NCBI GenBank assembly: GCA_965215595.1
Contig: CBDCDW010000006.1
Location: 138,129 to 202,128 of the forward strand
Source: an uncultured Candidatus Binatia bacterium
Lineage (GTDB): Bacteria > Desulfobacterota > Binatia > UBA9968 > CAXXLF01
Direction: 5' to 3'
DNA length: 64,000 nucleotides
This document shows, piece by piece, positions 1 through 64,000 of this stretch. How positions within the stretch are numbered: position 1 is the first letter of the stretch; each line of letters begins with the position of its first letter. The notes beneath the pieces were generated by a model that did no database searches, had not been told where the DNA came from, and saw only the letters and a program-made list of their open reading frames with translations. The translations under genes were made by a program, and so were the position numbers.

Positions 1-870
1 CACGTGGTTGCGAATGCGCATGGCATCCATCAGGCTCTTGAAGTTAAACGCAACCCTCTGAACATTCTCCATCCCCAGATAGTTAGAAACCGTACCAAGG
101 GCCAAAACGAGGTGATCATAGAGCAGTTCTCGGGTTTCTTGTGCTGACGGTCCGCCACCAGACAGGCGGTTATCCATGGCCAAAATGACTTGCTTTTTTT
201 CCTGGTCAATATGAGTGACGTGGCCCCTGATCACTTGGGTGCGGTGCAGTCCGGTGCGCAAAGGTGCGCTGATGTGACTGGGTTCGACGCTGCTCCCGGC
301 CACCTCCGCCAACATGGGGGTAAACAGCAAGGCATTGGTGTCACTGACCAGAGTGAAGTCTACCGATCGGTCAGCGCCAAACACCTGTTCCAAACCCATG
401 GCAGTGGTCATACCTGCAAAGCCACCCCCCAAGATCACGATACGGATCTTTTCCACTTCGGGAGGTTTTGGCGGTGAGGGTTCAGGACCCAGTCGCCAGA
501 GGGCGAGGTCGTTTAACATCTGTACCATCAAACCCAGGGCGGTGCCGTACAGCACCCACCCCACCAATTCCGGGAACAACCCTTGCATTCCTACTGCGCT
601 CCACTGCACGGGCTGCCCGGATAGCAAGGGGAAAACAATCACGCTCAGAGAACACCACAATGGAATGCCCAAGGCACCAGCAGTCATGGCGTTATCCGCA
701 TAGGCGTAGCGGACAGGTGGAAAAGCAAGCGAATAGGCCATCCCAAAAAGAACACCAAGCACAATGCCTAAAACCATATTGCTCAGTGTAACGGCCAACG
801 CGGCGCTGGCTGCCAAACCGGCCAAGAGGCCAATTGAAGCCCGCCGTACCTGTGAATTCATCCTGCTCAT
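1..870 (-). CDS. Type II NADH:quinone oxidoreductase (NDH-2) with a ~120-aa N-terminal multi-helix membrane extension. Partial: the C-terminus runs off the window start.
   Basis: Minus-strand frame, not in the ORF track because it is edge-truncated. It reads MSRMNSQV...(three to four hydrophobic helices)...[55 protein letters not shown]...LVLALGT. This carries the Rossmann GGGFAG motif and the NDH-2-like LVxxxxxxLFTPMLxEVAxGS region. ATG is at 870-868, 45 nt downstream of the tctA stop. Confidence 0.55.
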
Positions 871-915
871 TTTCTCACCAGTCATAATGCTTGACCTCAA
901 TTAGCTAGTTTTGCG

Positions 916-2403
916 CTATTCTTCGTTGCCCACTATGGTCTTATTTTTCCGGAGCAAGGGATAAAGACTGATGAACAGTACAAGTACTAACATGACTACC
1001 ACGACGGGGCGATATAAAAACCCAACCCCCAAGCTAGTAACCGAGATGGTGAAATACTTCTCCGCCTGCTTTCCAAGAATCAGACCGAGGATCAGAGGAA
1101 CCCGGGGCCAGTTGAATGTCTTCATTGCCCTGCCAATGGTACCGAATATTGCCAAAACAACAATGTCGCCTAGGCTGTTGTTGGTGGCAAAACTCCCCAA
1201 AAAAACCAGCACCAAAAGAAGAGGAACGATCAGCGAGCCTCGGATAAAAGTGACTCGGGCTAAAGGATTCGCAAGTGCGAGGGAAATGGCTGCCCCAATG
1301 ACATTTGCAATAACGAGGGCCCACATCATTGCGTAGACGACTTCCGTCTGCTTGGTCAAAAGGTTCAACCCGGGGGTTATCCCCTGAATGGTCAATGCAC
1401 CGAGAAACACAGCCATAGAAATGGTTCCCGGCACCCCAAAGGCCAGAGTAGGGATGAGACCCGCTTCCGCGGCGGCATTGTTGGCCGTTTCTGCTGCTAT
1501 GACTCCCTCCGGCGCCCCTTTACCGAAACGCTCCGGGTGCTTTGAGGACTGGACCGTTTGCCCATAGGCAACGAATGAAGCTGCACCAGGACCAAGCCCG
1601 GGCACCATTCCAAAGATGGTCCCGATGATTGACGCGCGCAGGGTGACCCTCCAGTGGCGGAAGGAGTCCTTGAATCCTTCCATAACTCCGTCGGTCTTGA
1701 GCCCCCGCCTTTCAACTTGCGCGAGACTCGTTCCTTTGACCGCCAATTCGACGATCTCAGGGATGGCGAAAAGACCAATCAACGTGGGTAAGAGTGGCAA
1801 ACCGCTCCATAGATACAACGCGCCGAGAGTGTACCGATGCGTTGACGTTTGTAGGTCCATCCCAACGGTGGCGAGCACTAGACCAAGCCCACCGCACAGC
1901 CATCCACGAATCGGTGAGCTTCCCCCTAGGGACGAGATAAAGGCGATGCCGAGCAGAACGATCATAAATTGCTCAGGAGATCCAAATGAAAGGATCACGG
2001 GCCGCAGAAGAGGGACGGAGACTCCCAGGACCACGGCGGCGAAGATGCCGCCAATAGCCGATGTCAGTATTCCGGCGCCCATAGCACGAGCCGCCTCACC
2101 GCGCTGGGTCATGGCATATCCGTCGGCGACGGTGGCTGCGGAGCCTGCGGCCGTAGGAATAGCGTAGAGGATTGCTGTGACGGCACTCACCGTGGAATCC
2201 ACCGCCAATATCCCCATGAGGAGGGAAAACGCCGCCACCGGCGTCATGGTGAAGAGAAAAGGAAGTAGCAGGGCAAAAGCAGTGGTGACGCCCAAACCGG
2301 GCAAGAGACCCGTTGCCAGCCCAATGAGGACTCCCACAAGCAACATAGCAAATGGGACGGGGGACAGCAGGCTCGTAAGGCCTGCGAATAGCGCGTCAAA
2401 CAT
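916..2403 (-). CDS. tctA: Tripartite tricarboxylate transporter large permease, TctA family
   Basis: 495-aa polytopic membrane protein. Glycine-rich TctA-like helices (GLLPGLGVTTAFALLLPFLF; two-half duplication). Confidence 0.8.
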   Translation of the reverse strand: MFDALFAGLTSLLSPVPFAMLLVGVLIGLATGLLPGLGVTTAFALLLPFLFTMTPVAAFSLLMGILAVDSTVSAVTAILYAIPTAAGSAATVADGYAMTQRGEAARAMGAGILTSAIGGIFAAVVLGVSVPLLRPVILSFGSPEQFMIVLLGIAFISSLGGSSPIRGWLCGGLGLVLATVGMDLQTSTHRYTLGALYLWSGLPLLPTLIGLFAIPEIVELAVKGTSLAQVERRGLKTDGVMEGFKDSFRHWRVTLRASIIGTIFGMVPGLGPGAASFVAYGQTVQSSKHPERFGKGAPEGVIAAETANNAAAEAGLIPTLAFGVPGTISMAVFLGALTIQGITPGLNLLTKQTEVVYAMMWALVIANVIGAAISLALANPLARVTFIRGSLIVPLLLVLVFLGSFATNNSLGDIVVLAIFGTIGRAMKTFNWPRVPLILGLILGKQAEKYFTISVTSLGVGFLYRPVVVVMLVLVLFISLYPLLRKNKTIVGNEE

Positions 2404-2458
2404 ATGGGAGAGGCAGTGCTGCTACTTCGGCCTTAAGAACCAGGAATGACACGTTGGC

Positions 2459-3478
2459 TCATTTGGGCCGCTTGAGCATTGCGCGAATCTGCTTGAGGAC
2501 TTCAGGAGAGGCCTGAGTCAGCTTCCTGATGGTCTTCTCCACCTGCTCACCGTCATTCGGGACCACCGATAGGCCCGTTCTCTTGGCATCCGCGAGGAAC
2601 TTCGGGTCCTTCAATGTTTGCGCAAAGCCGCGCCGCAGAATTTTGACACGCTCCTGGGGTACCCCCGGTGGCGCCGTCCAGGCCCTGGGTGTTCTAAAGG
2701 GAACCACTGCCACTTCAACCAACTTCCTGGTGTTATCGTCTTTGATCAATTCCCAAATCGTGGGGACCTTAGGCAGCGCTTTATGCCGCTTATCTGAAAT
2801 GATACCTAAAATATGAAAGCCCTGGTCCAACCATTCTCGCCGCCGGGCCAAAACCGTTGAATAGGTCGAAGACCTTCCATCCACTTCCTTCCGTTCCACC
2901 GCCAGGTCGATTTCCGGGGGCGAGTAACCGAAAACATAATCGAATTTGACGCCTAGGGATTTTTCAAAGATACGGGCTTGCATGAAGATGGCATGCCTCG
3001 AGGACGGTACGCCCAGCTTGGGTGGCCGGTTGGCCTTGCGAATTGCTTCTACGCTTGAATACGGCGAATCCACATGAAAGATCAGTATTGAGTTAGGATC
3101 GGCAAAGGTCCCCAGCCAGATAAAATCTTCCACCTTATACTTGACCCCCCGCGTTCCGAGTATCTTGTGGAACGCCACCAGAGTACCATTCAACCCAATG
3201 GTCAAGCCGTCAGGTTTTGCCACGTTATAGAGATAGTTTGCTAAATTGATTCCCCCAGCACCCGGTATCGGCTGAACGATGATGGCGGGATTTCCTGGAA
3301 TATGACGACTGAGGTGACGTCCCACCGTTCGCGCTTCAATGTCAGTTAACGCACCTGGGGGCGATGGAGTCAAAACACGTAACGCCTTACCGCTATAGAA
3401 CGACTGTGCCAGACCCGTGATGGGGATAAGCCAAATGCACACAGAAAGGCAAAGCCACCGGAATATCCTTCCAAACAT
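2459..3478 (-). CDS. tctC: Tripartite tricarboxylate transporter substrate-binding protein, TctC/Bug family
   Basis: 339 aa, signal peptide, Bug-family-like periplasmic binding protein. Lies between tctB-like and tctA genes. Confidence 0.7.
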   Translation of the reverse strand: MFGRIFRWLCLSVCIWLIPITGLAQSFYSGKALRVLTPSPPGALTDIEARTVGRHLSRHIPGNPAIIVQPIPGAGGINLANYLYNVAKPDGLTIGLNGTLVAFHKILGTRGVKYKVEDFIWLGTFADPNSILIFHVDSPYSSVEAIRKANRPPKLGVPSSRHAIFMQARIFEKSLGVKFDYVFGYSPPEIDLAVERKEVDGRSSTYSTVLARRREWLDQGFHILGIISDKRHKALPKVPTIWELIKDDNTRKLVEVAVVPFRTPRAWTAPPGVPQERVKILRRGFAQTLKDPKFLADAKRTGLSVVPNDGEQVEKTIRKLTQASPEVLKQIRAMLKRPK

Positions 3479-3578
3479 TTGTCACCCCCTGAATGGTATT
3501 GCTAAACTTTTTTGTTAAAAGCGGCAGTTAAACTCAGTCGCACCCCGGATGTGGATCCCAAGACCTACCACAGCGGTC

Positions 3579-4076
3579 CTAACCATACAACCATTCTAAC
3601 CACTGAAACGCCATTCCTTGAGGAAACGGTAGATGGAGGAAATGATCAAAGATTCCCCACAAAAAGGCCCAGGCAACTGTGGTGAGGCCCAGGGAAACAA
3701 ACCAACCTTCACGGGATTGAATTTTCAGATAGCAGAATACCACCACCGGTACCGCCACCTGAAAACCCACAAGCCAGATGAGACCCAATAACCCGTAAAT
3801 CCAACAGAAAATATTCAAGGTCCTGCTGCGCAACAGCTCAGGTGACAGGGTGGCAGAAGAAGGGGTGGAGTCATCCTCAGGGTCAGAAACCCCCACTGTC
3901 TTGCCAACACCGCGAAGGTCGAGAGCAATCTGTACCAAGCCGAGGATAAGCATCGGAATTCCAATGACCCAGGGAAACATACGGGCCTCTATGGGCCAAT
4001 CTTTCGCCAAAATGATCACCACAGCGAAGAACATCGCTACAAAAGAACTCACCCATACTTGACGCTCAACCCGCAT
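3579..4076 (-). CDS. tctB: Small TctB-like membrane subunit of the tricarboxylate transporter
   Basis: 165-aa, 4-helix hydrophobic protein immediately upstream of tctC and tctA in the same orientation. Confidence 0.55.
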   Translation of the reverse strand: MRVERQVWVSSFVAMFFAVVIILAKDWPIEARMFPWVIGIPMLILGLVQIALDLRGVGKTVGVSDPEDDSTPSSATLSPELLRSRTLNIFCWIYGLLGLIWLVGFQVAVPVVVFCYLKIQSREGWFVSLGLTTVAWAFLWGIFDHFLHLPFPQGMAFQWLEWLYG

Positions 4077-4273
4077 GTCACATCCCCTTTTATCAGGCCC
4101 ACACCATAGCCCGGGACAACATCCACTGCAACAAATTTGAAAGAATTCAGCTTATAAAAGTACCCTTCGTATCTATTGCTAGAGAGGATTATTTGCATTA
4201 TGAGTTGTTGAATCCGATCCTCGACCCGAATATAATCCCCGCGTAGATTGACTGTGAATATGGAGGTAGGCCC

Positions 4274-5362
4274 ATGAGTACATCAAACCATTTGCCGGTC
4301 ATCGACGCAGACTCCCACGTCATCGAGACCGCACGGACTTGGGAGTATCTAGAGCCATCCGAGCAGAAGTATCGCCCACTCCTCTACTCCTCACCTGACA
4401 ATCCCACCCGACAGTACTGGATGATGGACGGCAAGATTTGCGGCCTACGCTTTCCCACCTTGAGCGAGCAGGAGCTTAAGACAATGTCGGAAAAGACAGG
4501 GAGGCACATGGAAACTCCGCAAGAAGCCCGCGAGCTCGACGACGTGAACCTTAGACTTAAGCACCTGGACAAGCTCGGGATCGATATTCAGATTCTGCAC
4601 AACACGTTTTGGATCGAACAGGTCTCTCCTCGACCGGAGGCTGAGGCCGCCCTCTGCCGGAGCTGGAACCGTTGGCTCGGGGATATTTGGCGCCAGGGTA
4701 ACGGAAGGTTACGCTGGTCATGTGTCGTACCCTCTATGCTGATGGACGAGGCAATCCAGCAGGTGAAGATGGCAAAGGAAAATGGCGCGGTGGCAGTGTG
4801 TTTGAGGCCTCTTGAGGGGAACCGCCACATTACGGACCCGTACTTTTATCCCCTTTATGAAGTGGCGAGCGATCTTGACATGGCGATGGCCGTGCATATC
4901 GCCAACGGCAACCCGGACTATTGCGATCTCTACCGCTATACTCCGGCAAGCACCATGATCATGTTTCGGATGCCCACAGTGGCTGCCTGCTTTGCCCTTT
5001 TGATGAGCGAAGTTCCGCAGCTTTTTCGCAAATTGCGGTGGGGCTTTATTGAAACCTCAGCTCAATGGGTGCCGTGGATCTATCACGAGGCTGCAATTCG
5101 CTACAAAGGAGCGGGCAGAAAAATCCCTGACGATTTGTTTCACGAGTGCAATATCTTTGTTACCTGTCAAACCAACGACGACATCCCCTACATCCTCAAG
5201 TATTCCGGCGAGCACGCATTGGCCATAGGTACGGACTACGGACATACCGATACCTCCGCCAAGTTGGATACGATTACGGAATTTAAAAATTCTGAAGCAA
5301 TCAGCCAGGATGACCGAAATCGAATTCTAACTCACAACCCAAAAGCCCTGTATGCTCTCTGA
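4274..5362 (+). CDS. Amidohydrolase-2 family protein (ACMSD-like metal-dependent hydrolase)
   Basis: 362 aa. N-terminal IDADSHVIE metal-binding start and C-terminal GTDYGHTD motif typical of amidohydrolase_2. Confidence 0.65.
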   Translation: MSTSNHLPVIDADSHVIETARTWEYLEPSEQKYRPLLYSSPDNPTRQYWMMDGKICGLRFPTLSEQELKTMSEKTGRHMETPQEARELDDVNLRLKHLDKLGIDIQILHNTFWIEQVSPRPEAEAALCRSWNRWLGDIWRQGNGRLRWSCVVPSMLMDEAIQQVKMAKENGAVAVCLRPLEGNRHITDPYFYPLYEVASDLDMAMAVHIANGNPDYCDLYRYTPASTMIMFRMPTVAACFALLMSEVPQLFRKLRWGFIETSAQWVPWIYHEAAIRYKGAGRKIPDDLFHECNIFVTCQTNDDIPYILKYSGEHALAIGTDYGHTDTSAKLDTITEFKNSEAISQDDRNRILTHNPKALYAL

Positions 5363-5374
5363 AAGCAGGGTTGT

Positions 5375-5525
5375 CTAAAAGGTCGTCCGATCCAGGCTCC
5401 GGTATTGGATCGCCTCCGAAATATGTGCGGACTGAATGTTCCCTGACCCTTCCAGGTCCGCGATGGTTCGACTCACTTTAAGAATCCGGTTGTACACCCG
5501 GGCGCTCAGGGCAAACTTAGCGATG
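5375..5525 (-). pseudogene. Displaced duplicate of the comM 3' end. It encodes ~50 C-terminal ComM residues in frame, ending in a stop.
   Basis: Reverse complement translates to ...[50 protein letters not shown]. The intact comM C-terminus at 7948-8100 reads ...[50 protein letters not shown]. Estimated by eye at ~85% nucleotide identity, with mostly synonymous or conservative differences. Confidence 0.75.
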
Positions 5526-5947
5526 CAGAGCATATAGAGTGCCTAAAGGCACAAGATTTTTAGCTGGGAGAGCCAAATTTGCTCAAATTCTACCTCTACA
5601 TGCCTTTAAAGGCCGATTCCAAAGACCCGGGTCAGCCACCCTTGCCTTCCGCCCGGTCCCTGCTGGTAGCTAAAAAGCCCGCGTCAGGCGTCATGGGATC
5701 GATCCAATATAACCTGTCGAAATGAGAAGCGAGAACGAGTGCTCTGTTAAGGGAGTCCGAATAGCTGCACTACTACATTTTGGGATCTAGAACCATGTGG
5801 ATGTGTAGCCCAGTTTAACCAGCGTCCAACTATGTACAAAATTGGAAAAAAGAATCCCCGGATCTGGACGATTCCAGTGCCTGCAATGATTATTTTGGAT
5901 GTTCTCGAACTGAGGCTGGCATAGATCCTGCTCTATTTAAAAGGATT

Positions 5948-6877
5948 ATGGGGACAGAGGATTCGACAGATAAGACCGATATTATGTCCTCAATCTCCTC
6001 CTGGAAAGATAAGCGATCGGGGCGGAATACCAGCAGCGCTAACGGCGAGGAAGGAAACCACGATACAAAGCGCGTTTCCACTGGAATTCCTGACCTTGAC
6101 CTTCTCATTGAAGGAGGCTTTCCAATTGGAAAGTCTTATCTCATTACAGGGGAACAAGGCTCAGGGAAAACCGTTTTTTGTATTCAGTTTATCCTGTCCA
6201 GTCTCCTAGCGGGGGAGAGGGTTGTTTACGTCACCGTCAATGAAAAACCGGCCGAAATCGTCGCAGAGGCGAACTCCCTTGGTTGGAGCCTGCTAGAGTT
6301 TGTCGAAGAGAAGAAACTCCTGATCTTAGATGCCTCTCCCCTACTATCCACTGGCACAAGCCGAACATCCAAGGGTGAAGGGCCGGATGTAGCAAAGACC
6401 GTTGGCGATCTCGCCAACTACGTCAAGAGAATGGAGGCCTCTCGTGTTGTCATCGATCCCGTTGGTCCCCTGATTGGCTCTGCCGATTCTACGTCTACAG
6501 CGCAGGATCACACCCGTACTCTGGTCCACGCCCTACAGGATAATATGGAAACAACCAATCTAATTACCTCCAACTCCGTAAGTGGCAACAGCATATGCGC
6601 GGCTGACGGGCAGGGGATCCCGGTTAATGGTGTTGTGGCTCTCGGATTTAGCCGAAAGCAAAACGGTTTGATCCGCACCCTCTTGGTGAGCAAAATGCGG
6701 GGGACAGCCATTGATCTCATTGAATACCCCTATGACATTGTCAAGGGAAAGGGAATTGTACTCAATCCAATCATTCCCAAGGCGCCGACAACACCCGACG
6801 CTCCCACTATGTCCGCAACACCGGCCACCGAGACATCAGAAGGCGGCTTGGACATTTTTAAGGAATGGGAACCGTAG
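5948..6877 (+). CDS. Single-domain KaiC/RadA/RecA-superfamily ATPase (KaiC-like, COG0467 type)
   Basis: 309 aa. GIPDLDLLIEGGFPIGKSYLITGEQGSGKTVFCIQF (KaiC-type Walker A region), VVYVTVNEKPAEIVAEANSLGW, LLILDAS (Walker B). Confidence 0.6.
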   Translation: MGTEDSTDKTDIMSSISSWKDKRSGRNTSSANGEEGNHDTKRVSTGIPDLDLLIEGGFPIGKSYLITGEQGSGKTVFCIQFILSSLLAGERVVYVTVNEKPAEIVAEANSLGWSLLEFVEEKKLLILDASPLLSTGTSRTSKGEGPDVAKTVGDLANYVKRMEASRVVIDPVGPLIGSADSTSTAQDHTRTLVHALQDNMETTNLITSNSVSGNSICAADGQGIPVNGVVALGFSRKQNGLIRTLLVSKMRGTAIDLIEYPYDIVKGKGIVLNPIIPKAPTTPDAPTMSATPATETSEGGLDIFKEWEP

Positions 6878-7129
6878 TAAAAATAGAACTCTACAGACGC
6901 AAACCTGCGGTTTTAACCTTTACAGGTTATTGCCTGACCGACTTCATGAATCTCTCACGCGTGAAGCTTAAGCTTTGATCATCTCCAACCGCCAACTCCT
7001 AAAGAAGCAACTGCCGGACTCGATACACATACCTCAAGATCACAATTATCAACGGTAGAGATGCTCACACGCGGAACCCGAAAAGATAGTACTCGGTAGA
7101 GTAGAGGACAGGCTTAGCTTGCTTTAGGC

Positions 7130-7830
7130 CGCACCTTGGCTGTATCCGCCGTTTCCAGCTTCGTGCCCGTTTAGGCACTTCCGTAACAAGCGTTCCTGTC
7201 CCCCCTCATCAAACCGTACTTGCAGTTTTCCCGCATACGGCTTTCCGATCATCTTCATCTCAAGGCATGCGAGGCCGCCTATTGAGCTCCCTCTTGGCCT
7301 TGAGATACAGTCTCCGCTAGAGGTCTCGAATCTTGTTAGGTGTTTGTAGCCTCACGGCAATCACCTCTCCTTCCCTCTTTAAGAGACACAATGAAAGTAG
7401 GGCGCCTTCCCTCAGCCGGCATTACCCAGCCTCCTCGGTAATACTCGCCCCTCCGACTTCTCGCCCGCCTGACCCTGACTTCGGTTTCCCTTATACCGAG
7501 CCATTGCGGCTATCACCCGCGACAAACGAGATCTCCCGCGTTACCCATCACAACTTCCCCCACATGCCGTCCCGACGACCCCGGAGAGCCCATCTGCTTC
7601 TGTCTCGGTTATTTCCACAGATGGCACCGGCCTTCCCCATCTGACCACAGGGTCGGCACTCTCAATCAGCAAGTTACGAGGCTCTATGGGTTCCCTAGTA
7701 GTACGGCCTGCGAGTTTGCGATCCTCTCCTTTTGGAAAGTTTTCTCGATCCACTTAGCCCTGAGAGTCACCCCTCAAAACCAGATCTTCGCTAGCGGGGT
7801 GAACCGTTAATTCCCCGCACCGGACTTTAA
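7130..7830 (-). mobile_element. ORF-less group II intron-like RNA with a canonical domain V. Boundaries are approximate.
   Basis: Minus-strand reading of 7246-7212 gives AAGCCGUAUGCGGGAAAACUGCAAGUACGGUUU. It has the AGC catalytic triad, lower stem AGCCGUAU/AUACGGUU, an AA two-nucleotide bulge, and a GAAA-type loop. A GUGCG 5'-end candidate lies at 7820-7816 just after a small hairpin. No ORF of 80 aa or more with RT motifs lies in the ~0.7-kb span. Confidence 0.5.
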
Positions 7831-7947
7831 CCGGCAAGTTGCACTGCTTCCGCGGCATACGATCAGCCTTGCCTACTTGCTATTTACGAAGGGGTCGATA
7901 ATGACGGTATCAGGCAGGTAAATTGACTTTAGACTTAAATTGACGGG

Positions 7948-9516
7948 CTAAAATGTTCTTCGGTCCAGGCTCCGGTATTGGATCGCCTCCGAAATATGTG
8001 CGGATTGAATGTCCCCGGAGCCTTCCAGGTCAGCTATCGTTCGACTCACTTTAAGAATCCGGTTGTAAGCCCGGGCGCTCAGGCCAAACTTGGTAATGGC
8101 CGTTTCCAATAGCTTCTGCCCTTCCCCACTCACTTCACAGAACCTCTTGAGCTCCTTTGCCCCCATCTGGGCGTTGGAATGGATCTTACCCTGCTGAAAC
8201 CGCTGGGTCTGCAGGCAACGCGCAGCGTTCACCCTTTCACGAATATCGTTTGACTGCTCGCCCGGGTCCCGTGAGGCCAGGTCTTGATACTGAACGGCAG
8301 GAACCTCCACCTGAATATCGATACGGTCCAAAAGCGGACCCGAAATCTTTGAGCGGTAACGCTGGATCTGAACCGGCGTGCAGTTGCACTCTTTCTGGGG
8401 ATCGGTAAAAAATCCGCAGGGGCACGGATTCATAGCAGCAACCAGCATGAAGCCGGCCGGATAGTTCATGGACCCTACGGCGCGGGACACGGTAATGCTA
8501 CCGTCCTCCAGGGGTTGTCGCATCACCTCGATCACGTTACGCCGAAATTCCGGCAGCTCGTCGAGGAAGAGAACGCCATTGTGCGCCAAGGATACTTCCC
8601 CGGGTTTGGGGACTGTTCCTCCACCCACGAGTCCAGCATCGGAGATGGTGTGATGGGGGGAACGGAATGGCCGTGTGGCCAATAGCGGTCTCCCATTGAG
8701 AAGGCCCATGACACTGTGGATTTTCGTGGTCTCCAGGGCCTCCGGTAGGGACATATCTGACAGCACCGTGGGCAGTCTCTTGGCCAGCATTGTCTTGCCC
8801 GAACCTGGAGGACCTATCAGCAGCACATTGTGAGCCCCAGCCGCTGCCACCTCCAGGGCCCGTTTCACATGCTGCTGTCCTTTCACATCACTGAAATCTG
8901 TGTCGTAAACGGAATGTCTGCGGAAGAGTTCTTCCATATCCACTCGAGTGGGTTGGAGAGTGGGTTCACCATTAAGGTACTCAATCACCTGAGGCAGGTT
9001 CTGGGCACCAAGTACCTCCACCCCAGACACCACTCCAGCTTCAGGCGCATTGGTGACAGGCAGGATAATACCCCGGAGGCCTTCCGCCTTTGCAGCCACG
9101 GCCACAGGCAAGGCCCCGCGAACGGATTTGACCTCACCGTCGAGGGAGAGCTCGCCTAACATGAGGTAATCCCGCAGCCGGTCGTTTTTCACCAGACCTT
9201 CAGCCGCCAGGATACCCACCGCCATGGGGAGGTCATAACCAGAGCCCTCCTTTTTGACGTCGGCCGGGGCTAAATTAATGGTGATCTTCTTCGCGGGAAA
9301 AGAATAACCGCAGTTTTTTAATGCCGCGCGGATACGATCTTTACTTTCTCGAACCGCTCCCTCCGCCAAGCCCACTGTGGCCAACTGCGGTAGGCCTGAA
9401 GCGATATCCACTTCCACCTCCACCCGCAGAGCATCTATGCCATAGAGGGAAGCACTATTGATCTTTGCAAGCATCTCGGAGCCAATCTGCCATTTTGGTA
9501 ACCGGAGGGGGATCAT
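7948..9516 (-). CDS. comM: YifB/ComM family Mg-chelatase-like AAA+ ATPase
   Basis: 522 aa. N-terminal Lon-protease-like domain, Walker A LLIGPPGSGKTM, FLDELPEF, and an MCM/Mg-chelatase-like C-terminus. Confidence 0.9.
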   Translation of the reverse strand: MIPLRLPKWQIGSEMLAKINSASLYGIDALRVEVEVDIASGLPQLATVGLAEGAVRESKDRIRAALKNCGYSFPAKKITINLAPADVKKEGSGYDLPMAVGILAAEGLVKNDRLRDYLMLGELSLDGEVKSVRGALPVAVAAKAEGLRGIILPVTNAPEAGVVSGVEVLGAQNLPQVIEYLNGEPTLQPTRVDMEELFRRHSVYDTDFSDVKGQQHVKRALEVAAAGAHNVLLIGPPGSGKTMLAKRLPTVLSDMSLPEALETTKIHSVMGLLNGRPLLATRPFRSPHHTISDAGLVGGGTVPKPGEVSLAHNGVLFLDELPEFRRNVIEVMRQPLEDGSITVSRAVGSMNYPAGFMLVAAMNPCPCGFFTDPQKECNCTPVQIQRYRSKISGPLLDRIDIQVEVPAVQYQDLASRDPGEQSNDIRERVNAARCLQTQRFQQGKIHSNAQMGAKELKRFCEVSGEGQKLLETAITKFGLSARAYNRILKVSRTIADLEGSGDIQSAHISEAIQYRSLDRRTF

Positions 9517-10067
9517 ACTGAAAAACCCAGCCGGGGGGAAGAAGAATTATGGGTCTCGTCTCATGTCCCAAAAATACTAACCAAACGAGGACGAAGGGCA
9601 AAGCGCTAAGCGCAGAGCGCAAAGCGTTAAAAGCATAGCGCCAAGAGAAATTAACCGCCGATTAACGGAGATGGACACAGACGGGGGAACAGCAAAGCGC
9701 CTCTGAGTAGTACTGAGTAGCGAGTGCTGAGGACTGAGAAGGGAGGGATGAGAATCGAGTATCGAGGATTGAAGATCGATGATCAAAAAAGGGTTGAAGG
9801 AGAGATCCAGACGCTATGCGCCATGCGCTTTGCTGTGCCCTGGTCGACGCAAATCTACGGTTAAAAAATTATTTGCACCATCGCCTTGGCGCAAAAATCT
9901 TTTTTGGATTCGTTTTGGCGACGACTGATATGGGAGCATAGAACCCCACAGTCGTCTTGCCAAGAGTTGGAAATCTTGGTAAGAGTATATATGGATGTCT
10001 TGAACAAGATTACCAGAAAAACCCAGGCCTTTGTCTGGGTTTTTTTATCGTTGCTCGGAGGTAAGCC

Positions 10068-11534
10068 ATGTTAGATCAGGAAATGTTACCCCGCGGCTTG
10101 ACCTTTGATGACGTCCTCTTAGTTCCCGCAGAATCCTCCGTTCTCCCAAAGGACATTGACGTCTCTACCATCCTCACTGAGCGAATTAAATTAAACGTCC
10201 CACTGCTGAGCGCCGCCATGGATACGGTGACGGAGTCACGCACGGCCATTGCCATGGCGCAGGAGGGTGGCATCGGACTCATTCACCGTAATATGTCCAT
10301 TGCCGCAGAAGCCGCCGAGGTGGAAAGAGTAAAAAAATTCGAGAGCGGAATGATCACGGACCCTATCACAGTGGCACCCGAGCAAAGGCTGGCAGAGGTT
10401 CAGGAGATCATGGGAAAGTCCCACATCTCTGGCCTGCCGGTAACCCGGGATGGAAAGCTGGTGGGAATCATCACCCATCGGGACCTGCGCTTTGAAAAGA
10501 GACTCGATCGCCCTGTCTCGGAGGTGATGACGAAGGAAAATCTGGTCACCGCCAAGCCTGGGGTAAATTTCGAGGAGGCCAAGGAGATCTTACACCGTCA
10601 CCGGATCGAGAAGCTCCTCGTAGTGGATGATCACTTTCAACTAAAAGGACTGATTACTGTCAAAGATATAGAAAAGAAAACCCAGTACCCTTTTGCCTGC
10701 AAAGATGACCGGGGAAGGTTAAGGGTAGGGGCCGCCGTCGGTGTCGGGCCTGATTGTGAAGCGAGAGTGGACGCGCTGGTGAGGGCAGGTGTTGATCTGG
10801 TTGCCGTGGACACGGCCCATGGTCACTCGAAAAACGTCCTGGACATGGTCGCACGTGTTCGACGTCACTATCCTGATCTCGACATCGTGGGAGGGAACGT
10901 AGCCACTGAAGATGGCACCACAGCGCTGATTGAGGCGGGGGTAAATACCGTCAAAGTCGGCGTGGGGCCTGGATCCATTTGCACTACTCGAATTATCTCC
11001 GGAATTGGAGTACCCCAGATTACGGCCATTGCAAACTGCGTAAAAGCGGCCGGGAGGCGCAATATCCCCGTGATTTCCGATGGAGGCATCAAGTTTTCCG
11101 GTGACATCACCAAGGCCCTTGCCACAGGGGCTCATTCCGTGATGATCGGCGGCTTATTTGCGGGCACCGAGGAGAGTCCCGGTGAAACCATCCTTTACCA
11201 GGGCAGGACCTACAAGCTTTACCGTGGCATGGGTTCCGTAGGAGCCATGAAGGATGGAAGCAAAGACCGCTACGGTCAGGGAGATGTGGAAGAAGAAATG
11301 AAGTTGGTCCCCGAAGGGATTGAAGGACAGATTCCTTACAAGGGCTCACTTGCCTTCAATGTCCATCAGCTGGTGGGCGGATTACGCTCAGGGATGGGGT
11401 ATCTGGGCTCAAGAAACATTCTGGAGTTGCGCACCAAAGCCCAATTCATTCAGATCACCTCCGCCGGGCTGAGGGAAGGCCATGTCCATGATGTCTTTAT
11501 TACCAAAGAGGCGCCCAACTATAGGTCCGAATGA
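10068..11534 (+). CDS. guaB: IMP dehydrogenase
   Basis: 488 aa. Tandem CBS domains inside a TIM barrel; catalytic [13 protein letters not shown] / [11 protein letters not shown] motifs. Confidence 0.95.
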
Positions 11535-13060
11535 TCCTCGTTCTTGATTTTGGCTCCCAATACACACAGCTCATAGCTCGCCGTGTCCGCGAGAGTAACG
11601 TTTACTGCGAGATCCATCCTTTCAATACTCCTTTAGAAAAAATCCGTCAGCTGCAACCCAAGGGGATCATCCTTTCAGGCGGTCCTGCCAGTGTCTACAA
11701 GGAAAGCGCCCCCCAGGTGCAGGGAGAGCTATTCGATTTTCCCGTTCCCTTTTTAGGTATTTGTTACGGCATGGGACTCATCAACCGAGCCGGTGGGGGC
11801 GAGGTGGTACAGGCCCAACAACGGGAATATGGTCTCGCCGACCTATTGATAATAGACAATTCGGATCTGTTTTACGGTTTCTCACAAGACACGGGGGTGC
11901 CTGTATGGATGAGCCACGGGGACCACATGACGTCCCTTCCCCATGGCTGGTGTATCCTCGCGCAAAGTGCCAACTCTCCCATCGCTGCCTTTTCCAATCC
12001 GGAGCGTCGTCTGTTTGGAGTCCAGTTCCATCCTGAAGTGACCCACAGCCCTCGGGGAAAGGAAACGCTGAAAAATTTTCTCTTCCGCATCTGCCACTGC
12101 GAACCCTCATGGACCATGGCGCACTTTATCGAGACCTCAGTTGAGACTATCGGTAAGCGGGTGGGACAAAGCAGTGTTCTCTGTGCCTTGAGCGGCGGGG
12201 TCGATTCTTCAGTGGCAGCAACTCTCGTACACCGGGCCATTGGAGACCGGTTGATTTGTATCTTCGTCAACAACGGACTCTTACGCCAGGGGGAAGCCGA
12301 AGATGTATGCCAATTGGGACAACGTTTTGGAGAGGGCTTCCGCTATGTGGACGCCAGCGAACGCTTTGTCGCGGCTCTTCGCGGGGTGGAAGATCCGGAA
12401 GAGAAACGAAGGAGGATCGGACACCTGTTCATTGAGGTCTTCGAAGAAGAGTCCATTAAGCTCGGCGATGTTCCATACCTCACCCAGGGCACCCTTTACC
12501 CCGATGTGATCGAGTCCATTTCATCTGTCGGTCCGTCGGTCACCATCAAAACCCACCACAACGTGGGTGGACTCCCTGAAAAAATGAAACTTAAAATCAT
12601 TGAGCCCCTCCGGGAACTCTTTAAAGACGAGGTGCGCCGGTTGGGACAAGAGTTGGGTCTTCCCACGGAAATGACTCTACGCCAGCCCTTCCCTGGACCC
12701 GGACTCGCGGTGCGAATCCTGGGCGAAGTAACCGAGGAGCGACTCCAAGTGCTGCGCGAGGCGGATGCAATCGTTATGCATGAGATTCGAGCCGCCGGTT
12801 TTCACGATAAGGTATGGCAGTCCTTTGCCGTTCTGCTTCCCACCCGGACCGTTGGTGTCATGGGAGACGAGCGAACCTACGAGAATGTCATCGCCCTGAG
12901 GGTAGTGGATAGCCAGGATGGAATGACTGCCGATTGGGTTCCGCTACCCGCGGAATTGCTCGGACGAATTTCCAATCGCATCATCAACGAGGTCCGCGGA
13001 GTGGGTCGGGTTGTCTACGATATATCTTCCAAACCCCCTGCAACCATTGAATGGGAATGA
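11531..13060 (+). CDS. guaA: GMP synthase (glutamine-hydrolysing)
   Basis: 509 aa. N-terminal class-I glutamine amidotransferase (CYGMG), ATP-PPase SGGVDSSV motif, conserved C-terminus ending IEWE. Overlaps guaB by 4 nt. Confidence 0.95.
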
Positions 13061-13124
13061 ACTAGATATAAAAAATTGTGCGGCCCCCTCATTTGTGCTA
13101 GGTTTACTCGCGGAAAAAAAGCCT

Positions 13125-16100
13125 ATGGAGCATACCAGTTTCGTTCACCTTCACTGCCACACCCAATTCAGCCTCCTGGACGGTGCCAATAAGATTGAGC
13201 CCCTCTTCGAACGAGTACGGCAACTAAAACAACCGGCCCTGGCCATGACCGATCACGGTAACATGTTCGGAGCGGTGGAGTTCTATACTGAAGCGGTCAA
13301 GCAAGGCATCAAACCCATTCTCGGCTGTGAAATCTATGTGGCACCCACCACCCGATTTGAGCGCAAGGGGACGGATAAAGGGATCAAAGAATACAACAAC
13401 CACCTGGTCCTCCTGGCCATGAACCAGGATGGTTATCGAAATCTTTGCAAGCTCGTAACCGCTGGCTTTACCGAGGGTTTTTACTACAAGCCGAGGGTAG
13501 ATAAGGACCTGCTCAAAGAATACAACGCGGGTTTGATCGCACTCAGTTCCTGTCTTCGGGGAGAGGTGGCTTCATCCTTGTCCGTCGAAAACATGGTCAA
13601 GGCCAAATCCGCTGCCGAAAATTATGCCTCCATCTTCAAGGACCGCTTCTATCTCGAGATTCAAGACAACAAAATTCCGGTGCAGGAAAAGGTCAACCGG
13701 CTCATCGTCGACATCGGTAAAGATCTGTCGCTACCCGTGGTGGCAACCAATGACTGCCATTACGTGAATAGGAAAGATGCTGCAGCCCATGACGTCCTCC
13801 TGTGCATTCAGACCGGCCGGACCGTCGACGACGAGAACCGCATGAAAATGTCCACGGACGAGCTCTTTCTCAAGTCGGCGGATGAGATGAGGGAGGGAAT
13901 GGCCTACTGTCCCGAGGCGGTGGACCGGACCTTGGAGATCGCTCAAAGGTGTAATTTAGAACTGGAACTGGGTCGATACCGTTTTCCCCGCTTTGATCCC
14001 CCTGCCGGCAAAAATCTCGATGAACACCTCGACGAGCTTACCCGCAGGGGATTGGAGCAGAGGCTGGAGAGTCTTTATCCTTCGGAAACCGAACCCTTGA
14101 GCCCTGAATCCAGAAAGGTCTATGACGAACGGCTCGACCACGAACTCGACGTGATCAAACAGATGCAGTACTCGGGCTACTTTCTCATTGTGGCCGACTT
14201 TATCAACTACGCGAAGGACAATGGAATCCCCGTTGGACCAGGCCGGGGCTCGGCTGCAGGAAGCCTCGTGGCCTACGCCCTGAAGATCACCGACCTCGAC
14301 CCCATCCAGCATGTTCTCCTGTTTGAACGATTCCTAAATCCCGAGCGCCGATCCATGCCGGACATTGACGTGGATTTTTGCATCCGAGGTAGGGATAAGG
14401 TCATTCAGTACGTCAAGGAAAAATACGGTGCAGACAAAGTGGCCCAGATCGCCACCTTCGGGACCCTGAAGGCAAAGGCCGCCATTAGAGACGTGGGGCG
14501 AGCCCTGGGGCTCTCTTTCACAGAAACAGACACTATCGCAAAACTGATCCCTGCACCAAAGCAGGGGTTTGATTATTCGCTGGCTGACGCCATCAAAATG
14601 GAACCTCGGCTCCCGGCTTTGATGAAGTCCGATCCTCGGGTGAAAACTCTTCTGGACCATGCCCTACGCCTTGAAGGACTCACCCGGCATTCATCCACTC
14701 ACGCTGCTGGAGTCGTCATTGCCAACCGACCCCTGGACAATTATCTACCCCTCTATCTGGATAAAGAGGGTGGTATCGTCACCCAATTCGACATGGATAG
14801 CGTGGGAAAGATCGGTCTCATCAAGTTTGATTTTCTTGGTCTTAAGACGCTCACCCTTATTCATGACTGTATGGATCTGGTCCGTACGAGCCAAGGAGAT
14901 GAGATCGACTTGGACCATCTCCCACTGGACGACGGGAAGACCTACGGCCTCCTTTGCTCGGGAAATACCACAGGGATCTTCCAGCTTGAAAGTACTGGCA
15001 TCCGGGAAATGACGGTGAAGATCAAACCGAACTGCTTCGAGGACCTGGCGGCCATCCTTGCCCTCTACCGCCCCGGACCTTTGGACAGCGGCATGGCGGA
15101 GGAGTACATCAAGCGCAAGCAGGGAAAACAGAAGATCCGCTACCCTCACCCGTCCCTAGAGCCAATCCTGAAAGACACCTACGGGGTCATCATCTATCAG
15201 GATCAAGTGATGCAAATCGCCCAAAGCCTCGCCTGCTATGCCATGGGAGAGGCGGATATCCTGCGTATCGCCATGGGTAAAAAGGACCCAGAAGAGATGG
15301 CAGGTCAAAGGGAACGATTCATTGATGGGGCCCAAAAGAACCATATCAAGCCAAAGACAGCAGCCAATATATTTGACCAGATGGAGACCTTTGCACGTTA
15401 CGGCTTTAACAAGTCCCACACGGCTGCCTATGCGCTGATCTCCTATCAGACGGCCTATCTGAAATCCCACTATCCGGTGGAATTCATGGCAACCCTGATG
15501 ACCTCGGAGATGGGCGACACGGACAAGGTCATTAAGAACCTGGCGGAGTGCCGGGACCAGGGGATCAAGGTGCTTCCTCCAGACGTGAACGAGAGCCGCG
15601 CGCATTTTACCACCGTGGGGGATCAGATTCGTTTTGGCCTGTCAGCCGTCAAGAACGTGGGCGATAAGGCCGTGGAAGCCATAATCAACAGCAGAGAACA
15701 AGATGGAAACTTCAAATCCATTTATGATTTCTGCCGGCGTGTGGACCTGCGCACGGTCAACCGAAGAGTGATGGAGAGTCTCATCAAGTGCGGGGCCTTC
15801 GATTCCACGAGTTTTACCAGGGCACAACAAATGGCAGCCCTCGATGGGGCCATATCGGAGGGGCAAAGCCATCAGAAAGGTATCGAGGCTGGTCAATATG
15901 ATATTTTTGCAGCCCTTGCAGGGACGGACCAGAACCAGGAGAATAAGAAAGAACAGCATCCAGATGTGGAGGACTGGTCGACCAATCAGGTGTTGGCATT
16001 CGAAAAAGAGTCCGTGGGGTTTTACATCACTGGCCACCCATTGGATAAATACGATCAGGCCATCAAGCGGTTGACCACTGGAACCACAGCCGGCTTGAAG

Positions 16101-16661
16101 GAATCACCGCCCAACGGGGAGGTAAAAGTAGCCGGTGTGGTAACAGCTCTAAAGCTCAGGAACACCAAGAAGGGGGAGCGTTACGCTGGATTCAATTTGG
16201 AAGACAAGACAGGTTTTATTGAAGTGATCATCTGGCCTGATTTATACCGCCGTTCCATGAAGGCCATCGCTTCGGACGATGCCATTTTGATCAAGGGAAA
16301 ACTTGACGTTGGCGAGGAACGAATACAACTAATTGGAAACGACGTGATCCCCATGGCCGAGGTATACCATCGCATTCGCTCGAGTTCTCTACCGGAAGCC
16401 ACCGACAAGAAGAAGGCCATGGACACCACAGAACTCCATTTTTATGCCCGTGCCCCGGAAGTAACAACTCTGGAGCTAAATCGACTACACGACATCTTCC
16501 AAAATCATCGGGGCGCCTGTACGGTCTATCTCCATCTCTCCAATGCAAATAGGGGCGAGACGGTCATCGAACTACCGGAAAATCTCAGGATCGAGCCCTC
16601 CGAAGAGCTCCTGGAGACCGTGGACCGTTCCTTTGGGAAACGCATCACCTACACCCATTAG
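13125..16661 (+). CDS. dnaE: DNA polymerase III alpha subunit
   Basis: PHP domain start MEHTSFVHLHCHTQFSLLDGA at ATG 13125. The track's 13011 start overlaps guaA and is unlikely. Polymerase core GFDYS...PDIDVDF, then OB-fold. Confidence 0.93.
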   Translation: MEHTSFVHLHCHTQFSLLDGANKIEPLFERVRQLKQPALAMTDHGNMFGAVEFYTEAVKQGIKPILGCEIYVAPTTRFERKGTDKGIKEYNNHLVLLAMNQDGYRNLCKLVTAGFTEGFYYKPRVDKDLLKEYNAGLIALSSCLRGEVASSLSVENMVKAKSAAENYASIFKDRFYLEIQDNKIPVQEKVNRLIVDIGKDLSLPVVATNDCHYVNRKDAAAHDVLLCIQTGRTVDDENRMKMSTDELFLKSADEMREGMAYCPEAVDRTLEIAQRCNLELELGRYRFPRFDPPAGKNLDEHLDELTRRGLEQRLESLYPSETEPLSPESRKVYDERLDHELDVIKQMQYSGYFLIVADFINYAKDNGIPVGPGRGSAAGSLVAYALKITDLDPIQHVLLFERFLNPERRSMPDIDVDFCIRGRDKVIQYVKEKYGADKVAQIATFGTLKAKAAIRDVGRALGLSFTETDTIAKLIPAPKQGFDYSLADAIKMEPRLPALMKSDPRVKTLLDHALRLEGLTRHSSTHAAGVVIANRPLDNYLPLYLDKEGGIVTQFDMDSVGKIGLIKFDFLGLKTLTLIHDCMDLVRTSQGDEIDLDHLPLDDGKTYGLLCSGNTTGIFQLESTGIREMTVKIKPNCFEDLAAILALYRPGPLDSGMAEEYIKRKQGKQKIRYPHPSLEPILKDTYGVIIYQDQVMQIAQSLACYAMGEADILRIAMGKKDPEEMAGQRERFIDGAQKNHIKPKTAANIFDQMETFARYGFNKSHTAAYALISYQTAYLKSHYPVEFMATLMTSEMGDTDKVIKNLAECRDQGIKVLPPDVNESRAHFTTVGDQIRFGLSAVKNVGDKAVEAIINSREQDGNFKSIYDFCRRVDLRTVNRRVMESLIKCGAFDSTSFTRAQQMAALDGAISEGQSHQKGIEAGQYDIFAALAGTDQNQENKKEQHPDVEDWSTNQVLAFEKESVGFYITGHPLDKYDQAIKRLTTGTTAGLKESPPNGEVKVAGVVTALKLRNTKKGERYAGFNLEDKTGFIEVIIWPDLYRRSMKAIASDDAILIKGKLDVGEERIQLIGNDVIPMAEVYHRIRSSSLPEATDKKKAMDTTELHFYARAPEVTTLELNRLHDIFQNHRGACTVYLHLSNANRGETVIELPENLRIEPSEELLETVDRSFGKRITYTH

Positions 16662-16665
16662 CCCA

Positions 16666-17967
16666 TTGAAACAGGCGATTCTTAATCCTATTGATTCAAA
16701 AGAAAGGGCCCTCCTGGTGGGAGTGGATCTGTATTCCTCCAACCTTGAATTCCCATTGGAAGACAGTCTGGAGGAGCTGGAACAATTGGCGGTAACTGCC
16801 GGCGCCCATGTGATCGGGAAGTTTACTCAACGCCTGAAAAAATTTAGTTCCGCCACATTGATCGGCCGGGGCAAAGTAGATGAGATACAAGCACACATCC
16901 TCGATGTAAGGCCTGACCTGGTGATCTTCGACGAAAATCTTAACCCAGCGCAACAACGCAACCTGGAAGATGCTTTCAATATCCGTGTCATTGATAGGAG
17001 CCAATTGATACTGGACATTTTCTCCCAACGGGCACAAAGCAAAGAGGGCAAGCTCCAGGTGGAGTTGGCACAACTGGAATACCTTCTCCCGCGCCTGACC
17101 CGCCAATGGACCCACCTATCACGATTGGCCGGCGGTATCGGAACCCGCGGACCAGGTGAAAGCCAGCTGGAAGTGGATAGGCGAAGAGTTCGGGAACGTA
17201 TTGGACTGTTAAGAAAGCGGCTGACTTCGGTAAAACGAACCCGCGATTTGCAGCGGCATGAGCGGCTGGAGGTTCCCTACGCCACCATCGCTCTGGTTGG
17301 CTACACCAATTCCGGGAAATCCACCCTGATGAATACCCTCACCCGAGCCGGTGTCATTACGGAGGACAAGCTGTTTGCCACGCTGGACCCCACCACTCGA
17401 AGCCTCCGACTCCCCAGCGGAGACAAAGTAATGGTTGTTGACACGGTTGGATTTAGCCACAAGATTCCTCACTCACTCATCGAGGCCTTTAAAAGTACCC
17501 TCGAGGAGGTCACCAACGCTGATTTGCTCCTCCATGTGGTGGATATGACCAGTCCCCTCCATGAAAAACAGATCCAAGTGGTAGAAGCGGTGCTCAGGGA
17601 GATCGGAGCTGGAGAGATTCGTACCTTCATGGTTCCTAATAAAATCGACCTTCTCTCCGACGGTGGACCGCAGCGGCTGGAGACCAACGGTGCCTGTGGA
17701 ACTTGCCCCATCTCTGCATCAACCGGCACAGGAATCCATGACCTCTTGGAATCCGTGGGAAAAATCCTGGATCAAGGTAAGGAAAAAGCCGAATTTGTCC
17801 TTTCTTCCGCCCAAGGCCATCTCCTCTCCCTGCTGCGCCAGCGAGGTAGGATTCTCGAGGAAAAGTATGAAGGAGGAGCCATCCATGTCACTGCACTCCT
17901 TTCCCCTAAGTTAAGGGGTCAGATGAAAAAGTGGTTAAGCGGAAATGGCATGGAGGCTTCAACATAA
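16666..17967 (+). CDS. hflX: GTPase HflX
   Basis: HflX N-domain followed by a G-domain (GYTNSGKSTLMN; DTVGF). The track start 16543 lies inside dnaE. The in-frame TTG at 16666, 2 nt after the dnaE stop, is the more plausible start. Confidence 0.8.
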   Translation: MKQAILNPIDSKERALLVGVDLYSSNLEFPLEDSLEELEQLAVTAGAHVIGKFTQRLKKFSSATLIGRGKVDEIQAHILDVRPDLVIFDENLNPAQQRNLEDAFNIRVIDRSQLILDIFSQRAQSKEGKLQVELAQLEYLLPRLTRQWTHLSRLAGGIGTRGPGESQLEVDRRRVRERIGLLRKRLTSVKRTRDLQRHERLEVPYATIALVGYTNSGKSTLMNTLTRAGVITEDKLFATLDPTTRSLRLPSGDKVMVVDTVGFSHKIPHSLIEAFKSTLEEVTNADLLLHVVDMTSPLHEKQIQVVEAVLREIGAGEIRTFMVPNKIDLLSDGGPQRLETNGACGTCPISASTGTGIHDLLESVGKILDQGKEKAEFVLSSAQGHLLSLLRQRGRILEEKYEGGAIHVTALLSPKLRGQMKKWLSGNGMEAST

Positions 17968-17979
17968 GAAATATCCGCT

Positions 17980-18567
17980 ATGCTTAATCTTCCCAATTTC
18001 CTCACTTTGATTCGCATCGCAACCATACCACTCTTTCTGGTCTTACTATTTTCTCGCTATTACACATGGGCCTTGATTGTATTTGCATTTGGGGGCATCA
18101 CGGACGCCCTGGACGGCCCCGTGGCACGATTGACCAAACAACTGACCCGGCTAGGCGCCTATCTCGATCCTTTAGCGGACAAGTTGTTGATCATAAGTTC
18201 ACTGGTGGTTCTGAGCCATATCGGCGTGGCGCCTGCCTGGTTTACCATCTTGGTACTCAGTCGCGATCTGATTATTACACTGGGATACGTTACGATTTAT
18301 TTCTGGGTTCAGGAGAAAATGGAAATTCACCCGAGTATAATGGGCAAGTCCAATACCTTTCTCCTGCTCTTAACGGTTACGGTCATATTACTCTCTCTTT
18401 ACGACCCGGACATCATTCCGAAATCTCCCCTGGGTGTCGGTTCTTTAAGGATCGCCATGCTTGAATTTCTGTTCCTGCTGACGGCCCTTACTACTGTTGT
18501 TTCTGGCTTACAGTATGTTTATCGCGGATTGGTCTGGCTCCAAGATCGGGTCCAAACGCCGACCTGA
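17980..18567 (+). CDS. pgsA: CDP-diacylglycerol--glycerol-3-phosphate 3-phosphatidyltransferase (CDP-alcohol phosphatidyltransferase family)
   Basis: 195 aa. NxLTxxR...GxxxDxxDGxxAR...LDPxADK signature (ITDALDGPVARL...LDPLADKL). Confidence 0.8.
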   Translation: MLNLPNFLTLIRIATIPLFLVLLFSRYYTWALIVFAFGGITDALDGPVARLTKQLTRLGAYLDPLADKLLIISSLVVLSHIGVAPAWFTILVLSRDLIITLGYVTIYFWVQEKMEIHPSIMGKSNTFLLLLTVTVILLSLYDPDIIPKSPLGVGSLRIAMLEFLFLLTALTTVVSGLQYVYRGLVWLQDRVQTPT

Positions 18568-18660
18568 ACAAGTTGACACGGCACGCAGAGATTGGTAGTA
18601 AAATTATAGAGTTGCATAGATAAGGGGTGCTAAATAATCCATCGTTTCACTTGCCCCGAT

Positions 18661-18735
18661 AGGCACGTAGCTCAGTGGGAGAGCGCTTCCTTGACACGGA
18701 AGAGGTCGGCGGTTCAATCCCGCCCGTGCCTACCA
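18661..18735 (+). tRNA. tRNA-Val (anticodon GAC)
   Basis: Cloverleaf parsed by hand. Acceptor aggcacg/cgtgcct, D-arm gctc-agtggga-gagc, anticodon stem cttcc/ggaag with loop ttGACac, T-arm ggcgg-ttcaatc-ccgcc, discriminator A, encoded CCA. Confidence 0.9.
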
Positions 18736-18782
18736 GTCGTTGAGTCGTTGCCAGATTTTTTTTAGCAATTACGGCCATCCAA

Positions 18783-20696
18783 ATGAAATCTATTGTTGTA
18801 AAACTTCCGGGTGAAAAGACCATGGAAGTAGCACCCAACCAGAAAAAAATCCAGGATTTAATTTCGACACTGGGCGTTGACCATAACGTCATCGCCGCAA
18901 AGTTGGATGGTGTGGCCGTGGATCTCGACCATATTCTGAATCAGGACTGCACATTGGATTGGATTTCACTCGATAGCCCGGAGGGACTCGATATCCTGCG
19001 CCACTCCACTGCCCATCTCATGGCCCAAGCGGTACAGAGCCTCTTTCCAGGGACCCAGGTGACCATTGGCCCCACCATCGAGAATGGATTCTATTACGAC
19101 TTCAAACGGGACACACCCTTTACCCCCGAAGAGATTGAGAAGATCGAGGAACGCATGCGAGAGCTTTCCAAGTCCAATCTCAAAGTGGTGCGGGAAGAGA
19201 CTCCAAAGAAAAAAGCGGTCCAATTATTCCGTAAGATGGGCGAAAAATATAAGGTGGACATTCTAAACGAGATACCTGACGAAAAGGTTTCTCTTTATCG
19301 TCAGGGAGAGTGGGTGGATCTGTGCCGTGGACCCCATGTTCCATTCACGGGAGTCATCAAAGTCTTCAAGTTAACCAGCGTGGCGGGTGCTTACTGGAGA
19401 GGCGACGAAAACAATGAAATGCTCCAACGCATTTATGGAACCTCTTTCCCCTCAAAGGAGTCCTTGCGCGAGCATCTTCGTCTCCTCGAAGAGGCCAAGA
19501 AAAGAGACCACCGTCGTTTGGGCCGGGAACTGGATCTATTCAGCTTCCACCCCATTGCACCCGCGAGTCCTTTCTTTCATCCCAAGGGGACAGTGATTTA
19601 CAACGAACTCATTTCCTATATACGACGGCTCTATTCCCGCAACGGATATCAAGAGGTGCTGACTCCACAGATCTATGATGTCGAATTATGGCACCGCTCG
19701 GGCCACTACGATCACTTCAAGGAGAACATGTACTTTACCCAGATTGACGATCGGGAGTTTGGGGTCAAGCCAATGAACTGCCCCGCGCACACTTTTATCT
19801 ACGCCTCCAGAAAGAGGTCTTACCGCGATCTTCCGCTGCGGCTAGCGGATTTTGGACGTCTGCACCGCTATGAGAAATCAGGTGTCACCGCAGGCCTCAC
19901 ACGGGTTCGAACCTTTTCCCAGGACGATGCCCATATTTTCTGTGCTCCGGAGCAAATCGAGGAGGAGATGACCTCCCTATTAAAAATGATCCATGAGGTC
20001 TACGAGACCTTTCAGTTTCACCAAATGCAGGTTAAACTATCCACTCGCCCGGACCTCTACATGGGAAGCCTTGAAACTTGGGAGCGGGCGGAAAACTCCC
20101 TGGCAGATTCTCTCCGCAAACGTGGTATCGAATATCAAGTGAACGAGGGCGACGGGGCCTTCTACGGTCCCAAGATTGACTTTGTGGTGCAGGATGCCCT
20201 GAAACGCGGATGGCAGCTGGCAACCATCCAGCTGGACTTCGCCATGCCAGAGCGTTTCGACCTCTCTTATGTGGCGTCCTCCGGTGCCGAGGCCAGGCCT
20301 GTGATGATTCACCGGGCCATCTTGGGTTCCATTGAACGTTTCATGGGAATTTTGATAGAACACACAGGCGGAGCCATGCCCCTTTGGCTGGCGCCGGTTC
20401 AGTTGAGGATCGTAAATGTCACGGACCAGCAAAAGGACTATGCCCAAGAGGTCTTGCAAAAAATAAAATCGGCGGGATGGCGGGTGGAACTAGACGATCG
20501 AAACGAAAAACTCGGCTTTAAAATCCGTGAGGCCCAGGTTGCAAAGATACCCTATGCGGTGGTAATCGGAGATAGGGAGATGAACGATCAGACAGTGTCC
20601 CCTCGTGCCAGGGGGGGCAAAAATCTTAATCCAATGTCCGTCGATGAATTCTTATCAACTCTACAAGAAGAGGTTTCTGCCTTAGGGCGAAGTTAA
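18783..20696 (+). CDS. thrS: Threonyl-tRNA synthetase
   Basis: 637 aa. TGS domain, editing domain, class II core (HRAILGSIERF), C-terminal anticodon-binding domain. Confidence 0.95.
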   Translation: MKSIVVKLPGEKTMEVAPNQKKIQDLISTLGVDHNVIAAKLDGVAVDLDHILNQDCTLDWISLDSPEGLDILRHSTAHLMAQAVQSLFPGTQVTIGPTIENGFYYDFKRDTPFTPEEIEKIEERMRELSKSNLKVVREETPKKKAVQLFRKMGEKYKVDILNEIPDEKVSLYRQGEWVDLCRGPHVPFTGVIKVFKLTSVAGAYWRGDENNEMLQRIYGTSFPSKESLREHLRLLEEAKKRDHRRLGRELDLFSFHPIAPASPFFHPKGTVIYNELISYIRRLYSRNGYQEVLTPQIYDVELWHRSGHYDHFKENMYFTQIDDREFGVKPMNCPAHTFIYASRKRSYRDLPLRLADFGRLHRYEKSGVTAGLTRVRTFSQDDAHIFCAPEQIEEEMTSLLKMIHEVYETFQFHQMQVKLSTRPDLYMGSLETWERAENSLADSLRKRGIEYQVNEGDGAFYGPKIDFVVQDALKRGWQLATIQLDFAMPERFDLSYVASSGAEARPVMIHRAILGSIERFMGILIEHTGGAMPLWLAPVQLRIVNVTDQQKDYAQEVLQKIKSAGWRVELDDRNEKLGFKIREAQVAKIPYAVVIGDREMNDQTVSPRARGGKNLNPMSVDEFLSTLQEEVSALGRS

Positions 20697-20719
20697 GGGA
20701 AACAAAATGGAGGTGTCCA

Positions 20720-21226
20720 ATAGCGAAAGAAGCAAGAATTAATCATCAGATTCGCGCCAACGAGGTCCGAGTCATCGGATCCAAGGGTGACCAGCTGGGA
20801 ATCATGTCCCTCAGGGACGCACTCGAAGCCGGGGATCGCGATGGTCTGGATCTAGTTGAAGTGGCTCCCGAGGCACAACCCCCGGTGTGCCGCATCATGG
20901 ACTACGGAAAATTCCGCTACCTTCAAAGGAAGAAGGCTCACGGGACAAAAAAGAAGCAGACCTTCGTAACGGTAAAAGAAGTCAAGATGAGGGCCCATAC
21001 CGACCCCCATGACATTTCTTACAAGGTCAAGAACATCCGGCGTTTCATCGAAAGGGGCCAGCGAGTCAGAGTCTCCATCTTCTTTCGCGGTCGGGAGATC
21101 ACCCATCCGGACCTCGGCCGGAAAACCTTAAACGGGATATTGACCCAGGTGGAAGATATCGCCAAGGCCGATGTTACCCCCAGGATGGAGGGAAGAAGCA
21201 TGGCAATGCTTCTTACGCCAAAATAG
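20720..21226 (+). CDS. infC: Translation initiation factor IF-3, with an apparent AUA start
   Basis: The track ORF (20804) lacks the conserved IF-3 N-terminus. The in-frame upstream reading [36 protein letters not shown] matches IF-3 N-domains. ATA at 20720 lies 7 nt after GGAGG (20709-20713). There is no in-frame ATG, GTG or TTG upstream. Confidence 0.8.
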
Positions 21227-21246
21227 ACGTTGAATTGGAGGAGAGT

Positions 21247-21444
21247 GTGCCCAAGATAAAAACCAATAGAGCAGCAGCCAAGCGGTTCAAGGTAACCGCC
21301 AACGGAAAGGTCAAAAGGAGCCGGGGCTTTAAAAGTCACTTGCTTTCTAGTAAAGGTAGGAAACGGAAGAGGAGGCTTCGGCACTCCACAACTGTATCGG
21401 CATGCGAGACCAGAGTTATTCGGAGGCTCATACCGTATAAGTGA
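21247..21444 (+). CDS. rpmI: 50S ribosomal protein L35
   Basis: GTG 21247 gives [24 protein letters not shown]..., the canonical L35 N-terminus. The track's TTG at 21235 adds 4 residues. Confidence 0.8.
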
Positions 21445-21473
21445 GTAAAATTTTCTTCAAAAGTGAGTGAACT

Positions 21474-21833
21474 ATGCCACGAGTTAAAAGAGGACAACAA
21501 GCCAGACAGAGAAGAAAGAAAGTTTTAAAGCTGGCGAAGGGTTATGTGGGGGCGCGTAGCAAGTTGTACCGTACCGCCCGGGAGACCGTAGAACGCGGAC
21601 TCGTATTCGCGTACAGAGATCGACGGGTCAGGAAACGAACCTTCCGGGGTCTTTGGATCATCCGAATCAATGCCGGCGCAAGACTCAGTGGGCTCTCCTA
21701 CAGCCAGCTCATTAAGGGTCTGAAATCCGCCAAGGTGGAAATAGACAGAAAGATTCTGGCCGATCTGGCTGTCTCAGACCTTCCTGCCTTCAGTCAGATA
21801 GCCGAGCTCGCAAAGACCCACCTCGCAGCCTAG
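21474..21833 (+). CDS. rplT: 50S ribosomal protein L20
   Basis: [35 protein letters not shown]... is canonical L20. Confidence 0.92.
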
Positions 21834-21856
21834 CTGACCTATTTTCCCTTCCTTCC

Positions 21857-22897
21857 ATGCAAGAATCTTTGGCAGCTTTTCAGGAAGAGATGACGGAACG
21901 CATCAAGCGCTCCGTGACGGAACAGAACATTGAAGAGCTAAGGGTCGAATATTTAGGCAGAAAGGGGAAGCTCACCTTAAAGCTGCGAAGCTTGAAGGAC
22001 GTGCCACCTGAGGAGCGGCCCCAGGTGGGAGAACAACTGAATCGACTCAGGGTTTGGTTTGAAGAGGAACTTGACAGCTGGCTCAGGGATTTCAAGGCAC
22101 GAAAGAATGAGCGGATCCTCACCGAAGAGCATACCGATATCACCCTTCCAGGTAACCGATTAGAGAGGGGACAATTGCATCCCATTACCCTGGTGCTGGA
22201 TGAAATCACCGACGTCTTTGCCAGCATGGGGTTTGAAATCGCTCGAGGCCCTGACATCGAAGACGACTATCATAACTTTGAGGCCCTCAATATTCCCAAG
22301 GAACATCCTGCCAGAGATATGCAGGACACCTTTTTTGTGTCCGAAGAGTTCCTGCTGAGAACCCACACCTCACCGGTTCAGATTCGGGTCATGGAAAACC
22401 GTAAGCCCCCACTCCAGATCATCGTCCCGGGTGCGGTTTATCGACATGATGACGATGCAACCCATTCTCCCATTTTCCATCAGGTGGAAGGGTTCATGGT
22501 GGACCATCACATTACTTTCGGGGATCTCAAGGGCGTTTTACAACACTTCCTGCGCCAGGTTTTCCTGGAAGACACACCGGTACGATTTCGACCGAGCTTT
22601 TTCCCCTTTACGGAGCCAAGCGCAGAGGTGGACATCGGCTGCTTGTTCTGCACAGGGCTGGGCCGTTCTGCAAACGGACAGGGTTGTCGAGTTTGTAAGG
22701 GGACTGGGTGGTTGGAGATTCTAGGCTCGGGGATGATTGATCCCCAGGTCTTTCGATTTGTAGGCTACGATACTGATAAGGTCTCCGGGTTTGCCTTTGG
22801 GATGGGTGTGGAACGGATCGCCATGCTGAAATTCGGGATCGAGGATATCCGTCAGTTTTACCAAAACGACCTTCGTTTCTTGAGACAGTTTCGTTAG
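21857..22897 (+). CDS. pheS: Phenylalanyl-tRNA synthetase alpha subunit
   Basis: 346 aa. Class II motifs (FFPFTEPSAEVD; GSGMIDPQV; GFAFGMGVERIAM). Confidence 0.95.
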   Translation: MQESLAAFQEEMTERIKRSVTEQNIEELRVEYLGRKGKLTLKLRSLKDVPPEERPQVGEQLNRLRVWFEEELDSWLRDFKARKNERILTEEHTDITLPGNRLERGQLHPITLVLDEITDVFASMGFEIARGPDIEDDYHNFEALNIPKEHPARDMQDTFFVSEEFLLRTHTSPVQIRVMENRKPPLQIIVPGAVYRHDDDATHSPIFHQVEGFMVDHHITFGDLKGVLQHFLRQVFLEDTPVRFRPSFFPFTEPSAEVDIGCLFCTGLGRSANGQGCRVCKGTGWLEILGSGMIDPQVFRFVGYDTDKVSGFAFGMGVERIAMLKFGIEDIRQFYQNDLRFLRQFR

Positions 22898-22945
22898 CCC
22901 AATGAAGAAAGTGCTTCCCGAAGGATCCGGGATGATGTTCACGTC

Positions 22946-25363
22946 ATGAAGCTCACCTACAACTGGCTAAAGGAATTTGTGGATCTATCCTCCCGTAGTA
23001 CCGAGGACGAAGGGCCGCACAAGATCGCTCGATTGCTAACCATGGCCGGCCTCGAGGTGGAATCCATACAAGCTCCCGCATCAGGCCAGGAGATCGTTGT
23101 AGCCCGTGTCACAGATGTTCGCCGCCACCCCAAGGCGGATCGCCTTTCTCTATGCACGGTAGATTCTGGTGGGGAGGCCCTTCAGGTGGTCTGTGGAGCT
23201 CCCAATGTTCGAGTGGGGATCAAGGCTCCCTTGGCAAAGGTAGGCGCGGTGCTAACGTCCGGGCTCAACATTAAGACTGCAACCATCCGGGGAGAATTCT
23301 CACACGGTATGCTTTGCTCTGAAAATGAGCTGGGTCTGTCAAAAGACCACGAGGGTATCCTGATCCTGCCCGAAGATGCCCCCATTGGGCGAGCACTATT
23401 TTCCTATTTAGGCATGGACGACTGGATCCTGGAGGTGGGAGTTACCCCTAATCGGGGTGACTGCCTGGGAATTCTCGGCATGGCTCGAGAGATCAGCACC
23501 CTAACTGGCGCCAAGCTAAAGTCCCTTCCTTCAACCCCCCATACAAAGGACACCAGCCTGGCCCGATTGGTACAGGTGCGTATAGAGAACCCTAAACTCT
23601 GCTCCCGATACTCTGCCAGGGTGGTCGAGCACCTCGAAATCAGGCCCTCTCCACCCTGGATACGGTTTCGGCTCGAGGCCTGCGGGGTCAGGTCAATTAA
23701 TAACGTGGTGGATATCACCAACTATGTAATGCTGGAAACCGGCCAACCCCTCCATGCCTTTGACATGGACCGACTATACTCCAAGAGGATTGAAGTGCGG
23801 CCGGCAAAACTGACCAAGAAATTTACCACTTTGGACGGCGTCGAGCGGGAGCTATCCGCAGATGATCTGCTAATTTGTGATGGGGAAACACCTGTGGCAC
23901 TAGCAGGTGTAATGGGCGGATCCAACTCAGAGGTCGGTCAGGATACACACTCCGTGCTGTTGGAAAGTGCTAACTTTGCGCCCACAAGCATTCGCCGCAC
24001 GGCAAAGCGTCTGGGACTGCACAGCGAGGCTTCCCACCGATTTGAAAGAGGGGTGGACCCAGAAGGAACTCTTTTCGCCTTGAATCGAGCGGCTTACCTA
24101 TTGGAAAAGGATAGCGGTGGCCGGGCCGTTCCAGGGATTGTGGATCGCTACCCCCGAAAGTTCAAGGCCTCTCCCATTGTTATACGGGATGAAAAGGTTA
24201 AGGAACTCCTCGGCATAGCCATCAACCGTAAGAAATTGGAGCAATCACTGAAATCCCTGGGAGCTAAGATACAAGGGCATTCGAAGAGCGCCCTGAAGGT
24301 CTCTCCCCCCTCCTACCGTTTCGATCTCAGTCGGGAGGCGGATTTAATTGAAGAACTGGCGCGACTGCACGGCTACGAGAAAATACCATCAACCTTGCCA
24401 TTGGTGAGATCTCAGGGAAGGTTGCTGGATCCGACGCTGCGCTGGGGCCGACGATTACGCTCCTATTTGACCGGAGAAGGTCTCACGGAGGTCATCAATA
24501 TCCCCTTTACCTCTACGGAATTGAACGAGTGTTTCCACGGGCTGTGGGTTGATCAGGAAAAAGCGGTGGCAATTCTCAACCCATTGAAACAAGAGAGTTC
24601 TGAAATGCGATTAAGCCTGATCCCCGGTTTGTTGGAAAATTTGCGCCTGCAAATCGATCACAGGGCCACGCGGTTTTTAGCCTTTGAGATAGGTAAAGTC
24701 TTTCACCTGACTCCCAGCGGTTCTAATGTCGAGAAAACGGTATTGGCTGGCCTGCTCTATGGCTCCAGGGGGCAGATGGGACTCAGAACTGAAGACTTTC
24801 CCCCTTCTTTTCTGGATGTTAAGGGCATACTGGAGGGGATCCTTGACGCCGCTGGGACAGCGGAAAGTGCGGCTTGGACAAGCGAGAATTTACCGTCTTT
24901 CCTCCATCCGGGGAAGGCCGCCACTCTGAATCAAAATGGGCGCAAGATGAGCTACTTAGGGGAGATCCATCCAGACCTCTCCAGCAGATTTGGGCTGCCA
25001 AATTTCCTGATTTTTGAACTTGACTTCGAAAGTTTGGTTAAGTATGCTCGCCTTGATTTAACGGTCCGCGCCCTGCCCAGATTTCCATCTGTTGAGCGGG
25101 ACTTAGCCATTGTTGTTAATGAAAAGTTTCCCGCCCAGCAGATCATTAAATGGATAAAAGGCTTTAGTAACTTACTCATAGAGGATGTGCGAATCTTTGA
25201 CCAATACAGTGGCTCTCCAATTCCAGAAGGTAAAAAAAGCTTAGGTTACACGGTCTGTTATCGTGCACAGGACAGAACATTAACCGATGAAGAAGTCAAT
25301 TCTACCCACCAAAACTTAATTTCTAAGATGTGCCAAGAATTTGCAGCCACTTTGAGGGAGTAG
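22946..25363 (+). CDS. pheT: Phenylalanyl-tRNA synthetase beta subunit
   Basis: 805 aa. N-terminal tRNA-binding OB domain, B3/B4, B5, FDX-ACB C-terminal domain. Confidence 0.95.
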   Translation: MKLTYNWLKEFVDLSSRSTEDEGPHKIARLLTMAGLEVESIQAPASGQEIVVARVTDVRRHPKADRLSLCTVDSGGEALQVVCGAPNVRVGIKAPLAKVGAVLTSGLNIKTATIRGEFSHGMLCSENELGLSKDHEGILILPEDAPIGRALFSYLGMDDWILEVGVTPNRGDCLGILGMAREISTLTGAKLKSLPSTPHTKDTSLARLVQVRIENPKLCSRYSARVVEHLEIRPSPPWIRFRLEACGVRSINNVVDITNYVMLETGQPLHAFDMDRLYSKRIEVRPAKLTKKFTTLDGVERELSADDLLICDGETPVALAGVMGGSNSEVGQDTHSVLLESANFAPTSIRRTAKRLGLHSEASHRFERGVDPEGTLFALNRAAYLLEKDSGGRAVPGIVDRYPRKFKASPIVIRDEKVKELLGIAINRKKLEQSLKSLGAKIQGHSKSALKVSPPSYRFDLSREADLIEELARLHGYEKIPSTLPLVRSQGRLLDPTLRWGRRLRSYLTGEGLTEVINIPFTSTELNECFHGLWVDQEKAVAILNPLKQESSEMRLSLIPGLLENLRLQIDHRATRFLAFEIGKVFHLTPSGSNVEKTVLAGLLYGSRGQMGLRTEDFPPSFLDVKGILEGILDAAGTAESAAWTSENLPSFLHPGKAATLNQNGRKMSYLGEIHPDLSSRFGLPNFLIFELDFESLVKYARLDLTVRALPRFPSVERDLAIVVNEKFPAQQIIKWIKGFSNLLIEDVRIFDQYSGSPIPEGKKSLGYTVCYRAQDRTLTDEEVNSTHQNLISKMCQEFAATLRE

Positions 25364-25394
25364 TGGAGGAAATAGTTTAAGGGGAGTCAAAAAA

Positions 25395-25679
25395 ATGACC
25401 AAGGCAGAAATCATAGCCCGAATCTACGAGAAAGTGGGTTTTTCCAAGAAAGAGGCTACGGACGTTGTGGAAGCCACCTTCGAGATCATTAAAGGTCACC
25501 TGGAAAAGGGTGAAAAGGTTAAGATTTCCGGATTCGGAAACTTTGACGTTAATACTAAAAATTCAAGAAAAGGAAGGAATCCTCAGACCGGGGACGAAAT
25601 TACGATTAAGGGCCGTAAGGTCCTCACCTTCAAGCCAAGTCAGATCTTGAAGAAGTCCATTAATACGCCTTCGGCCTAA
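25395..25679 (+). CDS. ihfA: Integration host factor alpha / HU-family DNA-binding protein
   Basis: 94 aa. MTKAEIIARIYEKVGFSKKEATDVVEATFEIIK...GFGNFDVNTKNSRKGRNPQTGDEITI. In the conserved position after pheST. Confidence 0.75.
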   Translation: MTKAEIIARIYEKVGFSKKEATDVVEATFEIIKGHLEKGEKVKISGFGNFDVNTKNSRKGRNPQTGDEITIKGRKVLTFKPSQILKKSINTPSA

Positions 25680-25688
25680 ATTGACGTT

Positions 25689-26042
25689 ATGCCATTTCAA
25701 CTCCCTGACAAGCTTTACTTCAAAATCGGAGAAGTCAGTAACATCATTGGTGTAAAACCCTACGTGCTGCGTTACTGGGAATCCGAGTTTGAACTACTTA
25801 AACCGGGCAAGGCCCCATCACGTCATCGTTTATATAAGAAAAAGGATGTGGACCTCTTAATGGAGATCAAGAAGTTGCTCTATTCTGACGGTTACACCAT
25901 TGAAGGTGCTAGAAAAAAGCTCAAGGAAGGGAAGAAAGAAGACCGGCGGCAACTCCGTCTGCCCCTCCTGGATCCGGCTTATAAGAGCACGCTGCTGAAA
26001 ATTAGGAAGGACATTAAATCTCTCCACAAGAAGCTCTCCTAG
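25689..26042 (+). CDS. MerR-family transcriptional regulator
   Basis: 117 aa. N-terminal MerR HTH (YFKIGEVSNIIGVKPYVLRYWESEF), then a coiled-coil tail. Confidence 0.7.
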   Translation: MPFQLPDKLYFKIGEVSNIIGVKPYVLRYWESEFELLKPGKAPSRHRLYKKKDVDLLMEIKKLLYSDGYTIEGARKKLKEGKKEDRRQLRLPLLDPAYKSTLLKIRKDIKSLHKKLS

Positions 26043-26263
26043 CTATTTCCTGCTAGCAGGCTGCTGCAAAAAACTATTTGCAGGCTGGTCAAAAAGATCT
26101 CAGAGGCGAGGCGCGCGAAAAATCGACGAGGGTCGGCGTACTTAGTGGGTACTTTGGAGCGACTCCGTTTGGAGCGGGAATGATTCCCGTAGCGATCGAG
26201 CGCAACTATCCTAAACGCCTGCTTAAGGCAGGCTGGTGGCATATGAGGCTTTTTCAGCAGCCT

Positions 26264-26986
26264 CTACTGCCTGATCTCAAGCCGACCCTTATTGAAGGTA
26301 AGCAGTTGACCCGTCATCTCCATGCCAACCTCTGCTGCCAGGACAAACCTGTTTCCCAAAGTATCCAGCCCAGCCATCTGCTGATGAACTGAGTCCGGTG
26401 CATCCTCCGTCGCAATGGCACCCCCAGGTGCGATGGCAACCGCGCAGATCCCCCACTCTCTCTCCTCCTCAGCCACAAACTGGGTAAAGGTCCGAATCGC
26501 TTCCTTGGACACCACATAGGCACAGGCACCCACTCCATGACCACCTCCATGGAGATTAATGATGTGACCCGATCGACGTTTTTCCATGTGCGGCAACACA
26601 TGCTTCGTGCATAGGAATGTCCCTCCAAGGTTGGTCTGGATAACCCGATCCCAGAAACCCTTGTCCATATCGGCGATGCGGGCCCAACGCTGTTCCCATC
26701 CAAAATGAGTGACCACCGCCGCGTCATTTAACAGGACATCGACCGAACCAAATCGAGAAACCACCCCGTTAACCATTCGGTGCACCTCGTCTTCATTGCT
26801 CACGTCTCCATATTCGGGCAACACCTCGGCACCCATCTGACGCAACTCCTCGGACACTTTTTGCAAGCGCTGGGCATCGATGTCGATGATACCTAATTTG
26901 GCTCCGGCCTGGGCAAAGGTGCGTGCCGCATAGCGCCCGATACCCTTGGCTGCTCCAGTAATGACAACAACTTTTCCCTGCAACAT
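26264..26986 (-). CDS. SDR-family short-chain dehydrogenase/reductase
   Basis: Internal ATG at 26986 gives MLQGKVVVITGAAKGIGRYAART (TGxxxGIG cofactor motif); NDAAV; catalytic YVVSK. The track's longer 27058 start adds a non-conserved leader. Confidence 0.8.
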   Translation of the reverse strand: MLQGKVVVITGAAKGIGRYAARTFAQAGAKLGIIDIDAQRLQKVSEELRQMGAEVLPEYGDVSNEDEVHRMVNGVVSRFGSVDVLLNDAAVVTHFGWEQRWARIADMDKGFWDRVIQTNLGGTFLCTKHVLPHMEKRRSGHIINLHGGGHGVGACAYVVSKEAIRTFTQFVAEEEREWGICAVAIAPGGAIATEDAPDSVHQQMAGLDTLGNRFVLAAEVGMEMTGQLLTFNKGRLEIRQ

Positions 26987-27299
26987 GAAATGATCCTCTC
27001 TTCCTAAGCAAATTTTGAGCAGCACGACTTCAACAAAATACTTCGTACCAAGCGCCAAGTCTCCGGAGATTTATTAACCACTGATGAACGCAGACAAATA
27101 AATCTCTTAAGATTTAAGAATTTAACCGCAGACCCACGCAGATTAACGCAGATAATTTTCTGGCCAATTTGGCCAGGAAAAAAGTCTCTTTATCTGTGTC
27201 CATCTGCGTAAATCAGGGGTCAATAGCTCCTAACGCTATGCGCTTAGCACATGTCCCTTGGCTTCCTTTGCGTCTTTGCCCCTCGATTCCCCTTGGGCC

Positions 27300-27960
27300 C
27301 TGTGGTTCGAGTTCCCTCACCACCCTGAGCCCGTCGAAGGGCGGTTCTCGAAGGACGCGAGTGATCCTATTCCGAGCCTATCTCTTATGCCCAACAACCT
27401 ACCGAATAATCGCCGCTGATATTGCCACACTGTCCCTGAGGCCACAAATGAAAAAAGGGCTCGGGCGCCTGCCCTCAGCGGGAGCCGATGGGCCGCTACC
27501 TCGAGGCCCCGTCTTTTGATCCAGCATGCCAATATGGCTTGAACCTCCAGTATCGGACGTCTCCCTCTCTTCGGTGCAAGCCCCCTGCGCCCCAAGGTGA
27601 GCAACGAGGGATGAGTGCTGAGTACTGAGTGGAGGAGGAAAAGAAGTCGGAGATGGCTGAAGGTGCTCCCCGAGAGGAACATGGACGGAGCATCGGGCTA
27701 CCCACCGTGGTCGGCGCCGCATGAAAGCCGGAGTCCGCCCACGGTTAATCTGAGATCCGGAAGGTTCGTGCAAGCGCAGGCCCGGTGGGTCGCTGCGGGA
27801 GTCCCGTGGAACGAGGGGAGTGCCAAAGCCTCCATGGTACAAGTCTATTGCCCACGGCCTGGAGACTCGCTTCCCGAGGAGACACAGTGGGGGCGCCCGA
27901 GGGAAAGTCCTTACTCAATTGACGCAACTTCCAAGGAATGTTACATAATCTTATGGTGCG
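27300..27960. repeat. Copy 1 of a ~0.6-kb non-coding repeat family. Copy 2 is at 38230-38730.
   Basis: Blocks 27455-27510, 27527-27595 and 27780-27815 recur as reverse complements at 38555-38600, 38466-38545 and 38278-38310. Block 27303-27345 recurs in direct orientation at 38672-38712. No conserved ORF. Confidence 0.6.
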
Positions 27961-27969
27961 GTTATATGT

Positions 27970-28046
27970 CGGGGCGTAGCGCAGCCTGGTAGCGCACACG
28001 CTTGGGGTGCGTGAGGTCACCGGTTCAAATCCGGTCGCCCCGACCA
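27970..28046 (+). tRNA. tRNA-Pro (anticodon GGG)
   Basis: Acceptor cggggcg/cgccccg, D-arm gcgc-agcctggta-gcgc, anticodon stem cacgc/gcgtg with loop ttGGGgt, T-arm accgg-ttcaaat-ccggt, discriminator A, encoded CCA. Confidence 0.88.
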
Positions 28047-28155
28047 CTCCTCTACTCGGGAGAGGAAATATGAATATAGGAACCTGGCTCATCCCAAGAG
28101 CATATATTCCCATTCGTCTCGACGAACCGAAAAATATCCTCCAGCTCCATTTATA

Positions 28156-28821
28156 GTGAAATTTTTTGGCAGGCATTCACTGAACCCCCAGGTGGCCAGA
28201 GAGAGGATGGTCCAAGACCATTTGATAACTCGGGGCATCAAGAATCCGCGGGTGTTACAGGCAATGACATCGGTTCCAAGGCATCTTTTCGTAGACAACG
28301 CCCTAGCGGATCGCGCCTATGACGACGAACCTCTTCCTATCGGCGAACGACAAACCATCTCCCAACCTTACATGGTGGCATTTATGTCAGAGGCTCTCGA
28401 ACTCACCGGCGAAGAACGGGTCCTTGAAATTGGCACTGGATCAGGCTACCAAACCGCGGTGCTAGCGGAACTCTGCCTTAACGTTTTCTCGGTTGAAAAG
28501 TTTGGCCCCCTTGCCGAGAAGGCGCGGGGACTTCTAGATGAGCTAAATTATTACAATGTCGCGCTTCATGTGGGGGACGGAACACTGGGGTGGTACGAAC
28601 ACGCGCCATTTGATGCGATAATTGTAACCGCTGGTTCTCCCGAATTACCTCGACCGCTCATTGATCAACTGTCCATACACGGCCGGATCATTCTCCCCAT
28701 TGGCAATGAACGATCTCAAATGCTCAAACGTGTCCGACGAACCGCTTCCGGGTTGCATGAAGAGGGCTTGGGAGACTGTCGATTTGTCAAACTGTTGGGG
28801 AGATACGGTTGGCCTGATTAA
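28156..28821 (+). CDS. pcm: Protein-L-isoaspartate O-methyltransferase
   Basis: 221 aa. VLEIGTGSGYQTAVLAEL SAM motif; ISQPYMVA; conserved pcm-nlpD neighbourhood. Confidence 0.88.
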   Translation: MKFFGRHSLNPQVARERMVQDHLITRGIKNPRVLQAMTSVPRHLFVDNALADRAYDDEPLPIGERQTISQPYMVAFMSEALELTGEERVLEIGTGSGYQTAVLAELCLNVFSVEKFGPLAEKARGLLDELNYYNVALHVGDGTLGWYEHAPFDAIIVTAGSPELPRPLIDQLSIHGRIILPIGNERSQMLKRVRRTASGLHEEGLGDCRFVKLLGRYGWPD

Positions 28822-28896
28822 CTCCGGTCCTAATTTCCACCGGACCACACCTCCAGAGGCGATAGCTCGCGACCCTCTATCTCCCGATGTCAGCAG

Positions 28897-29685
28897 ATGA
28901 ACCACCATCGCCGAGAATCTTTCGCTCCAACGCTCGTCGGATTGGGATTGAGATCCGGGTTTAACTATTTTGTTTGTTTGTTTCTCTTCATATTTCTGCA
29001 TGCCTGTGTCTCACCACCGCACCAGCCACAGCACACGAGTCGGCCACACCACCCACGTCAGCCACCCAAACCAAGCCCTCCCCAAGGAATTTTCCATGTG
29101 GTCAAGGTGAAGGAAAACCTATTTCGAATTGGCAAGGCTTACGATGTGGACTATCGTCGGCTCGCCCGCCTCAATAGAATTACCGACCCGGCCCAGATCC
29201 GTATTGGCCAGAGAATCTTCGTCCCTGGGGCCACAAGGCAACTCCCTGTAGAGATCATTACTCCCTCAAAGGTCAACTCGAAGCCACCCCGAAAACCCAA
29301 GCCCCGGGGCAAGGGAAGAAACGGCTTCGTTTGGCCTCTCAAAGGAAGGCTAACCTCAAAGTTCGGCCGTAGAGGAAAGAGCTTCCACGACGGGTTGGAT
29401 ATTGCGGCTCCCAAAGGGACCCCTATCCGGGCCGTTCAAAAAGGGAAGGTCCTTTTCAGCGACAAATTGCGTGGCTACGGAAACATCGTAATTATCCGAC
29501 ATCCGGGTCGGTATGTATCGGTCTACGCACATAATCGAAAGAACCTTGTCCGTAAGGGACAAAGAGTGGCACAGTGGCAGATCATTGGAGAGGTGGGTAG
29601 TACGGGAAGGGTGACCGGACCACGTCTTCACTTTGAAATCCGAAGAAATAATGTTGCAAGGGATCCGCTTTATTACTTGCCCTAG
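28897..29685 (+). CDS. nlpD: LysM-domain M23 metallopeptidase (NlpD-like)
   Basis: 262 aa. Signal peptide, Pro-rich linker, LysM (FHVVKVKENLFRIGKAYDVDYRRLARLN...IRIGQRIFVP), M23 domain (HDGLDIAAPKGTPIRA...HLHFEI). Confidence 0.8.
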   Translation: MNHHRRESFAPTLVGLGLRSGFNYFVCLFLFIFLHACVSPPHQPQHTSRPHHPRQPPKPSPPQGIFHVVKVKENLFRIGKAYDVDYRRLARLNRITDPAQIRIGQRIFVPGATRQLPVEIITPSKVNSKPPRKPKPRGKGRNGFVWPLKGRLTSKFGRRGKSFHDGLDIAAPKGTPIRAVQKGKVLFSDKLRGYGNIVIIRHPGRYVSVYAHNRKNLVRKGQRVAQWQIIGEVGSTGRVTGPRLHFEIRRNNVARDPLYYLP

Positions 29686-29704
29686 TTGTGCTAGCTGAGT
29701 CTGT

Positions 29705-30241
29705 ATGGATCAGGTCCTTCAAGACATTCGCCAGACCATACGTGACATTCCTGATTTCCCTAAGCCCGGGATCGTATTTAAAGATATCACTCCCCTGTTG
29801 AGCAGTGCCCCCCTGTTCAAGCAGACCATCGACCTCATGGCCGAACGCTACCAAGCGCGAGGAGTGGATATGGTACTAGGAATCGAGTCCCGTGGCTTCA
29901 TTATTGGTGCCGCCCTTGCCTATACCTTGGGGTCTGGTTTTTGCATCGTTCGAAAGCCAGGGAAACTCCCTTACGAGACCCATTCTGCCAGTTATCAACT
30001 GGAGTACGGTTCTGATGCATTGGAAATTCATCGGGACGGGCTTCAGCCCGGCTCTCGGGTACTCATTGTGGATGACCTATTGGCCACCGGAGGCACAGCT
30101 GTTGCCGCGGCGGAATTGGTATCACAGCTAAAGGCAGAGGTGTTGGAGTTTGCCTTTGTCCTCGAACTTTCTTTTCTCCAAGGGCGAAAGCGGCTCGAAC
30201 CCCGTAGCGTTTACTCCATCATCCAGTACGATATGGAGTAG
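29705..30241 (+). CDS. apt: Adenine phosphoribosyltransferase
   Basis: 178 aa. FPKPGIVFKDITPLL; PRPP-binding VLIVDDLLATGGTA. Confidence 0.9.
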   Translation: MDQVLQDIRQTIRDIPDFPKPGIVFKDITPLLSSAPLFKQTIDLMAERYQARGVDMVLGIESRGFIIGAALAYTLGSGFCIVRKPGKLPYETHSASYQLEYGSDALEIHRDGLQPGSRVLIVDDLLATGGTAVAAAELVSQLKAEVLEFAFVLELSFLQGRKRLEPRSVYSIIQYDME

Positions 30242-30364
30242 CACCAGGCAAAGGGTCATTAGTCAGGAAAACGTGATTTGAAGCCTCCGCCGTATGCCAT
30301 TCCTTGACAATGGCCGGTAATGTTTTATACGTGAAAGATATGAAATTCGGGCGAGTGTAAATTT

Positions 30365-32967
<2,603 letters not shown>

Positions 32968-33006
32968 GGACAGTTCCTAAGAACTGAACCACCTCAATAG
33001 ACGAAT

Positions 33007-35304
33007 TTACTTTTCTCCCTCCAGGACACCCATAGCGCGCAGGATTTTCTCCGGGGTGAAGGGTGTCGAACGCACGCGCACTCCCACCGCATCATAGATG
33101 GCGTTTCCAATGGCCGGCGCAACGCAAGGTATGGAGACCTGCGCAATGGCCTTGGAACCAAAGGGTCCGGGTCCGTCGCCATTTTCCAGAATGATAGCAC
33201 GAAAGATTTCCGGGATATCGGTCATCAGAGGAAGGCGATACTGAAACGGATCAGCGTTCTGCAGCTGTCCATCCTGATAGTGGAGCTCTTCATAGAGGGC
33301 GAGACCCAACCCCATGGTTGCACCTCCTTCGATCTGACCCTTGGCAGAAGGGTAGTGCAACGCGATACCCGCATCCGCCACGGTGACGAACTGGAGCAGG
33401 CGAACGTTCCCGGTCTCTCGATCCACCTCCACCTCGGCTGCACCCACCCCTGGAGCCCAGTGATCATGGCCACCGAAGCTGGCGGACCCATGAGAACGAG
33501 AAGGCTGATAAGAGCCCCGTCCCTCGATTGAAACACCCGAATCCAACGACCGCTGAACTTCCGCGAAGGTCAATCTCACTTCTCCACGCCAGGCCCGTCC
33601 CCCACCCGCTTGCCACTCATCCGGATTGCCCCCTTTAATATTTGCCGCCTGGGCCGCGATTTTTTGCAGGAGGTCAGTGCAGGCCGCGTGGACCGCACCA
33701 CCCATCTGCAACGTGGTGCGCTGCGAGCTGGTGCCCGAGAATTTTAACTCGTTGGCGGTATCCGGCACTCCCACCTCCACCTGCGCCTGCGGAACATCCA
33801 ACGTCTTTGCCGCCACAACACTGATCATCGTAAACGCACCCTCCCCCACGTCCGGAGCGTTATGAGAGATGGTAACCCGTCCATCGGACCCCAGGGTCGC
33901 CAGCGCTTCCGCCGTTCCTACGTGAGAACCCCGGCGCATTGAAACGGAAATCCCGCGTCCCCTAACGACTCGCGCTGCCGCATCGCGCGTTTTGGTTTTC
34001 TTTTCATTGGGGTCCCAGCCGATTCCTTTCATTGCCTTCTCAATCAATTCAGACAAATGGGTGTCCACCGGCGGGGTCACAGCCTTGGACTCCTTGCCCC
34101 CGCGTTTCCAGAACTCGGGCGCGATGTATTCCCCCCAACGCAAAAGATTTTTCAGGCGGAATTCCACCGGATCCATCCCCAGTCGATGAGCAACATTGTC
34201 CATGGCACTGTCCACGGCAAAGGTGGTCTGATTTTTCCCCGTGTTACGAAACGGGCCGCAGGGCACTTTGTTTGTGAAGACGGTGCGCGCACGAACCCTA
34301 AAGTGAGGCACCCGGAAGCCACCCATGGACGAAGTCATGATGTTGTTAAGGATGATCGTCGCGCCGGTATAGTAACCACCGGTATCCACGAGGGCATCCA
34401 CGTCGAGACCAAGAATTGTCCCGTCTGCCTTGACCCCGATTCGTGCCTTGTAAACCATATTATCCTTCGCAGAGGCGCGGAAACTCTCTTCATCCGTAAC
34501 GACATACTTGATGGGTCGCCCGATCTGGCGCGAGAGCGCAGAGGCCACCATTGCCTCCTCGGATTGGTCTTTACCTCCGAAGTTTCCACCCACGAAAGGC
34601 ACTCGTACGCGAACCTTCTCTCGATTGAGTTCAAAAAGATGAGCGGCTGTATCCGCCACACGGTGTGGGCTGTTGGTGGGCACCCAGAAGTCCAGCATTT
34701 CATCGGTGAAATTCACCAAAGCACAACTGGCTGGTTCCATGGGATGGTGGTAAACATTTGGGCAGATAAAGGACTCTTCAAAAACGTGTTGAGCCTCTTT
34801 CATGGCACCATCCACGTCTCCCCATTCCATGGTGTCCTCTCTGGCTAGATTTGATCCAAGTTCCTCGTGAACCAGGGGAGCGCCAGGGGCCAGAGCCTCC
34901 TCAGCAGAGAACACCGGCGTTAATACCTCGTACTCCACATGGACTCGTGCCGCCGCCTGGCGCGCGGTGCGCAGGTCTGCGGCAGCAACCATCCCCAAAA
35001 AGTCGCCATCGTAGCGGACCTTGTCCATGCTGACGGTAATCTGGTCCGCCGCCGTTCGGGTGAGATTAATATGGGTGGGGCCCACTTGATCCATTCGGAT
35101 CACCCCATAGACACCGGGCATACGTTCCGCCTCCGATGAGTCAATGGAAAGAACCCGGGCATGGGAGTATGGGCTACGAAAAGCCGCCGCAAAGGCCATG
35201 CGCGGCAAATGGGCAAGGTCGTCCACGTACTTTGCCTGGCCTGTGACCTTTTCCAATGCGTCAACGCGTGTATGCTCGCGATTCGTCTCAGCAGGCGTGC
35301 TCAT
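33007..35304 (-). CDS. Molybdopterin-binding large subunit of a xanthine dehydrogenase/aldehyde oxidase-family hydroxylase
   Basis: 765 aa. Ald_Xan_dh_C and C2 domain layout; GGNFGGK, VPCGPFR-like and GEGAFT motifs. Confidence 0.8.
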   Translation of the reverse strand: MSTPAETNREHTRVDALEKVTGQAKYVDDLAHLPRMAFAAAFRSPYSHARVLSIDSSEAERMPGVYGVIRMDQVGPTHINLTRTAADQITVSMDKVRYDGDFLGMVAAADLRTARQAAARVHVEYEVLTPVFSAEEALAPGAPLVHEELGSNLAREDTMEWGDVDGAMKEAQHVFEESFICPNVYHHPMEPASCALVNFTDEMLDFWVPTNSPHRVADTAAHLFELNREKVRVRVPFVGGNFGGKDQSEEAMVASALSRQIGRPIKYVVTDEESFRASAKDNMVYKARIGVKADGTILGLDVDALVDTGGYYTGATIILNNIMTSSMGGFRVPHFRVRARTVFTNKVPCGPFRNTGKNQTTFAVDSAMDNVAHRLGMDPVEFRLKNLLRWGEYIAPEFWKRGGKESKAVTPPVDTHLSELIEKAMKGIGWDPNEKKTKTRDAAARVVRGRGISVSMRRGSHVGTAEALATLGSDGRVTISHNAPDVGEGAFTMISVVAAKTLDVPQAQVEVGVPDTANELKFSGTSSQRTTLQMGGAVHAACTDLLQKIAAQAANIKGGNPDEWQAGGGRAWRGEVRLTFAEVQRSLDSGVSIEGRGSYQPSRSHGSASFGGHDHWAPGVGAAEVEVDRETGNVRLLQFVTVADAGIALHYPSAKGQIEGGATMGLGLALYEELHYQDGQLQNADPFQYRLPLMTDIPEIFRAIILENGDGPGPFGSKAIAQVSIPCVAPAIGNAIYDAVGVRVRSTPFTPEKILRAMGVLEGEK

Positions 35305-35341
35305 CTATTCCTCCAAGTGACAACCAACCCTTTTCGCCGCA

Positions 35342-36538
35342 TCAAACCAATTCCGGGGCATCCTCGCCCCGCACGTAAACCACCTTGTTCTTTTCCGGAT
35401 CACGAATAATATGTTTCGGGTCGCGCCCCTTGCGTACCGCCTCCACCGAAAGGAGGCACATTACCCGCTGGGCGGTTAATACCTTATCATGGAACCCGAG
35501 ATGTTCTTTACTGCGGTCAGCTATGATCCCCTGAGACTCGTTGACCATACTGTCCTGAACCAAAAAGCCCTTGACTGCCGAGGCCTCAGTTCGATTGGGG
35601 ATACCCGAGATGGTATTGGCCTCTTCGTAACGCCTGTAGTAATCGTTGTGTGGACCGGGAGCATCGTATGGTCTGTCCACCGGCCACTCGAAGAGCTTGC
35701 CGTTCTGGTCTGGGGGTGAAAAGTAAACCTGAAATCTCCTGGTACTGCCATCGTCCATGGGCACATACCAGGACTGAAATTTCTGAATGAGGGTTCTATC
35801 CCTTGGACTACCCTGGATCCTCATAAAACCGGCCGGCATAAAAAAGTGGGCATAAACGAGATCGACAATTTCCCGACCGATGTCAGGGAGTAATGACTTC
35901 TGCCAGATGCCCCATTCCAATTCATGGAATTCCAGATGAGGCTTGGGCATAGATTGTAATCTGTGTTTGACCTTGGACCAATTGTCCATGTGAAGATACG
36001 AAAAGTGAACCGAGTCCACAGCACCTTCGACATTTTGCAGGTAGTTACTATTGATGTCATAGAAATCCACCTTGCGGCTGCCATCTTCTCTGATCAACAC
36101 CTCATAGCGTGGAAGCAACGGCTTTTTATCCGGCGGTCCCATATAGGTAAAGATCACCCCACCAAGCTCCTCACATGGATAAGATAAATGACCCACCCTC
36201 TCACAAAAGGGCTCCGGCTCCGCCGGTTGTTCCAAACAACGTCCTGCTACGTCGTATAGCCATCCGTGAAACGGACAGCGGATACCCCCATCCTCTACGC
36301 GACCGTAGGCAAGAGAGGTGAGCCGATGGGAACAGTTCAGTCCCAGGAGCCCCGCACGACCTTGATCATCGCGAAACAAAACCAGCTCTTCCCCCATTAT
36401 CTTGATCTGTTGGGGTTTCCCACCCGAAATTACATGCTTTGAAATTCCAACGGGCTGCCAATACCTGCGCAGCCACTCCCCTCCGGGTGTCCCTCGGTCA
36501 GTTTTGCAGAGAAGCTCGTTTTGTTCCCTAGTTAACAT
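35342..36538 (-). CDS. Rieske [2Fe-2S] non-heme iron oxygenase alpha-subunit-like protein
   Basis: 398 aa. CSHRLTSLAYGRVEDGGIRCPFHGW Rieske motif followed by a catalytic-domain-like region. Confidence 0.78.
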   Translation of the reverse strand: MLTREQNELLCKTDRGTPGGEWLRRYWQPVGISKHVISGGKPQQIKIMGEELVLFRDDQGRAGLLGLNCSHRLTSLAYGRVEDGGIRCPFHGWLYDVAGRCLEQPAEPEPFCERVGHLSYPCEELGGVIFTYMGPPDKKPLLPRYEVLIREDGSRKVDFYDINSNYLQNVEGAVDSVHFSYLHMDNWSKVKHRLQSMPKPHLEFHELEWGIWQKSLLPDIGREIVDLVYAHFFMPAGFMRIQGSPRDRTLIQKFQSWYVPMDDGSTRRFQVYFSPPDQNGKLFEWPVDRPYDAPGPHNDYYRRYEEANTISGIPNRTEASAVKGFLVQDSMVNESQGIIADRSKEHLGFHDKVLTAQRVMCLLSVEAVRKGRDPKHIIRDPEKNKVVYVRGEDAPELV

Positions 36539-36685
36539 TGGATCCTCCTATGAGATGGCGCTCATGGCACAACAAGTAGGGTCTTGTAACCGCGCAGCTT
36601 AACAAAGGCGGCCCTAATGCGTCAACGGTATGCGTGCTAGGCTAGAGAGTATGGTGTTATTGCAGCATTGACGGGAGTTTATCAC

Positions 36686-38068
36686 TCATTTAATATATTT
36701 GCTTACATCCACCCGCTCTACTGCGTCACTGGGGACTTCATTGCGCTTTGGAAACTCCCCTATGAGCGGCTTTGTGGCGTCAACGATGGCAACGGCGTCA
36801 CCCAACCACGGGCGGAAGTTCTGGACCTGGCGAATGACTTCCAAATCTTTGTCCCAATGGGTTCGGGTGGCTACTGCCCACATGACTTCTCGTTCCATGA
36901 ACACATCTACGTCTTCGTCCACCACTACGGCCAGCTTGAGGTTGGGCATCTCCACAAACGCCTGCATGGCGGCTTTACGGGGCTCGTTGTTAAACTTCTT
37001 TTTGATGGAAATATAACAGATGGTGCGACCACAACCCGAGGGTGGGAGAGTAATGGCTGTAATACCGGGGATATTCTTTTTGATGACGTTGTATACGCTA
37101 GCCTCTTTAGGAATCGATCCCAGCAGCCAGTGGTCCATTTGCCCCGCCCAGATATCCTGCATGATGGCCTTTTTCTTGTGAGTAATTGCCGTGATTTCGA
37201 TCACCGGGACGTTCATCTGTGCCTGATAGTAACCCATGACTTCACCGAAGGGGTTCTGAGATTCCCTCACGTTGGGTACCACTTCTCCCTCCACAATAAT
37301 TTCGGCGTCGGCAGGCACGAGAAATTCATCCTTCCATGTCTCGGATGGAGTAAGGCGCAAAGGTTCCTGAAGAAAGGCCGAGGCAGTCAAGTAATCGTTG
37401 TTACCGTACGGGGTCATACTGCATGAGGAGAGGTAAAAGGCGGGATGGTGTCCGAGCACGATGATCACCGGCGCCCTTCGATCCTTCTTCTCGTATTCCG
37501 TGACCATCGTCTCAAGGTGATGATGAACGTGAGCCGAGAAACTCGTTCTCCTCGGCCCGTAGAACATGTTCTTGGTGAACGTAATGTCATAAAAGTCGTC
37601 TTCCATTCTTTTCATGACACAGGCCATGGTAAAATACGGACCCACATCATCCTTGTGATGCATGGGCACGGGAAGGGTCGTCAGGTCCGCCTGATCCCCT
37701 CGAACCACGACCTCCCTGCAGGGGGCTTTCGCGGGGGCCACGATTTCCGTTTCGCCCTTTTGCAACTCGCGTCGTGAGATTTCCAGGCCCAGATCCATAT
37801 TTGACTTGAGCTCCCCCATTCCCAGCCCATCGGCACAGTATTGGCGCGTAACAAACGGGTTATAGAACAGTGGGAAGGGAGAAGACTTCCCCCCCAGAGT
37901 GAGGACATTTTCAAAGAGGACCATTTTTTCAACGCCCTTTCGATCCAGCTGTTGCAAAAAAGCGATGGTCTCAAAACGATTGGGGTCGATGGCCTCTTTA
38001 ACACGAATGACCGACCCTGGCCTCTGTTTCTCTTCCATGGCGAGGAAATTTTGCAAGTCCTTGCTCAT
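36686..38068 (-). CDS. UbiD-family (prFMN-dependent) decarboxylase
   Basis: 460 aa, with UbiD-like domain organisation throughout. Confidence 0.75.
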   Translation of the reverse strand: MSKDLQNFLAMEEKQRPGSVIRVKEAIDPNRFETIAFLQQLDRKGVEKMVLFENVLTLGGKSSPFPLFYNPFVTRQYCADGLGMGELKSNMDLGLEISRRELQKGETEIVAPAKAPCREVVVRGDQADLTTLPVPMHHKDDVGPYFTMACVMKRMEDDFYDITFTKNMFYGPRRTSFSAHVHHHLETMVTEYEKKDRRAPVIIVLGHHPAFYLSSCSMTPYGNNDYLTASAFLQEPLRLTPSETWKDEFLVPADAEIIVEGEVVPNVRESQNPFGEVMGYYQAQMNVPVIEITAITHKKKAIMQDIWAGQMDHWLLGSIPKEASVYNVIKKNIPGITAITLPPSGCGRTICYISIKKKFNNEPRKAAMQAFVEMPNLKLAVVVDEDVDVFMEREVMWAVATRTHWDKDLEVIRQVQNFRPWLGDAVAIVDATKPLIGEFPKRNEVPSDAVERVDVSKYIK

Positions 38069-38229
38069 ACCAGTCCTCCTGAAGTTGATAGCCCGCCATT
38101 TAGCGCTTAGGGCTCTTTTCCTAGCGCATTACTACCTTGCCCGCAGAATCGAGTCAAATGCACTGTTGCTCCATATAGCAAAGTGGGGTGAGAATTGTTT
38201 CGTTAGCCGTGTCCTACTAAAGAAATGAA

Positions 38230-38730
38230 GTTTGCACATTCCCCATCATCGTTAACTTAGGGTTTCGGGGTCTTGCTTCGCTCCACGGGACTCCCGCAGC
38301 GACCCACCCGGCATTCACTCCTATGAACCTCCAAAGCTTCAGCGCTCCTCGTGGAGCGAGTCTCGGTTCGGCTGAGCTCACCGTCGAAGCCCGGCCGCGG
38401 GCAACAGGTCTGTGATTATCTGAAGCTGAACGTTCGATGCCCACGGCCTTCCGTCTCGCTCCCCAGCGTCGCCTTACGGTTTTGGGGCGCAGGGGGAGTG
38501 GACCGAAGAGAGGGAGACGTCCGATACTGGAGGTTCAAGCCATATTGACATATCAGATCAAATGACGGGGCCTCGAGGCCTTGGCCCATCGGCTCCCGCT
38601 GAGGGGCAGGCCCCCGAGCCCCACCTCACATAGGTGAATGAGCGTTCCCGCCGTGGGACCGTTAAAGCGTGGTTCGACTTTGCTCACCATCCCGAGCCTG
38701 TCGAAGGAAAGGGAAAGCAGCTCCTATGAA
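38230..38730. repeat. Copy 2 of the ~0.6-kb non-coding repeat family. Mostly inverted relative to copy 1 at 27300-27960.
   Basis: See copy 1. It sits between the divergent UbiD-family gene and glnE. Confidence 0.6.
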
Positions 38731-38858
38731 TCATGTTCAATCCTTTGCCAGCACTGATGTTCTCAACCGACAGAACCACACTTTTTAACGGTGACTCAGG
38801 CACCGACTTGCACCTCCATTAACGCAGCATTATTCTAAAAAAGGAGCATTCACGAAAC

Positions 38859-41800
38859 ATGAACATACTTGAAGCGATAGCTGGATTGGCGACTAGCGAA
38901 CGCGAGCGCATGGAACGGCTGATCCAAGATAGCCCCTCCCCCACGCTTGCCCAAAGCAACCTTCCTAGACTCATTGAAGCCGCAGGAATCGAGTCCATCC
39001 AAAAGGTTCCCGACGACTATCTGCCCGCGCTACTTCGTCTCTTGGGTGGTAGTGCCTATCTCAGCGAAATCCTGGTTCGTATGGGTTCCGACTGGCCAAA
39101 GGTCTTTGTGGAGGCTATCAGAGTCCCACAGAAATCCCTGAGTGAGCACCTCTCGGAACTTTCTTACTTGTCCGTCCAAGAGGTCGCCTATGACCAGTTG
39201 GCCGGCGGTTTACGTCAGCACAAGCAACGGCAAATGCTACGGATCGGTGCCAGAGATCTCTCCTCTTTGGCTTCGCCCATTGAGACAATGAGGGAACTTA
39301 CAACTTTAGCAGAGGCCTCCCTTCATACGGCCTACCTTTGCTGTTCCTCCGAGTTAGAAAATGAATTTGGCCGCATCTGTCTTCCCGGCACAGAGACGAG
39401 AAATGGTTTTGCGATTTTGGGTATGGGGAAACTCGGAGGGGGTGAGCTGAACTTTAGTTCGGATATCGATCTCATCTACCTCTATGAACAAGATCAGGAC
39501 GAGAGTGACGGGGGACCTAAAGGAAAAATAGGAGCCCGCGATTATTTCACCCGGTTGGCCGAACGTATCACCCGGCTCATGGGGGATATCACAGAAGATG
39601 GATTTGTCTTTCGGACCGATCTGCGGCTTCGTCCCCACGGGCGCAATGGCCCGCTGGTTCAATCCCTCGATTCCACTTTGCTTTACTATGAATCCTGGGG
39701 ACAGTCCTGGGAACGCGCCGCGCTCATCAAAGCTCGGCCGGTGGCGGGTGACAGGAAGATGGGGGAACGATTTCTCAAGGCAGTTGAGCCTTTCATTTAC
39801 CGCCGACACCTGGATTACACCACCGTGGAGGATTTGCGGGAAATGAAATTACGCATTGAGCAGGAGTTAGTGGGTCCCGGTGGGAAGGAACGGGATTTAA
39901 AGCAGGGAACCGGTGGGATCCGTGAGGTGGAATTTTTCACCCAGGCCCTGCAATTGGTGAACGGCGGATACGAATCACGCATTCGGGGTCAAAACACGAT
40001 GCGGGCCCTGGAGCAGCTGGCAAAACACAATTTCATACCAGCAGATGAAAAAACGGATCTTTACGAGGCCTATATCTTCCTGCGCAATGTAGAGCACAAG
40101 GTACAGATGGTTAGAGAGGCACACTCATTTATTATCCCCAAGGACGAGGAAGCAGAACGGTTCCTGGCGCGTCGTTTGAACTATGTAAAGGGATCCCAGG
40201 GCGATGAACGCCATCTCTTCTGGCAGGACTATCACAAGCGTACCGTTTTGGTTAGACGGGCTTTTGAGCGGCTCTTTTACAGTGCCCAAAAGGAAATTGA
40301 ACCTGAAAAGACATCCATTATCGGAAAGCTATGGGGTCATCTGGATCATGAGGAGTCGGTGCTGGAAGAACTCAAAAAGCTCGGCTTCACGGATGCCGGA
40401 CGGACCTACCGTACCCTTCTGGAGGTAAGAGACGGCACCCCCTACTCTCCCCCCAGCCCCAGGAGACTCAAGGTCATGGCTGCTCTGGGCCCCGCACTGA
40501 TCTCCGAGATCCTTCGATTCGACTCGCCGGACCAAACCCTCTTCAACCTGGCCGAGTTCAGTCATAGGGTGGGTGGTCGCACTGGATTTCTCTCTCTCCT
40601 AGCCGAGAACCCCAGGACCATGCGCCTCTTGATCAGCTTGTTCGCCAGCAGTCAGTTCCTAACCGATCTATTTCTAAAACGCGCCGAACTGCTGGACAGC
40701 TTGATCCGTGTTGATCTTAGCCGGCTCAGAAAAACCAGGGACGAGATGTTGGCCGAGCTGGTAAGTCACCTGGACGAAGAGGAAGACCTGCAAGTTAAAC
40801 TCAACTCTCTCAGGCGTTACCGGGCAGAGGAATTCATTCGCATCGGGCTTCACGACATTGGGGGAGAACTGGAACTCGAGGAGGTAATCGAACAGCTTTC
40901 GGATTTGGCCGAGGCTTGCCTCCGAGGGGCGGTGAGACTCGCCACTCATGAGTTAGAAGCGAGCTATGGTCGAATTCCCAAGGGAGCCTTCGCGGTTGTT
41001 GCCATGGGAAAACTCGGTGGAAGAGAGATCAACTACCACTCCGACCTGGATCTCATTTTTATCTACGATACCCCTCTAGGGGCCAGGAGCGACGGGGGCA
41101 CCTCGGCAGGTGTTGAGGCTCACGAATACTATGTGCGCATCGGGCAGAAACTCATGACATTCCTTTCAGCTACAATGGAAGAAGGAGTCGTCTACAAGAT
41201 CGATATGCGCCTTCGCCCTTCGGGAAACGCTGGTCCTCTGGTCACGTCCTTGGATGCCTTTTGCGACTATCACCAGACCAGCTCCGAGCTATGGGAAAGG
41301 CAGGCCCTCATCAAGGCTCGCTTCGTGGCAGGAGACTCGGACCTCGGAAAAGACGCTGAGAGGGCAGCAGAGGTCACAGCCTATGGAGAGGGGCTTCCGA
41401 AAGACGGGATTGAAAAAATAGATCACCTGCGGATGCGCATGGAGCAAGAGCAGGCTGGGGAAACCGACTCCACGTTTAACCTAAAAAAAGGCAAAGGTGG
41501 AATGGTGGATATCGAGTTTGTCACGCAGATGCTACAGCTCACCCATGGCCACCTCCACCCTACAATGCGCCAGAAAAGGACCCTGCAGGCCCTGAGTGAA
41601 CTCAGGGACCGCGAACTCATAGACCAAGGAGAATACACTCTGTTATCAAACGGCTATCGTTTTCTGCGCCAAATTGATCATCGTTTGCGTCTGAAACATA
41701 ACCAGTCAATCGATCTGCTAGAGCGCAAACCGAGTCAGTTACAGGGAATCGCCAAGGCCATGGGCTATAGAGGCGACAGAAATAATAGTGAAGGCGAATT

Positions 41801-41891
41801 CCTGCTTGAAGATTACGAGAATCGCCGCGATCAAATTCGTTCCTGCTACGATCGGTTCTTCAAGACAACTAGTGTAGTGACTCTTAAATGA
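38859..41891 (+). CDS. glnE: Bifunctional glutamine synthetase adenylyltransferase/deadenylase
   Basis: 1010 aa with two nucleotidyltransferase domains (ILGMGKLGGGELNFSSDIDLIYLY and VVAMGKLGGREINYHSDLDLIFIY), each followed by a GlnE-type helical domain. Confidence 0.85.
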   Translation: MNILEAIAGLATSERERMERLIQDSPSPTLAQSNLPRLIEAAGIESIQKVPDDYLPALLRLLGGSAYLSEILVRMGSDWPKVFVEAIRVPQKSLSEHLSELSYLSVQEVAYDQLAGGLRQHKQRQMLRIGARDLSSLASPIETMRELTTLAEASLHTAYLCCSSELENEFGRICLPGTETRNGFAILGMGKLGGGELNFSSDIDLIYLYEQDQDESDGGPKGKIGARDYFTRLAERITRLMGDITEDGFVFRTDLRLRPHGRNGPLVQSLDSTLLYYESWGQSWERAALIKARPVAGDRKMGERFLKAVEPFIYRRHLDYTTVEDLREMKLRIEQELVGPGGKERDLKQGTGGIREVEFFTQALQLVNGGYESRIRGQNTMRALEQLAKHNFIPADEKTDLYEAYIFLRNVEHKVQMVREAHSFIIPKDEEAERFLARRLNYVKGSQGDERHLFWQDYHKRTVLVRRAFERLFYSAQKEIEPEKTSIIGKLWGHLDHEESVLEELKKLGFTDAGRTYRTLLEVRDGTPYSPPSPRRLKVMAALGPALISEILRFDSPDQTLFNLAEFSHRVGGRTGFLSLLAENPRTMRLLISLFASSQFLTDLFLKRAELLDSLIRVDLSRLRKTRDEMLAELVSHLDEEEDLQVKLNSLRRYRAEEFIRIGLHDIGGELELEEVIEQLSDLAEACLRGAVRLATHELEASYGRIPKGAFAVVAMGKLGGREINYHSDLDLIFIYDTPLGARSDGGTSAGVEAHEYYVRIGQKLMTFLSATMEEGVVYKIDMRLRPSGNAGPLVTSLDAFCDYHQTSSELWERQALIKARFVAGDSDLGKDAERAAEVTAYGEGLPKDGIEKIDHLRMRMEQEQAGETDSTFNLKKGKGGMVDIEFVTQMLQLTHGHLHPTMRQKRTLQALSELRDRELIDQGEYTLLSNGYRFLRQIDHRLRLKHNQSIDLLERKPSQLQGIAKAMGYRGDRNNSEGEFLLEDYENRRDQIRSCYDRFFKTTSVVTLK

Positions 41892-42247
41892 AGGTACTTA
41901 TTCTTCGACGTAACAATTTAGTATCCGGGAATGATATTTCATGCGAAAGACCCTATATCCCAAGACATCACGGCAGGTTATCATCCCGCTGGCATGTAGC
42001 ATATCCGCCGCCATGATGCTTGACCAAGGTTTTTCTATTCACCACGAAGCGCACAAAGGACACGAAGAACGGACAACCGGATTAGAAAAGCAACCGGATT
42101 TCAACATGCTATTGTCTTCCTTCGTGCCCTTCGTGTCCTTCGTGGTGGTGTACTTCGGATGAAGTACCAACAGCCTGAGACACTGCACTAGTGGTGAGTC
42201 CGATTAAGATTCGAAGTGTTTACCGAGGTTAATGGGTTCCACAGCCC

Positions 42248-43204
42248 TCAACCGCTTTTCCGGTAACGCTCACGTTCAAGATCCAGTTCGGTCTTGAGCC
42301 CAATGGCGTGCAGCGCTGCATCGGCCTCCTCAAGGGTGTTGCTTCCCGCAAGGGCTTGCGCTGGCCGAGAAAGGGTCTGGAAGACCACTGAAGGAGAAAG
42401 AAAAAATGTCACTGCCGTTAGCGGGGTCAGCTTCACGGTTCTCTCCTCGTTACGGATCAATCTCTCCCCCCACGCCCCCAGCGCACATTCCACGGGTATG
42501 GCGCTTGCCTCGGTATTGACCCGTTTGATCACCTCCCGTAACTCTGCCACAACCCTCGGGGTAAGGGCCCAACCTCCCAGGAAACCACCTCCCTTCGCCA
42601 CTATGCTCAAAGCTTTTTCCACCTCATCTGTAGTCAATTCACCGTCGCTACCATAACCGAAAACCCCCCATATGGTTTGAACTCCCTGTTTTTCCATCTC
42701 AGCACACGCTGCAAGCATGACAGAATCCGCAAGCGGGCTTCGAAGACCCTTCTCTCCTCCCTGGGCGAGGGAATCACCCCCCACGTCGAGGCCAATGAGA
42801 AGATCCGCGTTGAATTCCTTAAGGGCCAGCTTGAGGCCTTCAACGACACCTCCAACTCCACCGTTGATGTCCACCAGCAAAACATCCTGGCCAAGGAATT
42901 CTGCCATTCTAGATTCGGCAAAATAGACACCGGAGCGGGTCTTGGTCTGGGAATTCGCCATCCCCATTCGAGGGTGAATGAGCTTTACGTTCTGGATTTC
43001 ATCCAAGGACCGGGGACCGGGAATGGGATCATAAACATATCGTTCCCAGGAGAGTCCGCCGAGGGTAAATTTGATGCCACAGAATTCTACAAAGCGCGCG
43101 GCTGCGAGGGCACCCACAACGTCCCCACCCCCACCCACACCAATAACCAGGGCATGGGAAGACGAACGGATTAAGTCTTCCAGTGACTGAATAGCTCTCT
43201 CCAT
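42248..43204 (-). CDS. Hypothetical protein, possibly DUF1152-like (glycine-rich VIGVGGGGD motif)
   Basis: 318 aa. ALVIGVGGGGDVVGAL and DINGGVGGV glycine loops. Family assignment is tentative. Confidence 0.35.
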   Translation of the reverse strand: MERAIQSLEDLIRSSSHALVIGVGGGGDVVGALAAARFVEFCGIKFTLGGLSWERYVYDPIPGPRSLDEIQNVKLIHPRMGMANSQTKTRSGVYFAESRMAEFLGQDVLLVDINGGVGGVVEGLKLALKEFNADLLIGLDVGGDSLAQGGEKGLRSPLADSVMLAACAEMEKQGVQTIWGVFGYGSDGELTTDEVEKALSIVAKGGGFLGGWALTPRVVAELREVIKRVNTEASAIPVECALGAWGERLIRNEERTVKLTPLTAVTFFLSPSVVFQTLSRPAQALAGSNTLEEADAALHAIGLKTELDLERERYRKSG

Positions 43205-43262
43205 GGAGTCATCTCAAAGAACAACAGAGTCGCCTGTAACCACTTAGTGTATAATCACGGCC

Positions 43263-43799
43263 TTAATCTTCACTACCACCCTTCCGCTCATGGCAGTCAT
43301 TTCCTATCCTGTTCCTGAGAAACGCTACTGCTTTTGTCATGGTTTGTCTTTCAGTGGGATAGGCCAACCGGCTTATTGCGTCTGAAATGGGTGACCAGCA
43401 GACTTCTTCAACCTCCTGATCGTGCCGACTCATGTCGCCACCGAGGCAATGGATCAGAAAAAAATAAACGCGTTTAAAGATCTTTACAGAATCGGAATTG
43501 TTTTTATCCTTACCTGTGAACCAGTAGGTGATATCCCCAATCTCTGCCACCACCTCTCCATCAAGCCCGGTCTCCTCCCTCACCTCTCGCAGGGCCGTCT
43601 CCTGGAGTTCTTCCCCCTTCTCCACCTGTCCTTTGGGTAGACACCAGCGTGGACCTACTCGAATCAGGGCTACTTCTATAGTCCCGTTACATTCACGGTA
43701 AACCACCCCACCGGAAGATATTTCTCTTAGCGTGCGCACAACATCCCTATTTCTTGCCAGTGGCCAATTCCTCCTCCATCCAATGAAGATAGCTCTCAC
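43263..43799 (-). CDS. NUDIX hydrolase
   Basis: Nudix box GQVEKGEELQETALREVREETGL. The start may be downstream of 43799 because the ORF overlaps cutA. Confidence 0.78.
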   Translation of the reverse strand: MRAIFIGWRRNWPLARNRDVVRTLREISSGGVVYRECNGTIEVALIRVGPRWCLPKGQVEKGEELQETALREVREETGLDGEVVAEIGDITYWFTGKDKNNSDSVKIFKRVYFFLIHCLGGDMSRHDQEVEEVCWSPISDAISRLAYPTERQTMTKAVAFLRNRIGNDCHERKGGSED

Positions 43800-44076
43800 T
43801 TCCCTTCAGAATGGGTAAAGCAATGACCTCAGGCACCGTGTAGCTATGGAGCTCCTGGACTTTCGATTTAAGCCGGTCAAAGAGATCCTCTCTCGTCTTG
43901 ATAATCAGCAGCTGCTCCTCACCTCGCTCCACTTGCCCTTGCCACCAATAAGTGGATTGCACTTGACCCAGACGGTTCACACACGCAGCAAGCCGCCCTT
44001 CCACCAGGGCGCTTGCCAACTTCTCTCCCTCTTCAGCGGAGGGCACGGTTACATAGACAACAATATATGAGCTCAT
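43747..44076 (-). CDS. cutA: Divalent-cation tolerance protein CutA
   Basis: MSSYIVVYVTVPSAEEGEKLASALVEGRLAACVNRLGQVQSTYWWQGQVE is canonical CutA1. The ATG at 44076 is preferred over the track's 44106. Confidence 0.82.
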   Translation of the reverse strand: MSSYIVVYVTVPSAEEGEKLASALVEGRLAACVNRLGQVQSTYWWQGQVERGEEQLLIIKTREDLFDRLKSKVQELHSYTVPEVIALPILKGSESYLHWMEEELATGKK

Positions 44077-44294
44077 AACAAAGATCTTACAACTCTCCTT
44101 TCCCACCAGTCAATTGGACCTGGGGGCTCCAATACCTTTGGACACGCATGGCGGTAAGTCTCGTCACTGCGCAGGACCGAAAGCAATTGACTGGAGGTCC
44201 AAATAGAAGGCCAATTCTTTCAACGAGTTGGAAGAGTTAAGGTTGAAAGAACGGGGTATCTATGTTAATTCCTTAAAAATTCTCGAGCAAGGTT

Positions 44295-44687
44295 ATGGAA
44301 AATACTTTAAAGCAAAACATCGATTTCGTTAAAGGTAAAGGGCTCGTCCCCGTGATCGTCCAGGACTATCAAACCCGCGATGTCCTAATGCTGGCTTATA
44401 TGAACCAGGAGGCCTGGGACAAGACACGAAGGACCGGTAAGGCCCACTACTACAGCCGTTCGCGCGGTAAACTTTGGCTTAAAGGGGAGGAATCCGGCCA
44501 TTTTCAGGAGGTTAAAAAGACCCTTATCGATTGCGACAACGACACCCTGGTACTCCAGGTGAGGCAGCGAGCCGGAGGTGCCTGCCACATGGGTTACCGG
44601 TCGTGCTTTTTTCGCAATCGGGCGCCGCGTGGCTGGAAGGTCTCAGAAAAAAGGCTTTTTAATCCCGAGGAGGTTTATAAAAAGTGA
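44295..44687 (+). CDS. hisI: Phosphoribosyl-AMP cyclohydrolase
   Basis: 130 aa. VPVIVQD...DVLMLAYMN...[10 protein letters not shown]...GxACHxGYRSCFF. Confidence 0.85.
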
Positions 44688-45574
44688 ATGAGCTCAAGTT
44701 CGGGATTCCCAAGGGCAGTCTTCAGGTTGCAACCTCTGACCTGTTCAAAAAGGCTGGTTGGCGGATCCGCGGCACCGACCGCAGCTATTTTCCTTCCATT
44801 GACGATAGCAGCCTGCGCTTGAGCCTGATTCGGGCCCAGGAAATGTCTCGCTATGTGGAGGACGGCACCCTCGATGCGGGCATTACCGGCAAAGACTGGA
44901 CCCAGGAAAATGATTCCGATGTGGAGATAGCCGCCGAATTCGTCTATGCCAAAACGAGCCTCAAACCGGTTCGCTGGGTCCTCGCTGTACCAAACGAATC
45001 ACCGATTGAGAAACTGGAGCAGCTAAAAGGCAAGAAGATCGCAACAGAGATGGTCAATTTCACGAAACGATATTTCTCCGAGAGAGGTATTCCCGTTGAC
45101 GTGGAATTCTCCTGGGGTGCCACCGAGGCCAAAGCAGCAGATGGTCTGGTGGATGCCATTGTAGAAGTCACCGAAACAGGAAGCACCATCCGCGCCCATG
45201 GGCTCAAGATCATAGCTGAGCTACTGGAATCCAGTCCCCAGCTGATCGTCAATAAAAAAGCCTGGAAGGACACCTGGAAAAGGCAAAAAGTCGAGCAAAT
45301 CACATTGCTCCTAAGGGGCGCCCTGGGCGCGGAGAACAAAGTTGGCATCAAGTTGAACGTGGCTGAGCGTGATCTAGAAAAGGTAGTGGAACTGATTCCG
45401 AGCATTACCGCACCAACGGTTTCCCCTTTGTATCAATCAGCCGCCCTTCACGGCGAGAAGTGGTTTTCTGTGGAAAGCGTGATCTCTGACGACGTTGTGC
45501 GTGAGCTGATCCCCAAGCTCCTGCAAAACGGAGCCGTGGGAATCATCGAGTACCCTCTAAACAAGGTACTCTAG
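44684..45574 (+). CDS. hisG: ATP phosphoribosyltransferase, long form with C-terminal regulatory domain
   Basis: 296 aa. [11 protein letters not shown]-terminus, catalytic core, C-terminal regulatory domain. 4-nt overlap with hisI. Confidence 0.85.
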
Positions 45575-45622
45575 CGCCATCACCCGGCACTTCAGTCCAT
45601 TCTATTAAAGATCCCCTGTCCT

Positions 45623-47026
45623 TCAATCGATCCTGAGGGCCTTGATCAACCTCATGAGGTGGGTTCTGTGAAGACCTAGGACCTTTGCTGCGGCGGCACG
45701 ATTTCCATTGGCTGCTTTAAGGGCTTCGAGAATGTAATCCCGTCTGGCAGTGTCTATGGCCTCATGATAGGATATGCCGCCGGGAGCAACCTTTGGTGGA
45801 GGAGCTCCGAATCTGGCGGGCAGATCCTTTAGAGTGATTTTCTGACCCTGCCCCAACACCACCGCCCGCTCCATTACATTGGCGAGCTCCCTAACATTGC
45901 CAGGCCAGTCGTAGGCCAGTAGCTTTTCCTGAGCTTCCTTGGTCATTTCAGTCAAGTTTTTCTTGGTCTCGCGTGAAAAACGCTGCAAGAAGAAGTGAGC
46001 CAGATCGGCGATATCGTCTCTTCTCTCTCTCAATGACGGCAAATTGATGGAGATGACATTGAGGCGATGGTAGAGATCCTCACGGAATCCACCAGTTTTA
46101 ACAGCCTCTTCGAGATTCCGATTTGTGGCAGCAACAATCCGTGCATTGATTCGTATGGGCTTGGTTCCGCCCACCCGCTCGAACTCTTTTTCTTGCAGAA
46201 ACCTGAGTAGCTTGGTTTGGAGTTCGGGGGTAATATCCCCAATTTCATCTAGGAATACCGTCCCTCCTAGAGCTAATTCGATCTTTCCCTTTTTAAGCTG
46301 ATGGGCCCCGGTAAAGGCGCCTTTTTCATGGCCAAAGAGTTCACTCTCAATCAGCTCTTTGGAAAGCCCCACGCAGTTAATTGCAATGAATGGTTCGGAC
46401 TTACTCTCGCTCCAATTGTGTATGGCACGGGCAAAAATTTCCTTGCCTGTACCGCTTTCCCCCAAGAGTAGAATTGTGGCTTGACTACTCGCCGCCTTCT
46501 TGGCCAGATCGATTGCCTGATTCATCACCGGGCTCTTTCCCGCCACAAGGCGATAGCGGTTTCCCACCTCCTCCGAGAGGATTTCCATCCCCCGCTTGAG
46601 CCTTTCCCGCTCAAGGACCTTTTGCACCGTCAGGGCCAGATGGTCCGGCTCAAAAGGTTTTGGGACAAAGTCATAAGCCCCTACTTTCATGGCCTCCACA
46701 GCCCGCTCAATGGTTCCGTGGGCCGTCACAATCACCACCGGAACATGATTCTCCCTCCTCTTGAGCTCTTTGAGAACTTCAAGTCCGTTCATATCCGGCA
46801 TCATGTAGTCCAGCAGGATGAGTTCCGGACGAAACGACTCAGCTTTTTGGAGAGCTTCCAAGCCGTTGTTAGCCCGCTCAATGGTATAGCCTAAGTCCGT
46901 AAGCTCCTGCTCTAAAAGGTCCAGGTTAAATAGCTCATCGTCAACGATCAAAATTTTATTAGACATACTAGCTTTGATTTTTGATTTTGGATTATTATCG
47001 GAAAAAAGTCTTCGCGCCAAGGCCAT
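45623..47026 (-). CDS. Sigma-54-dependent response regulator (NtrC/Fis family)
   Basis: 467 aa. REC domain (DDELFNLDLL...LLDYMMPDMNG), sigma-54 AAA+ domain (GESGTGKE; GAFTGA; ESELFGHEKGAFTGA), C-terminal Fis-type HTH. Confidence 0.85.
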   Translation of the reverse strand: MALARRLFSDNNPKSKIKASMSNKILIVDDELFNLDLLEQELTDLGYTIERANNGLEALQKAESFRPELILLDYMMPDMNGLEVLKELKRRENHVPVVIVTAHGTIERAVEAMKVGAYDFVPKPFEPDHLALTVQKVLERERLKRGMEILSEEVGNRYRLVAGKSPVMNQAIDLAKKAASSQATILLLGESGTGKEIFARAIHNWSESKSEPFIAINCVGLSKELIESELFGHEKGAFTGAHQLKKGKIELALGGTVFLDEIGDITPELQTKLLRFLQEKEFERVGGTKPIRINARIVAATNRNLEEAVKTGGFREDLYHRLNVISINLPSLRERRDDIADLAHFFLQRFSRETKKNLTEMTKEAQEKLLAYDWPGNVRELANVMERAVVLGQGQKITLKDLPARFGAPPPKVAPGGISYHEAIDTARRDYILEALKAANGNRAAAAKVLGLHRTHLMRLIKALRID

Positions 47027-47362
47027 TAAGAAATATTAACCGCAGATTTCCGCCGATCATCGCAGATTAAAAATGGCAAAGAGCAGAGCGCCAAGCGTCC
47101 TGATGGATTCGGGACCACTGACTACCGACTACTGACAGTTGACCCGGATCGAAGGATTGACGACCGGGAGTCTGTAGTCCGTTGTCAGTAGTCAGTTGTC
47201 TCTTTATGCTTCTCGCTCTGTCCTCAGTACTTGTTACTCAGTACTGAGTCCGCTTCGCTCTATGCCTTCTGCCCATTGCTTCCTCTTGTCCGTAGTCCTG
47301 TTGTCAGTCGTCCTGTAGTCGTTTTTCGCTTTGCGCTCTGCGCTTTGCTGCCCTCTGCTTCC

Positions 47363-48448
47363 TTATTTGAGCTCCACGATGTTAAACGCGGCCACGGGGC
47401 GGACAAACCCCTTTAAATGCAGTTCTTCGAGGGGCTCGGCCACTACGGAATCTTCTATCTTGCTGAGGGTCCGCTGGTTCGTGAGGATTTGACCTCCTTT
47501 GGCCTCCCCGCAGAGACGGGCGGCGAGGTTGGTTACGTTGCCCACTGCCCCATAGTCCATGCGGCCCTCGAAACCGATATTTCCCAGAGTCGCGTAGGCC
47601 GCGGTTACGCCAACCCCCAGATCAAGGTCGTAACCTTTTTTAACCCACTCCGTGCGAAGCTCCTGTACCTTGTCACGCATTTCAATGGACATGCGCACTG
47701 CCTTTTCAGTGTGGTCCTCGCAGGGTATGGGATCATTGAAGAAGACCATAATCCCATCTCCGGCAAATCGCTCCAGGGTTCCCTCATATTTAAAGATTAG
47801 ATTGCCCATTTCTGCGTGGTAACTCTTTAGCAACTCCATGACCTCCTCAGGCTCGGCGCTATCAGAGAAGGCGGTAAAACCACGTAGGTCCAGGAAAACG
47901 ACAGTGATCTCACGCCGATGGCTCTTGAAGAGACTATCGTCCTCGCTTTTGAGGATGGTCTCGGCTATTTGCGGGGCCAGGTAACGCTTGAGACGGTTCA
48001 TGTGTTCAATCTCATCTAACTGCTGGGCAACTTTATCAGACAAGGTCCGATTCCATTCCTCTAAAGAGTCATGCATCTCTTTGAGACGCATCATGGTCCG
48101 CACCCGGGCTAAAAGCTCGACGGTCTCAAAAGGCTTCACGACGTAATCATCCGCCCCGGCGTCTAGACCCTTGGCCTTGTCTTCCTGGGACCCCTTGGCG
48201 GTTAAGAGGATCACCGGTAGGGTCTTGAATTTTTCATCCTGTCTTAACAGTTTCAGCACCTCGATGCCGTTCATCTTGGGCATCATGTAATCGAGAAGGA
48301 CAACATCGGGGAGGAACGACTCAACCTTTTGGAGCGCCTCCTCGCCGTCGCTGGCCCTTTCGATGGTGTAATCTTCCTCGATCAACTCCTGGTCCAGCAG
48401 ATCCAGGTTAAACGGGTCATCATCCACAATTAATACTTTTTTTGCCAT
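47363..48448 (-). CDS. Response regulator receiver fused to a class III adenylate/guanylate cyclase domain
   Basis: 361 aa. REC domain (VLIVDDDPFNLDLL...LLDYMMPKMNG), coiled-coil linker, CYCc domain (VVFLDLRGFTAFS...FAGDGIMVFF). Confidence 0.8.
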   Translation of the reverse strand: MAKKVLIVDDDPFNLDLLDQELIEEDYTIERASDGEEALQKVESFLPDVVLLDYMMPKMNGIEVLKLLRQDEKFKTLPVILLTAKGSQEDKAKGLDAGADDYVVKPFETVELLARVRTMMRLKEMHDSLEEWNRTLSDKVAQQLDEIEHMNRLKRYLAPQIAETILKSEDDSLFKSHRREITVVFLDLRGFTAFSDSAEPEEVMELLKSYHAEMGNLIFKYEGTLERFAGDGIMVFFNDPIPCEDHTEKAVRMSIEMRDKVQELRTEWVKKGYDLDLGVGVTAAYATLGNIGFEGRMDYGAVGNVTNLAARLCGEAKGGQILTNQRTLSKIEDSVVAEPLEELHLKGFVRPVAAFNIVELK

Positions 48449-48602
48449 AATCCTTCTTATTTTAGATTTCAGATTTTAGATTCTTACCGATAGAATGTTC
48501 AACAGAACGACTTCAACAAAGATTTTCGCGCCAAGACTATAAAGAAATATTAACCGCAGATTTTCGCCGATTAACGCAGATAATAGCGTATTGCGCCATG
48601 TA

Positions 48603-50017
48603 TAATCTAACCCAAGGGCGATACGTTGCGCCATTTGTGATTCTAACCCTCCAAGGGCTCACATTAGAGCTCAAGGAGGGCAACAATGGAAGGGTTCACC
48701 ATGGCACGACGATCCAAGCAGGAGTATTTACGATCCATCTATGATCGTTATCAGCACGCACCACGGGCACAGAAGGGAACGATGCTAGAGGAATTCTGCA
48801 AGGTTTGCGGCTACAACCGCAAATATGCCATCTGGCTTTTAAACCGGCCCTTGCCCGAGGCAACTGTACGCAAACGGGGTGCACCTCGCTCTCCTACATA
48901 CAATCGGGCAATGGTAAGGATTTTGGCAAAGGTGTGGGAGGCCTCGGGGTATCTGTGCTCCCAACGTCTGAAGGCCGCCCTTGTACACTGGTTGCCCTGG
49001 ATAAGGCAACACTTCGAGCTGACCCAACCGTTAGAGGATCAGCTCCTGGCCATCAGCGCCCGTCAGATGGATCGGCGCCTGAGGGAAACCAAGCACATCG
49101 TGAAACGCCGACTCTATGGCACCACTCGGCCCGGATCGCTACTAAAGCAGATGATCCCGATTAAGACCGATCACTGGGATGTGAACCGGCCGGGCTATCT
49201 GGAGATTGACCTGGTGTCACACTCAGGGGCCTCAGCGGTTGGGGAGTTTGTCCATAGTCTGGACTGTGTCGACATTGCTACCTGCTGGGTAGAGCGCAAG
49301 GCCGTCATGGGTAAGAGCGCTTTGGGTGTCTTGAATGCGGTCACCGAGATCGAACACCAGCTTCCTTTTCCCCTCAAGGGGATCGACTCCGACAACGGCA
49401 GTGAGTTTATCAACAATCGCCTTCTTGCCTTCTGTCAACAACGCCCAGCTGGCCACACCATTCAGTTCACCCGCTCGCGTCCCTACAAAAAAGATGACAA
49501 CGCGCACATCGAGCAGAAAAACTGGACCCATGTCAGAAAGCTTATGGGCTGGGATCGCTACGACACCGCAAAGGCCCAAGAGGCCGCCAACCAGCTCTAT
49601 GATGAGCTTAGGATCTTCCAGAATCTGTTCCAGCCCTCCATGAAGCTGCGATGCAAGATCCGTATAGGCTCTCGACTTATTCGCCGCTATGACACGCCTC
49701 GTACCCCGTTCGAACGGGTCGTGGAGTCCCGAAAGGGAGACCCCAAAAAGCTGGCAGCCCTCAAGCACACGCTTAAGACAACTGATCCCTTCGAGCTCTC
49801 TACCCGAATCGATCAGCAACTGCAGCGGATCTACAAGCTGGCCAGCCATGCAGACAGAGCCCCACGAGAGAGACCACCGCTGAAACAAACGCCGTGGAGA
49901 AACTGGACCTTCAGCAAGAAACTACAGCGCCAACAACAGGACATGAAACGACAGATGCGAGACGACTTCGGTTAGATTTTGTAATGACGCAACGAATCCC
50001 GCTAGGGTTAGATTTTT
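48603..50017 (+). mobile_element. IS element with ~43-bp imperfect terminal inverted repeats, encoding one rve-type DDE transposase. Family uncertain, IS481-like by architecture.
   Basis: The left end (48603-48647) and the reverse complement of the right end (49974-50017) align over ~45 nt at about 70% identity; both carry two internal copies of the ATCTAACC block. Single 429-aa ORF inside. Confidence 0.7.
48686..49975 (+). CDS. DDE transposase (integrase core / rve domain) with N-terminal HTH
   Basis: D..D..E-type motif DSDNGSEF; N-terminal HTH region; HSGAS...CW core. Confidence 0.82.
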   Translation: MEGFTMARRSKQEYLRSIYDRYQHAPRAQKGTMLEEFCKVCGYNRKYAIWLLNRPLPEATVRKRGAPRSPTYNRAMVRILAKVWEASGYLCSQRLKAALVHWLPWIRQHFELTQPLEDQLLAISARQMDRRLRETKHIVKRRLYGTTRPGSLLKQMIPIKTDHWDVNRPGYLEIDLVSHSGASAVGEFVHSLDCVDIATCWVERKAVMGKSALGVLNAVTEIEHQLPFPLKGIDSDNGSEFINNRLLAFCQQRPAGHTIQFTRSRPYKKDDNAHIEQKNWTHVRKLMGWDRYDTAKAQEAANQLYDELRIFQNLFQPSMKLRCKIRIGSRLIRRYDTPRTPFERVVESRKGDPKKLAALKHTLKTTDPFELSTRIDQQLQRIYKLASHADRAPRERPPLKQTPWRNWTFSKKLQRQQQDMKRQMRDDFG

Positions 50018-50510
50018 TGATGGCTTAACACGGGGCTCGGGGGCGGACCCCATTACCCGGTACATGGGCGTTGGGGCTAACGCCGTGAGGGACGTAATCC
50101 GCCTGGTTTTTGACGGAGTGTTCGACAGGTTCCCGGCGCTCCAGTACTATTTTGCCGAGACGCAGATCGGGTGGATCCCCAATTGGTTGGAGCACGTGGA
50201 CAACGCTTACGAGAGGTACATCCTGTGGGCTCATGAGGTCTACGGGATGCCGATGCTCCAGCGCGCGCCGAGCGAGACCATCAAAGAGCACATCCATTGG
50301 GGCTTCATGTATAACCCTGTGGGAGTCCAGCTGCGCCATCAGATTGGCCTGGACAAGATTATGTGGGAATCTGATTTCCCGCACCCCGCCACCGACTGGC
50401 CGCACTCGCAGGACACGATCAGAAAGAATTTCGAAGGTGTACCCGAGGACGACAAGTACAAGATGCTTGCGGGGAACTGCATCCGCTTCTTCCATCTGGA
50501 TGAGCCGTAG
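50018..50510 (+). pseudogene. 5'-truncated amidohydrolase-2 family gene; only the C-terminal ~160 codons remain, abutting the IS right end
   Basis: The frame is open from the IS boundary through ...IMWESDFPHPATDWPH...CIRFFHLDEP*. No cognate N-terminal half exists upstream of the IS. Confidence 0.6.
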
Positions 50511-50618
50511 GAACCCTTTGCGATGCAACAACAACACGCTTGATCACTGAGAGTCCTCATGCGTCACCTGCATGCACGCGAAATACGGCGTATTCAAACC
50601 CAATAGGAGGAAAGAGAC

Positions 50619-51857
50619 ATGTTTTCCAGATTGAGACATTCAATAAGCAGATATGCGGTCATGGTTTTCCTTGTTGCTATGGGGCTCATGGTGTTACTGA
50701 CGGCGGCTTGGGAGTTTGACCCGACACCGACAGCGACCCCCACGGCGTTCGCTGCGAACGCAAAAGCTGCCTGGGAGGTGGAGTGGGAGGAGACCATAGT
50801 CAAAGCAAAACAGGAGGGTGTGGTTGTGATCATTGGACGGGTCCCGCGGGAGATGGACCCATTCGTGAAGGTCTTCGAGAAGAAGTATGGCGTGGATGTA
50901 CAGGTCACGGGTGGCCGCTCCTCCGAGTTGGCCGACCGACTCCTTGCCGAGCGCGCAGCGAAGCGGTTCACCACCGACCATGCCCTATTCGGTACGGGTA
51001 CCTCCGCCCGGGTTTTGATTCCCAATGGTCTCCTCGTCCCGATACTCCCGCAGATTATCCTCCCGGAAATCAAGGACCCATCCAAATGGTATAAAGGTCA
51101 TCTGTGGTGGGCCTCAGCCGACCGTTACCACAAATACTACCTGCTACACGCCTCCCCCGTGCAGCAGGCCGATCTGTTGTCGAGATACAACACCAACAAA
51201 GTCTCCAAAGCTGAGTACGATTCCATCAACTCCGTCTGGGACTTTCTCGACCCCAAGTGGAAAGGCAGGATCGGAGTGTTTGCGCCCACGGAGAACCGCG
51301 GCGCAACCACTGACTTCTACATACATCCGGCCATTGGGCCGAAGTTTTTTAAGCGCTTGTCCACCGAGATGGGCGTCGTCTTTTTCTCGGACCAGCGGTT
51401 GATCGTTGACCAGCTAGTTCTGGGTGGTATCGACATCGGGTTGTTCCTCGGTAGGAGCACTGACGCCGACTTAGATGCTCTAGGGAAGCAGGGAGCACCC
51501 ATCGGCGATTTCCTTGGCAAGGCGGCGACCTGGGCCGAAGGCGGCTTCTTGAACATCGGGACGGGCAGTCGCGCCGTCAACATAGTGAGCAAGGCTGCGC
51601 ATCCCAATGCGGCAAAACTTTTCGCGAACTGGATGCTTTCCCGAGAAGGTCAGATCGCGTGGCAAGAGAAGTACGGCCTCGGTACGAAAAGGATACCGTA
51701 CCCCACCATGCGGATCGACGTGAAGTCTCCGGGTCGGACGCGTCCGCATGAGCGAAGGTATCCGGGACAAGACTATCTCGTCCTGGCCGAGCTCCCCGGC
51801 GTCGATTTCGACGCCTCAATGGCGGCGATGCTTGAGCTGTACAAGTCAACGAGGTGA
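50619..51857 (+). CDS. ABC transporter periplasmic substrate-binding protein (family-1 SBP, Fe3+/small-molecule type)
   Basis: 412 aa. Signal anchor; SBP_bac_1-like bilobed architecture. Followed by a fused double permease. Confidence 0.65.
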   Translation: MFSRLRHSISRYAVMVFLVAMGLMVLLTAAWEFDPTPTATPTAFAANAKAAWEVEWEETIVKAKQEGVVVIIGRVPREMDPFVKVFEKKYGVDVQVTGGRSSELADRLLAERAAKRFTTDHALFGTGTSARVLIPNGLLVPILPQIILPEIKDPSKWYKGHLWWASADRYHKYYLLHASPVQQADLLSRYNTNKVSKAEYDSINSVWDFLDPKWKGRIGVFAPTENRGATTDFYIHPAIGPKFFKRLSTEMGVVFFSDQRLIVDQLVLGGIDIGLFLGRSTDADLDALGKQGAPIGDFLGKAATWAEGGFLNIGTGSRAVNIVSKAAHPNAAKLFANWMLSREGQIAWQEKYGLGTKRIPYPTMRIDVKSPGRTRPHERRYPGQDYLVLAELPGVDFDASMAAMLELYKSTR

Positions 51858-51992
51858 GTCCCTCTCGATGAACATTGAGTCAATCAAGCTCTAGGCGCGG
51901 CCACCGCGAGTGAACTCTAAGGTCTCGCCCCGCTCGGAGGGGATCGTTGCTCGCTGAGTCGCAGACATCGATCACGGCAAAGGGCGATCTTC

Positions 51993-53741
51993 ATGCAATC
52001 GGTTAGGACAGGCTGGGCAGGGCAGCTGAAGCGGAGGGCGAACAGTGTGGCGCGCCCCAGCGTCTTCATAATGGGCGCGGTCCTCATCACTTTGTCCTTC
52101 TATCTTCTTTATCCAATCCTGCTCGTACTCAGCTATTCGTTCAACACGGCCGTACATCCGTTCCTGGGCACCGAATGGGGCCTGGACCATTGGCGTGTAG
52201 CCTTCACAAAACCACTCATCCTCACGGCTATTTTCAACTCGTTCCGCATCTGGTTCCTAACCCTCGTGATAAGCCTGCCGTCCGCATGCCTGATTTCCTG
52301 GGTGTTGGCTCGCACCCGGATTCCATGGAGCAACGGCCTGGAGTTCATGTTCTGGATCTCGTACATGGTCCCAACGCTGGCCACCACCATTGGCTGGATC
52401 ACCCTGCTGGATCCGCGGATCGGTCTCATCAACCAGTGGGCCGTGCGGCTTCCCTTCATCGACTCCCCGCCGTTTAACATTTTTTCCGTGCCCGGCATCG
52501 TTTGGGCGAATCTGATGGGTAACGGCATCGCATTGAAAGTCATGTTGCTAACACCAGCATTCCGGAACATGGACGCAGCGCTGGAGGAGGCCGGGCGCGT
52601 GAGCGGGGCCTCGAACCTCCGCACGATAATTCGGGTCACGTTGCCGTTGATGGTCACACCGATCACATTGGTGTTCGCGCTCCAATTGCTGCGGGTCTTC
52701 CAGTCGTTCGAGACGGAGCTGCTCTTGGGCACACCCTTCAAATTCGTTAACTACGCCACACTGATATATCAGCTCGTGAGGCCCGGGGAAGACGACATCC
52801 CACGGTACGGCGAAGCGACAGTACTGGCCAGCCTCACGATAGTGATCATCGCAGCGATCATTCCGTTCCAACGGTGGGTAATGCAGCGGCGCCAGTACAC
52901 GACCATCTCGGCGGGTTTCAAGTCGGGGCTGATCGACCTTGGGCGGTGGAAGTTTGCGTTGGTGTTCGGCATATGGTTCTTGATCATCCTGCTCACGCTT
53001 GCACCACTAGCGTCGTTGATCCTCGGCAGTTTCATGACGCGCGCGGGTTTCTTCATGTTAAATCCCGTGTTTACACTCAACAACTGGATGGCCATCCTCT
53101 CCGCAGAGGACTTTCAGAGGGCCACAAAGACGACGCTGACCCTGGGTCTCACGGCTGGCATCTTTAGCCCCGTGCTCTTCTCAATGCTCGCTTACATCCT
53201 GGTACGAACGAAGTGGGCCGGTCGAGGCCTCTTGGATTGGATTATCTGGTCCTCGGGGGCCATACCCGGAATGCTGTCCGGCCTGGGCCTCTTGGTGCTG
53301 TTCTTGGGAACACCGGGGCTCAATGTGCTGTTTGGCACCGTCTGGGCGCTGGTGCTTGTGGTAATCGTCTCCGGCAAGGTCACTGGCGTGAACATCATGA
53401 AAGGCACGCTGGTGCAGGTTGGGCAGGATATGGAGGACGCTGCGCGGGTGGCCGGGGCCGGCTGGCTGAGGACGTACTTTCGGATATGGATCCCATTGAC
53501 GATCCGCACGTGGATGTTGATCGCGACGCTCAATTTCGTCAGCGCGGTAGGCGCCACCAGCAGCGTGATATTGCTCGCCTCCAGGGACACGATGACGCTA
53601 TCGATCTTAGCATTGCACTATCGATTCGATGCCAATCAAGAGGCAGCCAGCATCGTCTCGATCATCCTGATGATCATGACGGTAGGACTCGCCTCTCTCA
53701 TGCGGGTGTTTGGGCTACGCTTGGGGGTGCGACACAACTGA
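51993..53741 (+). CDS. ABC transporter permease with two fused BPD-type transmembrane domains (FbpB/AfuB-like)
   Basis: 582 aa. Two EAA-loop-like regions (EEAGRVSGASNLRTIIRVTLPL and EDAARVAGAGWLRTYFRIWIPL). No ATPase gene follows. Confidence 0.72.
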   Translation: MQSVRTGWAGQLKRRANSVARPSVFIMGAVLITLSFYLLYPILLVLSYSFNTAVHPFLGTEWGLDHWRVAFTKPLILTAIFNSFRIWFLTLVISLPSACLISWVLARTRIPWSNGLEFMFWISYMVPTLATTIGWITLLDPRIGLINQWAVRLPFIDSPPFNIFSVPGIVWANLMGNGIALKVMLLTPAFRNMDAALEEAGRVSGASNLRTIIRVTLPLMVTPITLVFALQLLRVFQSFETELLLGTPFKFVNYATLIYQLVRPGEDDIPRYGEATVLASLTIVIIAAIIPFQRWVMQRRQYTTISAGFKSGLIDLGRWKFALVFGIWFLIILLTLAPLASLILGSFMTRAGFFMLNPVFTLNNWMAILSAEDFQRATKTTLTLGLTAGIFSPVLFSMLAYILVRTKWAGRGLLDWIIWSSGAIPGMLSGLGLLVLFLGTPGLNVLFGTVWALVLVVIVSGKVTGVNIMKGTLVQVGQDMEDAARVAGAGWLRTYFRIWIPLTIRTWMLIATLNFVSAVGATSSVILLASRDTMTLSILALHYRFDANQEAASIVSIILMIMTVGLASLMRVFGLRLGVRHN

Positions 53742-53767
53742 GCATTTGAGAGGTCGAAAAATCGATC

Positions 53768-54055
53768 GTGACCAGCGTGGGCCCTACCATTGCGGGAATC
53801 ATCGGAGAGTTCCTCAAGACAGGCAGCTGCGCCAAGATGTACCAGTGTGTATCTCGGGTCCCGAAAAGCGTGCTGGCATTAACTGAGATTCCCGGACTCG
53901 GCGCAAAGACAATTCGGGTCCAAAGTACAAAATACAAGATTCGAAGCCTGAGGGATCTCAAATCAGCACTGGACGAAAACAAACTACAAGGTACCAAGGG
54001 TATCGGCGGAAAAACCCTTGACACGAAGAGGCAATACGTGTCCGACCACGCGTAA
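53768..54055 (+). CDS. Small ComEA-like tandem helix-hairpin-helix DNA-binding protein
   Basis: 95 aa. LTEIPGLGAKTI...LRDLKSA...GTKGIGGKTLDTKRQYV matches the ComEA/HHH_3 pattern (LPGIGxxxAxxI...G.F.S.EDL..V.GIG.KTL..I..Y). GTG start. Confidence 0.45.
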   Translation: MTSVGPTIAGIIGEFLKTGSCAKMYQCVSRVPKSVLALTEIPGLGAKTIRVQSTKYKIRSLRDLKSALDENKLQGTKGIGGKTLDTKRQYVSDHA

Positions 54056-54159
54056 CCACGACTACGAAAATTCCAAGGCGTTCATTGCACTGTTCGAAAG
54101 AGCATTTTCCAAGATTATCAATATATCCCGGCCTGACCCCAACCTTGCCAGTGAAATAT

Positions 54160-55167
54160 CTAATTTAAGCCGGACAATCCGACAAAACTCCCCGCATTTT
54201 GTTCCGCCAACAAACGCATCAAGTGTGCGAAGCGAGTTCTGTTCGCCCTGCCCAGGTCGCTAAGGAAAAGAACCGGAAATCCAAATGTATGGATGCGTAC
54301 CTTTGGATTGCCTGATGCGTCCTTTTTGTTGATTCGGGCGACTTCTCTGAGTACTTGATCTGTGCTGCCGCTGGAAAAATCGTCGCCGAAGACATAGAGG
54401 CTGATGCGTTTATCCTTATTAAAAAACCGTTTCACCGCAAACAACACCCCTTCCACGGGACTGCTATTGCTGAAGCTTTGCCAGGTTCTGAACCGGGTGA
54501 TGACGGCTTTACGGCGGGCCGGGGTATCGGGGATCCAGCGTCCCGCATACGTACTATACATATATTCTCCCATGTCATTGATCACCTGAATCCCCTTCAC
54601 CTTGGGGTGAACCGCCAGCACCTCCTCAACCTTTTTCACAACCAGGGGCCATGCGGCTCTCAGCATACTGCCTGACGTATCAACAATAAAAATGATGTAT
54701 TCACTATCGACGGGTATACCCCCGATGGTTATGTCTTTGTCCGGTGGTTTGTAGGTTGGCTGCGCAATGAGGCGTTTCATTTCGTCACTCAGGGTCTGGC
54801 GCACGGCTTGAAGTTCCCTCTCGATCCGTGTCTGCTCATTGGCTTGACTCTGGGCCGCCGCGCTACGATCCCTGGCAACGGACCATTGCTCGCTCAGCGC
54901 CGCGAGGCGATTTTGTATCTTTCTTAGTTTCTTTTTTTTCTCAGCGAGCTTACGGGTTAGGTCCTGCCCCTCGCCCACCACCTTTTCCCTATCACCTTTG
55001 ATTTGCGCAATCTTGTCGATCAAATCCACCAAAATTCGTTGGACAGTCTTAGGTTCACTGGCCAGAGCGATAATTAGCAAAAGAATGATGGCGCCAAATC
55101 CGCATGAGATGGCATCGAGAAACGACAGGTTAAAAACTTCTACGTTGCGGCGTCGGCTTTTCGTCAC
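54160..55167 (-). CDS. Fusion of an ExbD/TolR-like transmembrane anchor, a coiled coil and a von Willebrand A domain (paralog 2)
   Basis: 335 aa. N-terminal NVEVFNLSFLDAISCGFGAIILLLIIAL, with the conserved membrane Asp in ExbD/TolR-like position. ~100-aa K/E/Q/R-rich coiled coil. VWA with MIDAS IIFIVDTSGSM; also LYVFGDDFSSG. Confidence 0.7.
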   Translation of the reverse strand: MTKSRRRNVEVFNLSFLDAISCGFGAIILLLIIALASEPKTVQRILVDLIDKIAQIKGDREKVVGEGQDLTRKLAEKKKKLRKIQNRLAALSEQWSVARDRSAAAQSQANEQTRIERELQAVRQTLSDEMKRLIAQPTYKPPDKDITIGGIPVDSEYIIFIVDTSGSMLRAAWPLVVKKVEEVLAVHPKVKGIQVINDMGEYMYSTYAGRWIPDTPARRKAVITRFRTWQSFSNSSPVEGVLFAVKRFFNKDKRISLYVFGDDFSSGSTDQVLREVARINKKDASGNPKVRIHTFGFPVLFLSDLGRANRTRFAHLMRLLAEQNAGSFVGLSGLN

Positions 55168-56255
55168 GGCCAGTTCCTTGACGGTGTGATAAACGAACCG
55201 CCTGTTGCGATGGCCAATCTCCAGAACGCTTCGGCAGCGGTAGGGTCGCCCTCGAGCGGAAAAAGCAGTGTGTTGATGGGAATCCCCCTTGGCAATCTAG
55301 CGGTGGCAGATTCAAATAATTTCAGTCGATCTTTTGCCGAAATGGTATTGGCCCTTGTGGCCCGAGAGCCCTGGGTGGGGAGCCCGTCGGTTAGGAGAAT
55401 GATACTATCCGGCTTGGGTTTGAGCCTGCTAGCAACCGCGAATGCCTGGTGCAAGCTGGTGCCCTTTTCCGGTGCTATTTGTCTGACCGAGGCAATTGCG
55501 TCGTTCAACCGATGGGCCTCGCTGCTGGATAACCACCGTCCTTCAGTGTCTGCGATGACCGGATGGGCCTCCGTATTGAATTGGTAGACTTGGAATTTCT
55601 TGTTGCTTTGTAGATTTGCCACCAGCCAGTGCAGCGAACGGACAACGCGACGCCATTTAGGAGCCTGTCGACGCGATTCGGCGTTCATGAGTTTGCGGCG
55701 CACGATATTGACAATGATCTCGTCCAGCATGCTCGCCGATGCATCGAGCAATATCAACGTGCGATCGCCGCCAAGTTTCAAGCCGGTCAGGTATTGTCTT
55801 CGGCCATCGCCCGTGTAACCGATGATACGCCCGCTCGGCTTCGCAGTTATCGTCTCCCTTGATTCGAGGAGCTTTTTGGCGCTTTCGAGGGCTTCTTTTT
55901 GCCTCTCGATTGCCTCAATGGCACGCTCCTGTTCACGGGCCGATTTCGTAGCCTCTTCGGTCTGTCCCTGTGTTTCGCGGATTTTTGCCAGGAGTTGCCT
56001 GGCCTGTCCTTCTAATTCTCCTTCTCTGATCTCGGTCTTCGTGACTTCATTCTGCAGATTTGCTAGGTGCTCGCGGGCAAAATCGTACAACGCGGTCACG
56101 CGATTCAGCTCGCCCTGGAGGTCTTCCTTTTTTTCTTCCCGTTTTTCCAGGACCTGCCCATTGAGTATCATGACGAGCAAAACGACTGCGCCAAAGCCAC
56201 AGAACATGATATCCAAAAAAGCCAGGCTGAAGGGTGTGCTTTCGCGTTTTTTCAT
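55164..56255 (-). CDS. Fusion of an ExbD/TolR-like transmembrane anchor, a coiled coil and a von Willebrand A domain (paralog 1)
   Basis: 363 aa. N-terminal STPFSLAFLDIMFCGFGAVVLLVMIL; coiled coil; VWA with MIDAS LILLDASASM and SIILLTDGLPTQG. 4-nt overlap with paralog 2. Confidence 0.7.
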   Translation of the reverse strand: MKKRESTPFSLAFLDIMFCGFGAVVLLVMILNGQVLEKREEKKEDLQGELNRVTALYDFAREHLANLQNEVTKTEIREGELEGQARQLLAKIRETQGQTEEATKSAREQERAIEAIERQKEALESAKKLLESRETITAKPSGRIIGYTGDGRRQYLTGLKLGGDRTLILLDASASMLDEIIVNIVRRKLMNAESRRQAPKWRRVVRSLHWLVANLQSNKKFQVYQFNTEAHPVIADTEGRWLSSSEAHRLNDAIASVRQIAPEKGTSLHQAFAVASRLKPKPDSIILLTDGLPTQGSRATRANTISAKDRLKLFESATARLPRGIPINTLLFPLEGDPTAAEAFWRLAIATGGSFITPSRNWP

Positions 56256-56277
56256 GGCCCAATAACGCGTCTAAAGT

Positions 56278-57078
56278 TTAAGCCTTGAGTCGATTTATAA
56301 ACAGGTTGTCGCAATACCGTTCAGTGCCAAGCACTAATCGCTCTTGCATCAGTTGAATCTGATGGATGATAAACATCAATACGATGCTGATCAGCAATGC
56401 GATCAAGGTGGAGTTGAATGCCACACCGAGACTCTGGGTCACGCCCGTAATATCGCCGCTGACCGCTTGATGGGCCTGCCCCAGTGCATTACCGATGCCA
56501 CGCACCGTGCCGATGAATCCAATGGAGGGTATTGCCCAGGCTATATAGCGTATAATCGAGAGTTCCGATTCGGAACGCTCTGCTTCCGATTCACACATGT
56601 CATGGACCACCATTGAAGCGTCCTGAATGCTTTGGGTCGTGGCAAAGCGGTCACTCGCACTGAGCAAAATGCTCAGCAAAATGTACTCCTGCATATTGAT
56701 GGGGACTTCCTCCCGGATCCTCTTTGATATGCCACGCGCCGTTTCAACGCTAATGTTGGCGTTTTTCGGCAAACCGATAAAATCCCACTCAAGTTGGCGC
56801 TGCTGGCGTAACGCAACCCACCCCTTGAAGGTCAGTATCGCCAAAGCCCAGAACATTAGTACAAAACAAGCCTCTTGCTCATAATCACGGATCACAACGT
56901 AGTAGGAACGCTCTGGCACAAAATTAGGATCGATTTTCATTTGCGCATGTTGCTCGGCCAGAAATGCGTCGGCGTTCGGCCGAACCACGGCAACGTAGTA
57001 CGCATGTATGACGATGAACGCTATCAAAAGCGCAAATACTTGGATGACCAGTTCGGTTGGAAAGTACTTTTTCATCAT
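56278..57078 (-). CDS. MotA/TolQ/ExbB-family proton-channel protein
   Basis: 266 aa. Three transmembrane helices; C-terminal signature IAWAIPSIGFIGTVRGIGNALGQ...GDITGVTQSLGVAFNSTLIALLISIVLMFIIHQ, compare TolQ/ExbB LGLLGTVxGM...GIxEALxTT. Confidence 0.75.
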   Translation of the reverse strand: MMKKYFPTELVIQVFALLIAFIVIHAYYVAVVRPNADAFLAEQHAQMKIDPNFVPERSYYVVIRDYEQEACFVLMFWALAILTFKGWVALRQQRQLEWDFIGLPKNANISVETARGISKRIREEVPINMQEYILLSILLSASDRFATTQSIQDASMVVHDMCESEAERSESELSIIRYIAWAIPSIGFIGTVRGIGNALGQAHQAVSGDITGVTQSLGVAFNSTLIALLISIVLMFIIHQIQLMQERLVLGTERYCDNLFINRLKA

Positions 57079-57084
57079 GTGACC

Positions 57085-57342
57085 TCAAATGTCCGTCGGA
57101 AATGAAACCGCTTTGTCGGCAGACACTTTTTCACTGGGAACGAATGTTAAAGGCGGGGGTGTTTTCTGGCGTTTACTCTCATCCGCCGTGGGGGGCCGGA
57201 TACCCGAAGGTTCAGAAGTTGTCTTATTGGATTCGGACGCCGCGAGGGCGTATCCGATGACCACCATCGAAATCAGCAACACCCCTAAACAGTATATAAT
57301 CAAGCGTGTATTACTTCGGCGATTCCGTGGCATAACGTGCAA
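57085..57342 (-). CDS. Possible small membrane protein, one transmembrane helix plus a Pro-rich tail. Weak call.
   Basis: 85 aa. LIIYCLGVLLISMVVIGYALAA, then PSGIRPPTADESKRQKTPPPLTFVP. Sits in the 230-nt gap between the MotA-like and FHA-PEGA genes, overlapping the latter by 32 nt. Confidence 0.3.
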   Translation of the reverse strand: MHVMPRNRRSNTRLIIYCLGVLLISMVVIGYALAASESNKTTSEPSGIRPPTADESKRQKTPPPLTFVPSEKVSADKAVSFPTDI

Positions 57343-59758
57343 TCCTGAAACCGATGTCGTTGCGAGGTTTCAACGTATAGTCCCGGTAGGACAACCGCAA
57401 CTGCGTAATGCCCCCGTGGCGCCAGCTAGCCCCTCGGACCCCATGAAGGTCCCCCGTTTTTGGGCCCATGGGATCGCGGAGCACCTGTTTGATGCCGCCC
57501 GTATATACATAGTAGTAGTCATGAATCCATTCTGCGACATTACCGCCTAAATCAAACAACCCGGCTTTGTTGGGTGGAAATTGACCCACCGGCGCCGCGA
57601 ATAAATACCCGTCCGAGTATCCTTTAATGATCACCGGCAATCGACCCGAGGCCGTGTCGTCGGCGTAGTTGCCGCTCCTATTGGGCGGTGGCATTTTAGC
57701 GCCCCATGGATACTTCAACGGCTTGTCGGTAGAGCGATGCCCCCCTTCATATCGCGCTGCGAACACCCATTCGGCTTCCGTAGGCAGACGATACCCGGCT
57801 GTCATGGGCTCCACAGCCACCATCTTTCCGTTCTGCTCACGATAGGCAGGCCGAAAACCGTCCTGTTTGCCGAGCCAATTCATATATCGTGCGGCATCGT
57901 CCCAGTGCACCGATACAACGGGTTGATCGGGCTGGTTCAAACTAACGCCCTTTCTGGTTCCCGAATCATGTTGCTTCCTGAATCTGTGAAACTCCTTATT
58001 CGTCACTTCCTTTTCGCTTATAAAAAACGAGCGAGTAAGCTCCACCACGTATTGTGTTTCATTGGAGCGTCGGCCCGCCTCCCGGCGCGAGGCGCCTAGT
58101 CGGAATTGGGTTGGTTTACTTATCTGAATTTGGAGTAACACTTGACCCGCCGCCGTCTTTGGTTCGTTGGCCATAACCTTCGATTTGGCACTACGAATCT
58201 TCTCGAGGCGAACATCAAGGCTCTTTGAAATTCCCTGTCGAGGAGTGACGTTCACTGAGTGGGTCTCATATCCGGGTTTGGTGATTTCCAACCGATGCGG
58301 CGCAGTGCTTAGCCGTAATCGCTGCGATGCGGATCCCGCATCTTTGCCATCCACTTTGAGCCTTGCGCCGGCAGGTCGGGTATTGAGAAATACAATACCG
58401 TGCTCAGCCGTTAACTCAATTTCGAGAGAATTTGGCTTGTCACCATCGAGTCTAACCGTCCGAGACACGGTCTTAAATCCTGGCTTATCAACCGTTAATT
58501 TGTGGTCCTGGCCTGACTTGAGGGTAAGGGTGATGGGTGAAGGCCCGCGGAGTTCCCCATTCACCGTAACGGCTGCACCCGACGGGGAAGTGGCAAGCTT
58601 TAGAACGCCGTCAACCTTCTCGAGTTGGAACAACGGTAGCTTAACCGTCTCATTTGCCTTGACCCTTACATCACTGGAGAGGGGTTTCCAGCCGTTCTTG
58701 CGAAGTTCTATACGATGGTTGCCGTTCATGGGCTCCACCCTGAGGGGCGTTACACCAACTCCGGTTCCATTTAGCAGCACTTCCGCCCCGCTGGGCTCGC
58801 TGGCAATTTCCAGGGTGCCCCACCCGGGCATGAGGGTGACCTCTTTGGTTTGACTGTCCCCTTTCCCACGAACCTCAATTGTCTCCTTGAAGGGGAGATA
58901 ACGATCCGCCTCCACGCGGAGTTCGCGCCGGCCAGCTTCGACTTCCAAAGATTTTAACGGTGTGAGCCCCGCCTCCTTACCATCGATGAATACAGCAGCA
59001 GACGTAACCGGGTGGGACACCACGTCAAGAAATCCGGGCAATTCGATTAATTTAAAACTGAGCACCAATTCCGATCCGAACTCGACATCAATGAGTTGTT
59101 CGAATTTACGATAACCTGACTTTTCCGCCTCAACCACATACCTTCCTGGCAAGGCCAAATACCGTCCAACAAACGGTACGGTGGGCCAAAAACCGCTAAG
59201 GGACACCGAGTCCGGCTTCGGAGTTACAGTCACCCGCACGGGAGCAGCCGCGATGACGAACACAACCCCACCCAATAGCAATGCAAACAACGCGAAGAGC
59301 ACTTTCAAACCCCGGTTACTTCGTTCACGAACGTGACCGATGGGTCTTACCGGAGTGATATTCGGTTCAGCCGAGGTTCCTTTGCCTGTCCCTTCCATCG
59401 CAGAAACGGCTAGGTTACCCGTTTGATGGGTACTCTCCGCTTCAACCGGCGACAGCACCAATGTTCCGGCCGTGCGCGCAACTCGGATCACCTGCCGGCC
59501 AATTTCGATTGTGTCGCCTGCAGCAAGCCACGCCGATTCTTCGAGCCTGCTGCCGTTCAACTGAACGGATTTAGACCCGGCTACGGGTTGTAGAAAAATT
59601 TTTCCCTCTTTATCCCCAAGCCATGCCACCACTATTGATTCCGCGAGGGTGCCAAACAGCAGGGATTCATCGTGGGATACACCAATGGCCAAAGGAAGGT
59701 CTGGCTCTGAAAGATCTTGCATCCCCTCAAAACCATTGATCCGTAAAATTGCGGTCAA
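57311..59758 (-). CDS. Multidomain envelope protein: cytoplasmic FHA-like domain, transmembrane helix, 4x PEGA domains, and a C-terminal FGE-sulfatase (SUMF1/GldJ-K-like) domain
   Basis: 815 aa. FHA-like N-terminus (LAIGVS...VQLNGSRL...GDTIEIG); TM VLFALFALLLGGVVFVIAAAPV; PEGA repeats (SEPSGAEVLLNGTGVGVTPL; ATSPSGAAVTVNGELRGPSP; NTRPAGARLKVDGKDAGSAS); FGE domain (GYRLPTEAEWVFAARYEGG...FDLGGNVAEWIHD...RGASWRHG...GFRIARY). Confidence 0.7.
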   Translation of the reverse strand: MTAILRINGFEGMQDLSEPDLPLAIGVSHDESLLFGTLAESIVVAWLGDKEGKIFLQPVAGSKSVQLNGSRLEESAWLAAGDTIEIGRQVIRVARTAGTLVLSPVEAESTHQTGNLAVSAMEGTGKGTSAEPNITPVRPIGHVRERSNRGLKVLFALFALLLGGVVFVIAAAPVRVTVTPKPDSVSLSGFWPTVPFVGRYLALPGRYVVEAEKSGYRKFEQLIDVEFGSELVLSFKLIELPGFLDVVSHPVTSAAVFIDGKEAGLTPLKSLEVEAGRRELRVEADRYLPFKETIEVRGKGDSQTKEVTLMPGWGTLEIASEPSGAEVLLNGTGVGVTPLRVEPMNGNHRIELRKNGWKPLSSDVRVKANETVKLPLFQLEKVDGVLKLATSPSGAAVTVNGELRGPSPITLTLKSGQDHKLTVDKPGFKTVSRTVRLDGDKPNSLEIELTAEHGIVFLNTRPAGARLKVDGKDAGSASQRLRLSTAPHRLEITKPGYETHSVNVTPRQGISKSLDVRLEKIRSAKSKVMANEPKTAAGQVLLQIQISKPTQFRLGASRREAGRRSNETQYVVELTRSFFISEKEVTNKEFHRFRKQHDSGTRKGVSLNQPDQPVVSVHWDDAARYMNWLGKQDGFRPAYREQNGKMVAVEPMTAGYRLPTEAEWVFAARYEGGHRSTDKPLKYPWGAKMPPPNRSGNYADDTASGRLPVIIKGYSDGYLFAAPVGQFPPNKAGLFDLGGNVAEWIHDYYYVYTGGIKQVLRDPMGPKTGDLHGVRGASWRHGGITQLRLSYRDYTLKPRNDIGFRIARYATESPK

Positions 59759-61278
59759 ATTTTTTCCTCACAGCGAACGATGATGACCGTTTCTTCACTC
59801 GATACAGGCACGCGGAAACGAACACGGACATCACGATAACCGGTACGGGAGCCCACTACTGTATATTCCCCGGGCCGCAGCATCATGCGACGCTCGCTAA
59901 AACGGCCAAAGCGTCCTATTCGGTATAGTGTAACGTCAGTCAGTTTATCAGAGCGGAGGACAACGGGGCGGGGCGTGCTAAAGTCATCCACGAGGGTACC
60001 CAGGCGCTCAAGCTTTGCACGTAGGTTCGCACCGAGGTTCGACATTCCACTGGACATTAACAGTAACTTTCCTGCTTGCGCCAATGGATCGGGCGACTGC
60101 AAGCGCTCCGGATTTGTCAGGAAAAAATCAACCTGCCGGTCTAGCCGAACATATTTTTCCGCCCGGGTTTTGCCTCGCATGGCAAAAGTCGCATTCTGAT
60201 CGATGCCCAATGCTTGGTCGTAGGCCTTGAGAGCCTGCTCCCAACGTTTACCTTCCTCATGCTGCGCGGCACTCCTGCGTATCTCTTCCAGTGCGGAAAT
60301 TTGCTTCGCTTTCCGCAATTTTCGACCGAGGCTTTGAACTTCGGGAGCGTTAGGGCGAAAGCTGGCCGCCTGATCCAGAGATTGCTGCGATTGCTCAAAT
60401 TCTTTTCGTTCCAATGCCGCCGATGCGGAGGATATGGCGCTTTTGTATTTCCGCTTGACAATTAACTCGTCGATCCGCCGCAGGCGATCACGGGCGGGTT
60501 GATAGTCCCCGTCGAGGGCAATTGCCGCGGCATACTCTTTCTTCGCCTGGACTAGATCCCCTTTCGATTCAAAGGCATGCCCTTGCTGAACTCGTTCAAT
60601 GACTTGTTTGAGATTACGCGCCCTGTTTAAACCGTGGTTTGCGGCCACATTCCCCGGATCAAGGGAGAGAGCCATTTCAAACTGGGTTTGTGCCGCCTGG
60701 TCATCGATTTGCTCGAGGGACTTCGTCCCTTTTCGCATTGCATTTTGCAGCCGATCCGGTTGGCTGGTTTCGAGCTGGTTAAACAGTGACAAGGTCTCGC
60801 TATAGCTCTTCCCGGCTAGCTCAAAACGCCCGGCATCAAGATGCGCATTCCCATCGGCAACTTTCGCCAAGGCGGCCGGGTAACTCGTTGCCATTTTTTC
60901 TTTACCCCAAATCTTGACGCCGTTGTTTTCAAGCCGTGCCTGATGTTCCAGGACTCCGCGCAGCAGATTTTTCGCCTTCATTTTCGCGTGGGCTTGAAGC
61001 TCAGAAGTTTTCGTCGATTTGGAAATCGGCGTTTCGGGTCTGGGTGTCTCCGTTTTGGCCGGAGTCGTATTGGATGGCCGGCCGACCAGTCTGGGCAAGA
61101 TCACGACCACTCCTATGGCTCCCACAGTGACAACCGCAAATACGAGGAACAACAATACATTTGAGCGTTTGTACCCGGCCTCCTGTGAAATAGAAGGCGG
61201 CACCGAGGGTGAGGTAAGATCTGGTTTGGCCTTCGCTGGCGGTGGCGTGAGCACCGGTCTGCGTGGCTTCTGTTCCAC
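59755..61278 (-). CDS. Membrane-anchored TPR-repeat protein
   Basis: 507 aa. Pro-rich N-terminus; TM LLFLVFAVVTVGAIGVVVIL; multiple TPR-like helical repeats (AY..ALxxDPxN-type); basic C-terminal beta-rich tail. Confidence 0.6.
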   Translation of the reverse strand: MEQKPRRPVLTPPPAKAKPDLTSPSVPPSISQEAGYKRSNVLLFLVFAVVTVGAIGVVVILPRLVGRPSNTTPAKTETPRPETPISKSTKTSELQAHAKMKAKNLLRGVLEHQARLENNGVKIWGKEKMATSYPAALAKVADGNAHLDAGRFELAGKSYSETLSLFNQLETSQPDRLQNAMRKGTKSLEQIDDQAAQTQFEMALSLDPGNVAANHGLNRARNLKQVIERVQQGHAFESKGDLVQAKKEYAAAIALDGDYQPARDRLRRIDELIVKRKYKSAISSASAALERKEFEQSQQSLDQAASFRPNAPEVQSLGRKLRKAKQISALEEIRRSAAQHEEGKRWEQALKAYDQALGIDQNATFAMRGKTRAEKYVRLDRQVDFFLTNPERLQSPDPLAQAGKLLLMSSGMSNLGANLRAKLERLGTLVDDFSTPRPVVLRSDKLTDVTLYRIGRFGRFSERRMMLRPGEYTVVGSRTGYRDVRVRFRVPVSSEETVIIVRCEEKI

Positions 61279-61297
61279 TTAGAGGATTCCTCGCAAA

Positions 61298-62677
61298 CTA
61301 AAGCTGTTCCATTTCCATCCCGTTCTCATTTGGAACAACGGGAATGGAATCGGTAGACCCGTTCTCGATTGAATCGATGGGTTGTACTTCTGTGGGGACG
61401 GAAGGTCTTAGTGTACCAACCTCCCGTTCATGAATGTCTTTTAGAATTCCACGCCACTGTTCAAATTTCGCTTCGGCAGAACCCCTCAGTTCCACCGTTT
61501 CACCCTCGATTTGAACCACAGTGACTTTAAGGTCTTCCGACAGAGAGTCACCAAGTTCCTCCAGTGCCGCTTTGTGGATCTCCATATCCTGTTTGGCTTT
61601 GGACGACGCCTCAATAGCCATACTGACGCTGACAGCGGTGGCCGTTCCCGCGATGACACCGCCAACAGCCGCACCAGACTTTCCGCCGGCGACAGCAATG
61701 CCCACCCCCACAAGGGTCCCCAAGACTCCCAATGCGACAGCACGGCCCAACTTTTTATTCCGCTTTTTTTCCAGATCACGTACGGCATTCATCTCATTGA
61801 GGCGGGCGCTGCGCCACTGGGTATACTCAGCACTCATTTCCCGGGATAGCCTTTCGTATTGCAGGTCCAGGGTGTCAACCAGTGCTTCCTCACGGACGCG
61901 AATGCGCCTAATTCGCTTCAACATGGAATCATCATCTGCCGGTAGCCGCGCAACCCTGAAAATTGGACTGGTCTCAGATGGTGCAGAATTCCTTGACCAG
62001 AAGGAATTGGATTCCTGCTTCAGTACCCCGTTAACCAAGTAGCCCTTGAACGCATCCGGTGCGAACTCTTCGGCGAACCTCAGTTCTGCAACCTGACGAA
62101 TCGACTCGACTTCCTTGGACGCCATCTTCACGCGATGCTGTGCCAGATCGTTGGCGATTCGGTTGTATAAATATTGAAAGGGTTCTGTGTTGTTTTCCAA
62201 CCGGTCGTAGACTTTAAGATCCACGACTTCTTCATACTCTTTTTCAAACCATAACAACCCGGTGGCGTCATGGACACTGATTTCAAGCTTCAATATCTCA
62301 CCATCGGATTCCAGGATCCGGCCGGTGATGATCACCTCACCGCCGGTAACCGCCGTGGAAACAACCCGTACGGGCCCCCAATAGCCCGACTGTTGCATGG
62401 CGTTTCTTAACTGGACCGCTGAGTAATACCCTTCCGCCTTCCGGATTTCCTTGGATATGCCACGTGACTCATCCTCCTCTTTCGAGATCTCTCCCGGCTC
62501 AAATGGCTTGATTCGGACCCCCAAGAGCTCAGCTTCAACGATTTCCAATTTCGGCTGAGCAAGTACGACCTTTTCGTAGCTCACGTCTCGTTTTGCGAAG
62601 GTAGACGCACATCCACCCAGGAAACAAATTCCGATAATGGCTCCGAGCCAAACTCGTATTTGAGACCCAAGTATCAT
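61298..62677 (-). CDS. Predicted lipoprotein with a C-terminal Gly/Ala-rich glycine-zipper segment
   Basis: The likely start MILGSQIRVWLGAIIGICFLGGC has lipobox LGGC. Central coiled-coil region. ALGVLGTLVGVGIAVAGGKSGAAVGGVIAGTATAV glycine zipper. Acidic C-terminus. Confidence 0.5.
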   Translation of the reverse strand: MILGSQIRVWLGAIIGICFLGGCASTFAKRDVSYEKVVLAQPKLEIVEAELLGVRIKPFEPGEISKEEDESRGISKEIRKAEGYYSAVQLRNAMQQSGYWGPVRVVSTAVTGGEVIITGRILESDGEILKLEISVHDATGLLWFEKEYEEVVDLKVYDRLENNTEPFQYLYNRIANDLAQHRVKMASKEVESIRQVAELRFAEEFAPDAFKGYLVNGVLKQESNSFWSRNSAPSETSPIFRVARLPADDDSMLKRIRRIRVREEALVDTLDLQYERLSREMSAEYTQWRSARLNEMNAVRDLEKKRNKKLGRAVALGVLGTLVGVGIAVAGGKSGAAVGGVIAGTATAVSVSMAIEASSKAKQDMEIHKAALEELGDSLSEDLKVTVVQIEGETVELRGSAEAKFEQWRGILKDIHEREVGTLRPSVPTEVQPIDSIENGSTDSIPVVPNENGMEMEQL

Positions 62678-63576
62678 CTTTTTGAAGTCTTGTACTTTCG
62701 ATATTCGTCCCACAGCTTTTCTTTCATCACCGGGTCCTGTTCCTTTTCCGCGGCCTCCCGCAACTGACGGGCAACGACATCGTCGTCGTTGCCACCCCCT
62801 ACAACTCTACCCCGAGGACTGGTTTTGACTTGTTTTTCTACTCCAGGAGCCGCACCCGCCTCTGCCATACGCGGCTTGGAGTCCGTGCCTTTTTCTTTAG
62901 ACGAAGATCCATCAGATTGGGTTTTCGCACCACCTGGATCTGATTGAATATTTCTGTCATCACCCTTTTCTTTTGTGCGCTGCGGACTTCCTTCTGATTT
63001 TTTGCTTGCTACTATTTCCTGAAGCTTCTCTTGTTTTTCTTGTTGCCAGAGATCAAATTCGTTCAGTGACTTGGTAAGCGGGTCTTCTATCGAGGCCAAC
63101 TTCTCCTTGTCAGTCTGCGCAGTCGTGGGAGTTTGCGGCGAACCCTGTCCTGAGGGAGGCTTCTCTTCGGGCAAGCGGCACTTAAATCCCAGTCTGTCCG
63201 GATCACCACCAAAGGTTCGATACTTTTGACAAGCCTCCAACATCTTGCGATGAAGGGAAGCGACGAATTCGGCGAATTCCACAACCGCAGGATCGTTTTC
63301 AGTCTCTGTCTTAACCCGCCGGAGCTCCCGAAACTCGGCTTCATTCTGGCGCCATTCCACATCGCTGGCGTGTAACTCGGCCAAAGCTTCAGCCAGCTGG
63401 CGCTTGGCATCCAAGTCGACCTGGGTCGTAGCCCAAGCCGTAGTCCCGATCAATAGACCGAATAGCATTAAGGCGGGAACATAACTTATATTCCCTCTTT
63501 TTGAACCGCTTCGTAGGTTGTGCCTACGACTCCATGGTTTCACCCTAAATTTGGTGTGCATTCGATCTCCAAACAT
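62674..63576 (-). CDS. Secreted or membrane-anchored low-complexity protein, first gene of the operon
   Basis: 300 aa. N-terminal hydrophobic segment VPALMLFGLLIGTTAWA, then a charged coiled-coil-prone, K/E/Q/S-rich low-complexity sequence. Confidence 0.4.
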   Translation of the reverse strand: MFGDRMHTKFRVKPWSRRHNLRSGSKRGNISYVPALMLFGLLIGTTAWATTQVDLDAKRQLAEALAELHASDVEWRQNEAEFRELRRVKTETENDPAVVEFAEFVASLHRKMLEACQKYRTFGGDPDRLGFKCRLPEEKPPSGQGSPQTPTTAQTDKEKLASIEDPLTKSLNEFDLWQQEKQEKLQEIVASKKSEGSPQRTKEKGDDRNIQSDPGGAKTQSDGSSSKEKGTDSKPRMAEAGAAPGVEKQVKTSPRGRVVGGGNDDDVVARQLREAAEKEQDPVMKEKLWDEYRKYKTSKR

Positions 63577-63620
63577 TTGCGGGGTCTAACTTCCCGTTAT
63601 TACTAAAAGATAACGGAACC

Positions 63621-63842
63621 ATGGGCGCCAGTCAATGCGAGGGAAATGTTAATAAACAACTGAAAATTGTCTTGGAAGAACAACGATATACGGGCCATGG
63701 GCGGTGGATCTCTGATGAGCTATCAGAGATTGCTGGCGGCATCGGAGGAATCGGCCAAAAGACCCTGGACACAATGCGAAGGTATGTAACCGAGCATGAG
63801 TCACCGGACCAATTTTCAAGCAATGTCCGGTGTATCTTCTGA
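63621..63842 (+). CDS. Small ComEA-like HhH protein, paralog of 53768-54055. Possibly degenerate.
   Basis: 73 aa. SDELSEIAGGIGGIGQKTLDTMRRYVTEHE aligns with GTKGIGGKTLDTKRQYVSDHA of the other flanking gene. Confidence 0.35.
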   Translation: MGASQCEGNVNKQLKIVLEEQRYTGHGRWISDELSEIAGGIGGIGQKTLDTMRRYVTEHESPDQFSSNVRCIF

Positions 63843-64000
63843 AGGTCACAGAAGCGAGACGTCCCCTAAGACTTCGATCCTAGACCTGACCCCGAGAGCT
63901 TAGGGGTGCGCTACCGGCTAAGCGAACGCCGTTTCGACGTCGCGTACTTCCATCTTCGCGACGTTGTCTCCCAGTTTGATTCCGGCCGCCTTGATTTCCG

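Follow-up and report, generated by a model that had tools for sequence, protein, structure and literature searches.

Ion-driven motors of the 5:2 type have been studied experimentally in five functional classes, namely the flagellar, Ton, Tol, gliding/T9SS, and Zorya systems. TolQ-TolR serves the Tol-Pal system and ExbB-ExbD the Ton system, both as 5:2 proton motors. Zorya comprises ZorA with a long cytoplasmic tail, ZorB with a PG-binding domain, and ZorC/D or ZorE as effectors. In the gliding motor of Myxococcus (AglR-AglQ-AglS), a single TolQ-like gene precedes two distinct small subunits that bear the Asp, AglQ and AglS, both of which are short and resemble TolR, with neither a stalk nor a vWA domain. 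GldL is not known to belong to PF01618, nor is GldM known to have a TM Asp. Membrane-anchored vWA proteins are encoded in Bat operons as well, in which MoxR and DUF58 are present and a MotA-like gene is absent; BatA and BatB are not known to possess an invariant TM Asp motif or a coiled-coil stalk. The Agl system has a vWA adhesin too, CglB, in the form of a separate outer-membrane lipoprotein (PMC9946355). The closest described family is TPH-vWA, known from Proteobacteria and Verrucomicrobia, the seed of which came from Idiomarina loihiensis (PMC12204202; Mol Biol Evol 2025). According to that article, the genes encode TM-tethered vWA proteins, occur as heterologous pairs beside tolQ-like genes and without tolR/exbD, and carry a conserved Asp in a TM that lacks the SHLS motif; in AF3 models, the pentamer encloses the helices, and a ring of Thr surrounds the two Asp.

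We analyzed a 64-kb stretch of DNA (the window), which carries a conserved series of eight genes in the order of X300 (a putative secreted protein), G471 (a lipoprotein), TPR507, PEGA/FGE815, S85, MotA266, VwaA, and VwaB (Table 1). The last two were found as ORFs where a sequence-only reading of the window had placed them, and their translations contain the N-terminal strings quoted there. The stop of VwaA and the start of VwaB share GTGA, resulting in a 4-nt overlap. The two proteins are paralogs (hhalign probability of 99.4%, E = 5e-22) with an identity of ~23%, and each consists of one TM helix (N-in) that bears the invariant Asp, followed by a heptad stalk and a vWA domain. Among the 72 loci with enough sequence, 71 possess both genes together, the remaining one being L017 (a MAG), which lacks VwaB.

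Table 1. Positions in the window of the eight operon genes and of the parts of VwaA and VwaB.
Feature	Position	Strand	Description
X300	62674..63576	-	Leading conserved operon gene; low-complexity
G471	61298..62713	-	Conserved lipoprotein; lipobox LGGC, Cys35
TPR507	59755..61278	-	Single-pass membrane protein; TM residues 42-60; TPR repeats; 62 loci
PEGA/FGE815	57311..59758	-	One TM (residues 153-171), four PEGA, C-terminal FGE-sulfatase
S85	57085..57342	-	Small single-pass membrane protein; 26 ORFs of related loci
MotA266	56278..57078	-	MotA/TolQ/ExbB-family channel subunit, presumed pentamer
VwaA	55164..56255	-	363 aa; TM helix with Asp15, heptad stalk, linker, vWA domain
VwaA TM helix	56157..56228	-	Residues 10-33, FSLAFLDIMFCGFGAVVLLV...; Asp15 codon 56213..56211
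VwaA heptad stalk	55857..56156	-	Residues 34-133; AF2 continuous helix 10-133
VwaA linker	55764..55856	-	Residues 134-164; invariant motif GDG(R/Q)RQYLTGLKLGG; absent in VwaB
VwaA vWA domain	55167..55763	-	Residues 165-363; MIDAS D171-x-S173-x-S175 at 55745..55731
VwaB	54160..55167	-	335 aa, GTG start; VwaA paralog; closing gene of the operon
VwaB TM helix	55057..55131	-	Residues 13-37, NLSFLDAISCGFGAIILLLIIALAS, then invariant E38-P39; Asp18 codon 55116..55114
VwaB heptad stalk	54766..55053	-	Residues 39-134; AF2 helices 16-36 and 39-134
VwaB vWA domain	54163..54699	-	Residues 157-335; MIDAS D163-T-S165-G-S167 at 54681..54667

As far as PMC12204202 describes the TPH-vWA family, no stated feature sets VwaA and VwaB apart from it, the match being one of described features and not of the seed sequence. 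The shared features are the tethering of a vWA domain by only one TM helix (seen here in AF2 models, Foldseek matches, and hydrophobic segments), the adjoining tolQ-like gene with no tolR/exbD nearby, the TM Asp without SHLS or His, the occurrence as heterologous pairs, and the partner with conserved Thr. The interpretation of the two proteins as motor partners is supported, and the motor-axle design had already been predicted computationally in that article. What is new here is that the pair ends a conserved eight-gene envelope operon, that the length of the stalk is near-fixed, and that the charges weakly favor a heterodimer; the available text of PMC12204202 makes no mention of an eight-gene operon, a heptad stalk, a fixed length, or evidence for a heterodimer.

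We regard VwaA and VwaB as most likely the central axle of a proton-driven motor of the TolQ/ExbB type. A pentamer of the TolQ-like MotA266 would enclose two TM helices, one from VwaA and the other from VwaB, in place of the dimer of ExbD, TolR, or MotB, and Asp15 of VwaA and Asp18 of VwaB would carry protons while facing a ring of Thr191/Thr224. Past the membrane, a parallel, in-register VwaA:VwaB coiled coil of ~98 residues (~15 nm) would hold up two vWA heads in the periplasm, each with a metal-dependent MIDAS, and the heads may grip at least one envelope protein of the same operon, for which G471, X300 (which has a conserved DDD motif), and PEGA/FGE815 are the candidates. A turning or pulling movement at the inner membrane would in this way do mechanical work farther out. 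We give this reading as a whole, a proton-driven 5:2-type motor of MotA266, VwaA, and VwaB with stalked MIDAS heads acting on envelope partners, a rough probability of 0.65; the domain anatomy, the conservation, the paralogy, the gene context, and the TolQ-like pore residues are observed, whereas the 5:2 stoichiometry, the helices inside the pentamer, the heterodimer, the coupling to protons, and which protein is the ligand are what we infer in it. If true, it would add another class of 5:2 motor, in which the axle itself bears the output domain, an integrin-type MIDAS head, and would thus offer a simple system for asking how rotation becomes force on a defined ligand.

The TM helix is the most conserved segment of both proteins (0.80 in VwaA and 0.81 in VwaB, as compared to 0.45 and 0.53 for the stalk and 0.63 and 0.72 for the vWA domain), which is atypical for a passive anchor. 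In VwaA, F13, L14, and D15 are conserved at 90% or more, and C19, G20, and G22 are invariant, while the invariant residues in the TM region of VwaB are S15, F16, L17, D18, S21, C22, G23, F24, G25, E38, and P39. The motif [FL]LD-x3-[CS][GA][FL]G matches the six-frame translation of the window exactly twice, once in each protein, and occurs in 156/156 VwaA/VwaB ORFs and in 0/7,567 other ORFs of the 80 related loci and the window. The Asp, on which the sequence-only reading had staked its claim, was found in 152/152 homologs. In both proteins, an Arg/Lys-rich N-tail precedes the single hydrophobic helix, and, read from the sequence in this way, the placement of the stalk and the vWA domain outside the cytoplasm, the former carrying the latter in the periplasm as proposed earlier, is supported.

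TolR and ExbD have the same layout, N-in and crossing the membrane once, with the TM Asp close to the cytoplasm, and we compared the N-termini with an hhalign reference of 121 diverse ExbD/TolR representatives. The TM Asp fell on D25 of ExbD in 3/3 hhalign comparisons. Residues 1-60 of VwaB matched the reference significantly (P = 4e-4; the score was reached by 0/200 column shuffles, and the reversed control scored lower), with the segment aligned to the ExbD/TolR TM, the AP dipeptide, and the V.VdLP motif, so that VwaB shares the post-TM 'AP...V.VDL' segment. VwaA alone gave no significant match (8/200 shuffles reached the score, and the reversed control equaled it), and its link to ExbD/TolR therefore rests on the clear paralogy with VwaB. 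The ExbD/TolR-like start that had been claimed for both proteins, and for which a profile comparison of residues 1-60 had been suggested, thus found some support in VwaB and in the position of the Asp but not in VwaA by itself. The similarity is weak, the best probability being 35%. VwaB and VwaA made up 19 of the 20 top matches of the unfiltered ExbD/TolR HMM among 7,723 ORFs. A narrow enterobacterial ExbD/TolR alignment yielded only 8 aligned columns, and a 45-residue N-terminal profile retrieved no ExbD, TolR, or MotB chain among PDB sequences. The joint 45-residue N-terminal profile of the two proteins was reached by 1/300 column shuffles, yet its reversal scored equally, and we did not count it as evidence for this reason. 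PDB sequence searches with VwaA and VwaB returned only coiled-coil noise and a spurious match to T4 lysozyme, and MotB chains appeared only at E ~0.3 through the coiled-coil region.

The two proteins differ from TolR and ExbD in a 7-residue insertion in the TM between the Asp and the periplasmic end, and in what follows the membrane. PF02472, the periplasmic C-terminal domain of ExbD/TolR, gave no match at E <0.1 in the Pfam scan, and AF2 models instead show a coiled coil and a vWA head, in agreement with the proposed replacement of the ExbD periplasmic domain; an OmpA-like peptidoglycan-binding domain, the C-terminal part of MotB-type stator subunits, was absent from both proteins in Pfam. 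In contrast to the Tol and Ton systems, there are two different small subunits here and no third subunit similar to TolA or TonB. The weakness of the ExbD-likeness in sequence leaves some room for VwaA and VwaB being passive vWA scaffolds of the BatA/BatB type or peripheral transducers similar to TolA/TonB, with the MotA-like protein working with another partner or alone. BatA and BatB are likewise membrane-anchored bacterial vWA proteins with a MIDAS, the vWA domain of BatB (3ibs) is among the structural matches, and a weak BatC-like TPR match was found in the operon. We consider this improbable, as the TM with its invariant buried Asp is the best-conserved segment of both proteins and contains no His or SHLS motif, an acidic residue is found in the TM of VwaA and VwaB only and not in those of TPR507, PEGA/FGE815, and S85, neither MoxR nor DUF58 is among the conserved families of the 80 loci, which comprise no genes beyond those of the operon (Pfam-scanned via the operon proteins of the window), and ExbD/TolR searches found no homolog in the window or the 80 related loci (81 sources).

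The gene located 22 nt upstream of VwaA, MotA266, belongs to PF01618 as TolQ and ExbB do (E = 1e-13; 51 bits against the cutoff of 22.9). Its hhalign alignment with Escherichia coli TolQ was gapless over 108 columns with a probability of 86% (E = 5e-6), and the equivalents of TolQ T145 and T178 are kept as T191 and T224, both of which are conserved at 95% or more in 71 sequences. TolQ chains were the only matches in the PDB search, at E = 0.7. Four hydrophobic segments were recognized in MotA266 as compared to three in TolQ. The MotA-like gene was detected in 78/78 loci that reach its position.

The ~100 charged, heptad-rich residues noted in the sequence-only reading turned out to be one long helix in the AF2 models (Table 1). 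The hydrophobic periodicity of the stalk peaks at exactly 3.50 residues, a value reached by 0/2000 shuffles for VwaA and 1/2000 for VwaB, and ~98 residues at 1.5 Å per residue amount to ~15 nm. The TM Asp and the MIDAS Asp are 150-157 residues apart in VwaA (156 in 51/71) and 141-146 residues apart in VwaB; the stalk length is almost fixed across phyla. The two stalks align gap-free in hhalign, and their heptad patterns, when anchored at the Asp, run in phase (r = 0.50 at offset 0). The linker of VwaA shows an 11-residue indel relative to VwaB in hhalign; its columns 146-163 are invariant, and its pLDDT in AF2 is <50.

The charge patterns of the stalks weakly favor a VwaA:VwaB heterodimer. Over eight heptads, the g-e' charge score was -1.80 for the heterodimer, +2.08 for the VwaA homodimer, and -1.07 for the VwaB homodimer, and cognate pairs beat random partners except in 3/500 shuffles (phylogeny uncorrected). 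This bears on whether the two proteins form one axle or two. Flagellar motors exchange MotB and MotS stators, and the MotA266 pentamer could similarly hold either VwaA2 or VwaB2 as alternative homodimeric axles. The paralogs share the TM motif, so each could fill both positions in the pore, and the score of the VwaB homodimer is mildly favorable. This reading is nonetheless unlikely in the light of the repulsive score of the VwaA homodimer and the cognate hetero pairs being the best, the strict co-occurrence of the overlapping genes, by which coupled translation is suggested, and the distinct invariant features kept in one protein only, namely the GDGRRQYLTGL insert in VwaA and the EP dipeptide in VwaB. 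The analogy to AglQ/AglS drawn earlier is reasonable as far as two different small subunits are concerned, while 'alternative stators' are less likely than one heterodimeric axle, judging from the overlap, the co-occurrence, and the charge scores. A dimeric subunit that forms a long periplasmic shaft of an inner-membrane motor has a parallel in GldL-GldM/PorL-PorM, the motor of type IX secretion, but in VwaA and VwaB this shaft takes the form of a coiled coil topped by vWA heads.

In Foldseek searches, the AF2 models of both proteins matched solved vWA domains in PDB (ITIH1, CLCA1, BatB [3ibs], alpha2delta, vWF A3, and Rpn10) with E from 3e-8 to 1e-5, in line with the Rossmann-like vWA fold, and 71/71 VwaA orthologs and 71/71 VwaB orthologs contain DxSxSM, so that the vWA domains with an intact DxSxS described from the sequence are corroborated. 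Pfam VWA_3 matched VwaA with E = 9e-7 and VwaB only weakly. T266 and D290 are invariant in VwaA, and in VwaB the SNSSPVEG loop and FGDDF are conserved with D262/D263 being invariant. Both heads appear to hold a complete MIDAS (DxSxS + Thr + Asp), as assigned from secondary-structure position and not from coordinates, and the 'Thr' position of VwaB is, on the same basis, probably the Ser in SNSSP.

The order of the MotA-like gene, VwaA, and VwaB is kept in 80 loci of several phyla wherever the contig allows, with one extra gene between MotA and VwaA in 26 loci. From Alpha-, Gamma-, and Deltaproteobacteria to Acidobacteriota and Verrucomicrobiota, the synteny does not vary, and the orthologs are 40-60% identical. 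The system was detected in at least 543 species representatives, and Sulfidibacter corallicola M133 and Biformimicrobium ophioploci NKW57 are two hosts in culture. Such fixed synteny over phyla resembles a housekeeping envelope machine rather than a mobile defense island, and this is of relevance to the idea of a Zorya-like system for anti-phage defense or conflict, whose MotA-like channel would sense envelope perturbation through the vWA heads. ZorA matches were weak (E = 0.009 in NCBIfam and 0.004 in PADLOC), and FHA and FGE-sulfatase domains are found in conflict systems (PMC7159879). As PADLOC gave only coiled-coil matches (LmuB and PbeC) besides the weak ZorA, with no significant system protein, and neither a nuclease, ZorB, ZorC/ZorD, nor another effector was found, the defense role was rejected and we hold it to be very unlikely.

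Among the remaining operon genes are the candidate partners of the MIDAS heads in the motor reading. PEGA/FGE815 was detected in 65 loci and contains PEGA (E = 7e-55) and an FGE-sulfatase domain with a GldK/PorK-like fold (E = 2e-36), while its N-terminal FHA-like domain is weak (E = 0.039). A GldK model matched the protein with E = 6e-27, and we read this match as fold similarity only because the score (95 bits) is far below the family cutoff (350 bits). In the Gld/Por systems, the shaft reaches an envelope assembly containing the FGE-sulfatase-fold protein GldK/PorK, the counterpart of which here is PEGA/FGE815. G471, a candidate outer-membrane partner, was found in 55 loci, possesses the lipobox in at least 43/55 homologs and two Gly-rich hydrophobic segments within residues 325-367, and has no significant match in Pfam, NCBIfam, or PADLOC, those to SLATT and DUF5335 being not significant. 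We tentatively extend the motor to an uncharacterized trans-envelope machine distinct from the Ton, Tol-Pal, flagellar, Agl-Glt, T9SS, and Zorya systems, a possibility we rate as less likely than not. Its motor, the TolQ-like pentamer, would rotate or pull on a shaft of fixed length, a heterodimeric coiled coil ending in two integrin-like MIDAS heads; these would bind to a periplasmic or outer-membrane assembly of the GldK-fold/PEGA protein, the TPR protein, the lipoprotein, and the secreted acidic protein, and FHA domains would give cytoplasmic control. If such a machine exists, it would represent bacterial force transmission through metal-dependent vWA bonds. In practical terms, the analysis delimits the operon, names a few candidate ligands and particular residues that could be mutated, and points to the two hosts available in culture.

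Downstream of VwaB, nothing is conserved across related loci, and a terminator scan found none. Antisense ORFs that cover the stalk region formed a 337-member 'family', which was dismissed as the shadow of the coiled-coil coding sequence and not a gene. At the other end of the operon, X300 has no Pfam family but occurs in 47 related loci on the same strand at a fixed spot upstream of G471, with a signal peptide predicted from a hydrophobic N-terminal stretch and the conserved C-terminal motif DDDVVARQLREAAEKEQDPVMKEKLWDEYRKYK. A weak promoter-like site lies near X300 at 63635-63607.

VwaA and VwaB, in each of which a transmembrane (TM) helix with an Asp is followed by a heptad stalk and a vWA domain, are the last two genes of a tightly packed, minus-strand operon of eight ORFs running from 63576 to 54160 of the window. 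Between VwaA and MotA266, the MotA/TolQ/ExbB-family channel subunit, the gap is 22 nt, and the stop codon of VwaA is overlapped by the start codon of VwaB (GTGA). One genome per species was scanned for VwaA relatives, which were detected in at least 543 species, and the neighborhoods were compared among the best 80 loci. These are of Alpha-, Gamma-, and Deltaproteobacteria, Acidobacteriota, and Verrucomicrobiota, including two cultured strains, Sulfidibacter corallicola M133 and Biformimicrobium ophioploci NKW57. The gene order from X300 to VwaB was constant among the 80 loci wherever the contig permitted, and no conserved gene was found downstream of VwaB in the related loci. Between the MotA-like gene and VwaA, 26 of 78 loci have one more gene (~455 aa; L024:8575-9996, L030:8496-9995, L039:8623-10005, and 23 other loci), the product of which ends in an FHA domain (PF00498, E 2e-11); this gene is absent from the operon in the window. 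The N-terminal ~350 residues of its product appear actin/Hsp70-like by eye.

Genes of the operon in the window
Gene	Position	Strand	Features
X300	operon gene 1	-	low complexity; putatively secreted, judged from hydrophobic N-terminus
G471	operon gene 2	-	lipoprotein; lipobox in at least 43 of 55 homologs
TPR507	operon gene 3	-	single-pass TPR protein
PEGA/FGE815	operon gene 4	-	FHA-like N-terminus (weak, E 0.039), one TM, four PEGA domains, FGE-sulfatase domain
S85	operon gene 5	-	small TM protein
MotA266	57078..56278	-	266 aa; PF01618 (MotA/TolQ/ExbB), E 1e-13
VwaA	56255..55164	-	363 aa
VwaB	55167..54160	-	335 aa; GTG start

Both N-terminal strings quoted in the sequence-only reading were found in the VwaA and VwaB ORFs, and the domains it described downstream of them were recovered in AF2 models made from homolog alignments (mean pLDDT of 73 and 71 for VwaA and VwaB, respectively). 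VwaA was modeled as an unbroken helix (10-133), a low-confidence linker (134-164), and an alpha/beta domain (165-355), and VwaB as a TM helix (16-36) and, after a break at the invariant E38-P39, a second helix (39-134) joined by a linker to an alpha/beta domain (157-331). The C-terminal domains matched solved vWA structures, including ITIH1, CLCA1, BatB, alpha2delta, vWF A3, and Rpn10, with Foldseek E-values of 3e-8 to 1e-5. The MIDAS proposed to be intact is so in the orthologs, as DxSxSM was kept in 71 of 71 for each protein, and the later positions (T266 and D290 in VwaA; the SNSSP loop and D262/D263 in VwaB) are conserved. Likewise, the ~100-residue, heptad-rich charged segment makes up the stalk part of the long modeled helix; the hydrophobic periodicity of the stalk is exactly 3.50 residues (peak reached by 0 and 1 of 2000 shuffles for VwaA and VwaB, respectively), and its length is ~98 helical residues, or roughly 15 nm. 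The spacing between the TM Asp and the MIDAS Asp is 150-157 residues in VwaA (156 in 51 of 71) and 141-146 residues in VwaB, and is thus almost fixed across phyla. The Arg/Lys-rich N-tail and single hydrophobic helix of both proteins suggest, by the positive-inside rule, that the stalks and vWA heads are periplasmic, as the sequence-only reading proposed. The operon partners, their FHA parts excepted, are predicted to be located in the envelope, which fits this placement. Long plus-strand ORFs antisense to the stalk regions (54160-56255) were rejected as genes; they turn up in every locus (337 of them in 79 loci) and mirror the coding sequence of the coiled coil, which is rich in Glu/Lys/Arg/Ala/Leu.

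The TM segment is the best-conserved part of both proteins, with majority-residue frequencies (VwaA/VwaB) of 0.80/0.81, as compared with 0.45/0.53 in the stalk and 0.63/0.72 in the vWA domain, a pattern that would not be expected of a passive anchor. Six-frame translation of the window gave two instances of the motif [FL]LD-x3-[CS][GA][FL]G, at VwaA and VwaB, and across the 80 loci and the window the motif is present in 156 of 156 VwaA/VwaB ORFs versus 0 of 7,567 other ORFs. Among the TM helices of the operon, only those of VwaA and VwaB bear an acidic residue. Four residues past this Asp, in an invariant CGFG, there is an invariant Cys (VwaA Cys19, 56199-56201; VwaB Cys22, 55102-55104), and the two could face each other if the TM helices pack together.

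The start of both proteins had been regarded as ExbD/TolR-like, with the Asp at the position of ExbD D25. In hhalign, the family Asp fell on D25 in every run, and residues 1-60 of VwaB matched ExbD/TolR over 45 columns with a score of 23.8 (P 4e-4; reached by 0 of 200 column shuffles; reversed control, 14.8), including a second, post-TM element ('EP...V.R.LVDL' vs. 'AP...V.V.LP' of ExbD/TolR). For VwaA alone, however, the match was not significant, and its tie to ExbD/TolR is via the paralogy with VwaB. A 45-residue joint profile was not counted, since it scored 19.0 against 18.8 for the reversed profile. An unfiltered HMM from 121 diverse ExbD/TolR representatives placed VwaB or VwaA at 19 of the top 20 matches among 7,723 ORFs, with a best E-value of 0.003. 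The direct sequence likeness is weak. In addition, both proteins differ from ExbD in a 7-residue TM insertion (CGFGAI/V) that lies between the Asp and the periplasmic end, and, as neither has the periplasmic domain of ExbD/TolR, they do not belong to PF02472. Neither phmmer nor the unfiltered HMM found an ExbD/TolR homolog in the window or any of the 80 loci.

MotA266 aligned with E. coli TolQ without gaps over 108 columns (probability 86%), and its T191 and T224, both at least 95% conserved, occupy the positions of TolQ T145 and T178. Its PDB matches were weak and of TolQ chains only. Unlike TolQ/ExbB with three TM helices, MotA266 has four hydrophobic segments (14-32, 72-90, ~178-198, and 220-238). 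His25 and Tyr28 in the first of these are invariant, and the 33-71 loop bears a conserved acidic cluster (D65, E67, and E69) and Cys71. The claim that VwaA and VwaB act like ExbD/TolR inside the channel draws on gene context, conservation, and sequence comparison.

The two families are, from their sequences, clear paralogs (hhalign probability 99.4%, E 5e-22), gapless from the TM through the stalk and differing in one 11-residue insert in VwaA. Their genes overlap, and of the 72 loci that extend far enough downstream, 71 have both; at the exception, the MAG locus L017 (11089-13500), unrelated small ORFs follow VwaA, which could reflect an assembly artefact or a real loss. When aligned on the Asp, the hydrophobicity profiles (means) of the two proteins share one phase (r of 0.50 with no offset, 0.45 and 0.46 for shifts of 7, and close to zero or negative for the other shifts), as would also be expected from shared ancestry. 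Scored for g-e' charge over eight heptads, VwaA2 came out at +2.08, VwaB2 at -1.07, and the hetero pair at -1.80. Uncorrected for phylogeny, the hetero pair was better than the homo-pair mean in 53 of 71 loci, and only 3 of 500 permutations gave random partners that the cognate ones did not outscore. Altogether, these comparisons lend modest to weak support to a VwaA:VwaB heterodimer. The VwaA linker (55764-55856) carries an invariant G-F-x-G-D-G-(R/Q)-R-Q-Y-L-T-G-L-K-L-G-G, not found in VwaB, where the 11-residue indel falls. As this segment is strongly conserved albeit apparently disordered (pLDDT <50), it may be a binding site for another component.

The observation made by the sequence-only reading is confirmed, and its interpretation, ExbD/TolR-type motor subunits with vWA heads, is supported; the latter had already been put forward, as a prediction from computation, in a published work with an Idiomarina seed (PMC12204202), and the locus is therefore a member of a described kind. 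That work, which is computational only and assigns these genes no function, states that such vWA genes co-occur tightly with tolQ homologs without tolR/exbD, mainly in heterologous pairs among Proteobacteria and Verrucomicrobia, that the vWA partners lack the SHLS motif and have a conserved Asp in a 'trans-pore helix', and that AF3 puts the helices within the pentamer with the Asp pair in a Thr ring. The sequence and gene-context features stated there were all matched at the VwaA/VwaB loci, the likeness being judged by these features. Our literature search found no other treatment of, or experimental work on, this arrangement, and a survey of MotAB relatives (mBio 2025) does not mention vWA. 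What is new here is the controlled tests exposing the thinness of the sequence link to ExbD/TolR, the complete conserved operon, the length-constrained heptad stalk, the (weak) heterodimer evidence, candidate ligands, and cultured hosts.

The C-terminus of X300 (62674-63576) has a conserved acidic motif, (G/N)DDD(I/V)V-x-RQ-x-REAAE-x-E-x-DPVM-x-EKLW-x-EYRK; that its invariant DDD could be a MIDAS ligand is pure speculation. Plus-strand genes for an ABC-type solute-binding protein and a long two-domain permease (50619-53741) converge on the operon end; in the other loci, they are not conserved neighbors of the operon. At 48686-50510, an ORF of 429 aa matches an integrase core (rve) weakly (E 8e-4), and the 148-aa ORF after it matches only the C-terminal half of PF04909 (157-289 of 289), which looks like an amidohydrolase-family gene truncated by a mobile-element insertion. 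At 47363-48448, a response-regulator receiver (PF00072, E 3e-32) is fused to an adenylate/guanylate cyclase domain (PF00211, E 6e-18).

Follow-up and report, generated by a model that had tools for sequence, protein, structure and literature searches.

A predicted inner-membrane protein with FHA-like, PEGA and FGE-fold domains encoded beside a TolQ/MotA-like gene and two vWA genes

Widely differing processes in the cell envelope are powered by a handful of proton-driven 5:2 motors (MotAB, ExbBD, TolQR, GldLM/PorLM and Zorya), and the biology of each is defined by the partner that receives its force. The locus described here raises the question of such a partner. Immediately upstream of a MotA-like gene lies a reading frame that joins an FHA-like, a PEGA and an FGE-sulfatase segment; is its product an enzyme, a protein recruited by phosphorylation or a structural component of the motor? 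The features discussed are listed in Table 1, with positions in the window, the whole stretch of 64,000 nucleotides that was analysed.

The gene and its conserved neighbours

The reading frame is real, intact and widely conserved. The initial annotation described a single polypeptide of 815 aa on the minus strand, and its exact coordinates are borne out. Translation starts at a TTG that shares bases with the TGA stop codon of the TPR gene upstream (tTTGAcc), which indicates that the two genes are translationally coupled; GAGGA lies ~7 nt upstream of this start, and the N-terminus MTA(I/T)L is common to the protein and its homologues. Two genes joined by a frameshift are ruled out by an identical protein (P0001) on a 4.0 Mb contig and by many full-length relatives of ~800 aa. 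The family numbers 1,513 cluster representatives (E<=1e-30, 50% clustering), and marine Gammaproteobacteria are common hosts. An AlphaFold2 (AF2) model of the full-length protein (pLDDT 81) contains the FHA domain (aa 1-104), a disordered linker, a transmembrane (TM) helix (aa 151-170), five beta-sandwiches and the FGE domain.

Table 1. Features of the 815-aa protein and of the gene cluster that encodes it
Feature	Position in window	Strand	Basis
First cluster gene, 300 aa; conserved across loci only in a C-terminal motif of ~35 aa	62674..63576	-	locus comparison
Predicted lipoprotein, 471 aa; LGGC lipobox, Gly-rich hydrophobic stretch; conserved in cluster	61298..62713	-	sequence
TPR gene, 507 aa, upstream of 815-aa gene; short cytoplasmic tail, TM helix, periplasmic TPR protein	59755..61278	-	
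Whole ORF, 815 aa; FHA-like domain, linker, TM helix, five PEGA modules, FGE-like domain	57311..59758	-	Pfam, AF2 model
aa 1-104, cytoplasmic degenerate FHA-fold domain	59447..59758	-	profile, AF2/Foldseek, alignments
aa 105-150, disordered cytoplasmic linker, pLDDT <50	59309..59446	-	AF2 model, sequence
aa 151-170, single TM helix	59249..59308	-	AF2 helix, hydrophobic sequence
aa 172-517, five tandem PEGA-type beta-sandwich modules, predicted periplasmic stalk	58208..59245	-	Pfam, AF2
aa 540-811, C-type-lectin-like domain of FGE-sulfatase fold, lacking the catalytic Cys pair	57326..58141	-	Pfam, Foldseek, alignment
aa 557-567, family-specific near-invariant loop S-R-R-E-x-G-R-R-x-N-E in the FGE-like domain	58058..58090	-	alignments
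Small ORF, 82-85 aa, between 815-aa gene and motor gene; weakly conserved, several loci	57085..57342	-	
MotA/TolQ/ExbB-family proton-channel subunit, 266 aa	56278..57078	-	PF01618, E 1.1e-13
vWA protein, 363 aa; MotB/ExbD-like trans-pore helix with Asp (FLDIMFCGFG), coiled coil, vWA domain	55164..56255	-	
Paralogue, 335 aa, last cluster gene; trans-pore helix with Asp (FLDAISCGFG), coiled coil, vWA-like domain	54160..55167	-	

Loci were compared across 14 GTDB genomes of Gamma-, Alpha- and 'delta'-proteobacteria and five further metagenomic lineages. The gene lies directly upstream of the TolQ/MotA-like gene and the two vWA genes in 20 of 20 distinct loci, with one secondary insertion (L008), and the whole order is kept (unknown protein, lipoprotein, TPR protein, 815-aa protein, small ORF, motor, vWA, vWA). 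The flanks of the cluster are unrelated between loci, and the vWA genes are kept as a pair in all complete loci. This conservation strongly supports the earlier suggestion that the 815-aa protein is the partner of the MotA-like motor.

Pfam and NCBIfam returned no match to the TolR, ExbD or MotB families among the eight cluster proteins, none of the neighbouring genes matches the GldL/M/N families, and the 471-aa lipoprotein has no family match. The 363-aa protein matches vWA in Pfam and carries the DxSxS motif as DASAS; in the 335-aa protein the motif is DTSGS and the vWA match is weak. The three downstream genes thus fit the TolQ-like motor with a heterologous pair of trans-pore-helix (TPH) vWA proteins that was proposed in 2025 (Mol Biol Evol, PMC12204202), in having a MotA/TolQ/ExbB gene without TolR/ExbD/MotB, two paralogues with an N-terminal Asp helix and a C-terminal vWA domain, and a proteobacterial host. 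The 5:2 complex described in that paper, with the Asp helices inside the pentamer, comes solely from AF3 models. Its authors state that deletion phenotypes have not been reported for the related vWA force-transducer family, and they give none for the TPH-vWA pair family. Unlike the present cluster, the proposed system comes with no mention of an FGE/PEGA/FHA partner, of two upstream unknown proteins or of kinase/FHA variants, and a TPR gene is noted for the other vWA family only (PMC12204202). To a motor recognised only in 2025, our comparison adds the FHA-like/PEGA/FGE family as an invariable neighbour (20 loci). Also part of the set are the TPR protein, the lipoprotein and a further two proteins of unknown kind, joined in some lineages by a Ser/Thr kinase and a canonical FHA protein.

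Could the 815-aa protein be co-transcribed with the motor and never touch it, as an independent peptidoglycan- or glycan-binding envelope protein, for example a spacer or a sensor of envelope state? Its domains would suit such a role, PEGA being treated as a peptidoglycan-associating module (PMC7159879) and FGE/C-type-lectin folds being able to bind diverse ligands, of which DGR variable proteins are an example. Nevertheless, the genes keep strictly to their adjacency and order in Alpha-, Gamma- and 'delta'-proteobacterial lineages whose flanks are unrelated, and the start of the 815-aa gene overlaps the stop of the TPR gene. Both observations favour a stoichiometric complex, while not being proof of contact, and we regard independent binding as unlikely.

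A degenerate FHA fold, probably cytoplasmic

The N-terminal segment had been called an FHA domain; the fold stands, whereas the Pfam assignment does not. PF00498 scores 15.4 bits (E 0.026) against a cut-off of 20.7, and the match takes in only the C-terminal half of the profile (profile positions 29-67). A family profile of 24 sequences matches PDB FHA domains (Ki-67 at E 5.6e-4, Rv1747 FHA-2, EmbR, GarA and EssC), and the top 50 Foldseek matches of an AF2 model of aa 1-109 (pLDDT 90.2) are FHA domains only (best E 6.9e-4, TM ~0.5). As profile and model lead to FHA domains only, we consider the FHA fold real. YukB and EssC are among its profile or fold matches. The domain keeps the structural residues G26, N68, G81 and D82, as well as the family-specific P22, Q57 and S75.

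Family alignments speak against the proposal that the domain implies recruitment by a phospho-Thr (pThr) partner. Three motifs supply the pThr contacts that were checked: G-R with its Arg, SxxH with its Ser and His, and the SxNGT loop with its Ser/Asn/Thr. The canonical set is absent from 28 of 28 aligned members and from ~85 further representatives. The Arg-equivalent column holds G/V/L/T, with Arg not among the commonest residues, and the His-equivalent column V/A/I/L. At the Asn/Thr-equivalent positions the residue varies or is V/L, and 6/28 members have Ser at the Ser-equivalent position. In addition, of the 150 top representatives only 86 possess the domain, ~40% of the family lacking it. 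To judge from these columns, the N-terminal FHA fold has probably lost phospho-Thr recognition. As the family-invariant P22, Q57 and S75 lie close to what are the ligand-binding loops of canonical FHA domains, the domain may have a non-canonical phospho-dependent mode.

The window was also searched for a source of phosphorylation. No HRD or PP2C motif was found in its ORFs, and tblastn searches of the window gave no match, whether the probe was PknB, PstP or a kinase domain from an orthologous operon; within the limits of these probes, the absence of a Ser/Thr kinase or PP2C from the window, noted in the initial annotation, is confirmed. Neither was found in 17 of the 20 loci. The phospho-Thr idea is not baseless: in the orthologous operons L004 and L008 the TPR protein bears an N-terminal Pkinase domain (E 3e-26 and 7e-38), and an additional gene product matches the FHA domain of Pfam in earnest (E 2e-11 and 7e-10); L012 has a pseudokinase-like version of the kinase. 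The TPR-fused kinase and the canonical FHA protein were either lost from the window locus or never there.

These operons bear on an alternative in which the N-terminal domain would function as a phospho-Thr reader: a kinase elsewhere in the genome would phosphorylate a partner and so recruit or gate the 815-aa protein. Candidate partners would be a loop of the MotA-like protein or the cytoplasmic tail of the TPR protein, which is Thr/Ser/Pro-rich; at three loci (the window, L086 and L088) this tail contains the motif KPxLTPPP. The fold is a genuine FHA fold, the kinase search covered 64 kb of a ~4 Mb genome, and L004 and L008, with their intact-looking kinase fusions, also carry the FHA-like domain on the PEGA/FGE protein. 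There too, however, the pThr residues are absent, and the separate canonical FHA protein is the more obvious reader. Together with the members that dispense with the domain and the loci that have no kinase, this makes a phospho-Thr reader rather improbable.

PEGA modules and an FGE-fold domain

Beyond the FHA-like domain, the linker ends in a basic stretch (RERSNRGLK) ahead of the membrane helix. The 815-aa protein is predicted to have an N-in, C-out topology. The presence of PEGA domains is clear (PF08308, E 7.4e-55, 183 bits against a cut-off of 20.8). Their number, given earlier as four, is five in the AF2 model (aa 172-236, 242-308, 315-373, 384-448 and 453-517); PF08308 marks four stretches in the full protein and five with the periplasmic part scanned alone.

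The C-terminal domain belongs to the FGE-sulfatase family, as the initial annotation had stated (PF03781, E 1.6e-36, aa 551-808). PDB FGEs match the protein by sequence at E ~2.5e-17, and Foldseek places the domain near PvdO, TvpA, FGEs and PorK. PvdO is the best fold match (TM 0.73), FGEs reach TM 0.6-0.7, and PorK falls below both (TM ~0.35). The fold is that of FGE/SUMF1, and the residues aligned with both of its Ca2+ sites are conserved (N697, D716, D736, N740 and E743, ~100%). Unlike FGE/SUMF1, the 815-aa protein contains no cysteine, has no sulfatase nearby and is fused to a membrane anchor and a PEGA stalk. Catalytic columns were mapped by alignment, using as reference what we take to be the human FGE motif with C336 and C341. 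The equivalent residues are His and Gln in the 815-aa protein and H/D/S/Q and E/D/Q in 147 representatives, none of which has Cys in either column. No window ORF carries the PS00523 sulfatase signature, and Pfam finds no sulfatase in the cluster. Lacking cysteines here and in both catalytic positions of 147 relatives, the protein is not a formylglycine-generating enzyme, and it is a mistake to annotate the family, as is currently done, as 'formylglycine-generating enzyme required for sulfatase activity'. The earlier view of the domain as a structural binder and not a sulfatase-maturation enzyme is upheld.

Loss of the Cys pair rules out FGE chemistry, not every catalysis. The domain might thus be another enzyme, with PvdO-like oxidase or EgtB-like chemistry, that modifies a periplasmic substrate, possibly a cluster product. 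Besides the fold match to PvdO, which NCBIfam names a dehydrogenase, NCBIfam domain matches to the PvdO, SenA and EgtB models are significant, yet all score far under their cut-offs (58 vs 500, 43 vs 420 and 23 vs 360). Many residues of the domain are invariant across the family; those conserved map to structural Ca2+ sites and generic FGE-superfamily motifs. The DinB/His-triad domain needed by EgtB/OvoA is missing, as are cysteines and a nearby sulfatase, and we hold such an enzyme to be very improbable. The SRRExGRRxNE loop is a candidate ligand- or partner-contact site.

A role of the cluster in anti-phage defence or conflict is highly improbable, be it as a Zorya-like system with a MotAB-type sensor or as a vWA ternary system with FGS invader sensors: a MotA-like protein with a non-canonical partner recalls Zorya (weak ZorA matches, E 0.004-0.009) and vWA and FGS-domain combinations occur in conflict systems (PMC7159879), but PADLOC gave no significant match for the eight cluster proteins (best E 0.0006-0.004, coiled-coil/MotA segments only), Pfam found that the cluster encodes neither a nuclease nor an NTPase (MoxR/STAND) nor any other effector, conservation is high in the C-terminal region of the FGE domain, which is thus not hypervariable, reverse transcriptase is absent from the gene tables of the loci examined, and gene content is fixed across 20 loci.

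Proposed working and related machines

The 815-aa protein probably crosses the inner membrane once and serves, without catalytic activity, as a subunit of an envelope machine encoded by the eight conserved genes. This machine would be driven by the TolQ/MotA-like proton channel with the heterologous Asp-helix/coiled-coil/vWA pair replacing TolR/ExbD/MotB. The TM helix would anchor the 815-aa protein beside the motor, and the five PEGA modules would form a rigid periplasmic stalk of roughly 17-20 nm, about the reach predicted for the coiled coils (~100-120 residues) of the vWA pair. On this stalk the C-terminal FGE-fold, lectin-like head may be held near peptidoglycan or the outer membrane. There it could be a hub for docking or for binding a ligand, a role that the FGE fold has in T9SS PorK/GldK. 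The head might engage the vWA heads, the cluster lipoprotein, the TPR protein or an envelope glycan, with the SRRExGRRxNE loop as candidate contact site. On the cytoplasmic side, the FHA fold would most likely be a phospho-independent protein-protein adaptor, or else the relic of a Ser/Thr-kinase/FHA input that appears still intact in some orthologous operons, phospho-signalling being a probable lineage-specific add-on.

A precedent is PorK, whose FGE fold is described as having no enzymatic role and as forming a hub for docking that is coupled to the PorLM motor (PMC12421860). PorK/GldK (and GldJ) and the 815-aa protein have in common an FGE fold without the two catalytic cysteines, which in the former is a periplasmic hub on a proton-driven 5:2-type motor, PorLM/GldLM (PMC12421860). 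They differ in setting: PorK, a lipoprotein of the outer membrane, contains insertion domains and assembles into rings together with PorN, whereas the 815-aa protein has an inner-membrane TM anchor, five PEGA modules and an FHA-like domain, no lipobox and no PorN/GldN homologue nearby. The GldK/PorK model TIGR03525 is its best NCBIfam match (E 6e-27), but in the C-terminal half of the model only and with 94.9 bits against a cut-off of 350, and its fold is closer to PvdO and FGE. PorK/GldK are found in Bacteroidota and the 815-aa family in Proteobacteria. The proposed subunit would, if true, be a second, independent case of an FGE fold reused as a motor-coupled structural hub.

A more detailed version, tentative and as a whole doubtful, makes the cluster an independently arisen proteobacterial counterpart of T9SS PorLM-PorKN. 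Here a proton-driven TolQ-like pentamer would turn a heterodimeric coiled-coil/vWA rotor, and the 815-aa protein would oligomerise round it as an inner-membrane-anchored cage. The FGE-fold heads would dock the MIDAS sites of the vWA domains through the invariant acidic residues of the SRRExGRRxNE loop (E560 and E567) or, alternatively, the cluster's outer-membrane lipoprotein, either way passing force to the outer envelope. In some lineages the TPR-fused Ser/Thr kinase and the FHA protein would gate the machine from the cytoplasm, and the degenerate FHA domain would be a docking remnant of this control layer. The analysis provides a defined parts list and a candidate docking loop, and the culturable hosts Microbulbifer yueqingensis and Sneathiella sp. 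HT1-7.

Two further groups of proteins resemble the 815-aa family in part. Membrane Ser/Thr kinases with periplasmic PEGA or FGE-sulfatase domains share its PEGA repeats (matches P0062-P0073), and a proteobacterial kinase family is known to have FGE-sulfatase as C-terminal partner (bioRxiv 10.1101/2025.01.12.632604). They differ in that the cytoplasmic module of the 815-aa family is a degenerate FHA domain and the kinase, when present, sits on the TPR protein.

YscD/PrgH/EscD of type III secretion and EssC of type VII presumably resemble it in combining a cytoplasmic FHA-like domain without pThr residues, one TM helix and repeated periplasmic beta-rich modules. The periplasmic modules of the 815-aa protein are PEGA and FGE and not ring-building motifs, and no secretion-system genes occur near its gene. 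We regard this likeness as architectural; it does not imply homology of the whole protein. One family member (P0050) has a precomputed match to PF16697 (Yop-YscD_cpl).

The eight-gene cluster and its motor

The reading frame reported in the initial annotation is borne out at its coordinates: it is a minus-strand gene of 815 codons with a TTG start, the fourth of eight co-directional genes joined by overlaps or short gaps (see table). This gene, whose product we call here the PEGA-FGE protein, shares bases of its start codon with the TGA stop of the TPR gene before it (…ATTTGACC…). Together with a GAGGA a few bases ahead of the start, this arrangement is typical of translational coupling between the two genes. 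A promoter and terminator scan gave signal no better than chance. A public assembly (ENA ERZ25074053) has an identical protein (P0001) on a contig of 4.0 Mb, and the N-terminal residues MTA(I/T)L are common to the homologues. At E ≤ 1e-30, exhaustive searching recovered 1,513 cluster representatives, against 74 hits in a word-indexed search; the small family suggested by the latter reflected a limit of retrieval. The best 150 of the 1,513 all have E < 1e-124, and the majority align across most of their own length. A frameshift or fusion artefact, the former named in the initial annotation as a refutation, is ruled out by these hundreds of full-length relatives with the same architecture, and the frame is a single gene. 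The orthologue is split in one locus only (L012, from an OM182-clade MAG), which points to a frameshift/pseudogene or else to an error in assembly.

Coordinates of the cluster genes and related features in the window and in numbered loci (L001, source contig of the window; the others, orthologous loci)
Feature	Location	Description
Gene 1	window 62674-63576	300-aa protein without family match
Gene 1, conserved C-terminus	window, about 62677-62790	about 35 aa
Gene 2	window 61298-62713	471-aa predicted lipoprotein
Gene 3	window 59755-61278	507-aa TM-TPR protein
Gene 3, KPxLTPPP motif	window, about 61240-61265	in cytoplasmic tail
Gene 3, C-terminal segment	window 59755-59970	last ~70 aa
Gene 4	window 57311-59758, minus strand	PEGA-FGE protein
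Gene 4, conserved loop	window 58058-58090	SRRExGRRxNE
Gene 5		small ORF, 82-85 aa
Gene 6		266-aa MotA/TolQ/ExbB protein (PF01618, E 1.1e-13)
Genes 7 and 8		paralogous proteins, 363 and 335 aa
Extra gene (x413)	L006:13056-14297; L004:13596-14957; L008:17467-18879	also in L005, L007, L009-L012, L016
TPR gene	L004:7743-10004	753 aa
TPR gene	L008:7149-9488	779 aa
TPR gene	L012:7391-9706	
Split PEGA-FGE orthologue	L012:9887-11942	ORFs of 560 and 137 aa
Inserted genes	L008:12329-16639	ORFs of 497 and 936 aa, opposite strand
DDE transposase genes	L001:1-507 and 2560-3087	just past right end of window
Response-regulator-like ORFs	window 45623-48448, minus strand	467 and 361 aa, adjacent

In the products of genes 7 and 8, a helix bearing a conserved Asp stands at the N-terminus (FLDIMFCGFG, FLDAISCGFG), followed by a long coiled coil and a vWA domain in which DxSxS motifs occur; no TolR, ExbD or MotB was found in the eight-gene cluster. 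Genes 6-8 match the second vWA family of a recent study (PMC12204202, Mol Biol Evol 2025), in which a TolQ-like gene is tightly linked to a heterologous "trans-pore-helix" (TPH) vWA pair, proposed to stand in for TolR/ExbD inside the pentamer. The PEGA-FGE protein is probably a component of this recently proposed TolQ-like/TPH-vWA system; an FGE, PEGA or FHA partner of the motor goes unmentioned in that paper and its supplement.

Scanning a single genome from each GTDB species for synteny identified 14 loci with orthologues; the motor loci sampled are rather closely related, with vWA identities from 35% upwards. Among the hosts, the Gammaproteobacteria are represented by Lysobacterales, Luminiphilus, Porticoccaceae, SAR92, OM182, Arenicella, Pseudohongiellaceae and Pseudomonadales MAGs and the Alphaproteobacteria by Sneathiella; the remaining host is a "delta proteobacterium" MAG. 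Every GTDB locus keeps, up to contig ends, the order unknown protein, lipoprotein, TPR, PEGA-FGE, MotA-like, vWA, vWA, and a reverse search from the last vWA gene yielded five more metagenomic lineages with the same eight genes. The vWA homologues sampled had identities of 56% or higher. The placement of the PEGA-FGE gene upstream of the MotA-like gene, on which the initial annotation had based its motor partnership, thus holds throughout, the sole break in adjacency being the two genes inserted in L008. By eye, the products of these inserted genes resemble Ppx/GppA and polyphosphate kinase. The PEGA-FGE protein is obligately linked in the genome to the TolQ-like/vWA-pair motor, the TPR protein and the lipoprotein. 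Since flanking genes are completely different from locus to locus, the eight genes behave as one self-contained unit.

The PEGA modules and the FGE-fold domain

Pfam matches PEGA (E 7.4e-55) and FGE-sulfatase (aa 551-808, E 1.6e-36) identify a genuine PEGA-repeat and FGE-superfamily protein. The PEGA repeats of the initial annotation stand, with their number corrected from four to five: five stretches are found when the periplasmic segment is scanned alone, and a full-length AlphaFold2 model (mean pLDDT 81) contains five beta-sandwich modules within aa 172-517, with a helix (151-170) ahead of them and the FGE domain behind. Databases label the family either with a formylglycine-generating-enzyme-type name, which is misleading, or as "PEGA domain-containing protein".

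The protein contains no cysteine, and its alignments to true FGEs end at "GASW", just short of the catalytic Cys region. With the human FGE motif taken to be GGSYMCHRSYCYRYR, our alignment places H781 and Q786 at C336 and C341, and the columns mapped through this assumed motif hold H/D/S/Q and E/D/Q/A, with Cys in 0/147 representatives. Residues N697, D716, D/N736, N740 and E743 are essentially invariant across the family and align with what we take, from the human structure, to be the two structural Ca2+ sites of FGE. Together, the lack of Cys, the non-Cys catalytic columns and the retained Ca2+-site-aligned residues point to a well-folded FGE/C-type-lectin module, predicted from sequence to be incapable of FGE chemistry, with a little room left for chemistry of another type. 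An active FGE is ruled out because the catalytic Cys are missing, and no sulfatase signature was found in the window; this agrees with the earlier view that the domain is not a sulfatase-maturation enzyme. A role as a DGR target is ruled out by the highly conserved C-terminal FGE region, and no reverse transcriptase was seen in the gene tables of the loci examined.

In fold, this domain comes closest to PvdO (TM 0.73), to TvpA, which is a DGR variable protein, and to true FGEs (TM 0.6-0.7); PorK scores lower than these. GldK/PorK is the best NCBIfam match of the PEGA-FGE protein, scoring 94.9 bits where the cut-off is 350. Because it differs from GldK/PorK in score, anchor, partners and taxon alike, we do not assign it to that family. 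A loop, S-R558-R559-E560-x-G-R563-R564-x-N566-E567, is nearly invariant (124-146/147 representatives) and family-specific, and true FGEs lack it at the aligned position.

The FHA-like domain and kinases in orthologous operons

The initial annotation proposed a cytoplasmic FHA domain recruited by a phospho-Thr partner. The fold is upheld. A profile of 24 family N-termini matched Ki-67 in the PDB (E 5.6e-4), followed by Rv1747 FHA-2, SLMAP, EmbR, GarA and EssC, and the best 50 Foldseek matches in the PDB to an AlphaFold2 model of aa 1-109 (pLDDT 90.2) are all FHA domains, led by Rv1747 FHA-2 (E 6.9e-4, TM about 0.5). The Pfam FHA profile stayed below threshold (15.4 versus 20.7 bits, E 0.026), matching through its C-terminal half only. 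In 28 family members aligned to Rv1747 FHA-2 and Ki-67, the structural signature is retained (G26, N68-G69, G81-D82). Where canonical FHA domains have an Arg following the conserved Gly, the family has G/V/L/T; of the SxxH motif, Ser is found in only 6 of 28, with V/A/I/L at the His position; and the Ser/Asn/Thr loop is variable with V/L at the Thr position; the phospho-Thr contacts are likewise absent in about 85 further representatives. The domain is thus an FHA fold without the canonical phospho-Thr pocket, failing both the profile and the residue comparison as a canonical reader, and recruitment by a phospho-Thr partner does not follow from it.

The family has invariant residues of its own in this domain (P22, Q57, S75). 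The domain occurs in 86 of the top 150 representatives; members of the domain-free class are about 690 aa long and start just ahead of the TM helix. A restriction to L003 and L004, suggested by tblastn, is ruled out by a domain HMM, which also finds it in L008 and in all metagenomic loci scanned (L083-L087). It may serve as a phospho-independent cytoplasmic adaptor, in which it would resemble the FHA-like domains of YscD/PrgH or EssC. EssC and YukB are among its profile and fold matches, and one family member carries a Yop-YscD_cpl match.

The reported absence of a Ser/Thr kinase or PP2C holds within the 64-kb window: no HRD or PP2C motif was found, and tblastn with PknB, PstP and the orthologous-operon kinase domains gave a best E of 0.03 over ~20-50 residues, the PknB probe being validated by its L004 and L008 matches and the PstP probe lacking a positive control. 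The PknB probe matches inside three orthologous operons, L004, L008 and L012. The TPR proteins of L004 and L008 begin with a Pkinase domain (E 3e-26, with HRDLKPAN and DFG retained, and E 7e-38), and that of L012 with a degenerate pseudokinase-like domain (31.9 bits, HGF in place of HRD). The window's TPR protein has only a ~40-aa Pro/Thr/Ser-rich cytoplasmic tail. A KPxLTPPP motif in this tail, shared with loci L086 and L088, is found in several, not all, operons whose PEGA-FGE protein has the FHA-like domain; it may act as a site for binding or phosphorylation.

An extra cytoplasmic gene of ~410-480 aa (x413) lies between the motor and first vWA genes in 10 of 14 loci and is absent from the window. 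A C-terminal Pfam FHA domain, with SRxH and SRYGT..NG motifs, occurs only in the L004 and L008 products (E 2e-11, 7e-10), from the two operons whose kinase looks intact; the N-terminal ~330 aa have no Pfam or PDB family match. Kinase and canonical FHA together in L004 and L008 show that a Ser/Thr-kinase/FHA control layer exists in part of the system's diversity. The PEGA-FGE orthologues of these two loci carry the degenerate FHA domain as well. Within this control layer, the separate protein with the canonical FHA domain is the most plausible reader. Neither that protein nor the kinase is present in the window's version of the system.

Proposed role and further features of the cluster

In the single-pass PEGA-FGE protein, a degenerate FHA domain on the cytoplasmic side is joined to a periplasmic-type region of five PEGA modules and an FGE fold, and both "classic" active sites are lost. 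We infer an N-in topology because basic residues precede the helix and PEGA and FGE-fold modules are usually extracytoplasmic. With five Ig-like modules, each roughly 3.5-4 nm long, the stalk would measure about 17-20 nm. At 0.15 nm per residue, the vWA proteins, whose coiled coils have about 100-120 residues, would reach a comparable distance, and both kinds of protein would then hold their heads at much the same level, close to the peptidoglycan or outer membrane. In the T9SS, PorK/GldK provides, through its Cys-less FGE fold, the docking hub of a ring that the PorLM motor engages (PMC12421860), and by this precedent the PEGA-FGE protein is most likely a scaffold or docking subunit of the machine. 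Its SRRExGRRxNE loop is a candidate contact site; that the invariant Glu residues ligate the vWA MIDAS site is speculation, although they are the right kind of ligand. No description of a PEGA-FGE motor partner, the eight-gene cluster or the kinase/FHA variants was found in the literature searched. The system may be grouped with proton-motor-coupled envelope machines having a repurposed FGE-fold hub.

Pfam and PDB searches gave no match for the 300-, 471- and 85-aa products, nor did NCBIfam for the 471-aa product. The latter is conserved in every locus; it carries a lipobox (FLGGCAS), and its Gly-rich hydrophobic segment at about aa 325-370 resembles a glycine zipper. Conservation of the gene 1 product between loci is confined to its C-terminus (DDDVVARQLREAAxKExDPxxxEKLWxEYRKYK), which shows 52-77% identity; the remainder is low-complexity and 200 to 550 aa long. 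By eye, the C-terminus of the TPR protein (…LRPGEYTVVGSRTGYRDVRVRFRV…) resembles a PEGA-type beta module; it is kept in all orthologues and has no Pfam match. A defence system was rejected, with nothing significant in a PADLOC search.

On the source contig, the DDE transposase genes precede the cluster by a few kb, and a phage-integrase fragment lies beside it in L086 and L087; these neighbours hint that the module may be mobile. Two ORFs elsewhere in the window, with near-identical response-regulator-like N-termini (ILIVDD.(L/P)FNLDLL.Q), appear unrelated to the cluster.
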